Shown here one piece after another: positions 1 to 64,000 of a stretch of DNA of 64,000 nt. This DNA comes from Antedon mediterranea (Eukaryota; Animalia; Echinodermata). The notes under the pieces are model-generated. The model did no database searches. It worked only from the letters and a program-made list of their open reading frames with translations, and was not told the DNA's origin. Location of the stretch: assembly GCF_964355755.1 (NCBI RefSeq), contig NC_092675.1, positions 11,403,812 through 11,467,811 of the forward strand. Reading direction: 5' to 3'. The first letter of the stretch is position 1. Every line of letters starts with the position of its first letter. Made by a program: the position numbers and the translations under genes.

Positions 1-1553
1 ATTTTTGCACTTTAAAATTTGAAACGCACGTTCGCGTGTAACTTTCTCTAGCACATGATATATATTAAAAATTTTGCTAAGTTTCAATTTAAAATGTTAT
101 TTGGTTTACGACCTATGTTAAATACGCTAAATTCGTAAAATCGCACGTAAATCACTTTGAAATTAGACGCAAGGCAAACTTAAGCATGAACAAACGAAGA
201 ATAACAGTACCTTGTCTATTACTGTATTATTATTCACAAGAAGTAGACAACGATGAGTATCTAGATCAGGATTAGGGCCTACACGTTGTAGCTACACTAC
301 ACTTAAGATTAGCCTGGATTATAGTCACGTGATATGCAAATCAAATTGTTTCAAACTTGTCTCCATTAATTCATGTAAAGTATAGGAGCAACAAAATACT
401 TTCATGTTTTTCTTATATTTAAACAAATGTAATTACACATTAATTTACAGTGAAATATCGACGTGCACAGCGTACAGAAGTACTTGCGTCAAAGAATATT
501 GCGCGCGCGTGCGCTAGTACATTATAACGTTCGATTGATTGATTTTGGAACAAAACATCCCATAACTACGTCCCATTTAATAACAATTATGTAATATTTT
601 CAATTCATAGAGCATGCTTTGATGTCAAAATAAAATAATAAAGTTTCGTGGATATATTTGTTAATATACTGTTACTGAAAAGGGTATGAACAATTATTTA
701 AATAATAAAGGCAAATTATTACAAATGAAATTATGAACAAGTCTACGAGTCTCTGAATGTTAATAACGTTGGCGGCGCAGTTTGTGTAAAAAACACACAG
801 AAAGCCATTGTACTTAAAGAGAGGTGAATTTGTGTGTTTTTTGTATTGGTTCATACTTTGATGTATCCTAACTTCCATGTAGGCCCTAGCATTTATTTTT
901 TTGTTATTATAAAATATATATATATATATTTTAACAAATCAATACCATTAATAAAATTAATTACTAAAATGAAAACGGAATCTAAGCGTTACTTCATAGA
1001 CAACAAAATCTAAAAATAGTGCATGAACTATAATAGGAAAACGCTATACAAAAGAGACGCGCGCGCCCTCATCGTGCGAATTCTTTGACACAAAAATGGC
1101 TTCTAATTTTCAATGTCGGCCATATAATCTACAGCGCCCGCCCTCATCATGACAACATAAACAATTTTAAATTCTTTTTCGGCAAAAAAAAGAAAAGGCT
1201 AGGCCTAGCCTAGGCCTAGAGCGTAGTAAATTGAGTAATATAAGTTCTGAGGTGTGTATATTTTGCTTCTTTTATCTAGGATAATTAATAAATATTCTAG
1301 GCCTAGGCGTAGGCCTATATATAGGCTAAGTAAGTACTACTGTAGCGTATGTAGTTTGCTGAGTTAAAAGAGAAAAGGTAAGGCTAAAGCCTAGCTAGGG
1401 CCTCTAGGCCTAGGCCTAGGCCTACTAGGCCTAAAAATGTGGACCTGGCCCTAGGCTCCTAGGCCTACTCTACCTAGCTTAGGTCCAGGGTAGATGTACC
1501 AGACCTCGGCAGGTTACAGGGGAATTCGTTATTTTTGGTGTATTTTTTAAAAC

Positions 1554-3034
1554 CAGTGTTATGCGCGATTTGAACGATTTGCGCAATTTGAAATTGGGCA
1601 AAAAAAATCTTTGCGCAATTTGAATTGAAACATGTGTTTCAAATTGCGCAAGCAACGTATTAAATTGCGCAAGTAATCTGCAAATTGCGCAAGGTTTTTC
1701 GACAGATTGTGAAATCATGCACACCCATATTTTTATAGTAATTTCTAAGAATGATTCAAAATTAAAGATAAATATCGCATTTCCTTATTTTTGTAGTGCA
1801 AATATTGTTATAAGTTAGCATACCGTCGAAGAACCGACGAAGGAAAACGAAGCGGTGGTGTTCCACCAGGCGGGCGCGGCGCGGGCGGCCGGCTATAGCC
1901 TACTACTCTAGCCTAGCTAGGGTCTGGACTACTGATACTGACTAGGTTACATGGCCTAGCTTAAACTAATATTAAAAACTTAAAAAGTGAGTATTAAACA
2001 TTATCTTCATTGAAATGGTCTTATTTATACCGTACTGACGCGGGTATAAGCCCACCCCCCTCGAACATGAAATCACGTCAAGTTTGGGGGGTGGGCTTAT
2101 ACCCGAGGATCCAAAAATGCAGATCGTCAAAAACAGCACATGTACACTGTGTATTCCACCATGCGAGCGAGCGCCCTCACGTGTAAGACGTTTCCTCGAG
2201 GTGTAGACGTTACACGAGGTGTAGAGTGTCGGAAAATTAAGTTTATAGTTCGTGTAATTTATCGTAGAATATCTTATTTTAAACATCAATTTAACAAGAA
2301 TTTATCAAGCAGAAAAGCAAGTATACAATGTTCGTTAAATAGAAATGTACCAAAGAAATTTAATAAGCTTGTTTATGGCAGCCGATACGAAATAGTGGTT
2401 TTCCGTTTTGGCGACTTGTAGCGTCGTGTGTGAAGCGATCTTCGACCGCGATGGAGTGTAAACAAAACAGGACCGCTAGGCCTCATATGGCCTAGCGTAT
2501 ATTAGCCTAGCTTGGTTATGATCAAAGGTAGGTGTATTCGGTGTATGGACGTCGCCAAATACAAAATAATGTATTACGACACACACTGTAGATCTTCGAA
2601 TTAATGGGTGGGCTTATACCCGAGTGCCTCATTTTTCATGAAAATTAGTCAAAAGTCGGGGGTGGGCTTATACCCGAGTATGGGCTTATACCCGCGTCAG
2701 TACGGTAATAAAATACTAAATTTTAAACTCCTCTGCCTAGGCCTAGCCATGTATGGGAAAATTTACAGTTCGTTTTCAAATTGCGCAAAGGTGTCATATT
2801 GCGCAAGAACTATCTTGCGCAATTTACAAATTGTGCAGCGCAATTTAAAATTGCGCAAAGATTTTCTTGCGCAATTTGAAATTGCGCAAGTTGATTGCGC
2901 AATTTAAAATTGCGCAAAAAAATCCTTGCGCAATTTTAAATTGCGCAAGAATTCTTTGCGCAATTTCAAATTGCGCAAGGATTTTTTTGCGCAATTTCAA
3001 ATTGCGCAAATCGTTCAAATCGCGCATAACACCA
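1554..3034. mobile_element. MITE with arrays of subterminal AATTGCGCAA motifs
   Basis: Inverted ends GTGTTATGCGCGATTTGAACGATTTGCGCAATTTGAAATTG and CAATTTCAAATTGCGCAAATCGTTCAAATCGCGCATAACAC. Many TTGCGCAA palindromes at 1580-1695 and 2780-3010. Outer bases and TSD are uncertain. Confidence 0.7.
2030..2705. mobile_element. pogo/Tigger-like (Tc1/mariner) MITE
   Basis: TA|CCGTACTGACGCGGGTATAAGCCCA ... TGGGCTTATACCCGCGTCAGTACGG|TA, with a TA TSD and internal GGGCTTATACCCG repeats. Confidence 0.9.
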
Positions 3035-3039
3035 GCACA

Positions 3040-3915
3040 AAATATTTTGGCGCTAGTTCCTATTCGCACCTGTCGTTTATTTCGACTCAAAATTGGTTAA
3101 GTAACTTTATTGAGAGTACCACACCTTAGAATTAGGCCTAAAAATACTTTTACGAAGAAGATCACACAAAAATTAAGAAAATAAATCCTTTAAATTGATG
3201 AATTTACAGACGTGTTTCTCGCGCATCGGTTCGTGAATTTCGCATACTCCATGTTTAATGTTGTTGTTTCTATGGAGCGCCAAAAGAGCAATCATAAAAT
3301 CAGCTAAAAACTCAGTATAATGCGTATATTTAATGCATTTATTGGTGAAAATTACGTTAAATTTTATCATATTTTGTCAATGTCAATGCAACAAAAATAT
3401 TACTGTTGATACTGAACTGTACATGGTTTTTGCAGGAACTTTTAGGAATGAAAATCAACAAATTCATCATCATATTACATGTACTGTAGGGGTATACCTG
3501 ATCTAAATAGTATTCCTCTTAGTCTTACTCTTAACTTAGGCCTATTCGAAAACAGCACATTACAGCATTTTTATTGACAAAATATATTAAAATTAAACGT
3601 GTATTTCAATTATAAATACATTAAAAGAAGACGCATTCCACCGAGTTTTTAACCATCTATTGTTATTGCTCTTTTGGCGCTCCATAGATTCGAAAATATT
3701 GAACTTCGAGTATGCTAAATTCGCGAACGGTATGTGAGAAACATGTCTGTAAAATCAATTTATTTGTTACTTTTTATTGATTGTGATTCTTCTTCATAAA
3801 AGTACTTATGAGGCCCAATTTTAAGGTGTGGTATTCACAATAAGTTACTTAACATTTTGGGGTCAAAAGGAAGTCGAAATTCAAACAGGTGCGAAACGGA
3901 ACTAGCGCCAATATT
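3040..3915. mobile_element. Foldback element with long degenerate inverted arms
   Basis: TGGCGCTAGTTCC..TTCGCACCTGT mirrors ACAGGTGCGAA..GGAACTAGCGCCA. TATGGAGCGCCAAAAGAGCAAT (about 3270) mirrors ATTGCTCTTTTGGCGCTCCATA (about 3665). Confidence 0.7.
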
Positions 3916-3943
3916 TTTTGGTAGAGTTTTTACTATTCATATA

Positions 3944-4620
3944 CGCCATGGCTAAAGATACGGTACCGTATCCTAACTTCCGTTTACTAAAGGAATTATA
4001 ATTAAATGTTGAAAATTGTGTTGTCTAGTTTATTCGTCCATAGTTACTATGAGGGTTTTATATTTATTCCAAATGGACTAGTTAGGCCTATATTTTTTTT
4101 ATTAAACTTTGTTTACCGATGGTGACCATAAACAACAAGCAAATGCGGACAATAAAGGGGCCCTCAAATACTATGATTTAGACAGTAGCCCCAGGGCTGA
4201 GTGACAGAAATCAGCGCACACGCAGCAGCTGGCCCCAGCCTGGCACCGCTTTCTACACAAACAAACTCATATAATGAGGATAGTACATAGTAAGTAGGCC
4301 TAGGCCTCTTTTGAAACGGTTTTCTCTATTCTAGAATCAAAATCAACATGTTTTGGCTTTTCAATAATAACAGATGTAGGCTATACATTTAGTTTTTGTC
4401 ACACACGACGGCGATAATAGCGATAAATGAAGCATTAAGAAAATGTTAAGCGGTTGATCACTGTTTTCGCGATATGAAAAAAAATCCATATAAAAAAGTC
4501 CTTATACGATGACGTCACACACGTACCAGCACTCCATTGGCTGATTATGACGTAATGCAATTTTACCGTACCTTTAGCAAATGGAAGTTAGGACACGGTA
4601 CCGTATCTTTAGCCACGGCG
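3944..4620. mobile_element. MITE with TIRs of about 45 bp
   Basis: CGCCATGGCTAAAGATACGGTACCGTATCCTAACTTCC versus GGAAGTTAGGACACGGTACCGTATCTTTAGCCACGGCG. Confidence 0.8.
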
Positions 4621-5901
4621 ATTTATATAAGTAGTAAATACAGTGTGAATTATCAAATAAATATTTATAATTAACAAACAATAATAAAAAATGTGATTTT
4701 TATTTATGTACCTAACCTTGGCATGTGTGTGCCAATCCTCGGCATACGCTGCCCAAGCAAGCCCTGAAATTATGTGCGAGCGTTTGCGCAATCGATCGTC
4801 GATGAAATAGCAGGCCTAACTTGGCTAGGCCTAGCCATGGCCAGATGTGAAATAAATGAGTCAAAAAACAGCGATATTAACTTTATTTTACCAACAATTA
4901 TATTTTGAATAAAATTTAATAAACAACATTGCAAACAATTTCATTTAATTAGTTCTGTTAGGTGCCGAAGTCTGGCACATATCATTAATTATCAACACCC
5001 CTCATAAACCCTATAAATTTTCATTGGTTTGAAAATGGAATATTCTGGAATGCTGCTACAATACAGTAGGAGCCTATTTCAATCTCAGACATGTCCCTCG
5101 TATGTTATTTTTCCTATCCTGGAATTTTAAATGGAACAGTCACATGTTAGCTGATTGATCTATTTTGCTGACATTTTCAGGTTTCAATGTTTATGGCTAC
5201 TGGCAGACATGTTTCGCTGTTGTCTAGTAAACGATCGGTGGTTTATATTTACCACCTATAAATAAAGTATATTATACTTTAAAATAAAAAAAAAAATCAA
5301 TTAATTATTTATAACTATAATATAAACAAAACCTGCCGAGGTTTGGCACATTCCCTATGTCTGGTACATCTACCCTACTAGATAGAGGGCTTACTTATTA
5401 TATCCGGGCTGTTGCTACAACACTCCAGTACTAACTAGGCCTCAGTAGGTAGGCGAGTTAGTAGACTAGGCTAATAGTAGAGGGAACAGACAATCGGGTC
5501 CATTGTAAGACGATCAGGCCCAAAGTGCGAGATGATTTTGCCCAACAAGGTTTTAAGACGATCGGAACCAGAAACGATCAGGCCCAGACGATCGGGCCCA
5601 ACAGGTAAGACGATCGGGTATATTTTATTTTGGTCGCAATAAAACCAACTTTTGGAATTTTTTATGGCGCGCGCCACTCTTTAATAGTTCAATTTTTATC
5701 ATAGCGATCATGGTTTTTAAATATATTGGGTTTTATTGCGTTTATTTGTATTTGACTCGCGCACTAAATACATGTTCGTGATCACTATACATTTCGTAAT
5801 CGTTTTTATATTAGGTATGCCTACTGTAGATTATTTATTTTACTGTTTTTATTTTTTCTGTTTTATTTTACTATTTTACTGACGATGAGTATTAATGCTA
5901 A

Positions 5902-7755
5902 TTAGTTATCCGCTTGGTATACCAAGCGGATAACTCCTTGTTATTGTATGAGATCAACAGTTTTTTTCTGTATTATTAGTTATCCGCTTAGTAGCGGATA
6001 ACTCCTTGTAATCGTCCTGTTACTTTTTTTTTAGTTATCCGCATTCAGCGGATAACTCCTTGTAACTGTCCTGTTACTTTTTTTAGTTATCCGCATTTAG
6101 CGGATAACTCCTTGTAACTGTCCTGTGTCTTTTTTGGCATTATTCTTCAGTCTTTCTCCCTCACTTTTTGTGCAGAGCGTATCTCTAAAATGGGTAAACA
6201 TAACATTTCATAACTTTGTCAACATATGGGCATTTACGTGAAGTTGTGCACCTCCTATTTTTGAATGACGTCATAGTTACGCAACGTGACTTACGCGTGA
6301 TTTTATGATTTTTTAAAATTGATCATAGATTTAAAACCAAGCGTAATTTTGTTTTTACACTTTGTGAAAATTTAAGTCATATCAAGGGCAAACTTTTTGT
6401 GCACAAAAAATGGCATGTTTTACAAGAAGTTACGCGCGCACGCGCGTTTGAAATTTTAAAATGCGAAAAATCAATTTCTAATCAACTTTCTACGCGTTTC
6501 ATGTCATTTTAAGCATGTCAAAAATTCCCACGCGTGCGCAAATTTTTACGTGTGCGGTGCGCACGTAGCATTAAAGACATACTTTTTTTGCGTGATTTAT
6601 GTTTTTCCAGCCTTTTCTAGTAATTTTACCAACTTTTCCAACAATTTCGACTTAAAATTACATCATACGAGCACGTCCAATTGGATAATTTGTGCGCGTT
6701 TTTGATCAATAAGTTCAAAAAATCGTCAAAATTATGCCTTTTTTTAAACAGGCATAGTTTCTAAACTAAACGGTGAAAGTTATTTTTATTACGTATTCTG
6801 GAAGTTGATGAGTTGTAGATATCGGATCAAACATTAATGTGGCTATCCGGACATTGTGACGTCATCGTATGGCCACACGAATGTAAAATATGGGATTTCT
6901 GTCTCTTTCGTTTTTGCTCATCACATTCAATGGAGCGCATCTCCACTTATCCGTTTTTCATTTTCTCCGAGATTTTAATAGTGTCTAGGTCAATCAACTA
7001 TCTTTCGTATGAGTTAAAAATATTATAATTTTTATGACGTCATCATATCTAAAAATGTAAATCATATTTTCACGTATTTTCATCTTTACAGTAAATTTTA
7101 ATCCGTTATAGCTCGTAAGAATAAAATGTGATAATTAAAGATTAAAATGTTTTCTGGAAGCTATTGGATTGTAGATATGAAATCATGTGAACATTTTGCC
7201 AATCGGATGTTGTGACGTCATTATATGGCCAGTTAAATAAAAACAGTCGTATTTTCATCTTTTGCGTCATAGTTCATTACATTTAAAAGAGCGCGCATCA
7301 ATATTTCACGTATTCAAATTTCTTCTACACGTTAATATGTTGTTACTGAGATAATTTCCTCCCGAAATTGCTATCTTAGTGTTTCATTTTGATACCGTAA
7401 CCATGTTAAAAATTTGAATAAATTGCGGGTTACGTAATTTCACCTATTCTACACTGTATGTAATATGTATACAGATTATACTGTATTTACTATATGACAC
7501 AAAATAGACTGAATTCAGCACTAACAACGTATGATATTCTTCAGTTCAGGTCATAATCTTTATCTGCTGTGTGCAATATTCCAACGTATGACGTGCACGT
7601 GGCGTTTGTCGTGCGGATAACTAACTCGTCAAAGTGACGAGTTTCATGTCTAGTTTTTTAGTTATCCGCTTAGTAGCGGATAACTCCTTGTAATCGTCCT
7701 GTTACTTTTTTTTGGTTATCCGCACTTGGCGGATAACCTCTTGTTATTGTCAGGA

Positions 7756-7790
<35 letters not shown>

Positions 7791-10700
7791 CTTTTTAGTT
7801 ATCCGCATTCAGCGGATAACTCCTTGTAACTGTCCTGTGTCTTTTTTTTTTTTTTCATTATTCTTCAGTCTTTCTCCCTCACTTTTTGTGCAGAGCGTAT
7901 CTCTAAAATGGGTAAACATAACATTTCATAACTTTGTCAACATATGGACATTTACGTGAAGTTGTGCACCTCCTATTTTTGAATGACGTCAGTGTTGCGC
8001 AACATGACTTACGCGCGTTTATATGAATTTACAGATAATAACATAGATCGAAAACCATATAACAATTTAAATTGAAACTTTGCAAAAGTTTAATTTATAT
8101 CAGGCGCTAACTTTCTGTTGAGAAAAAGTTGTGTGTTTTACACAAAGTTACGCGCGCACGCGCATTTAAAATTTCAAAATGCGCAAAATTAATTTCTAAT
8201 CAACTTTCTACGCGTTTCATGTCATTTTAAGCATGTAAAAAATTCCCACGCATGCGCAAATTTTTACGTGTGCGGTGCGCACGTAGCATTAAAAACATAT
8301 ATTTTTCGCGTGATTTATGTTTTTCCAGCCTTTTCTAGTAATTTTACCAACTTTTAAACAATTTCGACTTAAAGTTACGTCATACGAGCACGTCGAATTG
8401 GACAATTTGCGCACGTTTTTGATGAAAAAGTACAAAAATTTGTCAAAATTATGCCTTTTTTTAAACAATCGTAATTTCTAAACTACACGGTCAACTTTTT
8501 GTGGATGACATATTCTGGAAGTTGATGAGTTGTAGATATCGGATCATGTATTAATATGGCTAACCGGACATTTTAACGTCATCGTATGGCCACACGAATA
8601 TAAAATTGAGGATTTTTGTATCTTTCGTCATAGCTCATCACATTTAATAGAGCGCATCTCCACTTATACATTTTCCATTTTCACCCCGATTTTGATATTG
8701 TCTAGGTCAATCAACTATCTTTCGCATGAGTTAAAAATATTTTAATTGTTTTGACGTCATCGTGCCTAAAAATTTAAATTACATGTGGCATTAATTTCAT
8801 CTTTACAGTAAATTTTAATCTGTTATAGCTCGTAAGAATAAAATGTGATAATCACGATTAAAACGTTTTCTGGAAGCTATTGGATTGTAGATACGAAATC
8901 ATGTAAAAAAATTTTCAATCGGATGTTGTGACGTCATCATATGGCCCGTTAAATAAAAAAAGTCGTATTTTCATATTTTGCGTCATAGTTCATCACATTT
9001 AAAAGGGTGCGCATCTATATTTTACGTATTCAAATTTCTTCTACACGTTAATATGTTGTTCCTAAGATAATTTCCTTCTGAAATTGCTATCGAAGTGTTT
9101 CATTTTGATACCGTCGCCATGTTAAAAATTGGAATAAATGGCGGGTCCCGTAATTTCACCTATTCTACACTGTATGTAATATGTATACAGATTATACTGT
9201 TTGCATGTATACTATATGACACAAAATTGACAGAATTCAGCACTAACAGCATATCATATTCTTCAGTTCTTGTCATAATGCCATAATCTTTATCTGTGTG
9301 CAATATTCCAACGTATGACGTGCACGTGGCGTTTGTCGTTGTGCGGATAACTAACTCGTCAAAGTGACGAGTTTCATGTCTAGTTTATTCTTCTTTCTTT
9401 CCCAGAATTTTGTTGCGCGTATATCTCTAAATCTTCTCAACATAACATTTTGTAACTTTATCAGAAGATTGATCTCTATCTGAATATGTCGTAATAAGGT
9501 TTTCGGTACCGTTTGAGTTGCGCAGCGTAAGTTACGCGCGATTTTATGAATTTCGCGTATTTAATTTAGATCGAAAACTATTAAACCATTTAAATTGAAA
9601 CTTGGCAAAAGTTTAATTTATATCATGCGCTAACTTTCTATGGAGAGAAAATGGCATGTTTCAAAGAAAGTTACGCGCGCACGCGCGTTTAAAATTTCAA
9701 AATGGGAAAAATCAATTTCTAATCAACTTTCTACGCGTTTCATGTCATTTTGAGCATTTCAAAAATTCCCACGCGTGCGCAATTTTTTTACGCGCACGTG
9801 CGCACGTAGCGCAAAAACATCATTTTTTTGCTTGATTTTTGTTTTTCCTGTCTTTTTTAGAAAATTTACCAACTTTCAAACAATTTCGACTTAAAATCAC
9901 GTCATACGAGCACGTAGAATTAAACAATTTACGCGCATTTTTGATGAAAAAGTTCAAAAATTTGTCAAAATTATGCCTTTTTTTAAACAATCATAGATTC
10001 TAAACTACGTGGTGAACTTTTTTATAATTACATATTCTGTTAGTAGATTAGTTGCAGATATCAAATCATGCATCAATATGGCTAACCGGACATTGTGACG
10101 TCATCGTATGACCACTCGAATATAAAATAAATGATTTTTGTCTCTTTCCTCGTAGCTCGTCACATTTAATATAGCGCATCTCCACTTATTTGTATTCCAT
10201 TTCCCCCCATTTTTTTATGTTGTCTAGCTCTATCAATTATCTTTCGGACGATTCACCATTTTCAAAATTGTGATGACGTCATCATGTTCAAAAGCGTCAA
10301 TAACTTTGGTCACTTATTTTCACCTATTCTGCACTGTATGTAGTACGTATACAGTATATAGTGTATACCGTATATACTCAGACGTGACGAAAAATAGAGA
10401 GCGCACTGAAATTGTTTCAATGACTTAATCGTTTTTCTGCGCGCAATATTTTAACGTATGACGTGCGCGTGGCCTTTGCGCTGCGGATAACCTAACTCGT
10501 CCGTAGTGACGAGTTCAAATCTAGTTTTTCTTATTTCTTTCTCCCCCATTTTTGTGTCTCACGTATCTCAAAAACTTCTAAACATAACATTTCATAACTT
10601 TGTCAACATATGGGCATATACGTGAAGTTGTGCACCTCCTATTTTTGAATGACGTCAGAGTTGCGCAACGTGACTTACGCGCGATTTTATGATTTTTTAT

Positions 10701-13700
10701 GATTGACCATAGATTAAAAACCAAACGTAATTTTGTTTTGACACTTTGTGAAAATTTAAGTCATATCAAGTGCAAATTTTCTATGGATTAAAAATGGCAT
10801 GTTTTACAAGAAGTTACGCGCACACGCGCATTTAAAATTTCAAAATGCGCAAAATTAATTTCTAATCAACTTTCTACGCTGATCATGACATTTTAAGCAT
10901 GTCAAAAATTCCCACGCGCGCGAAAAAATTTACGCGTAAGGGGCGCACGGAGTATGAAAACCATGTTTTTTTTCTGGAATTTTGAGTGTCCAGCCTTTCG
11001 TAGTCATTTTAAACAAGATTGACATCATTTCAAGTTAAAATGACGTCATACGTACACGTTGATTTAGACCATTTGCATGCGTTTTAGTTGCAAAAGTGAC
11101 AAAATATTGTCAAAATTATGCCTATTTTGAATCTATTATAGCTCGTCAGGATCAAAGGTGACCCCAATTTGTTTTAACTTATTATGCAAGAAGATAAATT
11201 GTAGATATAAATTCATGCAGAATTTTTACCTCTCGGAAGTTATGACGTCATCGTATGGCCACACGAATGTAAAATATAGGATTTTTGTATCTTTCGTCAT
11301 AGCGCATCTCATTTAATAGAGCGCCTCTCCACTTATACGTATTCCATTTTAACCCAGATTTTGACATTTTCTAGGTCAATCTACTATTTTACGCATGAGT
11401 AAATTTTTTTTAAATTTTTATGACGTCATCATGTCTAAAAATGTAAATAACGTGGGTCACTTATATTTATCTTTACAGTAAATTTTAATCTGTTATAGCT
11501 CATCAGAATAAAATGTGATAATCACGATTAAAACGTTTTCTGGAAGCTATTGGATTGTAGATACGAATTCATGTAAACATTTTGCCAATCGGATGTTGTG
11601 ACGTCATCATATGGCCAGTTGAATAAAAAAAGACGTATTTTCATATTTTGCGTAATAGTTCATCACATTTAAAAGGGTACGCATCTATATTTTACGTATT
11701 CAAATTTCTTCTACACGTTAATATGTTGTTCCTGAGATAATTTCCTTCTGAAATTGCTATCCAAGTGTTTCATTTTGATACCGTCGCCATGTTAAAAATT
11801 GGAATAAATGGCGGGTCCCGTAATTTCACCTATTCTACACTGTATGTAATATGTATACAGATTTTACTGTTTGCATGTATATACTATATGACACAAAATT
11901 GACAGAATTCAGCACTAACAGCATATCATATTCTTCAGTTCTTGTCATAATGCCATAATCTTTATCTGTGTGCAATATTCCAACGTATGACGTGCACGTG
12001 GCGTTTGTCGTGGTGCGGATAACTAACTCGTCAATGTGACGAGTTTCATGTCTAGTTTTTCTTTCTTTCTCCCTCATTTTTGTGGCTCGCGTATCTCAAA
12101 AACGTGTAAACATAACATGTTATAACTTTGTCAGCATGAGGGCATTCAGGTGAAGTTGTGCACCTCCTATTTTTGAATGACGTCAGAGTTGCGCAACATG
12201 ACTTACGCCGTTTTTACGAATTTCGCATTTTTAACATAGATTGAAAACCATATAGCAATTTAAATTGAAACTTAACGAAAGTTTAATTGATATCTTGTGC
12301 TAACAGAATGTGAAAAAAAAATGGCATGTTTCACAGGAAGTTACGCGCGCACGCGCGTTTAAAATTTCAAAATGCGAAAAATCAATTTCTAATCAACTTT
12401 CTACGCGTTTCATGTCATTTTGAGCATGTAAAAAATTCCCACGTACGCGCATTTTTTTACGCATGCGGTGCGCACGTAGCGTTGAAAACCATTTTTTTCG
12501 CGTGATTTATGTTTTTCCAGCCTTTTCTAGTAATTTTACCAATTTTTGAACAATTTCGACTTAAAATTACGTCATACGGGCACGTCGAATTGGATAATTT
12601 ACGTGCATTTTTGATGAAAAAGTTCAAAAAGTCGTCAAAATTTGTCAAAATTATGCCCTTTTTTAAACAGTTATAGTTCCTAAACTAAACGGTGAAAGTT
12701 ATTTTTATTGCATATTCTGAAAGTTGATGAGTTGTAAATTTTGAATCATGCATTAATATGGCTAACCGGACATTGTGACGTCACCGTATGCCCACGCGAA
12801 TATAAAATATAGGATTTTTGTATCTTTCATCATAGCGCATGACATTTAATAGAGCGCATCTCCAATTATCTGTTTTCCATTTTTACCCCGATTTTTATAT
12901 TATCTAGGTCAATGAACTATCTTTCGTATGAGTTAAAAATATTTTAATATTTATGACGTCATCATGTCTAAAAATGTAAATAACGTGGGTCACTTATTTT
13001 CGTCCTTACAGTAAATTTCAATCTGTTATAGCTCGTCAGAATAAAACGTGATAATCATGATTAAAACGTTTTCTGGAAGCTATTGAATTGTAGATACGAA
13101 TTCATGTAAACATTTTGCCAATCGGATGTTGTGACGTCATCATATGGCCAGTTGAATAAAAAAAGGCGTATTTTCATATTTTGCGTAATAGTTCATCACA
13201 TTTAAAAGGGCGCGCATCTATATTTTACGTATCCCAAATTTCTTCTACACGTTAATATGTGGTTGCTGAGATAATGTCCTTCCGAAATTGCTAACTTAGT
13301 GTTTCATTTTGATACCGTCGCCATGTTAAAAATAAGAATAAATGGGGGGTCTCGTAATTTCACCTATTCTACACTGTATGTAACATGTATATACCGTTTG
13401 CACTGTATATACTATATGACACAAAATAGACTGAATTCAGCACTAACAACGTATGATATTCTTCAGTTCAGGTCATAATGCCATAATCTTTATCCGTGTG
13501 CAATATTCCAACGTATGACGTGCACGTGGCGTTTGTCGTGCGGATAACTAACTCGTCAAAGTGACGAGTTTCATGTCTAGTTTTTTTCTTATTTCTTTCT
13601 CCCCCATTTTTGTGTCTCACGTATCTCAAAAACTTGTAAACATAACATTTCATAACTTTGTCAACATATGGGCATATACGTGACGTTGTGCACCTCCTAT

Positions 13701-16630
13701 TTTTGAATGACGTCAGAGTTGCGCAACGTGACTTACGCGCGATTTTATGATTTTTTATGATTGACCATAGATTAAAAACCAAACGTAATTTTGTTTTGAC
13801 ACTTTGTGAAAATTTAAGTCATATCAAGTGCAAATTTTCTATGGATTAAAAATGGCATGTTATACAAGAAGTTACGCGCGCACGCGCATTTAAAATTTCA
13901 AAATGCGCAAAATTAATTTCTAATCAACTTTCTACGCTGATCATGACATTTTGAGCATGTCAAAAATTCCCACGCGCGCGAAAAAATTTACGCGTAAGGG
14001 GCGCACGGAGTATGAAAACCATGTTTTTTTTCTTGAATTTTGAGTGTCCAGCCTTTCGTAGTCATTTTAAACAAGATTGACATCATTTCAAGTTAAAATG
14101 ACGTCATACGTACACGTTGATTTAGACCATTTGCATGCGTTTTAGTTGCAAAAGTGACAAAATATTGTCAAAATTATGCCTATTTTGAATCTATTATAGC
14201 TCGTCAGGATCAAAGGTGACCCCAATTTGTTTTAACTTATTATGCAAGAAGATAAATTGTAGATATAAATTCATGCAGAATTTTTACCTCTCGGAAGTTA
14301 TGACGTCATCGTATGGCCACACGAATGTAAAATATAGGATTTTTGTATCTTTCGTCATAGCGCATCTCATTTAATAGAGCGCCTCTCCACTTATACGTAT
14401 TCCATTTTAACCCAGATTTTGACATTTTCTAGGTCAATCAACTATTTTACACATGAGTAAAATTTTTTTTAATTTTTATGACGTCATCATGTCTAAAAAT
14501 GTAAATAACGTGGGTCACTTATATTTATCTTTACAGTAAATTTTAATCTGTTATAGCTCATCAGAATAAAATGTTATAATCACGATTAAAACGTTTTCTG
14601 GAAGCTATTGGATTGTAGATACGAATTCATGTAAACATTTTGCCAATCGGATGTTGTGACGTCATCATATGGCCAGTTGAATAAAAAAAGACGTATTTTC
14701 ATATTTTGCGTAATAGTTCATCACATTTAAAAGGGTACGCATCTATATTTTACGTATTCAAATTTCTTCTACACGTTAATATGTTGTTCCTGAGATAATT
14801 TCCTTCTGAAATTGCTATCCAAGTGTTTCATTTTGATACCGTCGCCATGTTAAAAATTGGAATAAATGGCGGGTCCCGTAATTTCACCTATTCTACACTG
14901 TATGTAATATGTATACAGATTATACTGTTTGCATGTATATACTATATGACACAAAATTGACAGAATTCAGCACTAACAGCATATCATATTCTTCAGTTCT
15001 TGTCATAATGCCATAATCTTTATCTGTGTGCAATATTCCAACGTATGACGTGCACGTGGCGTTTGTCGTGGTGCGGATAACTAACTCGTCAATGTGACGA
15101 GTTTCATGTCTAGTTCTTCTTTCCATCCTTCCTTTTTGTGGATCGCGTTTCTCTAAAATGTGTAAACATAACATTTCATAACTTTGACAACATATGGGCA
15201 TTTATGTGAAGTTGTGCACCTCCTATTTTTGAATGACGTAATAGTTGCGCAACGTAACTTACGCGCAATTTTATGAATTTCAATGATTGATCATAGATTA
15301 AAAACTAAAAGTCATTTAGTATTGACACTTTGACAAAATTTAAGTCATATCAGGGGCAAACTTTCTACGGATTAAAAATGGCATGTTTCACTAGAAGTTA
15401 CGCGCGCACGCGCATTTAAAATTTCAAAATGCGCAAAATTAATTTCTAATCAACTTTTTATGCGTTTCTTGTTATTTTGAGCATGTCAAAAATTCCCACG
15501 GGCGCGCAATTTTTTACGCATGCGGTGCGCACGTAGCGTTAAAAACATATTTTTTTCCCTTGAATCATATTTTTCAAGCCTTTCCTAGTAATTTTGAAAA
15601 CAATTTAGACCTTTTCCAATTTAAATAACGCCATACGAACACGTTGAATTAAACATTTCATGCGCGTTTTTTATGAAAAAGCTTAAAAAATCGTCAAAAT
15701 TATGTCTTTTTTTAAACAGTCATAGTTTCTGAAGTTAACCGTGAACCGTTTATTTTTATTACAAAATCTAGAAGTTGATGAGTTGTAGATATCGGATCAT
15801 GCATCGATAAGGCTAAAAAAACATTGTGACGTCATCGTATGGCCACACGAATGTAAAATATAGGATTTTTGTCTCTTTCATTATTGCTCATCACATTCAA
15901 TGGAGCGCATCACGCTTATCTGTATTCCTTTTTCTCCTACATTTATATATTGTGTAGGTCAATCAACTTTCTTTAGCATGAGATAAAAATATTTTAATTT
16001 TTATGACGTCATCATGCCAAAAAATTTTAATTACGTGGGTCATTAATTTCATCTTTACAGTAAATTTTAATCTGTAATAGCTCGTAAGAATAAAATGTGA
16101 TAATCACGATTAAAACGTTTTATGGAAGCTATTGGATTGTAGATACGAATTCATGTAAACATTTTGCCAATCGGATGTTGTGACGTCATCATATGGCCAG
16201 TTGAATAAAAAAAGTCGTATTTTCATATTTTGCGTAATAGTTCATCACATTTAAAAGGGTGCGCATCTATATTTTACGTATTCAAATTTCTTCTACACGT
16301 TAATATGTTGTTCCTGAGATAATTTCCTTCTGAAATTGCTATCTAAGTGTTTCATTTTGATACCGTCGCCATGTTAAAAATTGGAATAAATGGCGGGTCC
16401 CGTAATTTCACCTATTCTACACTGTATGTAATATGTATACAGATTATACTGTTTGCATGTATATACTATATGACACAAAATTGACAGAATTCAGCACTAA
16501 CAGCATATCATATTCTTCAGTTCTTGTCATAATGCCATAATCTTTATCTGTGTGCAATATTCCAACGTAAGACGTGCACGTGGCGTTTGTCGTGGTGCGG
16601 ATAACTAACTCGTCAAAGTGACGAGTTTCA
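5902..16630 (+). mobile_element. Cluster of 7 nested Helentron-associated non-autonomous elements (HINE/DINE-1-like architecture)
   Basis: 5' heads (TTAGTTATCCGC-loop-GCGGATAAC) at 5902, 5976, 6031, 6083, 7658, 7712 and 7795. 3' tails (GCGGATAACTAA subTIR + CTCGTCA-NNN-TGACGAG stem-loop + CTAG) end at 7653, 9383, 10524, 12055, 13580, 15113 and about 16630 (the last lacks CTAG). Junctions lie in TT runs with no TSD. Confidence 0.85.
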
Positions 16631-17669
16631 TTATGTATTTCATTTACTTTTACAGGTGAGGAGGAGAGGATGTGCTTTTTAAAATTACTGTTATTGTAAA
16701 AATATGATTGTTTATAATTATACTTATTAAATGTTAACATTGTTTAAATGTAATCATTAATATAATAAATGTCAATGGTCGGATAATTCTATGTGGTAGG
16801 AGATGAGACGAGTAAACCTTCCTGCGCGCATGTTGTTCTTCAGCACATGATTTTGTTGTTGACTGACACGTCAGGGATTCTCCTTAAAATAAAACTTAGC
16901 ATTTTACGAACTACTGTAAACATCAACGCGGGTAAGAGTTTCCTGCCAAAAGTGGAAACAGTTTGAATTTATGATATTTTTAATTAGGTTCTCTGTCATA
17001 TCAGTAAAATAAAAAACAAATAAAAAAAAGTCCGTGTCTAATACTATAGATAATGGTAATGTCATTTGTAATTAACATCTGTTTAATTTCTGCATGTACA
17101 CTTTTGTGGGTAAATCACCCACCTTTTTATTATTCTTAAATCCATTGTAGATTCATCTTTCCTCAATCAACATATTTTATAATAGGCCTACCCTAAAACT
17201 TGCATTGTAGGCATAGAAAGAACGTCTATACTATATTACTAAATAAACTATTTTAACTATTAATTTCTGATTTATTTTCATTATATACATTGAACGTTAA
17301 CAATTTCAGGATGTTTACATTATAATAATAATACTGTTATTGTTAATGCATTGGCCTAGCTAGGCTACTTATCAACCTGAGAGATTTGAAATGCGTGACA
17401 GACTCTCCGCCATTTTGGTTATTTCGGCTTACCCACCGGCTCAACAACAAAAATTCAGGGCATATCGGGGTTTTCCCTTTATAATGCAAATGTCACTGTC
17501 AGTGTGGCATCACACTTCACACAAGATTTTACATTACATCACGATACATTAATCCCGAAACTGTGGGCGTTTGGTACATTTACGAACACTATTTTGTTTT
17601 AAATATTAGCATTCCTCATTTTTTTGATTATGCAGCAGAATTACAACACCAACCAAGAGTAACAAAAAA

Positions 17670-17734
17670 ATGTCAAGCTCAACCAAGGCAAGATTTGAAG
17701 AACTTTTACAACAGGTAGCTACTGAACAGAATGA
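17670..17734 (+). CDS. AHI1: Jouberin (AHI1), first recognisable coding exon
   Basis: MSSSTKARFEELLQQVATEQN resembles the vertebrate AHI1 N-terminal TKVRFEELL as I recall it. GA|GTAAGT donor, phase 2. The frame is open back to CAG acceptors at 17635/17638, so the true start may lie upstream. Confidence 0.8.
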
Positions 17735-18177
17735 GTAAGTTTTAAAGATCGTGTTGTGCAGCCCGCAAAGGCTTTTTACCATGTTATTGTATGTATTATA
17801 ATGAAGGTTTGGAACTCAAGGAACATATACCGTATTGTTTTCCAGTTTAAAACTCTTATTCTAGGATAACCAATGTGATTTTTCAGTTATTTATGATTTG
17901 ACATATTTTGTATCAAAATTGAATTTGAAACAGGATCACAACAATCCTTTTTTCATTAGTCAAATACTAACCACAAGATAAACATTTAGGATTTGTGTGT
18001 TTCTATTTTTATTTTTGCCAAAACATTCACTGAATAAGTTCTACATTCATGATACTTGATAGAGGTAACCCATGACATTTATTTATGTAAAGTGAAATTT
18101 ATTATTCTGCATTCAAGATGACTTTTTCTGTAATTTGCATATTTGATATATGGATTAACTTTTGGAACTTTTTTAAG

Positions 18178-18238
18178 TGAAAAGAAAGCAAGCCCAAAAA
18201 AAAAAAAGAAAGCAAGAAGGCGAGCAGATGAGCAAATG
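18178..18238 (+). CDS. AHI1: Jouberin (AHI1) coding exon
   Basis: TTTTAAG| (D)EKKASPKKKKKARRRADEQM |GTAAGT. Phase 2 in and 0 out match both neighbouring exons. Confidence 0.8.
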
Positions 18239-18539
18239 GTAAGTATGTGTGTTTTTTTTATGGTAACATGATTCTATGTTGCTTCATTTGTTATCACAAA
18301 TCGTTCTTTGTTGTTGTGGTAGATTTCAAGACATCCTTCCTTTATTAGCCTGAGCCACTAATGAAAAAAAATAGTTTGTATATTTTGTACGGTTGTATAA
18401 ATGTTTCCTACTCAACTCAAATTGGACGGCAATTGTACTGGGAAGGTTTTAAACTACATTTGAAAACCAACCCAAGTGAGGAAAAATGCTGGAATTGCTA
18501 GGTAGGGTTTGAAAATGACTGCAATTGTACTTTGACTTA

Positions 18540-20020
18540 TTAGTTATCCGCAACTTGGCGGATAACTCCTTGTGATTGTATGAGATCATCTTCAACTGTT
18601 TTTTTCTGTATTATTCTTCTTTCTTTCCACCCTATGTGTGCATCGTGTTTCTCTAAAACGTGTAAACATAACATTTCGTAACTTTGTCAACATATCAACA
18701 TTTACGTAAAGTTGTGCACCTCCTATTTTTGAATAATGTTAGAGTTGCGCAACGTGAGTTGCACACGATTTTATGAATTTAAATGATTGATTTTAATCTG
18801 ATTTAATTTGGTAATTAAAAACCAAAAGTCATTTTGAATTGACACTTATTAATTAATTATAAATGGCATATTTCCTACAAAGTTACACACGCACGCGCAT
18901 TTAAAATTTTTAAATGTGTAACATTAATTTCTGATAAATTTTCTATACGTTAGGACATTTTGAGCATTTTGCATGCGCACAGCTCGTACATAGCATACTT
19001 TCTGTGACAGATTTAATTTATTTTTATGAATTTGAATTACAGAATAATGACGCATGTGCATGTTAGACTTTAAAAACTGTGCGCCTAAAAATTTCAAATT
19101 CAATGCAAATTTATGAAAAATATGCCTACTTTAAATCTATTATAGCGCTTCAGGAAGACCATTGACCCACCATTTTTTCAACTTATTTTGAAAGCTAATG
19201 AGTTGTAAGATATGAAAGTTGTCTGAAGTCATTATATGGCTACTCGAATGAAAAAAAAATGGATTTTTGTCCATTTCGTCATAGCTCATCGCCTTTAATA
19301 CAATGCATCTCGCTTATTAGTATTACATTATTTCCCCTAGTTTTTAATATTGTCTCTAGATTAATCATTTATTTTTCGCATGAGTTACAACTATTTTAAT
19401 TTGGATGATGTCATCATGTCAAAAAATTTTAATAGTGTGGGTCACTTATTTTCCTCTTTACAGTAAATTTCAATATGTTATAGCTTGTCAGAATAAAAAG
19501 TAATACTCCTGATTAAAATGTTTTCTGGAAGCTGTTTGAATGGTAGATACAAATTCATGTAAACATTTTGCCAATCGGATGTTGTGATGTCGTCATATGG
19601 CCATTTAAATAAAAAAGTTGGATTTTAATCTTTTGTGTCATAGTTCATCACATTTAAAAGAGCGCGCATCTTGATTCTATGTATCAGAATTTTTTCAACA
19701 TTTTAATATGTTTTTGTTAAAACAATTATCTTCCGAAACTGTTATCTTCATATTTAATTTTGATGGCGTTATCATGTTAAAAATTTGAATAAAAGGAGGG
19801 TCAAGTAATTTCAACTGCTCAATTTAATAATTACACTGTATGTAGATAACTGTATATACTATAATATAAGGCAAAAAAATAGCCAGAGTTTTGCACCAAC
19901 ATATTATTATCAGGTTATAAGTTCTGTAATCTTTTTCTGTTTGCATTTTCTAGCGTACATGCACATGGCGTTGTTGCTGTGCGGATAACTAACTTGTCAA
20001 AGTGACGAGATCAAATCTAG
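18540..20020 (+). mobile_element. Solo, more diverged HINE of the same family, in an AHI1 intron
   Basis: Head TTAGTTATCCGCAACTTGGCGGATAACTCC and tail GCGGATAACTAACTTGTCAAAGTGACGAGATCAAATCTAG|TT. The body is homologous to the upstream units. Confidence 0.88.
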
Positions 20021-20313
20021 TTCAAATTAGAACCAACAGAGACAAAAGACCTAACCAACACTCGTTATTTGGCTATGTAATTAAAAATGTGTTTTCAGTC
20101 CAATTTCTTTGTCATGGCCAAATTCGGTAATTCTACAATTCTTTGCCATATTCTCTATGTCACAATCAGGTTGTAGAGAGGTAATAATGAGTTCACTTAA
20201 ATTAAACTGCTAGTTGTTGTTATTAGTCCAACCAAATTCAGTCAGAAAATGGCTGATTTCTTGTATTTTAAAAAAAGATATTGAGTGAAATCTTGTCAAT
20301 GTTTTTTTATCAG

Positions 20314-20558
20314 TTAGAACGGCTAAAAGAAGGGGCTGACCTACAAAAAGAACAGGATGCATCATTACTTGCCAACACATACAATGCAGAAGACAGTCCC
20401 AGATTTCGAAAGAATGTCACGAATGAACGACGCCCCAAACTACCTGCAAAAAGTGGCAAAGTTAATAAAGGATTTGAAGGAGATGATGTGATTGAGGATG
20501 AAGAAAAGCAAAAAATACAGAGAAAGAATTCACCAAAGAAATTAAATGTGCAAGAAAA
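20314..20558 (+). CDS. AHI1: Jouberin (AHI1) coding exon
   Basis: TATCAG| LERLKEGADLQKEQD...KLNVQE |GTAAGT. Phase 0 in, 2 out; charged N-terminal region. Confidence 0.8.
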
Positions 20559-21719
20559 GTAAGTTCATTAACTGTCGGCCATCTTTATTTTATGTGAAAG
20601 TTATACCCTTTATGGTAGTCCACTTTGTACTATTTATATGTGGCACATGCAAGAGAAATCAGACGTAAGTCTTGATACCATGTCTACTTCATTACGTGTA
20701 CAGCTCCTCAGGAAGTCTACCCGAGCCATAAACATATACCAGGCTCGGGTATCACATGATTCACACCATCTAGCTATGTAAACAACATTGAACAAAAGTG
20801 TTTGTTCAATTAATTAGCGTTTAACTCCCAAATCACTGGAGCGTGCTATTTGGTACTTTGTGGGCTGTTGCTACAAACTGAAAGTCACGTGTACACATGA
20901 TTCATACTTTGATATTAATCTGCCTTCAAATACTACTATTTATTATATAATTTTCTTGGAAATTATCAAAAATAAATATTATATATAGTCAATAAGATTG
21001 TGTTAAACAAAGAAATTGTACTAAAATTAATATGAACTTATTTTTGTACTCAAACATTTATGCGTGATGAGGTCACCGGCACGGCGTGCACAGAGAGAGC
21101 AGGCCCGGGGAGCTAGCGAAGATCGCTGCACACACTACGCTCGAATAAACAACTCGCCAAAACGGAAAACCCCTATTTGGTATCGTCTGCCATAAACAAG
21201 CTTATTAAATTTCTTTGGAACATTTCTATCTAACGAACATTGTATACTTGCTTTTCTGATTGATAAATTCTTGTTCAATTGATGTTTAAAATAAGATATT
21301 CTACGATAGATGACATGAACTATAAGTTAAATTTTCTGACACTATACACATTGTGAGGCTTGTGTGGTGGTAAAAACCAATGTACCAAAAATGCTATATA
21401 CCGTTTCAGGGATGTCTATGATTAAATCACAGTACAGTATGTATTGCGATAATTATTAGTCTGGGAGCCCAAAAGGCTTTAATTAGCAATTTGAGTACAA
21501 AAGGTTTGAGGTGTGGAGTGTTTAGATTTAGGGACCCAGTAATGGCAATTCTTAAGTGACGGGTCCTGTTCAATTTTAAGGGGGAACCACCCAAATTACT
21601 CCTAAAATTGGATTTAATTAGCATATCGAGTACATGGACCAAACCAATTCTAAAATGTTCTCTTACCTATCACAGTATCAGGAATCAATATCCATAATTC
21701 CTGTGCTAAATTTACTTAA

Positions 21720-23044
21720 AGATGTATTGTTCCTTTGACTAATTAAAAAATAAATTTTTTTAAATATTTTTTTAATAGTTATTAACTTTCACCAAAAATT
21801 AGTTGAAAAAATAATAATTTAACGGGAATACGGACGTTTTTTTGTTCAAAAAATAACTTTGGCCCTGTTTCTGCTGCCAACTAAATACCGTATATTATAC
21901 GGTATTTTTTGAATACCGTATATATACGGTATATTTTTTGCAGCAGAAACTGCGCTCATAAAAAATATACCGTATTTTGTATACCGTATTTTCCCCACAA
22001 AATTTGTGGATAAAATACGGTATTTACAAATTTATACAGTATTTTTTGTACCCGTTTCTGCTGCCAATAAAAAATACCGTATTTTTTTTTTACATGACAA
22101 AAGGTCAACATTCGTATTTTTATTTTCTGTCGCTGTCAGCTGTTTTACACACGTGTATATATATATTCGGCGAAAATGTGGAGCGAAGACGTCACAGTTT
22201 TACTAAATAAATTTGTGTGGGGAAGCTAAAATGTCTGGCCAACTAAAAGGTAATAAAACCACATTTATAAAGACATTTCTAAAAAAATAAAGCAGGAGTA
22301 TGGAATAGACTTGTCTCCAAAGCAAGTAAACTCAAAGCTGAAGAGCCTGCGAAAGCAGTACAACATTGCAAAATACAATAACTCGGGGAGGGAACAAATT
22401 AATTGTCCCCATTACGATGTTTTCTGTGCTCTCACAACATCTCTATCACTAGGGCTAGGCTGTTGAAAGTGAGACGTAAAACTTCCTTTATTGCGACTTT
22501 TAATTATCGATCAAATAAATGAATGGCAATTTGGGTAAAAAAGGTGAAATTTAACACGACCACCCAAGAAGTATTGTTAGCAGAAACGGGGTACTAAAAA
22601 ATACGGTATAAAAAATACCGTATTTTATACCGTATTTTTATACCGTATTTTGAGCAGTTGCAGCAGAAACAGGCCCTTTGACTTCCATCCAGTCAAAGTT
22701 TTGCAATGCAACGCGCTTGTTTGGCTACTCTGTATGCATAATCATAAAACTTCCTCGCGATCTGTGTGAAAACACCTTCTCAACCGCGACGAGTTGTAAA
22801 CAATCCTAATTAGCATCATGCATAATGCATACTCGTGGTTTGAAATCTTTGTTTACTTTCGCTCGTGACGATTTTCCAGACGAAATGTAATCAAATTAAT
22901 TTACCTGTTAATTATGTAAACTTGTTGTTTTTGCTTCGAATTTTCGCCTTAAAGTGAATAACTTTAATATTACTTTGATATGGTCAATTTAAATTTAGAA
23001 TATTTTTTTTTTTCATTTTTTGTGTTTCAAGGGACAATACATCT
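21720..23044. mobile_element. Kolobok-like non-autonomous element (TTAA TSD)
   Basis: TTAA|AGATGTATTGTTCCT ... AGGGACAATACATCT|TTAA. The rejoined flanks (AAATTTACTTAA-GGACGCC) match the uninterrupted host repeat near 23710 (AATTAACTTAAGAACGCC). Confidence 0.8.
21861..22676. mobile_element. PIF/Harbinger deletion derivative with a Myb/SANT-like remnant
   Basis: TTT|GGCCCTGTTTCTGCTGC ... GCAGCAGAAACAGGCCC|TTT, with a 3-bp TSD and ATACCGTAT repeats. About 22296-22425 reads EYGIDLSPKQVNSKLKSLRKQYNIAKYNNSGREQINCPHYD. Confidence 0.75.
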
Positions 23045-24666
23045 TTAAGGACGCCTTTAATTAACGCTAATTAGACAGTTAATTAGCAATTTGAATACAT
23101 CAACAAAATTCACATCACATATACTTATGAACATACTGATATTCATCATTCTTAAAGGATAAGGACACCCTAATAATTTATATTATAAAAGTACCAACTT
23201 AATATTCAGAACAATTTATGTTTAAATCGGATTTGTAGTTTTCTAGTAAACAGGATTTTAAAGTTGTTTTCAAGACTTTTGAAAATCACCATCTTGTGCT
23301 CATTGCAACCTATTTGTGACGTCAAATACGGCCGATGAAAATTTTAAGATTCGCGGTTGCATTCGGCGCTTCTATTGGCTAAGCGATTCCGCTAATATGA
23401 TTGGCTAATAACGCGACATGCGGCCATGCAGGACGGCAATGACACGGTATGAGCATGCGCTGGCTTGGGCAAGCCAATTCCTAAATCTCTCAGCTATTGT
23501 TAATCTATTGTTACTTTTATTGCTAAAATAATCCTTTCTTTTGTATACTTTACTGTGTTTATTACAATAATGGTCTTTTGTACAGCGTTTGGCTGCACAA
23601 ATAAGACGGATTCTATGTAATAACATGTCTGGTGACGGTCAAAATAATTAAATTCAATTTTAAAATGTTCTCTGACCTATCAGGAATCAAGATCCATAAT
23701 TATGTGCTAAATTAACTTAAGAACGCCCTTAATTAGTGCTAATTAGACATTAATTAGCATTTTGAGTACATCAACAAAATTCACACAACACCTACTTATG
23801 AACAGACTGATCAGGGATTCATCATTCTTATGTTTGAAATCCGGAGCCAAAGCCACTTAAGAATTGGTCAAAACCGTATAAGAGTGGGTGGTCAAAGGTC
23901 AAAATAATCAAAAGTCAGATTTAATTCGTATATAAAGTAGCCTATAAATTAATATTTTGTATAAAGTACTTTCATCAGTCTTTTCCATTTGTAATATCTC
24001 CTTTTAAAAATAATTATTTAACTTTTTAATGTTGTGAACTTTGATGTTTGAAAGCTTTTACCAATTTTATATGTAAATCTCTCGCAAATTTAGTCTAAAT
24101 TTAGGCACTTGCAATACTGTAAGTAAAGTACACTAAACATTGAACTTTTGGACGTTTTAAATCTCCAGCTAAATTACAAAAGGGAAGTGCAATGGCCGTC
24201 AGAGGGTATCCTCAATATGGCAAATCCAGGTGTGGTTGCTTAACATTCAACCCATTCGATCCCTGCTACACTTCTTTTATTCTCTTGTTTTGCAATCAAA
24301 CAGTGGTGCTTTCCCTAATAATCTAAGAGACCCCTGTATCAGACTTAGTGGACTTGATGATGTTTCTATCCTCACTCTATCAGAAGGGTTATGGCAGCAG
24401 GGCTATTGTAGATCCTTGCCATGCTTGATATATATATCCATGCGGATTTAATGATTTATTCTTATTAGAAGTTATCTCTTGCCCAACAAATGTATTCCAG
24501 TTTTCCACAAGTTTGTCCAATACTTAGATCTACTAGACTGAAATACGACTGAAATAATTGATTTATTTATTAACGCTGGACACTGTACATTCTCTAGAAT
24601 GGGACTTTTCCACAAAGTGAGACTTTTGTAAAACCATCATTCATTCATTCATTAGTGGCACAATAA

Positions 24667-25587
24667 CGCCCGTATTCTTAAACCGGACTTTAGTCATAGT
24701 TCGAGCTAAAACTTTAAAAATGACGTCATTTTAATTCATAAACCGAACTTCAACTAAATCTTCGACTAATTCAGGCCAACCTCAACTAAATTGAGGACTA
24801 AATTTTTTAGTCCTGGAGGGGGCAGGCTAAATGGTCGACTAAATGGTTTTTAAACGATGTTTATGAAAAACGTAACAGTCATTGAGTTGTTATATTGGCC
24901 AGATATTGAAGAATGAAATATCAATTTTTATATTAGCTTAATTAAATATACATTGGTATAAGTTATAATAATGAAAATCATCTTTATTTACAACCGTATA
25001 CAAATTACATTATTTTCTTCGCGCAAGCCCGACTTGAACTACGTCACGCCATAGCGACAATGGCAGATGCAGAAATTCACCACGCGATGGAATGTTTAGG
25101 GGGCCTAGCGCTTTCTTGTCACGCTATGAAGTGCGTGGTTCGTCGCGATTATACTTTGTTGGGGGCCTAGAAAATATAAAAGTTACCGTACCGCCATGGT
25201 TCCTAAATATATTTTGAAGATTTTGTTTGTTGTAATCCAATACTTCACTGTTAAATTAATACTGATCTTGTTCTAATAATTAACGATTAAAATTATTTTT
25301 CATGTACTGTATATAGTCCTGATGTGTAAAAAGTTTTGTAAGAAAATGGAAAGTGATATCAATGCGCAAAATTTCGTCTGCTCCTCAAATACTCTCTTGT
25401 CATTGGCCAATGTATAGCCTCTGTTACCCAGACGTGTGCAACTCGACTAAAAGCTCGACTTCATTAAGTCGAACTGCAAACTTCGACTACTTCGTTTTTG
25501 AATCGAATTTGAAGTAATAGCTCGAACTACGACTTTTTCAAGTCAAACTTCGAACTACGACTAAAGTCCGGTTTAAGAATACGGGCG
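24667..25587. mobile_element. PIF/Harbinger-type MITE
   Basis: TAA|CGCCCGTATTCTTAAACCGGACTTTAGTC ... GACTAAAGTCCGGTTTAAGAATACGGGCG|TAA. Perfect TIR and a TAA TSD. Confidence 0.88.
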
Positions 25588-28081
25588 TAAGTCTTTTTTA
25601 AGTTAAATTAGCACAGGAATGGTAATCTAAGGATTAAGGATCTTGATTCCTGATAGATTATTAGGTCAGAGAACATTTTAGAATTGGTTTGGTCAATGAA
25701 GGCTACTTATACGAATTAAATCTGATTTTTTATTATTTTGACCTTTGATCCACTCTTAAGCGGTTTTAAAAACTTAAGAATTAGTCCAGTCAATCTAATG
25801 ATATACCCACCACAAATTGCAATAGTAGTCCAGTCAATCTATGACAAAAAAGGGCGTAACCCAAAACAAATTGCAATAGTTTCCAAACCTTTTTTATTTG
25901 ATTCTATAAGCATCTGGGAAGATCATTTCCAAAATCTACCAAAATCGGTTCAGTGGAACATACTTTTTAAGGGGTTTTAAGGTCATAGGGGTCAAATTAC
26001 AAATTTTTCTGTTTTGAAAACTACTAGGCGTAGCATGTTAATTTTGGGGTCTTCTGACCCATATTTATATGTACTCTAATGAAACCTTTTTACCAAAAAT
26101 TACAGGAAAGCATGTTTTTGACCTTTGACCTATTTTATTGTATATTTTCGTATATTCGTATCTTAGTAACCAGTGGGCGTAGATGAGCGTTATTTGCGTC
26201 AAACTACTCAGAAGGTCAATGTTTATATTAGTTCTAATGGAAAAGATTCGTGTAAAATGACCGGAAGTCATTATTTTGACCTTTGATACATATTCATTAT
26301 TTTAGATTTCTCAGTAAATACATTTTTTATATCTCAGTAACCACTAAGCACAACTTCGTCAATTTTGTGTCAAAAGATTCAGAAGACTCATATTTATATT
26401 CACTATAATGAAAAAGTTTTTTAAAAAATGGATAGAAACTATGTTTTTGACCTTTGACCTATTATACCAGTATATTTGTTTATATTTACTCTAATGAAAA
26501 CAAATGCAAATGTACAATATAACCGAAAATCATTATTTTGACCGTTAACATTTTCTAGTCGTGTCATGAATAAATCTCGAGTCTCGAGTATAACATTTTA
26601 AATTTGACCAAATAATAAGTGCGGCGATCTGACAGACGTTGGGCTGGAATATCAACTGATCTTGCCACAGAACAGTGTCTTATGCGTACTGTAGCATAAA
26701 AACAAGAGGAGGTCTAACAAGAGGGCGAGGATTAACAGAAACGACTTGTCTGGGTCCTTTCAACTCCAGTCTGTGCCAAGATCAATCATTCAATGCAAGA
26801 GTTCACTAACGTTTCGTATACTACCAGTGAACAACATAAAGAAACAACATATGCCAGAAAGATGAAGGACCTCAGTGATGTACAAGACATATCAAGGTAT
26901 CTGACACTGCGAAAACCATTCAATACAGACAGTACAAAATCACTGACAAACATTGCAACTGGAGTGACGGCACATATCAATGTAGACTGTGACAATGCCA
27001 AGCATGTAGGTCAACAAATTGTGCAATCAATGACAAACCAAAAGGTCGCCAACTACACATTTCTGAAAAAGAGCCAATCCATTACAATGAACTCTAAAAG
27101 CGCATTGAAGATAAAAGATGATGTGGTCAATGTAGATCCTTTACTTCTATTTCAACGACTTGTAACTGCCGGCACAAGATGCGATAATTTATCAGATATA
27201 TTTAGATTGTTTGAATCACCAGATATGATGAGGTCTGCAAATAAAGCTAGTTTAGCTGATAGTTTGTAGTCAACAGCAATCGAGGTTGCTCCAGAACCTC
27301 CTGATCAAATTCAGTACGTCTTAGATGGAGGAGCACTACTTCATAAAATTCCATGGACAAGAGGGTCTTCATGGGGTGACATTATGAGAGTATACACTAA
27401 ATATATTTCTCACAAATTAGTCCAGTCCCTAAGGGGAGAAAAAGGGGTGGGATGTTACCAAACTGGATACAAATTTTTCAGTATAGCAGTTTGGTAGAGT
27501 ATAGTGTGGAGATGCCAAAACAAAGTTACTGGAAATCTGATTTGACCTCTGTGACCTCTGACCTCAATTTTTATATTTTTCTATTATATAACTAAAAATC
27601 GCCATATCTTGGAAACGCAGGGACATTTTACATTTATTTTTTTTTTAAAATGCTTGGAAGATATATATTTATATTCGCTATAATGAAAATAATTGTACAA
27701 AAATGGCCGCAAGGCTTTATTTTTCAGTTTGACCTTTGACCTTGATTGCCTAATATCTCAATAACACGCAATCTCAGAGATTTGAGAATGGGCTCAAAAT
27801 GTTAAGAAAATAAATCTAATATTTAGTCTAATAGAAACTTTTTTCAAAAAATTACCATAAATTAAGCTTTTTTGACCCTTGACCTCTAATGTTTGAATAT
27901 GTCAATATCTCGGTAACTATTTGTCCTAAAAAGTTCAGTTTGGTGTCAAATTGTTTAGAATATACACATTTATATTTGCTCTAACAAAATATTTTGTCAG
28001 AATTCAATTGGAAATGTCATTTTGAGCTATGACCCATCGTTTTGCATATATTTAGCAATCAATAATCTAAAAAAAGAGATC

Positions 28082-28338
28082 GAGAGAGGAGAAGGGGTTG
28101 GGGTGGATGGAGAGACACATATTTTTGTTACATGTTACACAAATATTAAACTCTGTCTACACTATAACATTTTTATGCGACAAAAAAATGTGATGTGCCC
28201 ATATATGGACACGATGAATGACATATCACTACCATATTTGGGCACATCACACCTTTTTTGTTAAACTAGTTTATAGTGTAGACAAACATGTAAAAAATAT
28301 GTGTCTCTCCATCACCCCAACCACCTCCCCCTCTCTCG
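28082..28338. repeat. Imperfect palindrome of about 255 bp (hairpin MITE-like) inside C
   Basis: GATGGAGAGACACATATTTTT / AAAAATATGTGTCTCTCCATC and GTGATGTGCCC / GGGCACATCAC arms. Confidence 0.75.
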
Positions 28339-28769
28339 CCTTTCCAATGCTACTGCATGCATCTATACACATCAAAATGACCGGAATTGTACTGGAAAGT
28401 TTTTAGCTACATTTGAAAATAAGTCCCAGAGGATGGGTGTATTGTAATGTTATCAGAATTATGGCAATTGTTTGTAATGGGAAAGTTTTAAAACTACATT
28501 TGAAATATTTGCTAATAATATCACATGCTATTAAAGATATACTTATTTTCCCCCTGACAAAAGTAATTTTGACAAATATTTTTGTTGAATATGCAATTTT
28601 AATGTCACACATAATAGTTTCACCAAAAATTGAATTGAAAAAAAAATGATATAGTGCATACCCACAAAAACTGTAATTTAAAGCAAAAAATAGGCTGGAA
28701 GTCAATTGTGATTTTGGTTAAATTAACTGTTTATTTTGTCTTTAAAGTGATATTTACTCTATTTTTTAG

Positions 28770-29560
28770 ATTAGCTCTTTGATTAAACACCTCTTCCAAT
28801 GCAGTGAAGATCTTAAGTGTCGCCTTGTCTTACTAATCTTCCTTAACTTCTCTTTGAACAATCGTAATCAATATTTGTTGAGGTATAATATTTCCCTCTA
28901 ATATGGTAATGCCTGTTTTATTGAGTCAAATGCTTTCTGATAATCTCTAAATCAAAGATTTGGTGATATTCATTTCCTTTTTATTTTAGTTGATTGACCA
29001 ACTGTATAAGATGGTCCTACTGTATAAAGCCTTATATATTGGTTTATTTACTTCTAGTCGGTCTCTGATTTTGTTTTTTGATTACTTTTGTAAATTATTT
29101 GTGTACATGTGATAATGTTCGTTTGGTCGGTAATGGTTGATGTCAGTTTTGTCATGTTTTTGTGGATTAAAGTATAATTATCATTGCTTCTCTTAATTTC
29201 TTCTGGTTTCAAAGATTTTGTTGTATAGTGTTATGAGCTGGATGTGTTATTGCCTCATCAAGCCAAGATGGTAATTTTGACTGCTCACTGGTTTGTTTTC
29301 CTTTTATATTCCACTACAGTATGTTCTTGAAAAGAAATCAGCTTTGTAATTAATTTGTCTTTGATCCTTTTCAGATTTCTAATATTTTAAACATATGTTT
29401 TTCTTTTCTTCGCTTTTTCCTCACTGTTTCAAGCATTTTATTTTGTCAGCATACTTCAAGCAATTAATTGATAATTTGGTCATATGTTTTATGAGTATCA
29501 AATCGCATTGGTTAATTCTTCTTTTCTTTCTTTAAGAGCCTGATTTTCTTTCTTTTTTTT
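28770..29560 (-). pseudogene. Decayed RTE-like LINE reverse transcriptase fragment inside C
   Basis: The minus strand gives DYQKAFDSIK and DKTDINHYRP-like RT motifs with many indels. Confidence 0.6.
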
Positions 29561-32500
29561 TTAATGTTATTTAACTTTTAAGTTTATTTAATTTTTTGTT
29601 GATATTAAGTGTTGCTCTTACGGTGTAGGCCTACCATGCGATGGAATTATATATTGAAATTAAATTAAACATTAAGTTTTAAAAAAATTGTAAAAGGCTA
29701 GATAGGATATTGAATGTAGTTCTGGTCCATTAAATCTATATTTTAGGTATATTAATATAAGTATGACACACGCACGCTTAACAGTATATCCTGGTCATAC
29801 CTCAAACTGGCATTTCCAGTAAAAATATGATAACATCTTCTATTAGAGCTAATATAAATGTTTACATTTTGAACATTTTGACACCAAGTTGAACTTTTTA
29901 TGACATTTGGTTACAGAGATACAGACATATTTAAACATTAAAGGTCAAAGGTCAGTAAATGACATTTCCTGTGGATTTGGAAGAACATGTTTAATTAGAG
30001 TATATATAAATATGTATGCTCTTAACAATTTGAAACAAATTTCAAGAAATTTTGACCAGTAGTTATTGAGATATAGTAAGCCGAGGTCAAAGGTCAAAAC
30101 ATTGAGAAATTACATTTCCGGTCGTTTTTTGGAAAAAAGTTCTATTAGAGCGAATATAAATATGTACCCTCTGATCTATTTGACACCAATATCATTTCAA
30201 TTGTCAAACCCGTTGCGGAGATATGGCTGTTTAAGATAGAAATATAAAAATTGAGGTCAGAGGTCACAGAGGTCAAATCAGATTTCCAGTAACTTTGTTT
30301 TGGTATCTCCATATCATGTTCTATCAACATGCCAAAGGGCACACTTGTATCCACTATGGTAACATCATTTCCCCTTAGGGACTGGACTAAATATGGAAAA
30401 CCTATTGTTGGTTTTGATGGGTACGATAACTCACTAAGTACAAAAGACTGTACACATACAAGGAGAAGTGGTGGTGGTGGTGTAGCTGTACACTTTGACC
30501 AATCTATGACCTTACAAACCAAAAAAGAAGAATTTCTGTCAAACGTTCAAAACAAACAAAGATTCATTAAGATTTTGGGAAATAGTCTTGAAAAAGAAGG
30601 TTGTACTGTTCACCACGCAGAAGCTGACGCTGACTATCTTGTGTCGAAGATGGCTCTGTCCTGTGCAGAACAAATAGACACGGTTGTCATCGCAGATGAT
30701 ACAGATATCCTAGTCCTCCTTATCCACCATGGTGGTCACACCAAACATAATGTATGGTTCAAGCCAAACCAAAGGAAAGAAACTAAAAAGGTGCAACGAT
30801 GTTGGAACATTGCGGCAACAAGACTTGACCTTGGCAGCGATGTTTGTAAATATATCCTATTTTGTCACGCGTTCCTTGGATGTGACACGACATCGCGATT
30901 TTTTGGTATTGGGAAAATCAAAGCAGTAATTAAAGTAAGAAGTGACTGTTTCTTTTCTGAACAAGCCAAAGTGTTTATGACTTGTAAGGCAAACAGACAG
31001 GAGGTAATTGCAGCGGGTAATAACGCCATTTTGTCTTTGTATGGTAGCAGCGATAATGAATTGAGGTTTCGTAAATTTCATGAAAAGACTACATGCAATA
31101 CTAAAGCAGTTCATCCACGTTCTTTACCCCCAACGACATCAGCGGCAAAGTATCATAGTCAAGGGTGTACCAACAAGTTCAAGTTTGGCTTGGAAATGAA
31201 GAAAATGTACCTCCAGATAAATATGGATGGAAGATAAGCCAAGGCAGGATGATACCATATTTGGCGGACAACCCCCCAGCACCACAATCGCTCCTACAAA
31301 TCATAAGATGCAAATGCAAAACAGGCTGCTATAATATGAAATGCAGCTGTAGGAACAATGGATTAGATTGCTCCATGGCATGTAGTGAGTGTCGAAGTGT
31401 ATGCGCAAACATTTCCCTAGATAATAATGAAGATACCGATTCTGAAGATTCAATAATGGGTTTGTAAAATCAGACGATTGGTAAATATTCTCAACCAGGC
31501 CTATTTGGATATTTTTCTGTTTTGTGTGTTTTTAGAGTAAATATAAACAGAATAATGAATAGTTAAATGTTATCTTGGGTGCTGATCTATGAAGAAATAT
31601 AACACCAATATATTGCCCCAATTACTAAACGTTTTCTGGATAGATATCAAAGGTCAAAATAATTACTTTCGCATTGACTATATACACAGACATTTTTTAT
31701 TAGAGTGGATATCCTTCTGAGTTGTTTGACACAAAAAATGCTCATCTAAACCCATAGTTCACAAAGATACAAATATATAAATATAATATTTGAAAGTTTC
31801 CGGTCATTTTCTGTAAAAATTGTTTCATTAGAGTAAATAAATATGGTTCTTCTGAATTGTTTAACACAAAAGTTACGCTTATTGGTCACCGAGATACAAA
31901 AAATATATTTAGTGAGATATGAAATAAAGAATATATGTTTACGGTCAAAACGATGACTTTCGGTCATACCACACAACACTTTTTCATTAAAGTGAATATA
32001 AACATAGACCTTTTGAATATTTTGACACAAAAAATGCTCATCTACGCCCATTGGTTACAAAGATATGAATATACCAATATAATAGGTCAAAGGTCAAAAG
32101 AGTAGTTTCCGGTCATTTTTTTGTAAAAAGTTTTATTAGAGTGAATATAAATAAGGGTCTTCTGAATTGATTAACACAAAAATTACGAAGTTACGCCTAT
32201 TGGTCACCGAGATACAAAAAATTTAATTAGTGAAATACTATAAAATAATGAATATATGTCAAAGGTCAAAATGATGTCGTCTAGTCATAATACACAAAAC
32301 GTTTTCATTAGAGTGAATATAAACATAGACCTTCTGGGTATTTTGACACCAAAAACGCTTGTTTACGCCCAGTGGTTACCGAGATATGAATATGCCAAAA
32401 TAATAGGTCAAAGGTCAAAAACATGGATTCCGGTCATTTTTGATAAAAAACTTTCATTAGAGTGAATATAAATATGGGTCTTCTGAATTGTTTGACACCA

Positions 32501-33099
32501 AAATTACCAAGTTCGGCCAAGCAGTTACCGAGATATACAAATATATAATTTGACCCTCATGACCTCTTGACCCCTTAAAAAAGTATGTTCCACTGAACCG
32601 ATTTTGGTAGATTTTGGAAATGTTTCTTCCGGGAACATATAGAATCAAATAAAAAAGGTTCGGAAACTATTGCAATTTGTTTTGGGTCTATCGGTAGATT
32701 GACTGGACTATAGTAACAAAGCTAGTATTTTTGAATTCTATATAATGTGTAGAACGACATACTAAAAGTCACCGAAAATCCAAGCATTGGGTCAAGGGTC
32801 AGAGGTCAATAAAGGTCATTTTAAGTCAAAATTAGTATGCCCCACTAATTACATATATTTAACCATTTAAAATACATTATATACAAGTGGGATTTATGTC
32901 ATCCGAAAGCTTATTAAATTTCCTATTCAGTGATATCAAACTTATAGTCGTAACATTTTATTTAGAATGTCATTTTTACGGAAAAACACAACATAATGTG
33001 TCAATTTTGGCTAAAAATGTTGTTTTCGCTGTAAACAACAATGGTATACACTCAGGGATACCCTGGGGTGAACATTTCAGTCCAACGCGATACACATGA

Positions 33100-34640
33100 C
33101 CAGTTCAAGATGCAGATGAATGACATCTCCGTTCCTGTTGCTTTCCAGATGGCATTTGTGTTGCCATGGTTACAGTATTTATATTGGGATGTATAAGTAT
33201 TTTTTAACCAGTAGAAATACAAAGATGTTCAACAGCAGTTTGACAATGACCTCCATGTTGTATGACGTTCGGACCATCTGGGCTGGATTGTCAACAGACC
33301 TGGTGATTGAAAAAGTTTCTATGAGAAGCCTCAAAGAAAACCAGAGATTTGACAAGAGAATATAGGAATGCGTACATCCAGACCAAATCTGCGCTGAAAT
33401 GTATGTAATGCCTTGTAATAGTATCAGGGCGTTACTCCAGCAGCGGCCAACATAAGACCTTATGGCCACACATCAGGAACACAATGGCAATTGAAAAATC
33501 CATTTGGTTACGACTCAGAGACTTCATACCATTGACACTGGAGTTACTGCAGGTGACTCGGAATATTAGCAATGTGGTATTAAGCATTGAATATTTTGGC
33601 CAGAAAGTCTTGCAATGTATTCAAGATCCTGGCAATAAAGTCATATGTGTGCATCAATCCTACAGTTCCAGAGGAGACTCGAGGTGACTTTGTTATCCAC
33701 CACCACTTTTTGAAACTACCAATTTACAATACTTCAGCTAATAAACCAACATGATGCCACGTGGAAACAACTTCTTCTGAATAGTCTAATACATCCAACT
33801 CACTGAATGATGTCCAGTAGGCCTACATTTTAGATGGCAGTGCTCTACTGCACAGCATTCCATGGAATAGTGTAGAGATCTGTAAAAAATATTGCTCTGC
33901 ATAGTCTTTGATAATTATGAAAGCGGCTCATCCACCAAAGACGGCGCACATGGTAAGGCGGGTCAGGTTGTAGTGTCCCTGTACATTTTACCAGTGACAT
34001 GTTCCACAAAATAGGATCACTTTCTGTAACAAACAACAATTTATAAATCTTCGTAACTAGTATTTGAACAACATGGCAATGAGTGAATGCAGCTGCTGAT
34101 GCAGATGTTCTTTCGGATAGTACAAAAAACCATTGAATCAGCAAACAGGAAAACATCTGTCATTATCCGATGACACGGATCTACTAGTGCTCCTCTGCAG
34201 TCAAGCATTTAAACATCTTGTGATATTCTTTAGACTGGAGCTGAGATGCTGGACTATCAAACTGGTTCAAACAGTACATTTGAGAGACATCTGTGATAAC
34301 CTTCTGTTTGCTCATGCGATACTGGTGACACAACATCCAGAGTTTTCGGAATTGGAAAACAAGTGGCTCTAAAAAAAGCTTGTCATTGCACTTATTTCTG
34401 ACATTATGCTGTAGTCTTCAGATGCAAACAAGCTACAAAAGATGACATTGTGGTTGCTAGAGAAAATGGTTTAGTGCGTCTGTACAATGGACTGACTACC
34501 TGGACAACGTGGAATGCCTTTGACTCCATCCCATCTACAAGTACAACCTCGCATATCGCTTCATAATCGTACCACAACCAAGGTACTTAACATTATGTTC
34601 AAGTTCAAGTTATCTTTTAGCAATGGAGTCGAGTGGGGTT
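33100..34640 (+). pseudogene. Heavily degraded Academ protein of element A (continues at about 45870-46060)
   Basis: IWAGLSTDLVIEKVSMRSLK, SDDTDLLVLL, ICDNLLFAHAIL. After the LINE insertion it resumes with EDWGWK...GNMVP. Confidence 0.75.
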
Positions 34641-35353
34641 GATAAAGATTCAAAATTTTATTAACATTCACCTTAACATCAAGGTATGGTTAAAAATAAC
34701 ATTAACAAAACAAAAACAAACAAAAAAAACCAAATATATAAAAGAAAAAGCAATAATAAAAGCATTCAATGTTGCATAAAGGTCGCTCAGTATTAGGTGG
34801 AGGCCTGAATAGTCGAGCGCCTTTCAAACGCCGAACATACATACTTCATCACTGGCTTGATATCGGGATCATTTGCACCCATAATCAGACCTTGATTTAT
34901 AAAAATAAGAGGAGAGCTCCTAATGGCTCTCCTCAATATGTTGAGGAGAGCCATTATTTAGACTAAGTAGCCGAGACACAGGCCCACCATGGTTGGGCCT
35001 GTGGCGAGCCGAATTTTGATAAATAACACCTCTAGATGGCCGGAAATGGTACTCTCGCACGTAAAATTCATAATAAATGGTGAGACAAAATAAAGCAAGA
35101 ACTAGCAATTCATCCAACATTTAAAACAATTCTTTATTTATTAAACACAAATCAGACCTTGATTTAAAAGAAGCGCCATGGCGCTGACGCTCCTTGCAGC
35201 AATGAATTATTATTATTTATTTGGTTTCTTTATTTTGCAATGTATATTAGATTTATATTTAGATAATTATTAAGTTGTGGTTTTTATATAATTTTTACTG
35301 ACATTTTCTAAAATATTATTTTACAGTTGAAGACTTTAGTTAAGTTAGGACAG

Positions 35354-38300
35354 TTAGTCAACCCAGTTTAAGTCTGGCTCTGAAGCTCCGCTATCTGAAT
35401 CAGAACTGTCTTCATCACTTTGAGTTGTGTCACTTTCTGCAGATGGTCCTACTTCTAATCTTTGTTTCTTAGCACTTTCATCAGATTCTACAGGTATTTC
35501 CATTCGCAGTTTGCGCCGTTGGTCGCCAGACATGAACCTCGCTACTGAAGAATTTATTATTTCTTCTTTTTCCCTTTGTGACCAAGTCTTGTCATTTCCT
35601 TTGATCAAAAGGAGGTCTTCCATGGTGCTATGGTTCAGCGAAATGCGTCTATCAGAGAGCATAGCAGTTAAGATGCTAAAGCCACACTCAACGTAACTAT
35701 TACTCACACCGATCACCATAACAACTTCTGCTAGAGAGCATACATTTGGAAATTCTTGCCTTCTGTATTGTAGGATGTTTTCCCATAGCAGTTGGGTTTT
35801 TACACCCTGATAAAAACTCTTGTGTATAATTTTCAGGCATTTCCATTCACGTTTTAGTTTACTTCCATCAAAACCCACAGCTGATAGTGTTGTAGCGAAG
35901 TGTTCTGCCACAAATTGTAGTGAAGCCAGCTCAGTCTCAACATCACCCTTCCAATTAGCTGGATTCAACCAAGTCATATGTTGATATAGTTTATTGTTCA
36001 ATGAATCAAATCGTTCATCTATGCATGTTAGCAGTGCTGGAATAGAATTTTGTCTTAGAGTATTGGCGTTTGCAGGACGAGTAGTTCCGTGTCTGGAAGT
36101 AGAAGCTGATTTGATGTCCAGAGTGACTGTTGTATATTCTCGGTTTTCGATCTTTCTTCGCACATGGCCTATCTTTGGAAGACTACAAGATATTGTGTTA
36201 TCATCTTCTAATGTGAATCCTGCCTTTCGAAAATAGATTATTGGGTCATCATCTTCTAGCAACTCCTCTAGACAGATTTTGGTCTGCTCTACAACAGGTA
36301 ATACATCAAAAGCAAACAGGTCACCTTTTTCAAATTGCAATGATAGTGATGAAACCACTTCTAGGATTTCATGAAAAAGACAGGTGATGGCTAGAAATTG
36401 CTTACTTTTGAGCTTCTTGAGAATGCCATGTAGTTTGGCATTTAGTTTACTGTGTTTGTGGTTTATGATCGAGTTTTCAATGGCATGTGCTAGCGGAATC
36501 CAATTGTTTAATAGGATGTGTACACCATTCTTTTGGTGGCCAACAAACCTAGTTCCATCCATGCACTTTTGGAAACTTGTAGGTTTGCACCTCAAGCACT
36601 TTGGCAGTTTCTTCAAAATGTCTTTTAAACTTTCCTGATCTCTTCATTAGGTAGAAAAGGGTCACCATTAACTCTTTGACATTTTCGAAATCCTTTTCTT
36701 TCATCAATGTGTCTTTGACAGCCAATTCGAGACGATGTGACACACAGTGTATTTTTACAAGCCAAGGACGTTCAGCATTTTCCAGCCTGACCAGAAGTCC
36801 ATTGTAAATACCTAAAAAAATTTAAAAAAAAAAAGAAAAAATTAAATTAACATTTTTTAAATGCTAATAATATAATTATAACAATTGTGTAGCTGTACAG
36901 CAGAATTATAATTACATTTAATTGAACAGTAACAGACTGTACTCAACCTGTATTTACAGCAGCTCCATCAGCTGTTGCTGCAACCAAACGACTTGTGTAA
37001 TGGTCTTTAGGGATCTTCACAGATTCTTGTAAGGCATGGTCAATAGAGGTGTGTAGGTTTTCTGCATTGGCATCTCCAATTCTGTCAATATCCTCTAAGG
37101 CAGCAATAAAGAACACTGATCTTCCACATTTAACTACTCTAACCATAACCAGCTCCTTTTCACTAGACGTCTTTCTAGCTTGTGACCCATCACTTTAAAC
37201 AGAAAACGCTGTTGATAAAACCACTACTTCTGCTGCCACCTTTTCTCGAATGACTTCTGCGATTATGTTAACAAATTGCTTTGCTCTGTTCACACTCTCA
37301 GATTTATGGAGCAGTTCAACCCCATTGGCTTTTTGAACTCGAACCAATGTCTTAAAGGTAGACAATGGCAATCCATCGACGGCCAACATGTAAGCTGTTA
37401 AAAACAGCTTTTTGTAAGCTTGTTCAGCCTGTTTGTGCATTGCACTGACAATGCTAGGCTGAGTGCGTTTAACTGTATTAGCAACACTAGTAGAAGACAT
37501 ACCAGAACTTTCACCCACTTCAGTTCCTATTAATCGCTTATATTCTAATGCTACATTGTGTGCCTAAAATTAATAAAAATAAAATACATTATTATTACTA
37601 ATTAGTTATTATTAAATCATTATTTTAATATTAAAATATACAATTTTATACCTACCTAATCTAAGTAAACGTTTTTTAAACAATTATATAAATAATAAAT
37701 TTTTAAAGTTTAAAGTTAAAATAATTGTTTTGTTTATACAGTGTTTATTATAATTAGGCAGTAGGCCTACAACATTCCCTTTTAATTTAGCAGCAAACTA
37801 TTAGATAGATAGATAAAATAGATCACGTGCCATCGGAAAAATAAAAACAACGACCTGTCAATCAAGCGTTTTAATCCTTAACTATATCAACATGATATCA
37901 GTGTGGTATTCAGATCGCGGCGAGAGAAAACCATGTGCTTGCGTGACGTCATATCGCCCAAAGTTTCCTTCTCTAACTGTGTGTGGGGGCGGAACATGCA
38001 GAACAAATCAAAACACGTGTGAAGAAATAACATTTATTTTGAATTAATTACCGTAGCCTATGTATGTAATCACCATGGATATTATGTGTATCTAATGAAC
38101 AGAATTATAAACATGAATTCATCATCATCAACAGACGAATTAATTGATCGCTTGATTCGCGGCGAGAAAAAACCATGCGTTTGCTAAAGTGACGTCATAT
38201 CGCCCAAAGTTTTTATTTTGGCAGTGCAGAATAAGACAAGCCCAAAGATGTTAATTAGTTAGGCCTACTGTATTAATTAATATTAACAATAGGCCTACAT

Positions 38301-39084
38301 ACATAATGCATAATGATTATTAATATTCATCATCACACACACGTTTTTTAAGATCGGAAAACGTCAACTGAGACGAATTAATTGATCGCTTGATTCGCGG
38401 CGAGAGAAAACCATGCGTTTGCTAAGTGACGTCATATCGCCCAAAGTTTTTATTTTGGCAGTGCAGAATAAGACAAGCCCGAAGATGTTAATTAGTTAGG
38501 CCTACTGTATTAATTAATATTAACAATAGGCCTACATACATAATGCATAATGATTATTAATATTCATCATCACACACACGTTTTTTAAGATCGGAAAACG
38601 TCAACAGACGAATTAATTGATCGCTTGATTCGCGGCGAGAGAAAACCATGCGTTTGCTAAGTGACGTCATATCGCCCAACGTTTTTATTTTGGCAGTGCA
38701 GAATAAGACAAGCCCGAAGATGTTAATTAGTTAGGCCTAGGCCTACTGTATTAATTATAATATTAACAATAGGCCTACATACATAATGCATAATGATTAT
38801 TAATATTTAATAAATATTGATCAGCTTACCTTTGACGTTAAGTGACGTGTGGCTGTATGTTTAGTAACAAAATTTGTACCCTTTACATATGCCTCTATGT
38901 CCTGTAAGGCCTTCCCTCTGATGCGACCATCTGTTCGAATTTTATCCATAAACTTTGCACAGTCTTTGCACCATAGTTTTGTCACCATCATTTTGTCATT
39001 TACATTAGATGTTTCGTAGCCAAACGATGTCAAATTCCATTGTTTGAACGTAGAAAGTTGAACAGAATCGCGTTTGCCCGCCAT
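35354..39084 (-). pseudogene. Three-exon hAT (ZNF862-like) transposase, lightly damaged
   Basis: Exons 39084-38830, 37563-36948 and 36811-35354 with GT-AG boundaries. Motifs SDGS, ATADGAAVNTG, IHCVSHRLELA, GTRF and dimerisation-like SNSYVECGFS...RRISL. In-frame TAA at 37195-37197 and a 4-bp duplication frameshift near 36560. Confidence 0.85.
38133..38805. repeat. Tandem repeat of about 240 bp, about 3 copies, in transposase intron 1
   Basis: GACGAATTAATTGATCGCTTGATTCGCGGCGAG recurs at about 38133, 38373 and 38607, with a partial copy near 37910. Confidence 0.9.
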
Positions 39085-39169
39085 GTTGACACATTCACGA
39101 ATAAATTCAAATAAAATCAAGTGAGGATGGTGCGTACTTGTCTGTGAGTGACCGAAAATAAAAATCAAG

Positions 39170-39450
39170 CGCGCACAACATCATGTGAAAGATCGTAGGC
39201 GCGCCTAGCTTATCGAGGGTAGCCATAACAAGTAAATCCAGTGCACAACATCAAAGATCGTAGGCGCGCCTAGCCTATCGAGGGGTAGCCATAACAAGTA
39301 AATCGAGCGCACAACATCAAAGATCGTAGGCGCACCTAGCTAAGCTTATCGAGGGTGGGTAGCCATAACAAGTAAATCGAGCGCACAACATCAAAGATCG
39401 TAGGCGCGCCTAGCTAAGCTTATCGGGGGTGTAGCCAAACATAAGATCGT
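39170..39450. repeat. Subterminal tandem repeat of about 60-70 bp, 4 or more copies, in the hAT
   Basis: GCACAACATC(A)AAGATCGTAGGCGCGCCTAGC...GTAGCCATAACAAGTAAATC repeated. Confidence 0.9.
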
Positions 39451-39591
39451 TTATTATATATATTTTTATGACGCACTGTAACAGGTTGGGGAGCGCTATT
39501 TTAGGCGCTCCTTTGATCGTTTTCAGGAGCGCCAAGGAGCGTCAGCGCCATGGCGCTCCTTTTAAATCAAGGTCTGCATAATAAATAAAAA

Positions 39592-42500
39592 CTAAAAAAA
39601 ATCTAAAAAATCTAGATCCGAGAATAATGCCGTTCTGATGTCATCATAAATGGGGCAATATAGCATGAAGTGGATCTCATCTTCAATATCGCTGCCTTTA
39701 CAAAGAGTACACAATCTATTGTTTGCATCTGTTTTGGGGATTGTGTAGCGACCTCTCTCGATTTCGAGAGCATGCGCACTTACTCTTAGCTTGCTAAACT
39801 GACATCTTTTATTTCTTTTATATAATAACGTATAATTCTCTATACAGAAGGAATTTTTATATGTACAAAAGGATCGTAATTTAGGTTGATGGTTTTGTAT
39901 CATATTAAGCCGTTGGTTATCATACTTTTTTTGTATTTTCGATAAAATATTTAAGTTAAAATTAATGTTTACATTACAAGGCCTTTGCCAAATATGTGTT
40001 GCCTCGATAGATTCCAGAATACGTCGTATTCCAGAGGACCATGTAAAGCCTTTTTGGCGTGCGTACTGTGTGTCTAATTTTCTATTCTCCAAAAGGGCAT
40101 CAATAACCAGTGAATCGATCCCATTGTAACACATGTTATTTAATTTTAACCAGTATTTAATGGAAGAACATAGCAATGAAATTAGAATTGGATATGAGCC
40201 TAATTCTCCTCTAATAGCATGGTTGGATGCTTTTTTGTTTACTCCAAGAATATTTTTGCATATTTTAATATTAATCGATTCTCCAGAATATTTATCACAT
40301 TGATCGATAAAATTATTTTCATTTAAATTTCTTAATAAATAAGGAGCCCATACTTCACTTCCGTAACTCACAATAGGATTAATTAAACTTCTTGACAGTT
40401 GAAATGCCCTATTGACGGATGCGAACGACAAAGTATTTCTAATTCTGAAAAAACTTTTAAGGGCTTTGTCTTTTAATTTATTCCAGATGGGATGAACGTT
40501 ATACCAAGATAACTGTATTCATTTGCGATTTCTATGTTAACGGTCCCGAAATAAAATTTATAATTTAGAACTTTTCCACTCTTATTAAATATTATGATTT
40601 TTGTTTTATCAACATTAACGGTCAGTTTCCATTTAACACAATAATTGCATAATTTGTTTAAAGCATTTTGTAAACCAGTTTGACTCTCTGACATAATAAC
40701 CAGATCGTCAGCGTATAGTAGGCAATTAAATGATTTATCGTTGATACATACTGGATCACATGTCTCATCAAAAATGGCGGTTAAATCACTAATGAAAATG
40801 TTAAACAAAAGTGGGCTAAGAACGCATCCCTGCTTAACACCTACAGTAGATTCAAATGGTTTTGTAATCATTCCGTTCAATTTTAAACAAAATGATACAT
40901 CCGAATACATATGCTGTACAATATTCAAAAAATTACCATGGACACCAATTTTAAAGAGTTTAAAAAGTAACGCTTTTCGCCATACAGTATCAAATGCGGC
41001 AGAAAAATCGATGAAACAAACGAAAAGATACGACTTTTTACTAGCGCGGTTGATGTACTTATCAATAGTTGTTTTAAGGAATAAAATGTGGTCACTTGTT
41101 CGTGAACCCTTTTTAAAACCAATTTGGGTTTTTGTGATTAATTGATTTTCGTCAGTTAAGGTAGTAAGTCTATTGTGAAGAACAATGCAGAAAAGTTTAC
41201 ATAAGTTACTTCCTACTGCAATTCCTCTATAGTTTTTAGGTATCGATTTATCACCTTTTTTATGTATAACAGTGAGTGTACTCATCCGCCAAATTGATGG
41301 GAAAATACCCGATTTTAAAATATTGTTAAATAAAGAGGATATACACTTTATAAATGGATATTTTATGCTTAATTTTATCATTTCGTTTCTTATACCGTCA
41401 ATTCCAGCTGACTTGCCTTTCTTTAATTTGTTTGACGCTATAGCAATTTCTAGAGAAGTGATATCTTTATTAAGTTCGTTGACAACCTGGACATTGCTAT
41501 CAAGGTTAAAATTGTTAATAAAGTTTTCAAAGTATTTATTTTTATGAGGGATATGTTTATTCATTAATTTCGTAAAATGCTCTAACCAAATCTTTGGATT
41601 AACGGGATTATGTAGATTATTTGAGTTCTTTTCATTTAATTCGTTAAATACCTCCCATAGAGCTTTTGGGTTATTCTTTTCAAGATGATTTAACTTATCA
41701 AACAGTACATTTCTAAAATTGTTTTTCTTAATGTTCAGAAGTTTTTTATACTCTTTTTTTTAATTTATTGTATCTATGTATTTCTTTCATGTCATAATTA
41801 TGTGTCTTTAATTTTTTTGCAACGGACCTGATGTTACGATAAAGTGTATCACAATCTTTATCAAACCATTTTTTATTTTTATTTATCTTTTTATTTTTTC
41901 TATTTTTATTAGATTTTCTGTTCGTATTTTTAAGCCGCAGTCCGGCTTTATTTGCTATCGTGGTAAACACATTCTGAGTAGAGTATACACATTCATCGAT
42001 AGTAAAGTTTCCGCTTGTTAACTTATTTTGTAACGTTTCAATATCGGATTGGACTTCAAACAGACTTAGCGCATGTTTCCAACGGGTTTCGGAATTATCA
42101 CACCATTTGAATTGTCTAGGCAGTACATCAAGGATGCTTTCTTCATCACCATAATTCACATCAATACAATTTTCAATGTTAATGTTAATAACACATGATA
42201 TTATACAATGTATTGAAAAGGGTAATGGTGAGTGAACTTTAAAGAAAGATACAAGTTTAAGCATATTAATATCACATAGCATGTAATCAATGGAACTAGG
42301 CCTGCACCCTGGTTTAAAGCATGTGTATGACCCAGAGAGATCACCTAGTTTTCTACCGTTAATTATTCTTACTAGATGGTACGCTCGCTTCGCTCGCGTA
42401 CCATCTAGGTCGTGCCCACAGATGGTTCTCGAATACATAATAATTTCAGCGTTAAAAAACTGGCGATTTCAAATGTACGTACCGCAGGACAATAATACAT

Positions 42501-44112
42501 GTCGTTTACAGGAACGAATAAATAGATTTATGTACTGAACTAAAATTAGCACCCTGGGAATTACTTCCGAAAGAGAAACTTGTCACAAAATGAGACCAAT
42601 TGTTTAAGTCAAATTTAAACAAACTTAATTTGTGTTTTGTATGTAACATTAGGGTTGAGGGATGGGAAAGAGGATGGGTGCAAAGAGGAACAATTTTTAA
42701 ATATATTCTTTATCCATGTAGGAACGAAATATTAATTGTTTTCATGTTTTACAAATAATATACTACTAAACACAGTAAAACATTGCGATGTTTGTTGAAA
42801 CTATCACCGTCCTAGTCGATTGAAATAGTATAGTACATGTAACGATACATCACTACGACGTGTATAATATGTTTAAATAATGTAAAACAATTTGTGAAAA
42901 CCACCCCTATTCGTGGAAAATCATAAATTCGATTTAATCGTCAATAAATATTAAATCATCTAACTCAACTTAATTAGTAGGCCTAATGGTTTTCAATTGT
43001 TTCTTAGAGCCAATTCATACTTAAGTTGGTTCCTAACCCTACCCACCAAAGTTGTTCTGCGTTTAGGGCATGTGATGCACCGTAGGGCTATCCTCTACTG
43101 GCTTTACAACGCTACTCATGCCAGTGAGGGAAGGGTGATGATGTCACGTGGGTGGTTTAACTGCAATAATAAAGATTTGTACATAATATACGGCGACTGA
43201 AAACGCTAGCTCATTATCCGTTAAAAAAAATCTATATCCAACCTCTGCAGCACAGATTAAAACAAAATGGATCGAATTTCTGTTATGAGTATACAGTACC
43301 TGCCTTTACGACGCCTGAGGGAATAGACACTTGTGGAACAGAGATTGGAATGTTCCATTCATTTCAAATCAATACATTTGCATAAACGTATATTAAATCT
43401 ATCAAAATAGTATTTTTTTAAGAAAATCGGCCTGTCTTCAACATTATGATACTGTACTCGAGCTGTTCAACCGGTTTTCAGCTATTAAAAACAATTATCG
43501 TAGGAGGAGATAGGAAAATGCGAAGGCTCCTCGCATTTTTGTGGCGGGTATTTTTCAAGACGGACATCCATTAGACAGTGTATACCACGATCGGAAAACA
43601 CCCCTATTTGGGGCAAATCGTTGAACCTAAATTCGTTTTAATCGTCAATAACTAATTATCTAACTTAATTTAATTAGTAAACAGGGTTACATCAGGTGGT
43701 TAAAATCAGTACCGAAAGTACGAACCAACTTTATATACCATCGAGTAAAAATTCTAAAAGTAAGGCGCGATTCACCGAATTTTGCCCTTACGTAAATTTA
43801 TATATAGAAACCACTATTCTTACATAGTTCAATAATACATTTTCCATGTATATCAGGTTGCTTGATATCTAGATTTCTTCTTATCAATGATTCATCATTT
43901 ATATAGTCAAGAGGGAGACTTATATAATTATTTGAATTATCAATACAATTTTCAATGTTAATGTTAATAACACATGATATTATAAAATGTATTGAAAAGG
44001 GTAATGGTGAGTGAACTTTAAAGAAAGATACAAGTTTAAGCATATTAATATCACATAGCATGTAATCAATGGAACTAGGCCTGCACCATGAATGATTAAG
44101 TGACTTATTCAT
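39592..44112 (-). pseudogene. LINE ORF2 (partial endonuclease, RT, C-terminal Cys/His motif), fragmented
   Basis: ORF pieces 43809-44112, 41746-42371, 40473-41564 and 39592-40431 are collinear, separated by frameshifts and the Helitron. Confidence 0.88.
42372..43808 (-). mobile_element. Non-autonomous Helitron
   Basis: Minus strand runs 5'-TCTATATA ... CTAGATGGTACGCGAGCGAAGCGAGCGTACCATCTAG-3' (terminal hairpin plus CTAG), with no TSD. Excision restores the LINE frame CKNSG-L-RIINGRK. Confidence 0.88.
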
Positions 44113-44139
44113 AATAATGTATTAATATAGTAGATGATA

Positions 44140-45447
44140 TTAAGTGCTTAATAATGCTAGCGATGATTGGAGCGACAATATCTCCTTTCTATTCCCAGGA
44201 TGCTTCAACGCGCGTCTCACATTACTTGCAAATAAACTGGTTCCTTCTGTGGATAGATGCACACCGTCTACTGCCAATACTTTATGTACGATTTCACCGT
44301 TCCTTAAAAAGTTTCCATGATCGAGGAAAAATACATTGGGCATCGGTGCGAGTCTCAGCAGGTGTTTAATATGTGTATTGACGAGTTCGGTGTCAAAGTT
44401 TAGGGGACCACGACAGGGTAACCCTAGCGAAATCACGAAGGAAGTATTTTTTAATTTGGCTGCATATCTTGTTGCGAGATCCACCATCGATGTGGCGATG
44501 TCTGCAGCAGGCATGTTCTTCAGAGAGTTCGTTATTTCATGAAGGACCACGCAGCTTGGTGCATCGTTCGATTCAAGCGTTTCCCTCATTTCTGGAATGG
44601 AGAAGGCATGTTCAATTTTTACCTCTGCTTGTGGCACAAGTCGCATGTTGTCCACCTTCCTAAGATGCGAATTCCCGATTACCAAAACTGTATTGGTTCT
44701 GTTCAGATCAGGTTGTTTCTGTTGTTGGGAGTTGCTCGAGATGATTTTTGAAGGAGATTTACTTTTATTTCCTATGGGTACGAAACCTGAAGTGTCAACT
44801 GCAGTTGCTAGCTGGATTCTTTTCGCCTCGTACGCTTCATCTTTGGTTTTATTAATTTCTAACTGTGCACTAGATACCTGTTCCTGTAGAGAAGTCACCT
44901 GTTTTTCTTTTTCTAAGATGATATAGTTGTTATGTTTCAGGGACTCCAAATCTGTACTAAGAAGCTTGTTTTGTTTTTCACAATCTTTTAGTTTCTGGGT
45001 CAGCTTGTCTATATCAGTTTTCAGCTTAGTACCGTAGTCATCCTTCTTTGGTATATTTTTCTTCAATTCTTTTTTTAGTGATTCAATTTCGATTTTGAGT
45101 TGTTTATTCTCCTTGATTAGTGACTCTTTGTCGTTTTGAATTATATCTTTATCTTTATTAATTAGTTTTAATTTTAGGTCGAAGTTTTCTTTCATTGTGT
45201 CGCATAATCGCTCAACAAGTGACTTTTCCAGATCCCTGATTGCTTGTTGACACGATAGATGAAATTCCGGCGTTTTAACAGTGTTATTTATATCCTCACT
45301 GTTTCGATCTGGAGTTTCATTTCCAATGTCGTCATCATCATCATTGGCGCGATTTTGTATTGATTTCTTCCCCTTTGGCACCATAGTATTACTGAGTAAA
45401 AATATAATGTTATTTTCTATACAAACTAGAAAATGTACAAAAATCAA
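44140..45447 (-). CDS. LINE ORF1 protein: coiled coil plus SGNH/GDSL esterase-like domain
   Basis: 435-aa ORF with a K/E/L heptad-rich middle and VLVIGNSHLR, VVLHEITNSL and DGVHLSTEG blocks. Confidence 0.8.
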   Translation of the reverse strand: MIFVHFLVCIENNIIFLLSNTMVPKGKKSIQNRANDDDDDIGNETPDRNSEDINNTVKTPEFHLSCQQAIRDLEKSLVERLCDTMKENFDLKLKLINKDKDIIQNDKESLIKENKQLKIEIESLKKELKKNIPKKDDYGTKLKTDIDKLTQKLKDCEKQNKLLSTDLESLKHNNYIILEKEKQVTSLQEQVSSAQLEINKTKDEAYEAKRIQLATAVDTSGFVPIGNKSKSPSKIISSNSQQQKQPDLNRTNTVLVIGNSHLRKVDNMRLVPQAEVKIEHAFSIPEMRETLESNDAPSCVVLHEITNSLKNMPAADIATSMVDLATRYAAKLKNTSFVISLGLPCRGPLNFDTELVNTHIKHLLRLAPMPNVFFLDHGNFLRNGEIVHKVLAVDGVHLSTEGTSLFASNVRRALKHPGNRKEILSLQSSLALLST

Positions 45448-46099
45448 TCATTCTTTACTCACATTTCCATTGGTATTGCAATGTGGTACCGTATACTTTT
45501 CGATAATGCCAGATAGAAAATTTGAACTTGATAGCAATGTTGTTTATGGTTCCCAAATTACAGTTGACCGTTAGCAACAAGTAGGCCGGGTAGCGTCCTT
45601 GACAACGGACGTCTTAACAACAATGGTGAACGGTTTCCTACCGGTAGCGTCCTTAGCAACTGAGACGGTGATCAAAGCTGTTATGCCTAGCTCAGGTAGA
45701 AGTTGATAACTTATCAAAATTGAAATTGTACTTCCTACAGATTTGCTGACCATGATCCGTAATTGTAAATCAAGTGTAGATTACAATAAAAGTGACTAAA
45801 ATTTCACAGAAAACAGCTTTTTTCTGCTGACTATTGAGCACAATTTTTTAAACGTATTCCATTGTCATACGCCCTCAAAGGCATCGAGGATTGGGGATGG
45901 AAGATCAGATGATGGAAACATGGTTCCTCTACACACAGACTTTAAAGCCAGAACCTGAGTATCTCCTTGAAGCACTCAGGGTAACTAGAACTACATGTGG
46001 TGAATGCAATGACATTGAACTGTACTAATACCCGAACAAGAAAGTGATACTGATGACATATAAGTTGTGAGTCCTTTTCTATTTGAAGGATTAAACAAT

Positions 46100-46925
46100 A
46101 TCATCCCACACGGAGCAATTGAAATAAAAAGGTCTGGATTTAAATGATCTTACAAAATATACAAAAATATCACAATATACAGTACAATATAACAAGAGTC
46201 AAAGTTCAAGAATTTAAGAGTCAGATGGCAACTGGCAAAAACGAATTTCTTTTCCAGTTTGTTCTACATGCCGGGCATTGAAAGCGACGCCCATGAGGCA
46301 TGAGCTCGAAATCACTGAACAAGGCATGGAAGATAAGCTACGAAGTTGACAACCTATTAATTTAGAACTTAAGTTAACAATTCTTTGTAGTGAGTTTCTC
46401 TCTTTGACCCTAAGACTAAAAAACCAGCATTTAAAGGAAAAAAGTTAAAACGTTCTAAATAAAGGAATTATAAAAAAACCATGAGAATTACTTTATCGAC
46501 ATTAAAATGGTTCAGCTTTCTTAACAGATAAAGTCTCTGGTGTCCTTTCTTTACTATTGCCTCTGTATTTAATTCCCAGCTGAGATTGTCCTCAAATATA
46601 GTACCTAGGTATTTAAAAGAATGGACAATATCGCTGGTTCGTCATTTGTGGGGGATACCAGAGGGCTGCGTCCTTTCTCCTTCCTAAAATCTACAATAAT
46701 CTCCTTGGTTTTGGTCACATTGAGTTCCAAGTAGGAGTTTCCACAAAATTGGATAAAACCATCTAATGCGGAACCATGACCGTCCTGTGAATTTTGAAGG
46801 AGAGACAACAAGACAGTGTCGCCAACAAATTTGAAAAGATGACTATTGTCCTGTTTGCTCCGACAGTCATCCGTGTATATAATATACAGGAGAGGAGAGA
46901 AGACGCAACCCTGCGAAGATCAAAT
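46100..46925 (-). pseudogene. Decayed Rex1/L2-like LINE 3' fragment
   Basis: YLELNVTKTKEIIVDFRK and ELMPHGRRFQCPACRTNWKRNSF on the minus strand. Confidence 0.7.
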
Positions 46926-48668
46926 ACTTCTCATTACGTAAATTCGTTGATACTAAAATTATCAAAAATCTATCTATATAAATCATGAGTTGATTCCAAA
47001 TTATCAAGACTCATTAATTAATCAACAATAGTACATACCGCTAATGAATTTCAATTTTCTTCTAGCTAGCATAATTTATCCTATTTCATGACGATACAAT
47101 AGGTACAAGAAAAACATTATTTGCACCAAATACTTCCAAAATATAAATATAATATATATAAACATAATTTAGTTTTACGCTATTTTAAGGAAATTTGAGT
47201 TTTTGTAAAAGGTCAATGACCTTTTGACCTCTAGTTACGTATAACTGTTGTATTAATTGTTTTTTTAATGTATATCATTAGTAGGATATATATACTCTAC
47301 ACATTGGTACTAAAGCTATTTAGATATGATTATAAAACAATGGATTATAGGCATAAACGCTACCCCCACCCCAAAATTGTTTACATTACATTTGATCAAG
47401 AATCAATTTCAATAAGAATAGTACATCATTACTTTTGAAATTCTTCTAGTTAACATCATGTTTCCTATTTTATATATCGATACAGGTACAGATAAAACAC
47501 AATTTTGATTAAATGCATATACAATTATGGCACAATATTACAGTTAATCATTTAATCATCAGGAAAAAAAATGAGTTTTTGTAAAAGGTCAATAACCTTT
47601 TGACCTCTAGTTATATAAATAAATGTTGTATTTTGTTTTTTTAAATTGCATATTAGAAAGAAATATATATTCTACACATTGATATCAAGATTATTGAGAT
47701 TGGATTATAAAACCACAAGTTATGGGCATAAATGTTACCACCTACCCCAAAATATTTATGGAATAAAATCACTATATAGTTGTTGAGATTACATAAAAAA
47801 TAATGTGTTCCAATGCTTCAATTTTCGGTGACTTTTAATATGTCATTATAAACTACATTTGGAATGAAAAAATTAATGTTTTGTTACTATTGCAATTTGT
47901 GGTGGGTTTACCTCTAAATATCACTAGATTGACTGGACTAAATGATGAATCCTTAATCAGTATGTTCAAAAGTATGTTTGGTGTGAATTTCGTTGATGTA
48001 CTCAAAATGCTATTTAAATGTCTAATTAGCACTAATTAAGGGCGTTCTTAAGTTTAGCACAGGAATGGTCATTTAAGAATTACAGATTTTGATTCCTGAT
48101 AGGTCGGAGAACATTTTAAAATTGGTTTGGTAGATGTACTTAAAATATTAATTAAAATTGAATTTTTTACTATTTATTTATTTATAATTTATTGCTTATT
48201 AAAGTTTGAGTTTTTAATATGGTAGGTAAAATGTTGAATTTTACTAGTTTTGATGCATAAGCTAGGCCAGATATAGGTCATATTAATCGGCAAAATGTCG
48301 CTGCTATAGGCGGCTAAGAACAACTGCACACGGCCGCTACCTCTGAACTTACAATATATTATCAGCAAAATATTCAACGGTAGTAACGTAGTGAAATAAA
48401 GCAAGATGATCAACTCTAAATTATGTAAAAACGAAATTTATTGGGATGTACGAAAAAGCGGTGTTAAATCAATGCGTTAGAATAGGACAAGATGGCCGAC
48501 CAAACTTTGTTTGTACCCGGCGCAGTCGGTAGCCAGGAAACGTGACGTCACACTTTTTCTCCCTATTGGAGTATACAGGAAGTTGTACGGAACTACGTTT
48601 GTTGTGGTGCCCTTATCAGCTGGGCCCTTAATTGGATTTAGATTAATTGCCTATATTAAGATTCTTAA

Positions 48669-49272
48669 AGCTCAGGTACAGGCATGAATTTTAAATATAA
48701 TATCTGGTTAATTGTACATAAATCAAATATTTGTAACAGAAATCAAGACGAAAAACCTTGAATTTTCCCTAATATGGTCAAATACAAAATTTTGCAAAAT
48801 TCTGCCAAAAAAACCAAGAAGACTTTTTTTCTGTAGTTAGGTAGTTAACATAATGAAGTAACATGTCTGGTGACTCCCTAGAAGGTGAAAAAAGATGGTG
48901 GATATACGGTGGATAATTTTTGCTATAGCATGAAAATAAAATTCTGAAGTTGAATAAAAATACAAGAAATGTAAAATTGTTATATGTTATTGTTATAAAA
49001 AAGTTATATTACCTATATTTAGTCATCTTATAACATTTTTTACCACACCGTTTATTTTTCATAGCTTTTTAAAATGCCTCTCTATTTTCAACAGTTGTGT
49101 ACAAAAGAATAGAGATTTTACTGTGTAATTTGAACTAATATGAAAGTGCTAATTTTCAACAAGCTCCTGTAACACAAATAAAATCCCAAAAATTATGAAA
49201 CATAGGGGAAACTAAAGATCGATAATTATTGGAATGTATGATCAATAGAAATGTTTTGCCCGCACCTGGCCT
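48669..49272. mobile_element. Diverged Kolobok-like MITE (TTAA TSD)
   Basis: TTAA|AGCTCAGGTACAGGCA ... TGCCCGCACCTGGCCT|TTAA, with an imperfect TIR. Confidence 0.55.
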
Positions 49273-49970
49273 TTAAACAAACACCCTTATCAGTAGGGCA
49301 TGATAAAAAAGTGGTCAAGATTTCCCGAGGAGCTGTACACGTAATGTTCCAGAGATATCTCAGTCTAAAATTTTGGCTGTTACAATCAGTGTTTTGAGAA
49401 AAATGCTTTTAAAATTAAGTAAAAGGAAATGACAAATACAAAAAAAGTTTAGGCCTTAGTAAAAGGGTATCGTAATTAATTGTTTTATATCAATGGAATT
49501 TCGCAACTTCGTTAATTAACTATTGTTCTATTATTATGCAAAATTTTCATTAAAAACAACTCACTGCAACACTTTCAATTTAAGCATAAAACATGAAAAA
49601 ATCATACATCAGGGCTCGAAATTTCCTTTTTTCGACTAGCAAACTTTGCTAATGGTAAAAAAATTAACTAGCAAAATCAACAGCATAACTAGCAATCACA
49701 ATTTTGTTTGGTAAAATAATTAAATTCTACAAAAATCTGAATATATTTAGATGTAGGAGGCCTAGCTAGCCATCTAGGCCAAGCTAGTAGTAATACCTTT
49801 TTTACTCAACAGTCGAACGCCTTTTTAGCCAAATTAAAAAAAACTAAGAGCAAGACATGCTTTCATGCTAGCCAAATCAAGGTCGTTTCGGCCTACAGTA
49901 TGGACGATTCACCCCGAGACGTTTCGGCCCACTTTTTTTTAGGTTGTAACAAAATAACTAGGCTTGCTGC

Positions 49971-51818
49971 CAGCGGTGGCGCCAGGATCTTCCCGACGCG
50001 GGGGCTACATTCCCCGACGAGGGGGCTATGCGAGCGAAGCGAGCATCACTAGGCTGGGGGCCAGGGGGCCGCCAAGGGTGGGGGGTCCAGGGGGCGAAGC
50101 CCCCCTTAAGCAACGCGTTCTAGCGTCATTTGAGGTCATTTTAATCAGATTTAGGGTAGCCTTTTATAATGCATAAATAAAATCCTACGTGCAAAACAAC
50201 GATGCGCGATGATGTTTCAATCCATATTTTTCAATTTATAAAATAAAAGTTCAAAGAAAATTTAGAAAAATAGAGTTGGAGGTCCCGGAAATTGGACTTA
50301 TTATACTTCAAAACATGAAACAAAATATGTAAGTCCCTATCATGGTTGTGACTGAGCTAAGAAATATTTGAAAAATAGAGATGTTAGGTCCCGGAAAATG
50401 CACTTCTTGTACTTCGAAATATGACCAGCTTTATTGTTGGGGCTGAGCTAAGAAAATGTTTAAAACTAGAGCTGCAGGTCTTCAAAAAATTGCATTTTAT
50501 ACTTTGGAAACATCAGGCCTAGAGGCTTAAAAAACGCAAACGTAGACCTTTTTCAGTCGGGGAAATAAGTTTATTCCTCCCAAGTGTATGTGTGCGTACC
50601 ATCTGGACTTCCGAGTGGTGAGAAATTCATGACATACATGACATTGAAAATTTAATAACTTAGCTATAATAAGATGTTGGCTAAGCGAAAATGGCATGTA
50701 TTTTTGTTTAGTAATGGATGAAATATTTATTTTAGAAGGTTACTTGTAAATTAAAAAATTGGTGAACATACGAACAATTAACATAATTCGTTTTGCTGTA
50801 GTGTAGCGTACGTCGACACAGTACACGACGTAAAATAACTACATTACACATTTTGGTCCCTGGATGGAACATGATATCACGCGTCTGGACCGAACGTTGA
50901 CTGATTCGTACAAAGGGATACCGCCAGACAAGTGCGTACCTAGCTATTGTTTAGTAGTAAGTTAGATTGCTGGCAATAATGAATGCATATAAAGTGCATA
51001 ATATCACTCTGACATACTCTCACGGTCAATGGAACGTCGCGGTTTTCTAGGCGTTGAAGCTACGAAGTGAACGCGAACGCTTTTTACTGTATATTATATT
51101 CCCCGACAAAAAGTACCCGTGTTCCCTTCGGTAACCGTCGGTAAACTTCGCCTGGAAAATAACTACATTACACATTTTGGTCCCTGGATGGAACTTGATG
51201 TCACGCGTCTCGACTGAACGTTGAACGATTCGTACAAAGGGATACCGCCAGAGACAAGTGCGTACCTAGCTAATGTTTAGTAGTAAGTTAGATCGCTGAC
51301 AATAATGAATGCATATAAATTGCATAATAGCACTCTGACGTACTCTCACGGTCAATGAAACCAGGGAGTTGTAAAAACTCCCTGATGAAACGTCGCTGTT
51401 TTCTAGGCGCTGAAGCTACCAAGTGAACGCGAACGTTTTTTACTGTATATATATTCCCCGACAAAAAGTACCCGTGTTCCCTTCGGTAACCGTCGGTAAA
51501 CTTCGCCTGGAAAATAACTACATTACACATTTTGGTCCCTGGATGGAACATGATATCAGGCGTCTCGACCCAACGGTGAACGATTCGTACAAAGGGATAC
51601 CGCCAAACAAGTGCGTACTAGCTATTGTTTAGTAGTTAGATCGCTGGAAATAATGAATGCATAAAAGTGCATAATAGCCCTGACGTACTGTCACGGTCAA
51701 TGGAACGTCGTGGTTTTCTAGGCGCTGAAGCTATATAAAGTGAACGCGAACGTTTTTTACTGTATATTATATTCCCCGACAAAAAGTACCCGTGTTCTCC
51801 GACGGGGCGCCACCACTG
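49971..51818. mobile_element. Non-autonomous hAT element with an 8-bp TSD and internal tandem repeat
   Basis: CTTGCTGC|CAGCGGTGGCGCC ... GGCGCCACCACTG|CTTGCTGC. Confidence 0.88.
50832..51797. repeat. Tandem repeat of about 325-355 bp, about 3 copies
   Basis: AAAATAACTACATTACACATTTTGGTCCCTGGATGGAAC at about 50832, 51156 and 51511. Confidence 0.92.
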
Positions 51819-52454
51819 CTTGCTGCTCCCTACCGATCAATTTTCATATATACGCTTACATGCTTCCTTAATTTCAGTCATTGGTTTATGTCAATGGGTA
51901 AACTACTAAAACTTAGTATGAAGCATAATTGTCATTAAACGTATTTGATTATAATAAAGTCAGAGTACTTTTTTCCAAAAGTCCAAGCTTCTCAAATCCA
52001 ATATCATGAAAGACGTTCCCCAATAACTTCTTTATTATGTTTACAGTGTCCACCACAATGTCCACTGAATTATAGCCTGGTCTACAGTATATCCACAATC
52101 GCAATGAGTTCTTCTCCATCTCTATATTATATTCTCATACAGTATGTTTTCTTCTTTAGTATGTAGTGAACAAGAACTGAGATTTCGGTGCTCCTTGCTA
52201 GTTACATGTCTAGCTCCCTACTGTCCCTCTCCTTTGTCGTCCTTCCACCACAACTCCATGATTTGCATTGCATCATGATACTGTTCGACACTTGTACGCA
52301 TAAAATCGTCACAACTAATAATTGGACAGTTTTAATAACTGTCAAGAGTGATCAAACTGGGAAAAACTAAAATGTCTTTTAATCAGATTATTTGTTTTTA
52401 TTTTTAATTTAAAAAAAACATTTTTAGTATTTAATTTTTTTATATTATTTTAAG

Positions 52455-52651
52455 AGAGGAAGTGAATAGAGAAAATGATGGGTCGCTAAGGAAACAGAAA
52501 AAAAAACCCAGACCGAGGAAAGAAACAGAAAACTTGAATGAGGTTGGTAAAGTAGTGGAAGTGGAACATACTGATGATGAAAATGCAGATGAAAATGAAG
52601 AAGAACTTGAAAGAAAAACAAAAAGAAAAAAGAAACGAAGAAAGAAAAAAG
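52455..52651 (+). CDS. AHI1: Jouberin (AHI1) coding exon (acidic/basic)
   Basis: TTTTAAG| EEVNRENDGSLRKQKKK...KRKKKRRKKK |GTTAG. Phase 2 in and 1 out match the exon ending 20558 and the exon starting 58841. Confidence 0.78.
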
Positions 52652-53549
52652 GTTAGATTAGTATACATAATTATAATAATTGAAAAAATGAAGTACAGTA
52701 TCTGTTCCCACGATACAACATTTATTTTTATTTATTGTCTTAAATGTACGTTTTATGGTAAATTATGATAAAAAGAGAGAAACAATGCACACCTAAGTAG
52801 CTCGGCCTAGCTATGCTTATGTAGGCCAGCTGGTAAACATTGGTAACGTACGAACATCGTACACTAGCTATAGGCCTAGCCTAATGTATAGTTGCTACAT
52901 TAATTGTCTTTCTGTTTTTGCCAGAATCCGTTGATACAAGTTGGGGGGTGGGGGGAATCCTGGTATTTTAATTGAAATTTAGAGTCTTCCATTTGTTTTG
53001 GCCTCACAATCGATCAAATAGTGGGTGAATTACAGAAGAAACAAGAAAATATCAATCTGCGCACAATGCATGTTGGGATTTATAGCGGGCTGCTTAAATT
53101 ATTAGAGTTTAAAGACGAAAAAAGTTATCTCAATAGGACCATATAGTGTTTATTTTTACATTAAATCTAGTTTGTGACCTTAAACTAGATCTAAAAAATG
53201 TAGGGAATGGGACTTCAAAGAACTATTAGGCATGTGTCAATTTGGCATTTAAAAAATAATTAAGAAGGTAACACTTAAATGTGCCTGCAAGCACGTTAAT
53301 TCACTTAACCGTAACTTAAAAAAATGTTGATTTCGTATGAATGGGATGGTAAATATGAAAAAATAAAACGCAAAACACTTTACTCAAACCATGAAAATGG
53401 TGGCATAATGCCCGATATTCGTTCAATCACTACAAGGTAAATGGATATTTGAATTATATGACCCATCACACGACCATGGTAAATGGAAGCCACGATTGTA
53501 TTATTTGCAAAGAATATGTACAATTAATTTTTAATAAAATTGACAAATG

Positions 53550-56045
53550 TTGTTTGTTTGTTTCTTTATTTCCATTCACAACAAAAAAAAACCATTAACA
53601 TACATAAATATTCATTACAAAAATGAAAGAATGGAAAGGGGGAATCTCTGAAGCACAGCTTATAAGTAGAAACTCCCTGTTACAAAACAGTTTATAAATA
53701 GTAATATGAAAAAAAGGCACAACGGCATAGGCAAACAAAATGTAACTTTTAAGAAAAAGAAAAAAAAAAAGCAAACAAGTTTCTTGTTTTTTTTTTATCT
53801 TAAAAAAAAAGATTTCTCAGAGAGTAAGATGTAATTGTAAAAAGAAAAAAACCTGTTCTAATCAGAGTATTGCAAAAGTAATTTATTTTTGTATTTTATT
53901 TTAAAAGTTATAGGATTCTTAAGTAACTTAAGAGTCTCAGGTATATCACGCCAAAGTTCAACCCATTTACTAACTAAACTTAATGATTTTTGAGTGGTTC
54001 TTTTAAATTGTGGGTAGAAATGGTGTTTTTGTCGCGTGTATTTATCGTGGACAGCTGAGCATAAAATGAAATTATTTTGAACAATCACTGGGAGTAAGTT
54101 ATGAAAAGCTTTATCCATTAGAGAAACGGTATATAGTTTTATTAAATTATAAAGATCAAGAGGTTAAAAAAAATTAAAAATTGGTTTACTTGGACTGGTG
54201 TATGGGACTTTCATAACAAGTCTGAGTGCCTTTTTTTGTAATATGTATAAACAATTTAAATTAGTTTTAAAGGTATTACCCCAGACTAAACAACAATATG
54301 TAAAATAAGGCAAAACTAATGAATTATATAATTTAAATAAAGCTGATGTATTTAGTAAATGTTTTACTTTATAAATAATTCCAATACTTTTAGAAATTTT
54401 GGAATGAATATATTCAATATGATACTTCCAATTTAGTTTTCCATCAATAATAACTCCTAAAAACTTTATTTTATTTACCCGTTCAATTGCAACACCACTA
54501 ATAATTAAATTGGTTGGTTCATAATTGTTTTTGCGACTATAAACAATATACTTTGTCTTACTATGATTCAACGTCAATTTATTTACCTTAAACCAAGTAT
54601 CAATTTTGTTTAGCTCATCATTAATAATATTACAGATACATTGCAGGTTCTTACCAGAAAAAAGTATATTTGTATCATCAGCATAAAGCGTGTATTTCAA
54701 TATGGAAGAAGCATTACAAATGTCATTAATATATAAAAGGAATAAAGTGGGCCCCAAAATAGATCCCTGTGGGATGCCACATAAAATGTCTGCTAATTCT
54801 GAGGTGGTATCACCACGTATTGTCACAAATTATTTTCTGTTAGAAAGATAATTTTGGATCCATTTATTGGCAATTCCACGAATACCATAAGCTTCAAGTT
54901 TTTTTATAAGGATATTGTGGTCGATGGTATCAAACGCCTTTTTTTAAGTCAATAAAAATTCCGATTGTATAGTTAGACCTGTCCATCTCTTTAAGTATAT
55001 ACTCGGAAAAGTGAAGCAATGCATGGCTAGTGGACATATTTTTCCTAAAACCAAATTGTCCTGAGTATAGAATATTAAATTTGTCAATAAATTTCAACAG
55101 ACGGTTGTTAAATAATTTTTCAAAAATTGTAGAAAATTGGGGCAGCAAGGAGATCGGTCGATAATTTGAAAAACTACTTTTATCCCCAGCTTTGAAGATG
55201 GGAACAATTTTTGCAATCTTAATGGTATCTGGGAAAATACCAGTCTCAAGCGAACGATTAAAAATATGTGTCAATGGCTCACTGATTTCGTATATAATGT
55301 GTTTAACTATTGACATAGGTACGTCATCATGTCCGCTGGAATTTTTAGACTTAAATAAGTTCACTTCTGTAATTAATTCTTCTTTGGAAGTGGCCTCTAA
55401 AAAAATAGAATTTGGAATACGTTTTTTAATATAATCATTGGGACTATCACGACTTGGAAATTGACTTGTTATTTTTTTGGCTAGGTTAGGTCCTACGGTA
55501 GCAAAAAAAGTATTGAAACCATTTATAGTATCAACAGGATTATCGATAAAATCTTTTGGCAGATTTCCATAATTTCTTGTTTTAATCAGACCATTTATGA
55601 TACTCCAAGTACCCCTAATATCATTTTGTTTTAATAATAATAAGTTATTATAATATTGTTTCTCAGCATTTCTTAGAATATTTGTTAGCTTATTTTTGTA
55701 TCGCTTATACTTTTTTGAAGACAGTTGTGTTCGATCTTTAAAAAAATGTTTATATAGATTATTCTTCTTTTTACATGCATTAATTAGGCCAGGTGTGAGC
55801 CAGGGTTTTGAATTACTTTTTTGTGTCAATTTAATCTTTTGGGGAGGGAAATATTTATTGAATAGGTATATAAAGTTACCATTAAAAACATCGTAAGCAT
55901 TATTTGGATCTTCTTCATTAAATACACTGTTCCAATCAGTGCAACGCAAGTCATTTTTTAAAGCATTCACTTTAACCTCAGTAAAATATCTTTTAGTAAT
56001 ATATTCATGTGCAATACTTGGCGTAACATTATAATTAATTGACAT
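53550..56045 (-). mobile_element. 5'-truncated CR1/L2-group (Crack-like) LINE with frameshifted RT
   Basis: KPWLTPGL, NYRPISLLPQFSTIFEKL, GIPQGSILGPTLFLLYINDI, YADDT and FLGVIID. AATAAA followed by an (AAAC)n tail at about 53550-53570. Confidence 0.9.
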
Positions 56046-58840
56046 AGATAATAATATTCTATCTAGTTTACCTTCTTTCTAAAGTCAATGTCTTACATGT
56101 ACATGTTGCTCCTATTACCTGCAATAAAGCTATGAAGAAGTCTTTATGGAGAAACAAATCAGTAGCCTTTAAAACTGTGTGATTTGGGTATATTGTCCTT
56201 GATGGTTATCTAGCCTCTGCTGATACCATACGTCAAAAGTTATTGAAGTTATTTTACTAAAAAAGATACGAAACCTCACACAAGAAAAAACTGCTAGACC
56301 ACAATTTAATTACAAAAGTAGCAAACTATGTAACAAATCTCCCATACAAAAAACATTGCAAAATATCAAAACCAGTGAAATAAAAATAAAATGTAAATGA
56401 ATAAACTTAACAATTCATGTTTCCGCAGCAATGTGTTTTTCGTTCGATTTTTGTCCACTTTTTAATTTTATCTCTATGTATAAAATATATAAAATATATA
56501 ATACACCACTAAAAATAATATAGTAAAGTAAAGTCTAAAGTTCCATATCCACTATTGCTTTCATTTTTTAGCCTACATCTTTTTTAAAGTGAAGGGATAG
56601 TGTATAACAAATCAATGGCCATAAATACAGTAGTTTCGAATTTTATTCGTGATTCAATTTGTTTTTATTTTTGTCAAAGTACTTTTATCAGAGTGCTGTT
56701 TAATTGTACTTGCCCATGCAAAGTATATAACCACATATTAAGGAAGAAAAAGACTGTGGAGCACGGGTTACTGCTAGTAATAATAATTAAATTTAAAGGG
56801 GGATTCTGGGTTTAAAATTGCTTTTAAATATCGTTTATTTATTTAATAAAAAATATTCTAACAATATAGACATGTCAGAATGAAGAAGTAATAACGAGAA
56901 AAAAAAATTCCAAACTCGCGACGTCATGTACGTTGTGTTTGTCAACTAATTTACATCTCTCTCCTCTGTCAAACGACTACCACCCGATCATTGTGAATAC
57001 ATTTTTTGTAGATTTTCTAAGCTAGGCCTAAAGTGTAATAATAACAGTAGTAGCATATGTTTATTTGACATTTAATGAAATACAAAATTTAGTACAGATG
57101 AATCATGGAGTCATAAATTATACCCATGGGCCTAGCTAGCCTACTGGACGGTTGGCCCATAAATAACAAAACTCAGTGGATTCCAAACCCATCCTATCAA
57201 CCAAACTCCTAAACAATCTAAACCTAAAACAAAATCTGCTGTAAATATTGAGGCAAAGCAAGTTCCGATTGCCGTCCGCACGTATGGTGTCCCGATCGTA
57301 TAGTAGGCCTAAACTAGTTTACTTTCCAAAAAAGCGGACACTGCATCAAGCAAGTAGACCTAGGCCTAGCAGTAGGAAGAAGACCTATAGCCGATCCGGC
57401 ATAGTTAAAAATTGAGCTAGCTATTGTAGTAGACCCTATGCGAATTGATACTACCAGGCCTTTTACGGCTACACTTGTTAAAATTAGCAATACTTATGTT
57501 TACAAATATTCCAACTCTCTCATTCGAGCTATATTATCTATACCATTCCAGTAGATCGAGTCGACCTTCAATCAAATACTGTATATCGTTCATGTTGTGA
57601 TTATAGACGGGTATACTCAACCCGACCAGTTTGGTATTGTATACTGTACTTATCATGTGACGATGCCAGGCATGGGCAGCAGAGAGCATGTGTATCGTCG
57701 CCTCGATCGCTGCTCAACAGGAATGTACAGTATACGTTACGCTTTATTGATTTTGAAGGCTTTTCCCCAAGTCAGTGCGAAAATCGACAATACGTAAACT
57801 GAATTGCCAAATGATTTTACACAATTGTGATGAATTTTCCTAGAAAATTGACTTTATAAATGGGAAGACCGACTAAAATTACATCAGATAAGTATAATTT
57901 TACAAAAGTACTTGATATGGTTAATTAACGAGTCGTCGGAAGATTGACCATTTCACGAATTTCATATTCTGTAACCACAGTGTGATTTTGCCGTAGCTGC
58001 ACTTGTAATCTGGCCTCATTTCCTGGGCGCTTATATAAATTGAAACTTTTACTGTTCAAGAGACAAACAAATATATTTTTTACTATTCATTTTAAATTTC
58101 ACGTAAAAAGTGTATGTATGCATTACCTTTTTGGTGTTGCTCGACCTATTGGTTGTGATTGACCAAAATGTGTTGATTTCACATCTTTCTGAAATTGTTT
58201 ACATTAGCAATAGTGTACTAAATCCTAAACAATTATCGAAACAAGAAAAACAATAGAAAATTTAATAAAACAATAACAAATGACCTCAGGGTATATGAGA
58301 GCCGAAACCATTGACATAACGCATTCCCTCTTGTAAGTAATTATCATGTGTGTTCCTGCAACCTGCCAAACAATCGTGTAGGCTTACAAAGTGGAAACAA
58401 AATACTGCCAGTCAAGTAGCGTAACAAAATAAACACAAAAACAAAATAAAGAAAATAAAAGTAATGACTATTTCCGTAAGAGATTTGTGTAATTTTTTGC
58501 AAACGTCTTGATGTAATTATTTTATTGATGTGTATAAATTTAATGATTTAATAAAAAACAAACAGTGCACTATTTAAAAAAAATTCTATTCTCAGCTATA
58601 ACGCCATCTTGTTATGTATTGTATTGTTCTAGCCTGCGAAAATCAATGAAGCGTGTCTCCTGTTTCTGCTGTACTATCATCATGAATATTCATTTACTGT
58701 CTTATGAATAATAACGCAATTAATGAAATCCACAAGGCTATGCATAAATGAAAATCATTAAATATGCAAATTCATTTCTGTTACATTTTTTAGTTCTTGT
58801 TCATGTTAAAAATTTCATTTGACTATATATATCTTTTCAG

Positions 58841-59018
58841 AAGAGGCGGCAGATGAGATAGACAGTAAGCACATTGAGTATGATGATAATGGACAAATGA
58901 TGGGCATCTATGTACATCGTAGTGATCGTTTAAAGACAGATCTTTACATTGCACACCCTCTTGTAAGAGTCCACATGGTTGACATTGATACTGGATCTTA
59001 TGTAAAGAAGTCAAAATT
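58841..59018 (+). CDS. AHI1: Jouberin (AHI1) coding exon, start of the conserved C2-like region
   Basis: MGIYVHRSDRLKTDLYIAHPLVRVHMVDIDTGSYVKK matches the vertebrate AHI1 [28 protein letters not shown] as I recall it. TTTCAG| acceptor and |GTAAGT donor. Confidence 0.93.
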
Positions 59019-59031
59019 GTAAGTAAGCATA

Positions 59032-59879
59032 CCGTATATTTCGGTGTATAAGTCGCACCTGTGTATAAGACGCACCCCCAACTGAGAGTAAAATATCGGT
59101 ATTTTTTATATCGTCGATGTATAAGACGCACCTTATATTTCATCAAAACAATGTTTTTTTAAATTGTAATCAATATTATTGTAATAATATATTTTGTTAT
59201 ATCTACAACGGCGTCCTTTATTTAGGTTTTTTCTTACCTAGGCTCGGCCGCGCCCAGCCTCAACAAGTTCTTTCTAACTTGTTATTCATGAGTTTCGCCG
59301 CAACATCGAGTGCATGACCGTGTGTGTAACACGCACGTGTGTGGGCTAGCCTCGCTCGATCATTTCGAGAGGGCGCACGTTTTCACGGACAATCGTATTC
59401 GATTAGTATCTATGTATCCGAGAAGTGTGTACACTAGGTCCATGCTATAATCACCTGGAGAATATACTAGTCGAATACCGTACACCATGTGCCACTAAAA
59501 GAAGGGCTTGCGCTTGGGGTACGGCGATCGTGCGTATAACTACTGTATAAATAAATACTATTCCAATCGTAGGACGTAAACGTTTACAAATGATATTTTA
59601 TCGGAGCGCCATAATGAACAAATCTTTTCATCATATTTAGTATAACATCATGCTAAAATGACTTGAAAACTAGGCCTAGGCAGAAGCAAGTTGCCGTTAC
59701 GTTAGTTAGTTACTGTAGCTAGGCCTAGCCTACTCAGGCTTAGAAAACGAGGTGACGATAGCCTAGGCCTATGTACAATCTGTGTGGTGAGGCATTTATG
59801 TTCGGTGTATAAGACGCACCCTTAATTTAGAGGTCAAATTTGCGTGTCAAAAGTGCGACTTATACACCGAAATATACGG
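59032..59879. mobile_element. pogo/Tigger-like MITE just downstream of a splice donor
   Basis: TA|CCGTATATTTCGGTGTATAAGTCGCAC ... GTGCGACTTATACACCGAAATATACGG|TA. Confidence 0.92.
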
Positions 59880-61141
59880 TAATCACATTGTTCACATGTT
59901 ATTATTCAAGTAATATTCAAATTATACAATTAATTGATTTTTATTTAAATCTTTTCAATATTCAAATTATTAATTTTGTAGTGATAATAAATTTTAAAAA
60001 AAACAAGCAGGCTATAATAGTAGTTCCCTACATTTAATTGCAAGCTATATAAACTAAAGTAGTAGAATACTGCTGCAAGTCTACCATTTGAAGCCATATC
60101 CAGGTCTGCCCTTACATTGCACTTCATTATGTATACCTACTTCTTCGTAAAAGTCCAAACCAGCAGGTATACATACAGCACAAGTTAAAGAACTTGGTAC
60201 AAAAATAGTAGGGTATCATCTCCAAGGACGGATCTGGCCTCTTGGCCTGACACTGTCAAAGTCCAATTTATAAAGACCTGCCGCTGGATGCTTCTGCAGA
60301 CTTATATTTTGTTTCACATTTTAAGGTATAATAAGTCCAATTTTCGGGAACCTTAGCAGCTCCATTTTAATCATGGTGGGTTGATTCTGTAGACTAAATA
60401 TTTTGCTTCATGTACAAATGCAATTTCCGGGGACCCAGCAGCTCTATTTAACAACAACAAAACTTTTTTCCTTAAAAATTTTCCAAACAAACATTTTTTG
60501 GGCCTCATTATAGTGGTTATCATTTAAAATCAACCTTTCAAATTATTTTAAGCACATTTAGTGAAATTTTATTTATTTTTCTTTTACTGTGTTCATTTAA
60601 GATACCGTAGTTTAAGGGGGAGGCTGCTTAATTAGCCACTAGCCTTGAAGGCTATGTGACTATCTGGCTTCTCCGAATTGCCAAAATTAAAAAAAATAAA
60701 ATATGAGTAAGTATACCCCTGACTTACCATTATTGAACACAAAAATGTTATCTATTGTTAGTTGCTCATGTTTACCGCCGGCAGAAAAAATAGGCTATGA
60801 TCGATTTGGTGTTCGCTAGCGCACTCAATAGGTGTCATTTCAGGTGAATTAGACGTGCCATTTACATGAATTGCCATTTGCCACAGCCCCCTACCATTGG
60901 CTTAAATACTCAGTCATGGAAGTGCCCTTTTCTTGTGGGACACCCCCCCCCCCCTTCCTTTTGAAAATGTCTATATCTGCCCCAGGTCTTCTGGTGTGCT
61001 TATTTGGGTTGTTGCTGCACTACTTACTGCCGTGGAGAGCCTAATCTGAATTTCCCCAGTTCGAGGAAGATAATGAGTACCTTAATTTCTAAATGTGTAA
61101 CAAATATTCCCAAAGATATTCTTGATTTCTTCTAATTTCAG

Positions 61142-61237
61142 TGACCGAGCAGTAACCTCATACTATGAGAATAGAAATGATAAAGTGGATTTTATCCTAC
61201 CTATGCTAACTCAACCATTTGAATATAAGAAAAGGAA
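61142..61237 (+). CDS. AHI1: Jouberin (AHI1) coding exon
   Basis: DRAVTSYYENRNDKVDFILPMLTQPFEYKKR, compare RPVSSYYE...VDYILPIMTQPYDFK. AG/GT boundaries, phase 2/2. Confidence 0.93.
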
Positions 61238-62161
61238 GTAAGTATAGAGTTGAATGGGAATCAGTCAAGTAATTCCTTTCTAATATTCATACATTTTAAA
61301 TGATATTTTTCTTGTTACATGAACAAAAAGTGAAAAAACTCATCCAGTGTTTCATGCGTTGTCAGCGATGTTATTGCTGACAACGGCCTTGGTAAAGTCA
61401 CATGATGTTCTGTGGCTTGCACCCTCTATTGCTGAATTGATTCAATAATATTCATACCTATCACACCATTGGATTGTTTTCTTCCTTGTTAGGATAAAAA
61501 ATGTATTGGTTATAAAGTCAAATGTTAAACATATCTTAACATTTTATTTATTTATTTATTCTGTCTTTATACTGAATGACACTTTCAGTGCTAAAGCATT
61601 GATTTCCAAAGTGGTTCAGTAGAGAAACATTAACAGTATAATAAAAATAATTAGACAACTGACAAAGTAATTTACGTTAGTACACACACATTTACAAAAA
61701 GGTAACTATCTACAAAACATACAGTATATATAAAAAACATGGAAGGAATTTAAGGTAAAAGATACTATAGATACAGTAATATTTGTAAAAGTTGAAAGTG
61801 TCATAGATTTATAGTTTGTTTTTGTGTCATTTGAAAGTTTGTTTCATTATTTGTTATTGCTGTCCTGTAAAATTATTGATTTCCTAACTCAAGATGTGTA
61901 TAAGTAAGGTCCGGTTTTGTGAACGTTAACTGTAGAAAAACGGTGACACATCTTGAGTTAGGAAACCAATAATTTTATGGGACAGCAATAACATTAGTTC
62001 ATGTGTATAAACAGAAAAGAGAATTTCAGCTCGGCTCAGCTCAGTGAGAATGCTGAAAGCAATAGATTTAAATGAAGAAGATATCATGTAGACTACTTTT
62101 ATCCACACTGCTATAGACCTCATTCTATTTTTACTACATCTAATAATTCATTTGTATTTAG

Positions 62162-62264
62162 ATCTATGATTCCAAGTTGGGAAGAACTACTACTGCTGAA
62201 TGAAAGTTACCAATACCTAACCTGTTGTAAGGAGGGATATCCCAAAGTAATTGTGTTTTTTGAA
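62162..62264 (+). CDS. AHI1: Jouberin (AHI1) coding exon; the gene continues beyond the window
   Basis: SMIPSWEELLLLNESYQYLTCCKEGYPKVIVFFE |GTGAGT, compare LPEWEEQIVFNE...PKVILFFE. Confidence 0.93.
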
Positions 62265-62297
62265 GTGAGTACAAGTGTACACAAATATGTCATAATA

Positions 62298-63082
62298 TAC
62301 AAATAATGAATGTTTATGAGTGTAATGATATAAATAATGGCATGAGGTGAATGATGAAGGGTTATATATCAATGAGGCAAAGCCGAGTTGATAGTTAACC
62401 TTTCATCATTCACCAAATGCCATTATTTGTACCATTACACAAATATAAAACATTCATTATTTGTTTTATATAACATCTAAATAGATTCCTGTCATTTAAA
62501 TCAAATAAAAAGTAGCCTTAGCCAAAGGCCTACAGTTGATTCACAATGATTAAAACAGTAACATTTGGTTTTTAATAATATTATATTAAATGTTATATTT
62601 ATATGGATTTTATAAACACACCTACTTTAATGTTAATTATATCAACAAATGATCAAACAATCCTATGCATAGAAAGGCTAAAACGCCTAGGCTAGGCCTA
62701 ATAGTAACAGGCCTAGGCTGAAAGGCAAAACTGACAACTGGAACTCATCTAGGCTAATTATGTTTTTTCCAGCGATTCCACCTCTTGTAGAGATGTTCCC
62801 ATTAATCAAAATCCTACAAAATGATCTTTTTGATCTAAATTAGTACATATATTTTTCCAGAAATGTGCTTCCATCACGAAAAACCAGTCATAACATTCAA
62901 ATCGCAGTGAAAGTAAAAAATAGGTGGCGCTGTTGTATTTAAAAAACAATAGTATAAAACAAAATATTTTCCCAACGCCAAAAAAAATACTATTAAACGA
63001 TTGTTTAATAGTGTGTACTATGCACGCCATGTGACCCACATTCGTCCAATCAAATGACGGGAATTTATTTAGGTGTTATAAA
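62298..63082. repeat. Element with a large hairpin followed by an inverted-repeat pair (family unclear)
   Basis: CAAATAATGAATGTTT / AAACATTCATTATTTG and GGTGAATGATGAAGG / CCTTTCATCATTCACC arms. ATAACATCTAAATAGATTCCTGTCATTT (about 62470) mirrors AAATGACGGGAATTTATTTAGGTGTTAT (about 63051-63078). Confidence 0.55.
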
Positions 63083-64000
63083 TAAATTATGTATACATCA
63101 GATGTAAAGATGAAACAATATTTAATTGTTACCATTATTTCTAAACTATACAGCATACAGTGCCTTATAATTTTATTTTTAGATTTTAGACTTTGTAAGC
63201 ATGAAATCTGTGAATGGTAAATCACGCACAGTTGCAAGGGAAGGGGGATGGCATCGTGTTGCTTGGGCATTTTTTAAGGTAATGGGGTTTGAAAATTGTT
63301 AGTAACAGTAATTTAAAAGTAATAGTAATTTAGACTTACTTATTGCAGCCATTTACAATGCAATGTATAAAGTACTGTATGTCAACAATCTTGTCACAAA
63401 TTCAATTTTTTCTTACTGCCAGTTAAGGGTCATTCCATCTCAGATCACCCAATGAGTTAAACCCTACCTCTTCCAATTTTGATGAAATTTGGTATATGGG
63501 TGATTCATAGCAATTAAAGCGAAAATTTCAAATTTTAACTTTATCGTACCAACGGTTTTCGAGATATAGCAATTTAAATTTTCGGTTTTTACGCAAAAAA
63601 GGGCGCGTCCGCCACGTTTCAAAGAGCTGTATCTCGGGAACTATAGGTTCGATTTTAAAAACAAAGGTATTTTTGTAAAGGGGAGACAATAAGGAATCTA
63701 AATATACTAATTGTGTGTGTTTTATGTTAATTTTAAGTTGAATAAAACTTTGACATATATTTTGACCTTGAAATTGACCCCGTGGAACACGCCCGATTTG
63801 TTGATGACCATCACGAAAAATGTAGCCCTACGTGTCAACTACAACATATAAAAAAATTGGAGGGGTTTTTTTCTTTGTTTCCATGAAATTACAATTTGAA
63901 GTTGACATACCTCTTCCTTTTAGTGTATTTTTGGTGTCTGTCCATGCATTACTTCAATGTCAATTTGATGTATTCCAAAAATAATTTTATTTACAAACTA

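Follow-up and report, generated by a model that had tools for sequence, protein, structure and literature searches.

The 64,000-nt stretch of the Antedon mediterranea genome analysed here (contig NC_092675.1, positions 11,403,812 to 11,467,811; referred to as the window) contains a 10.7-kb stack of seven mobile elements, nested six levels deep. Most probably, copies inserted one after another, every newcomer entering a resident copy at the T-rich tract that lies 25-56 nt behind its 5' hairpin. Such stepwise nesting accounts for the stacked heads, the truncated-looking bodies and the pairings between the two. The elements have the anatomy of HINEs, and junctions of the same kind recur in public contigs.

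Results

Layout of the stack

A motif scan of positions 5902-16630 detected seven hairpin heads and seven bodies with tails, all on the plus strand. In the whole window the scan returned eight heads and eight tails, again exclusively on the plus strand, the eighth pair being a solo copy (Table 1). Reading along the array, heads (H) and tails (T) follow one another as H H H H T H H H T T T T T T, a balanced string of brackets that can be nested in one way only, H1[H2[H3[H4-B1; H5[H6[H7-B2]B3]B4]B5]B6]B7. The sequence-only reading, which had described seven stacked heads parsing like brackets to a depth of six, is thereby confirmed; its seven bodies with tails were also recovered in number, with the qualification that the tail of B7 (element E1) stops 7 nt short of the usual end. 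Taken by itself, balance says little, because 429 of the 3432 possible orders of seven heads and seven tails are balanced.

The elements reconstructed from this parse measure 1571-1591 nt, except E6 with 1224 nt; their lengths add up to that of the array, but do so by construction. They align end to end, and E1-E5 and E7 have no private gap of at least 15 columns outside the T-run region, while E6 is about 360 nt shorter than the others (a 362-column alignment gap). The window as a whole is AT-rich, with a GC content of 0.29-0.41, and carries hAT and reverse-transcriptase remnants.

Table 1. Components of the nested stack and the neighbouring solo copy, in positions of the window
Feature	Positions	Strand	3' subTIR start	Description
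H1	5902-5975	+		Head of outermost E1 (subTIR, long hairpin, spacer, T-run); interrupted at offset 74
H2	5976-6030	+		Head of E2; interrupted at offset 55 in T-run
H3	6031-6082	+		Head of E3; interrupted at offset 52
E4 (H4+B1)	6083-7653	+	7613	Uninterrupted, 1571 nt
Four T's	7654-7657	+		Between E4 and E5; probably part of the E3 T-run
H5	7658-7711	+		Head of E5; equal to H2 up to T-run; interrupted at offset 54
H6	7712-7794	+		Head of E6; variant subTIR, long T-run; interrupted at offset 83
E7 (H7+B2)	7795-9383	+	9343	Uninterrupted, 1589 nt; deepest layer
B3	9384-10524	+	10483	Body and variant tail of E6; about 360 nt shorter
B4	10525-12055	+	12015	Body and tail of E5
B5	12056-13580	+	13540	Body and tail of E3
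B6	13581-15113	+	15073	Body and tail of E2
B7	15114-16630	+	16597	Body and tail of E1; final 7 nt of usual tail missing
Solo	18540-20020	+		Family member of higher divergence (about 70-72% identity to six of the seven); intact head-body junction

Pairing of heads and bodies

Three sequence checks had been offered for the pairing of heads with bodies, and each holds on re-examination. A G at base 3 of the subTIR occurs only in H6, and the complementary C only in tail 3. H2 matches H5 exactly as far as the T-run (distance 0.00), and the bodies assigned to them, B6 and B4, are near-identical; over about 1585 nt, the complete elements E2 (H2+B6) and E5 (H5+B4) are set apart by 12 substitutions and a single 3-nt indel in the T-run, and are thus 99.2% identical. 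Joining H1 to B7 gives the best match to the solo junction among 25 head-body joins, with a score of 115 against 100 for the runner-up. Moreover, the hairpin loop of H6 and the ending of tail 3 are both solo-like, unlike those of the other six copies.

With the three intact pairs (H4-B1, H7-B2 and the solo) held fixed, there are 120 possible pairings. Two of these, the bracket parse and its H2/H5 swap, satisfy all three sequence checks, which were picked post hoc. Correlating head distance with body-start distance at three lengths, a comparison that involves no chosen features, places the bracket parse 3rd-4th of the 120 (r 0.67-0.74, against a median of -0.01 to 0.12 among the pairings). The two pairings ranked above it swap B5 and B7; the solo-junction score alone prefers H1-B7 over this swap, and junction scores with E4 and E7 as templates carry no information, as they favour B5 for most heads. 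As far as it can be tested, the bracket parse is correct.

Element structure and classification

Each copy starts with TT, followed by a 12-bp subTIR that folds into a hairpin with an adjacent inverted repeat, the hairpin being 10-14 bp long in all eight heads. A perfect complement of the 12-bp subTIR lies 40-41 nt from the end in seven of the eight copies (34 nt in the truncated E1); E6 has a matched variant subTIR with one extra base, 42 nt from its end. After this 3' subTIR, stem-loops with stems of 7-9 bp are predicted in every copy (-3.3 to -8.3 kcal/mol), and the copies terminate in CTAG, E1 being short of the last 7 nt. None appears to encode a protein, the longest stop-free frames reaching 61-82 aa across the eight copies. 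TT stands directly 3' of the junction in all eight reconstructed sites, with no longer duplication; an intact counterpart, the solo, is available for the H1 site only, and a 2-bp TT duplication is compatible with the sites.

HINEs are characterized by subTIRs of 12-15 bp, with the 3' copy some 38-60 bp from the end, by a 5' subTIR that is palindromic or has a short inverted repeat behind it, and by termini in common with an autonomous RepHel(-endonuclease) element. Since subTIRs, a 5' inverted repeat, a 3' stem-loop, the lack of coding capacity and a TT target are all present, the element is, on its anatomy, structurally a HINE of the non-autonomous HLE2/Helentron type. The features ascribed to HLE2 in the relevant passages of PMC11417382 match the anatomy of these copies, and the same passages treat the distinction between Helentron and Helitron2 (an AP endonuclease fused to RepHel in the partner) as itself debated. 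A canonical Helitron1, with 5' TC, no inverted repeats and an A^T target, was rejected as an assignment, given the TT start and the subTIRs; the 3' CTAG alone is shared. An Rfam search of positions 5500-20500 gave no matches, and none of the 10 long ORFs scanned, out of 13 listed in the window, matched a Rep or helicase family. The exact element patterns found no match in metagenome, viral or genome contigs, and 103 metagenome loci recovered with a looser hairpin pattern proved to be unrelated palindromes, with no homology beyond the hairpin (1 BLAST hit, 41 nt).

Mosaic bodies

Neighbouring units are 67-89% identical, E2/E5 being the exception, and in the last alignment window six of the seven elements are 97-100% identical. 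Because their 3' ends are so alike, these six would form one subfamily of mosaic variants under the 3'-end rule given in PMC4067079, and the earlier description of the layers as different subfamilies was loose. The 104 informative sites among E1, E2, E3, E4 and E7 are grouped in blocks; incompatibility between neighbouring sites is 0.366, compared with 0.579 in permutations, and none of 5000 permutations was as low. At its 5' end, for example, E7 matches E4 at 99%; its 3' end matches those of E1 and E2 at 98-100%. Judged from these alignments, the variants recombine and the bodies are recombinant mosaics, which weakens any test by solo pairs beyond the body start.

Nested copies in public contigs

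The contigs compared come from runs X4, X5 and X6, which represent one sample, and from X1, hence at most two samples; seven runs contain part of the region. All four runs contain tails that pass straight into a body start at the H1-type A^TT site (16, 8, 4 and 3 contigs), and such joints make up 9.8, 6.2, 2.9 and 3.3% of the depth at that place. Head-to-head joints occur in X4 (three kinds) and in X1, and one of the X4 kinds enters an H4-type head at the same A^TT position. Several X4 contigs continue from a B3-type tail into the rest of the T-run and a body start. These tail-body and head-head junctions show that nesting is family-wide. Summed depth divided by low-copy contig depth gives 4,700-11,300 copies, a figure inflated by contig overlap and derived from depth, which is not copy number; it suggests that the element is present in thousands of copies.

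If the parse is right, the same head-body pairs should exist outside the stack, and this expectation was borne out in part. One X1 contig, whose upstream flank is unrelated, carries an H2/H5-type head that continues into a B4/B6-like body start; one X4 contig shows the same arrangement, but the match there is weak (shorter side 21 letters, with 12 different letters between). Intact H6-B3, H3-B5 and H1-B7 pairs were absent among the matches listed (15 of 254 joints; 18 of 66 loose ends). In the contigs, hairpins of the H2 and H3 types are also followed by other spacers, and a given head is therefore not restricted to a single body.

The locus is not spanned by any listed contig, nor does any reach 31 letters on each side of a head-head junction (the best has 32 and 28). 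Cover is zero at 5350-5457, 5512-5538 and 5863-5889, the last being uncovered in three of three runs, but as the contigs are filtered these gaps carry no weight as evidence. The order of the stack, as presented here, rests on the genome assembly and not on a spanning contig.

Insertion sites

Within their hosts, the six inner junctions fall at offsets 74, 55, 52, 56, 54 and 83, all in the same orientation and 25-56 nt behind the host hairpin; five are inside the T-run and the remaining one is at an A^TT immediately beyond. The spread of these offsets indicates that the insertion spot is a narrow zone and not one base. This zone, at offsets 52-83, holds 2.4-10.5% of host TT sites and 4.5-34% of TTTT sites, counting both strands; the product over six insertions is 4.7e-9 for TT and 2.3e-6 for TTTT, values that are conditional on landing in the host and on a zone defined post hoc.

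Real nesting could also result from sequence preference alone, if the element likes T-tracts or a TTATT-like motif and carries one, with no recognition of the head. HINEs are described as favouring T-rich targets in the target-site passages of PMC4067079, in keeping with the T-run location of five of the six inner sites, and a strict hexamer target predicts that 0.3-4.3% of insertions fall at one site per copy, which overlaps the nested share of 3-10% seen in the contigs. Each element, however, carries 46-53 runs of at least four T or A (38 in E6), and all six insertions fell in the run behind the head, on one strand. Moreover, the two flank sites, those of E1 and the solo, have only A^TT in common and not the hexamer, and an ATT target predicts a share of at most 0.05%. 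Both expected shares are estimates on assumed numbers (a genome of 0.3-1 Gb and 2,000-10,000 copies). Unless the target is strict, which the flank sites argue against, the observed share thus points to strong enrichment. We thus consider sequence preference alone an unlikely explanation; the spot behind the resident head appears to be favoured beyond its share of TT sites.

Discussion

Origin and growth of the stack

Under successive insertion, the likely order of arrival is E1, E2 and E3, then E5 and E4, with E6 and E7 inserted inside E5. E2 would then precede E3, and E3 precede E5, yet E2 and E5 show only their 12 differences, which suggests, barring gene conversion, that the inner layers are young and that several variants were co-active. 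As E2 would already have been interrupted before E5 arrived, E5 could not be a copy of the interrupted E2.

Single copies would be inserted by an autonomous HLE2/Helentron RepHel transposase acting in trans, at TT and without a longer target duplication. The transposase probably recognizes the subTIR hairpin of the resident copy and attaches the incoming strand to the closest T-tract that opens readily. Every newcomer would supply a fresh head and T-tract, renewing the target, so that the stack could keep growing. Among related elements, passages of PMC4778049 show circular intermediates and 3' terminator hairpins for Helraiser, and the same is suggested for FoHeli1 in those of PMC5148889.

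The near-identity of E2 and E5 also raises the question of whether fewer than seven events took place, E5[E6[E7]] (7658-12055) being perhaps one pre-built block, possibly the other haplotype's E2, that moved as a composite or was merged by the assembler. Divergence at 12 sites may be of allelic level, composite, multi-head transposition is proposed in parts of PMC5148889 and PMC3288121, and the locus is spanned by no listed contig. Against this, the junction of the E4 tail with H5 and that of H1 with H2 share no homology beyond T's, so neither crossover nor overlap assembly is an easy explanation. A composite would also have to read through two intact terminator hairpins, to judge by the Helraiser passages of PMC4778049, and an H2/H5-type head with a B4-like start occurs elsewhere in the contigs, so a solo source is available. 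We regard a pre-built block as improbable, to about the same degree as sequence preference alone. Growth by repeated independent insertion into one hotspot, as originally proposed, is supported in its successive nesting, while the independence of all seven events goes further than these data.

An origin as a rolling-circle concatemer, or as a tandem array of 5'-truncated units produced by unequal crossover, is largely refuted already and hardly credible: exact tail-to-head junctions do occur in contigs of all four runs, tandem arrays of Helitrons have been described, and the 3' portions of several bodies are 97-100% alike, but adjacent units are 67-85% identical overall, the missing heads are all present, stacked upstream and matching in number and diagnostic bases, and tail-body depth exceeds tail-head depth 13.6-, 10.6-, 4.7- and 1.3-fold across the four runs, with the proviso that depth does not measure copy number. 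A single rolling-circle burst is rejected because neighbours are 67-89% identical and the heads are piled at the front; a tandem array or satellite of near-identical units was discarded given the same identities, E2/E5 excepted, and the separation of heads from bodies.

Beyond this locus, successive insertion may reflect a family that is position-targeted to itself. The transposase would dock on the resident left-end hairpin and integrate a few helical turns downstream, and stacks would grow without limit, keep a readable insertion order and act as recombination sites that generate mosaics. We advance this general, unreported targeting mode of animal HINEs tentatively, and hold it to be possible but somewhat doubtful.

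Target choice by HLE2/Helentron elements is untested biochemically, according to the mechanistic passages of PMC4067079, and a natural hotspot tied to the element's own left end would offer a direct assay of it, as well as hinting at a coupling of end binding and target capture. Such stacks yield an exact time order of variants and offer a harmless landing place. Repeat pipelines would mis-annotate them as 1.5-kb satellites or concatemers.

Comparison with known systems

A search of the literature, largely that available outside subscription journals, brought up no account of HINEs stacked six deep in balanced order in any animal. Self-insertion near the 5' end is itself already known as a proposal, from Fusarium Helitron2, and is not absent from the literature.

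The closest structural counterparts are the HINE/DINE-1 elements, non-autonomous Helentrons described by Thomas, Vadnagara and Pritham 2014 (PMC4067079). As characterized in passages of that paper, they share with the present elements the 12-bp subTIRs, the inverted repeat beside the 5' subTIR (the DINE-1 pattern), the 3' stem-loop, the absence of coding capacity and a T-rich TT target with no longer duplication. The elements reported here differ in having no microsatellite or central tandem repeat and in ending in CTAG, and they are deeply self-nested, which the passages on HINE/DINE-1 do not describe.

Multimers are also known from more distant transposons. More than 10% of rice MITEs occur in multimers, and some families show high self-insertion by independent events, as summarized in part of a review (PMC5172404); unlike the present elements, these rice and maize MITE multimers are described there as cut-and-paste transposons with TIRs and target duplications, and are mostly dimers. 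Maize Helitrons with multiple termini are interpreted, in sections of PMC3288121, as nested Helitrons that are intermediates giving chimeric elements; they have canonical Helitron1 ends, and those sections mention no fixed insertion spot, in contrast to the elements here.

The nearest precedent for the nesting itself is FoHeli, a Helitron2-like element of Fusarium oxysporum, for which passages of Chellapan et al. 2016 (PMC5148889) report duplicated short 5' termini of 31-85 nt, attributed to self-insertion near the 5' end, together with one nested example. Three tandem copies in Metarhizium are read there as either a double insertion into the 5' end or a rolling-circle product. In FoHeli, as these passages present it, several heads share one tail and nesting is mostly inferred, whereas the seven heads of the present stack keep their own tails, and the stack is six deep and located in an animal genome.

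Family junctions and traces

Exact tail-to-head junctions with two T's were recovered in all four of the public sequencing runs analysed (X1, X4, X5 and X6, from at most two samples), in contigs aligning to window positions 7654 and 5976-6083; such junctions may represent circle junctions, concatemers or side-by-side insertions. Within the stack of seven nested HINE-type copies, the T-rich tract behind the hairpin head of copy E6 (7758-7796) is expanded to >30 T's; the remaining copies that were interrupted in their T-run have about 11-16. A headless family fragment and the other mobile elements and repeats in the window are listed below.

Features of the window outside the stack
Feature	Position	Strand	Remark
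Headless family fragment	49-154	-	~80-82% like 5' part of family bodies
Palindromic MITE-like stretches	2776-3010, 21867-22651, 28081-28338, 61852-62476
Exon-like stretches	near 17650-17735, 18180-18240, 20317-20560		by-eye reading
ORF, 177 aa	26736-27269	+
ORF, 314 aa	30293-31237	+
Short tandem arrays	38128-38807, 39188-39431, 31795-32550, 50832-51797		units about 237, 74 and 321 nt, plus another of about 325 nt
hAT transposase (PF05699) and reverse-transcriptase (PF00078) remnants	35354-36643, 40473-41759, 54164-56078	-

Genomic surroundings

A pyrimidine-rich tract ending in CAG, discerned by eye ~25 nt past the stack end (16631-16660), looks like a splice acceptor. Since this tract is followed by exon-like stretches between 17650 and 20560, the solo copy, a more diverged family member (18540-20020, + strand), may be intronic. 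Long stretches of inverted similarity (25859-26476 paired with 32068-32687; 27417-28034 with 29793-30390) border the two ORFs, neither of which has a Pfam match, and together these perhaps constitute nested TIR transposons.

Palindromes

The 103 metagenome loci matched by the loosened hairpin pattern include repeated, prokaryote-like palindromes in two groups, one GC-rich and one AT-rich (e.g. L003, L010, L017; L004, L014, L029), which are REP-like in appearance. Both share the 10-bp hairpin core because the search pattern selected for it, and the palindromes of these loci show no homology to the HINE element.

The stacked elements themselves carry the palindrome TGACGTCA 2-5 times each, totaling 26 across 5902-16630, whereas 51.8 kb of background contain 8 and the solo copy has none; their CpG observed/expected ratio is 1.5-1.9 versus 0.86. 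TGACGTCA is CRE-like, and the HINE-type family may spread transcription-factor sites.
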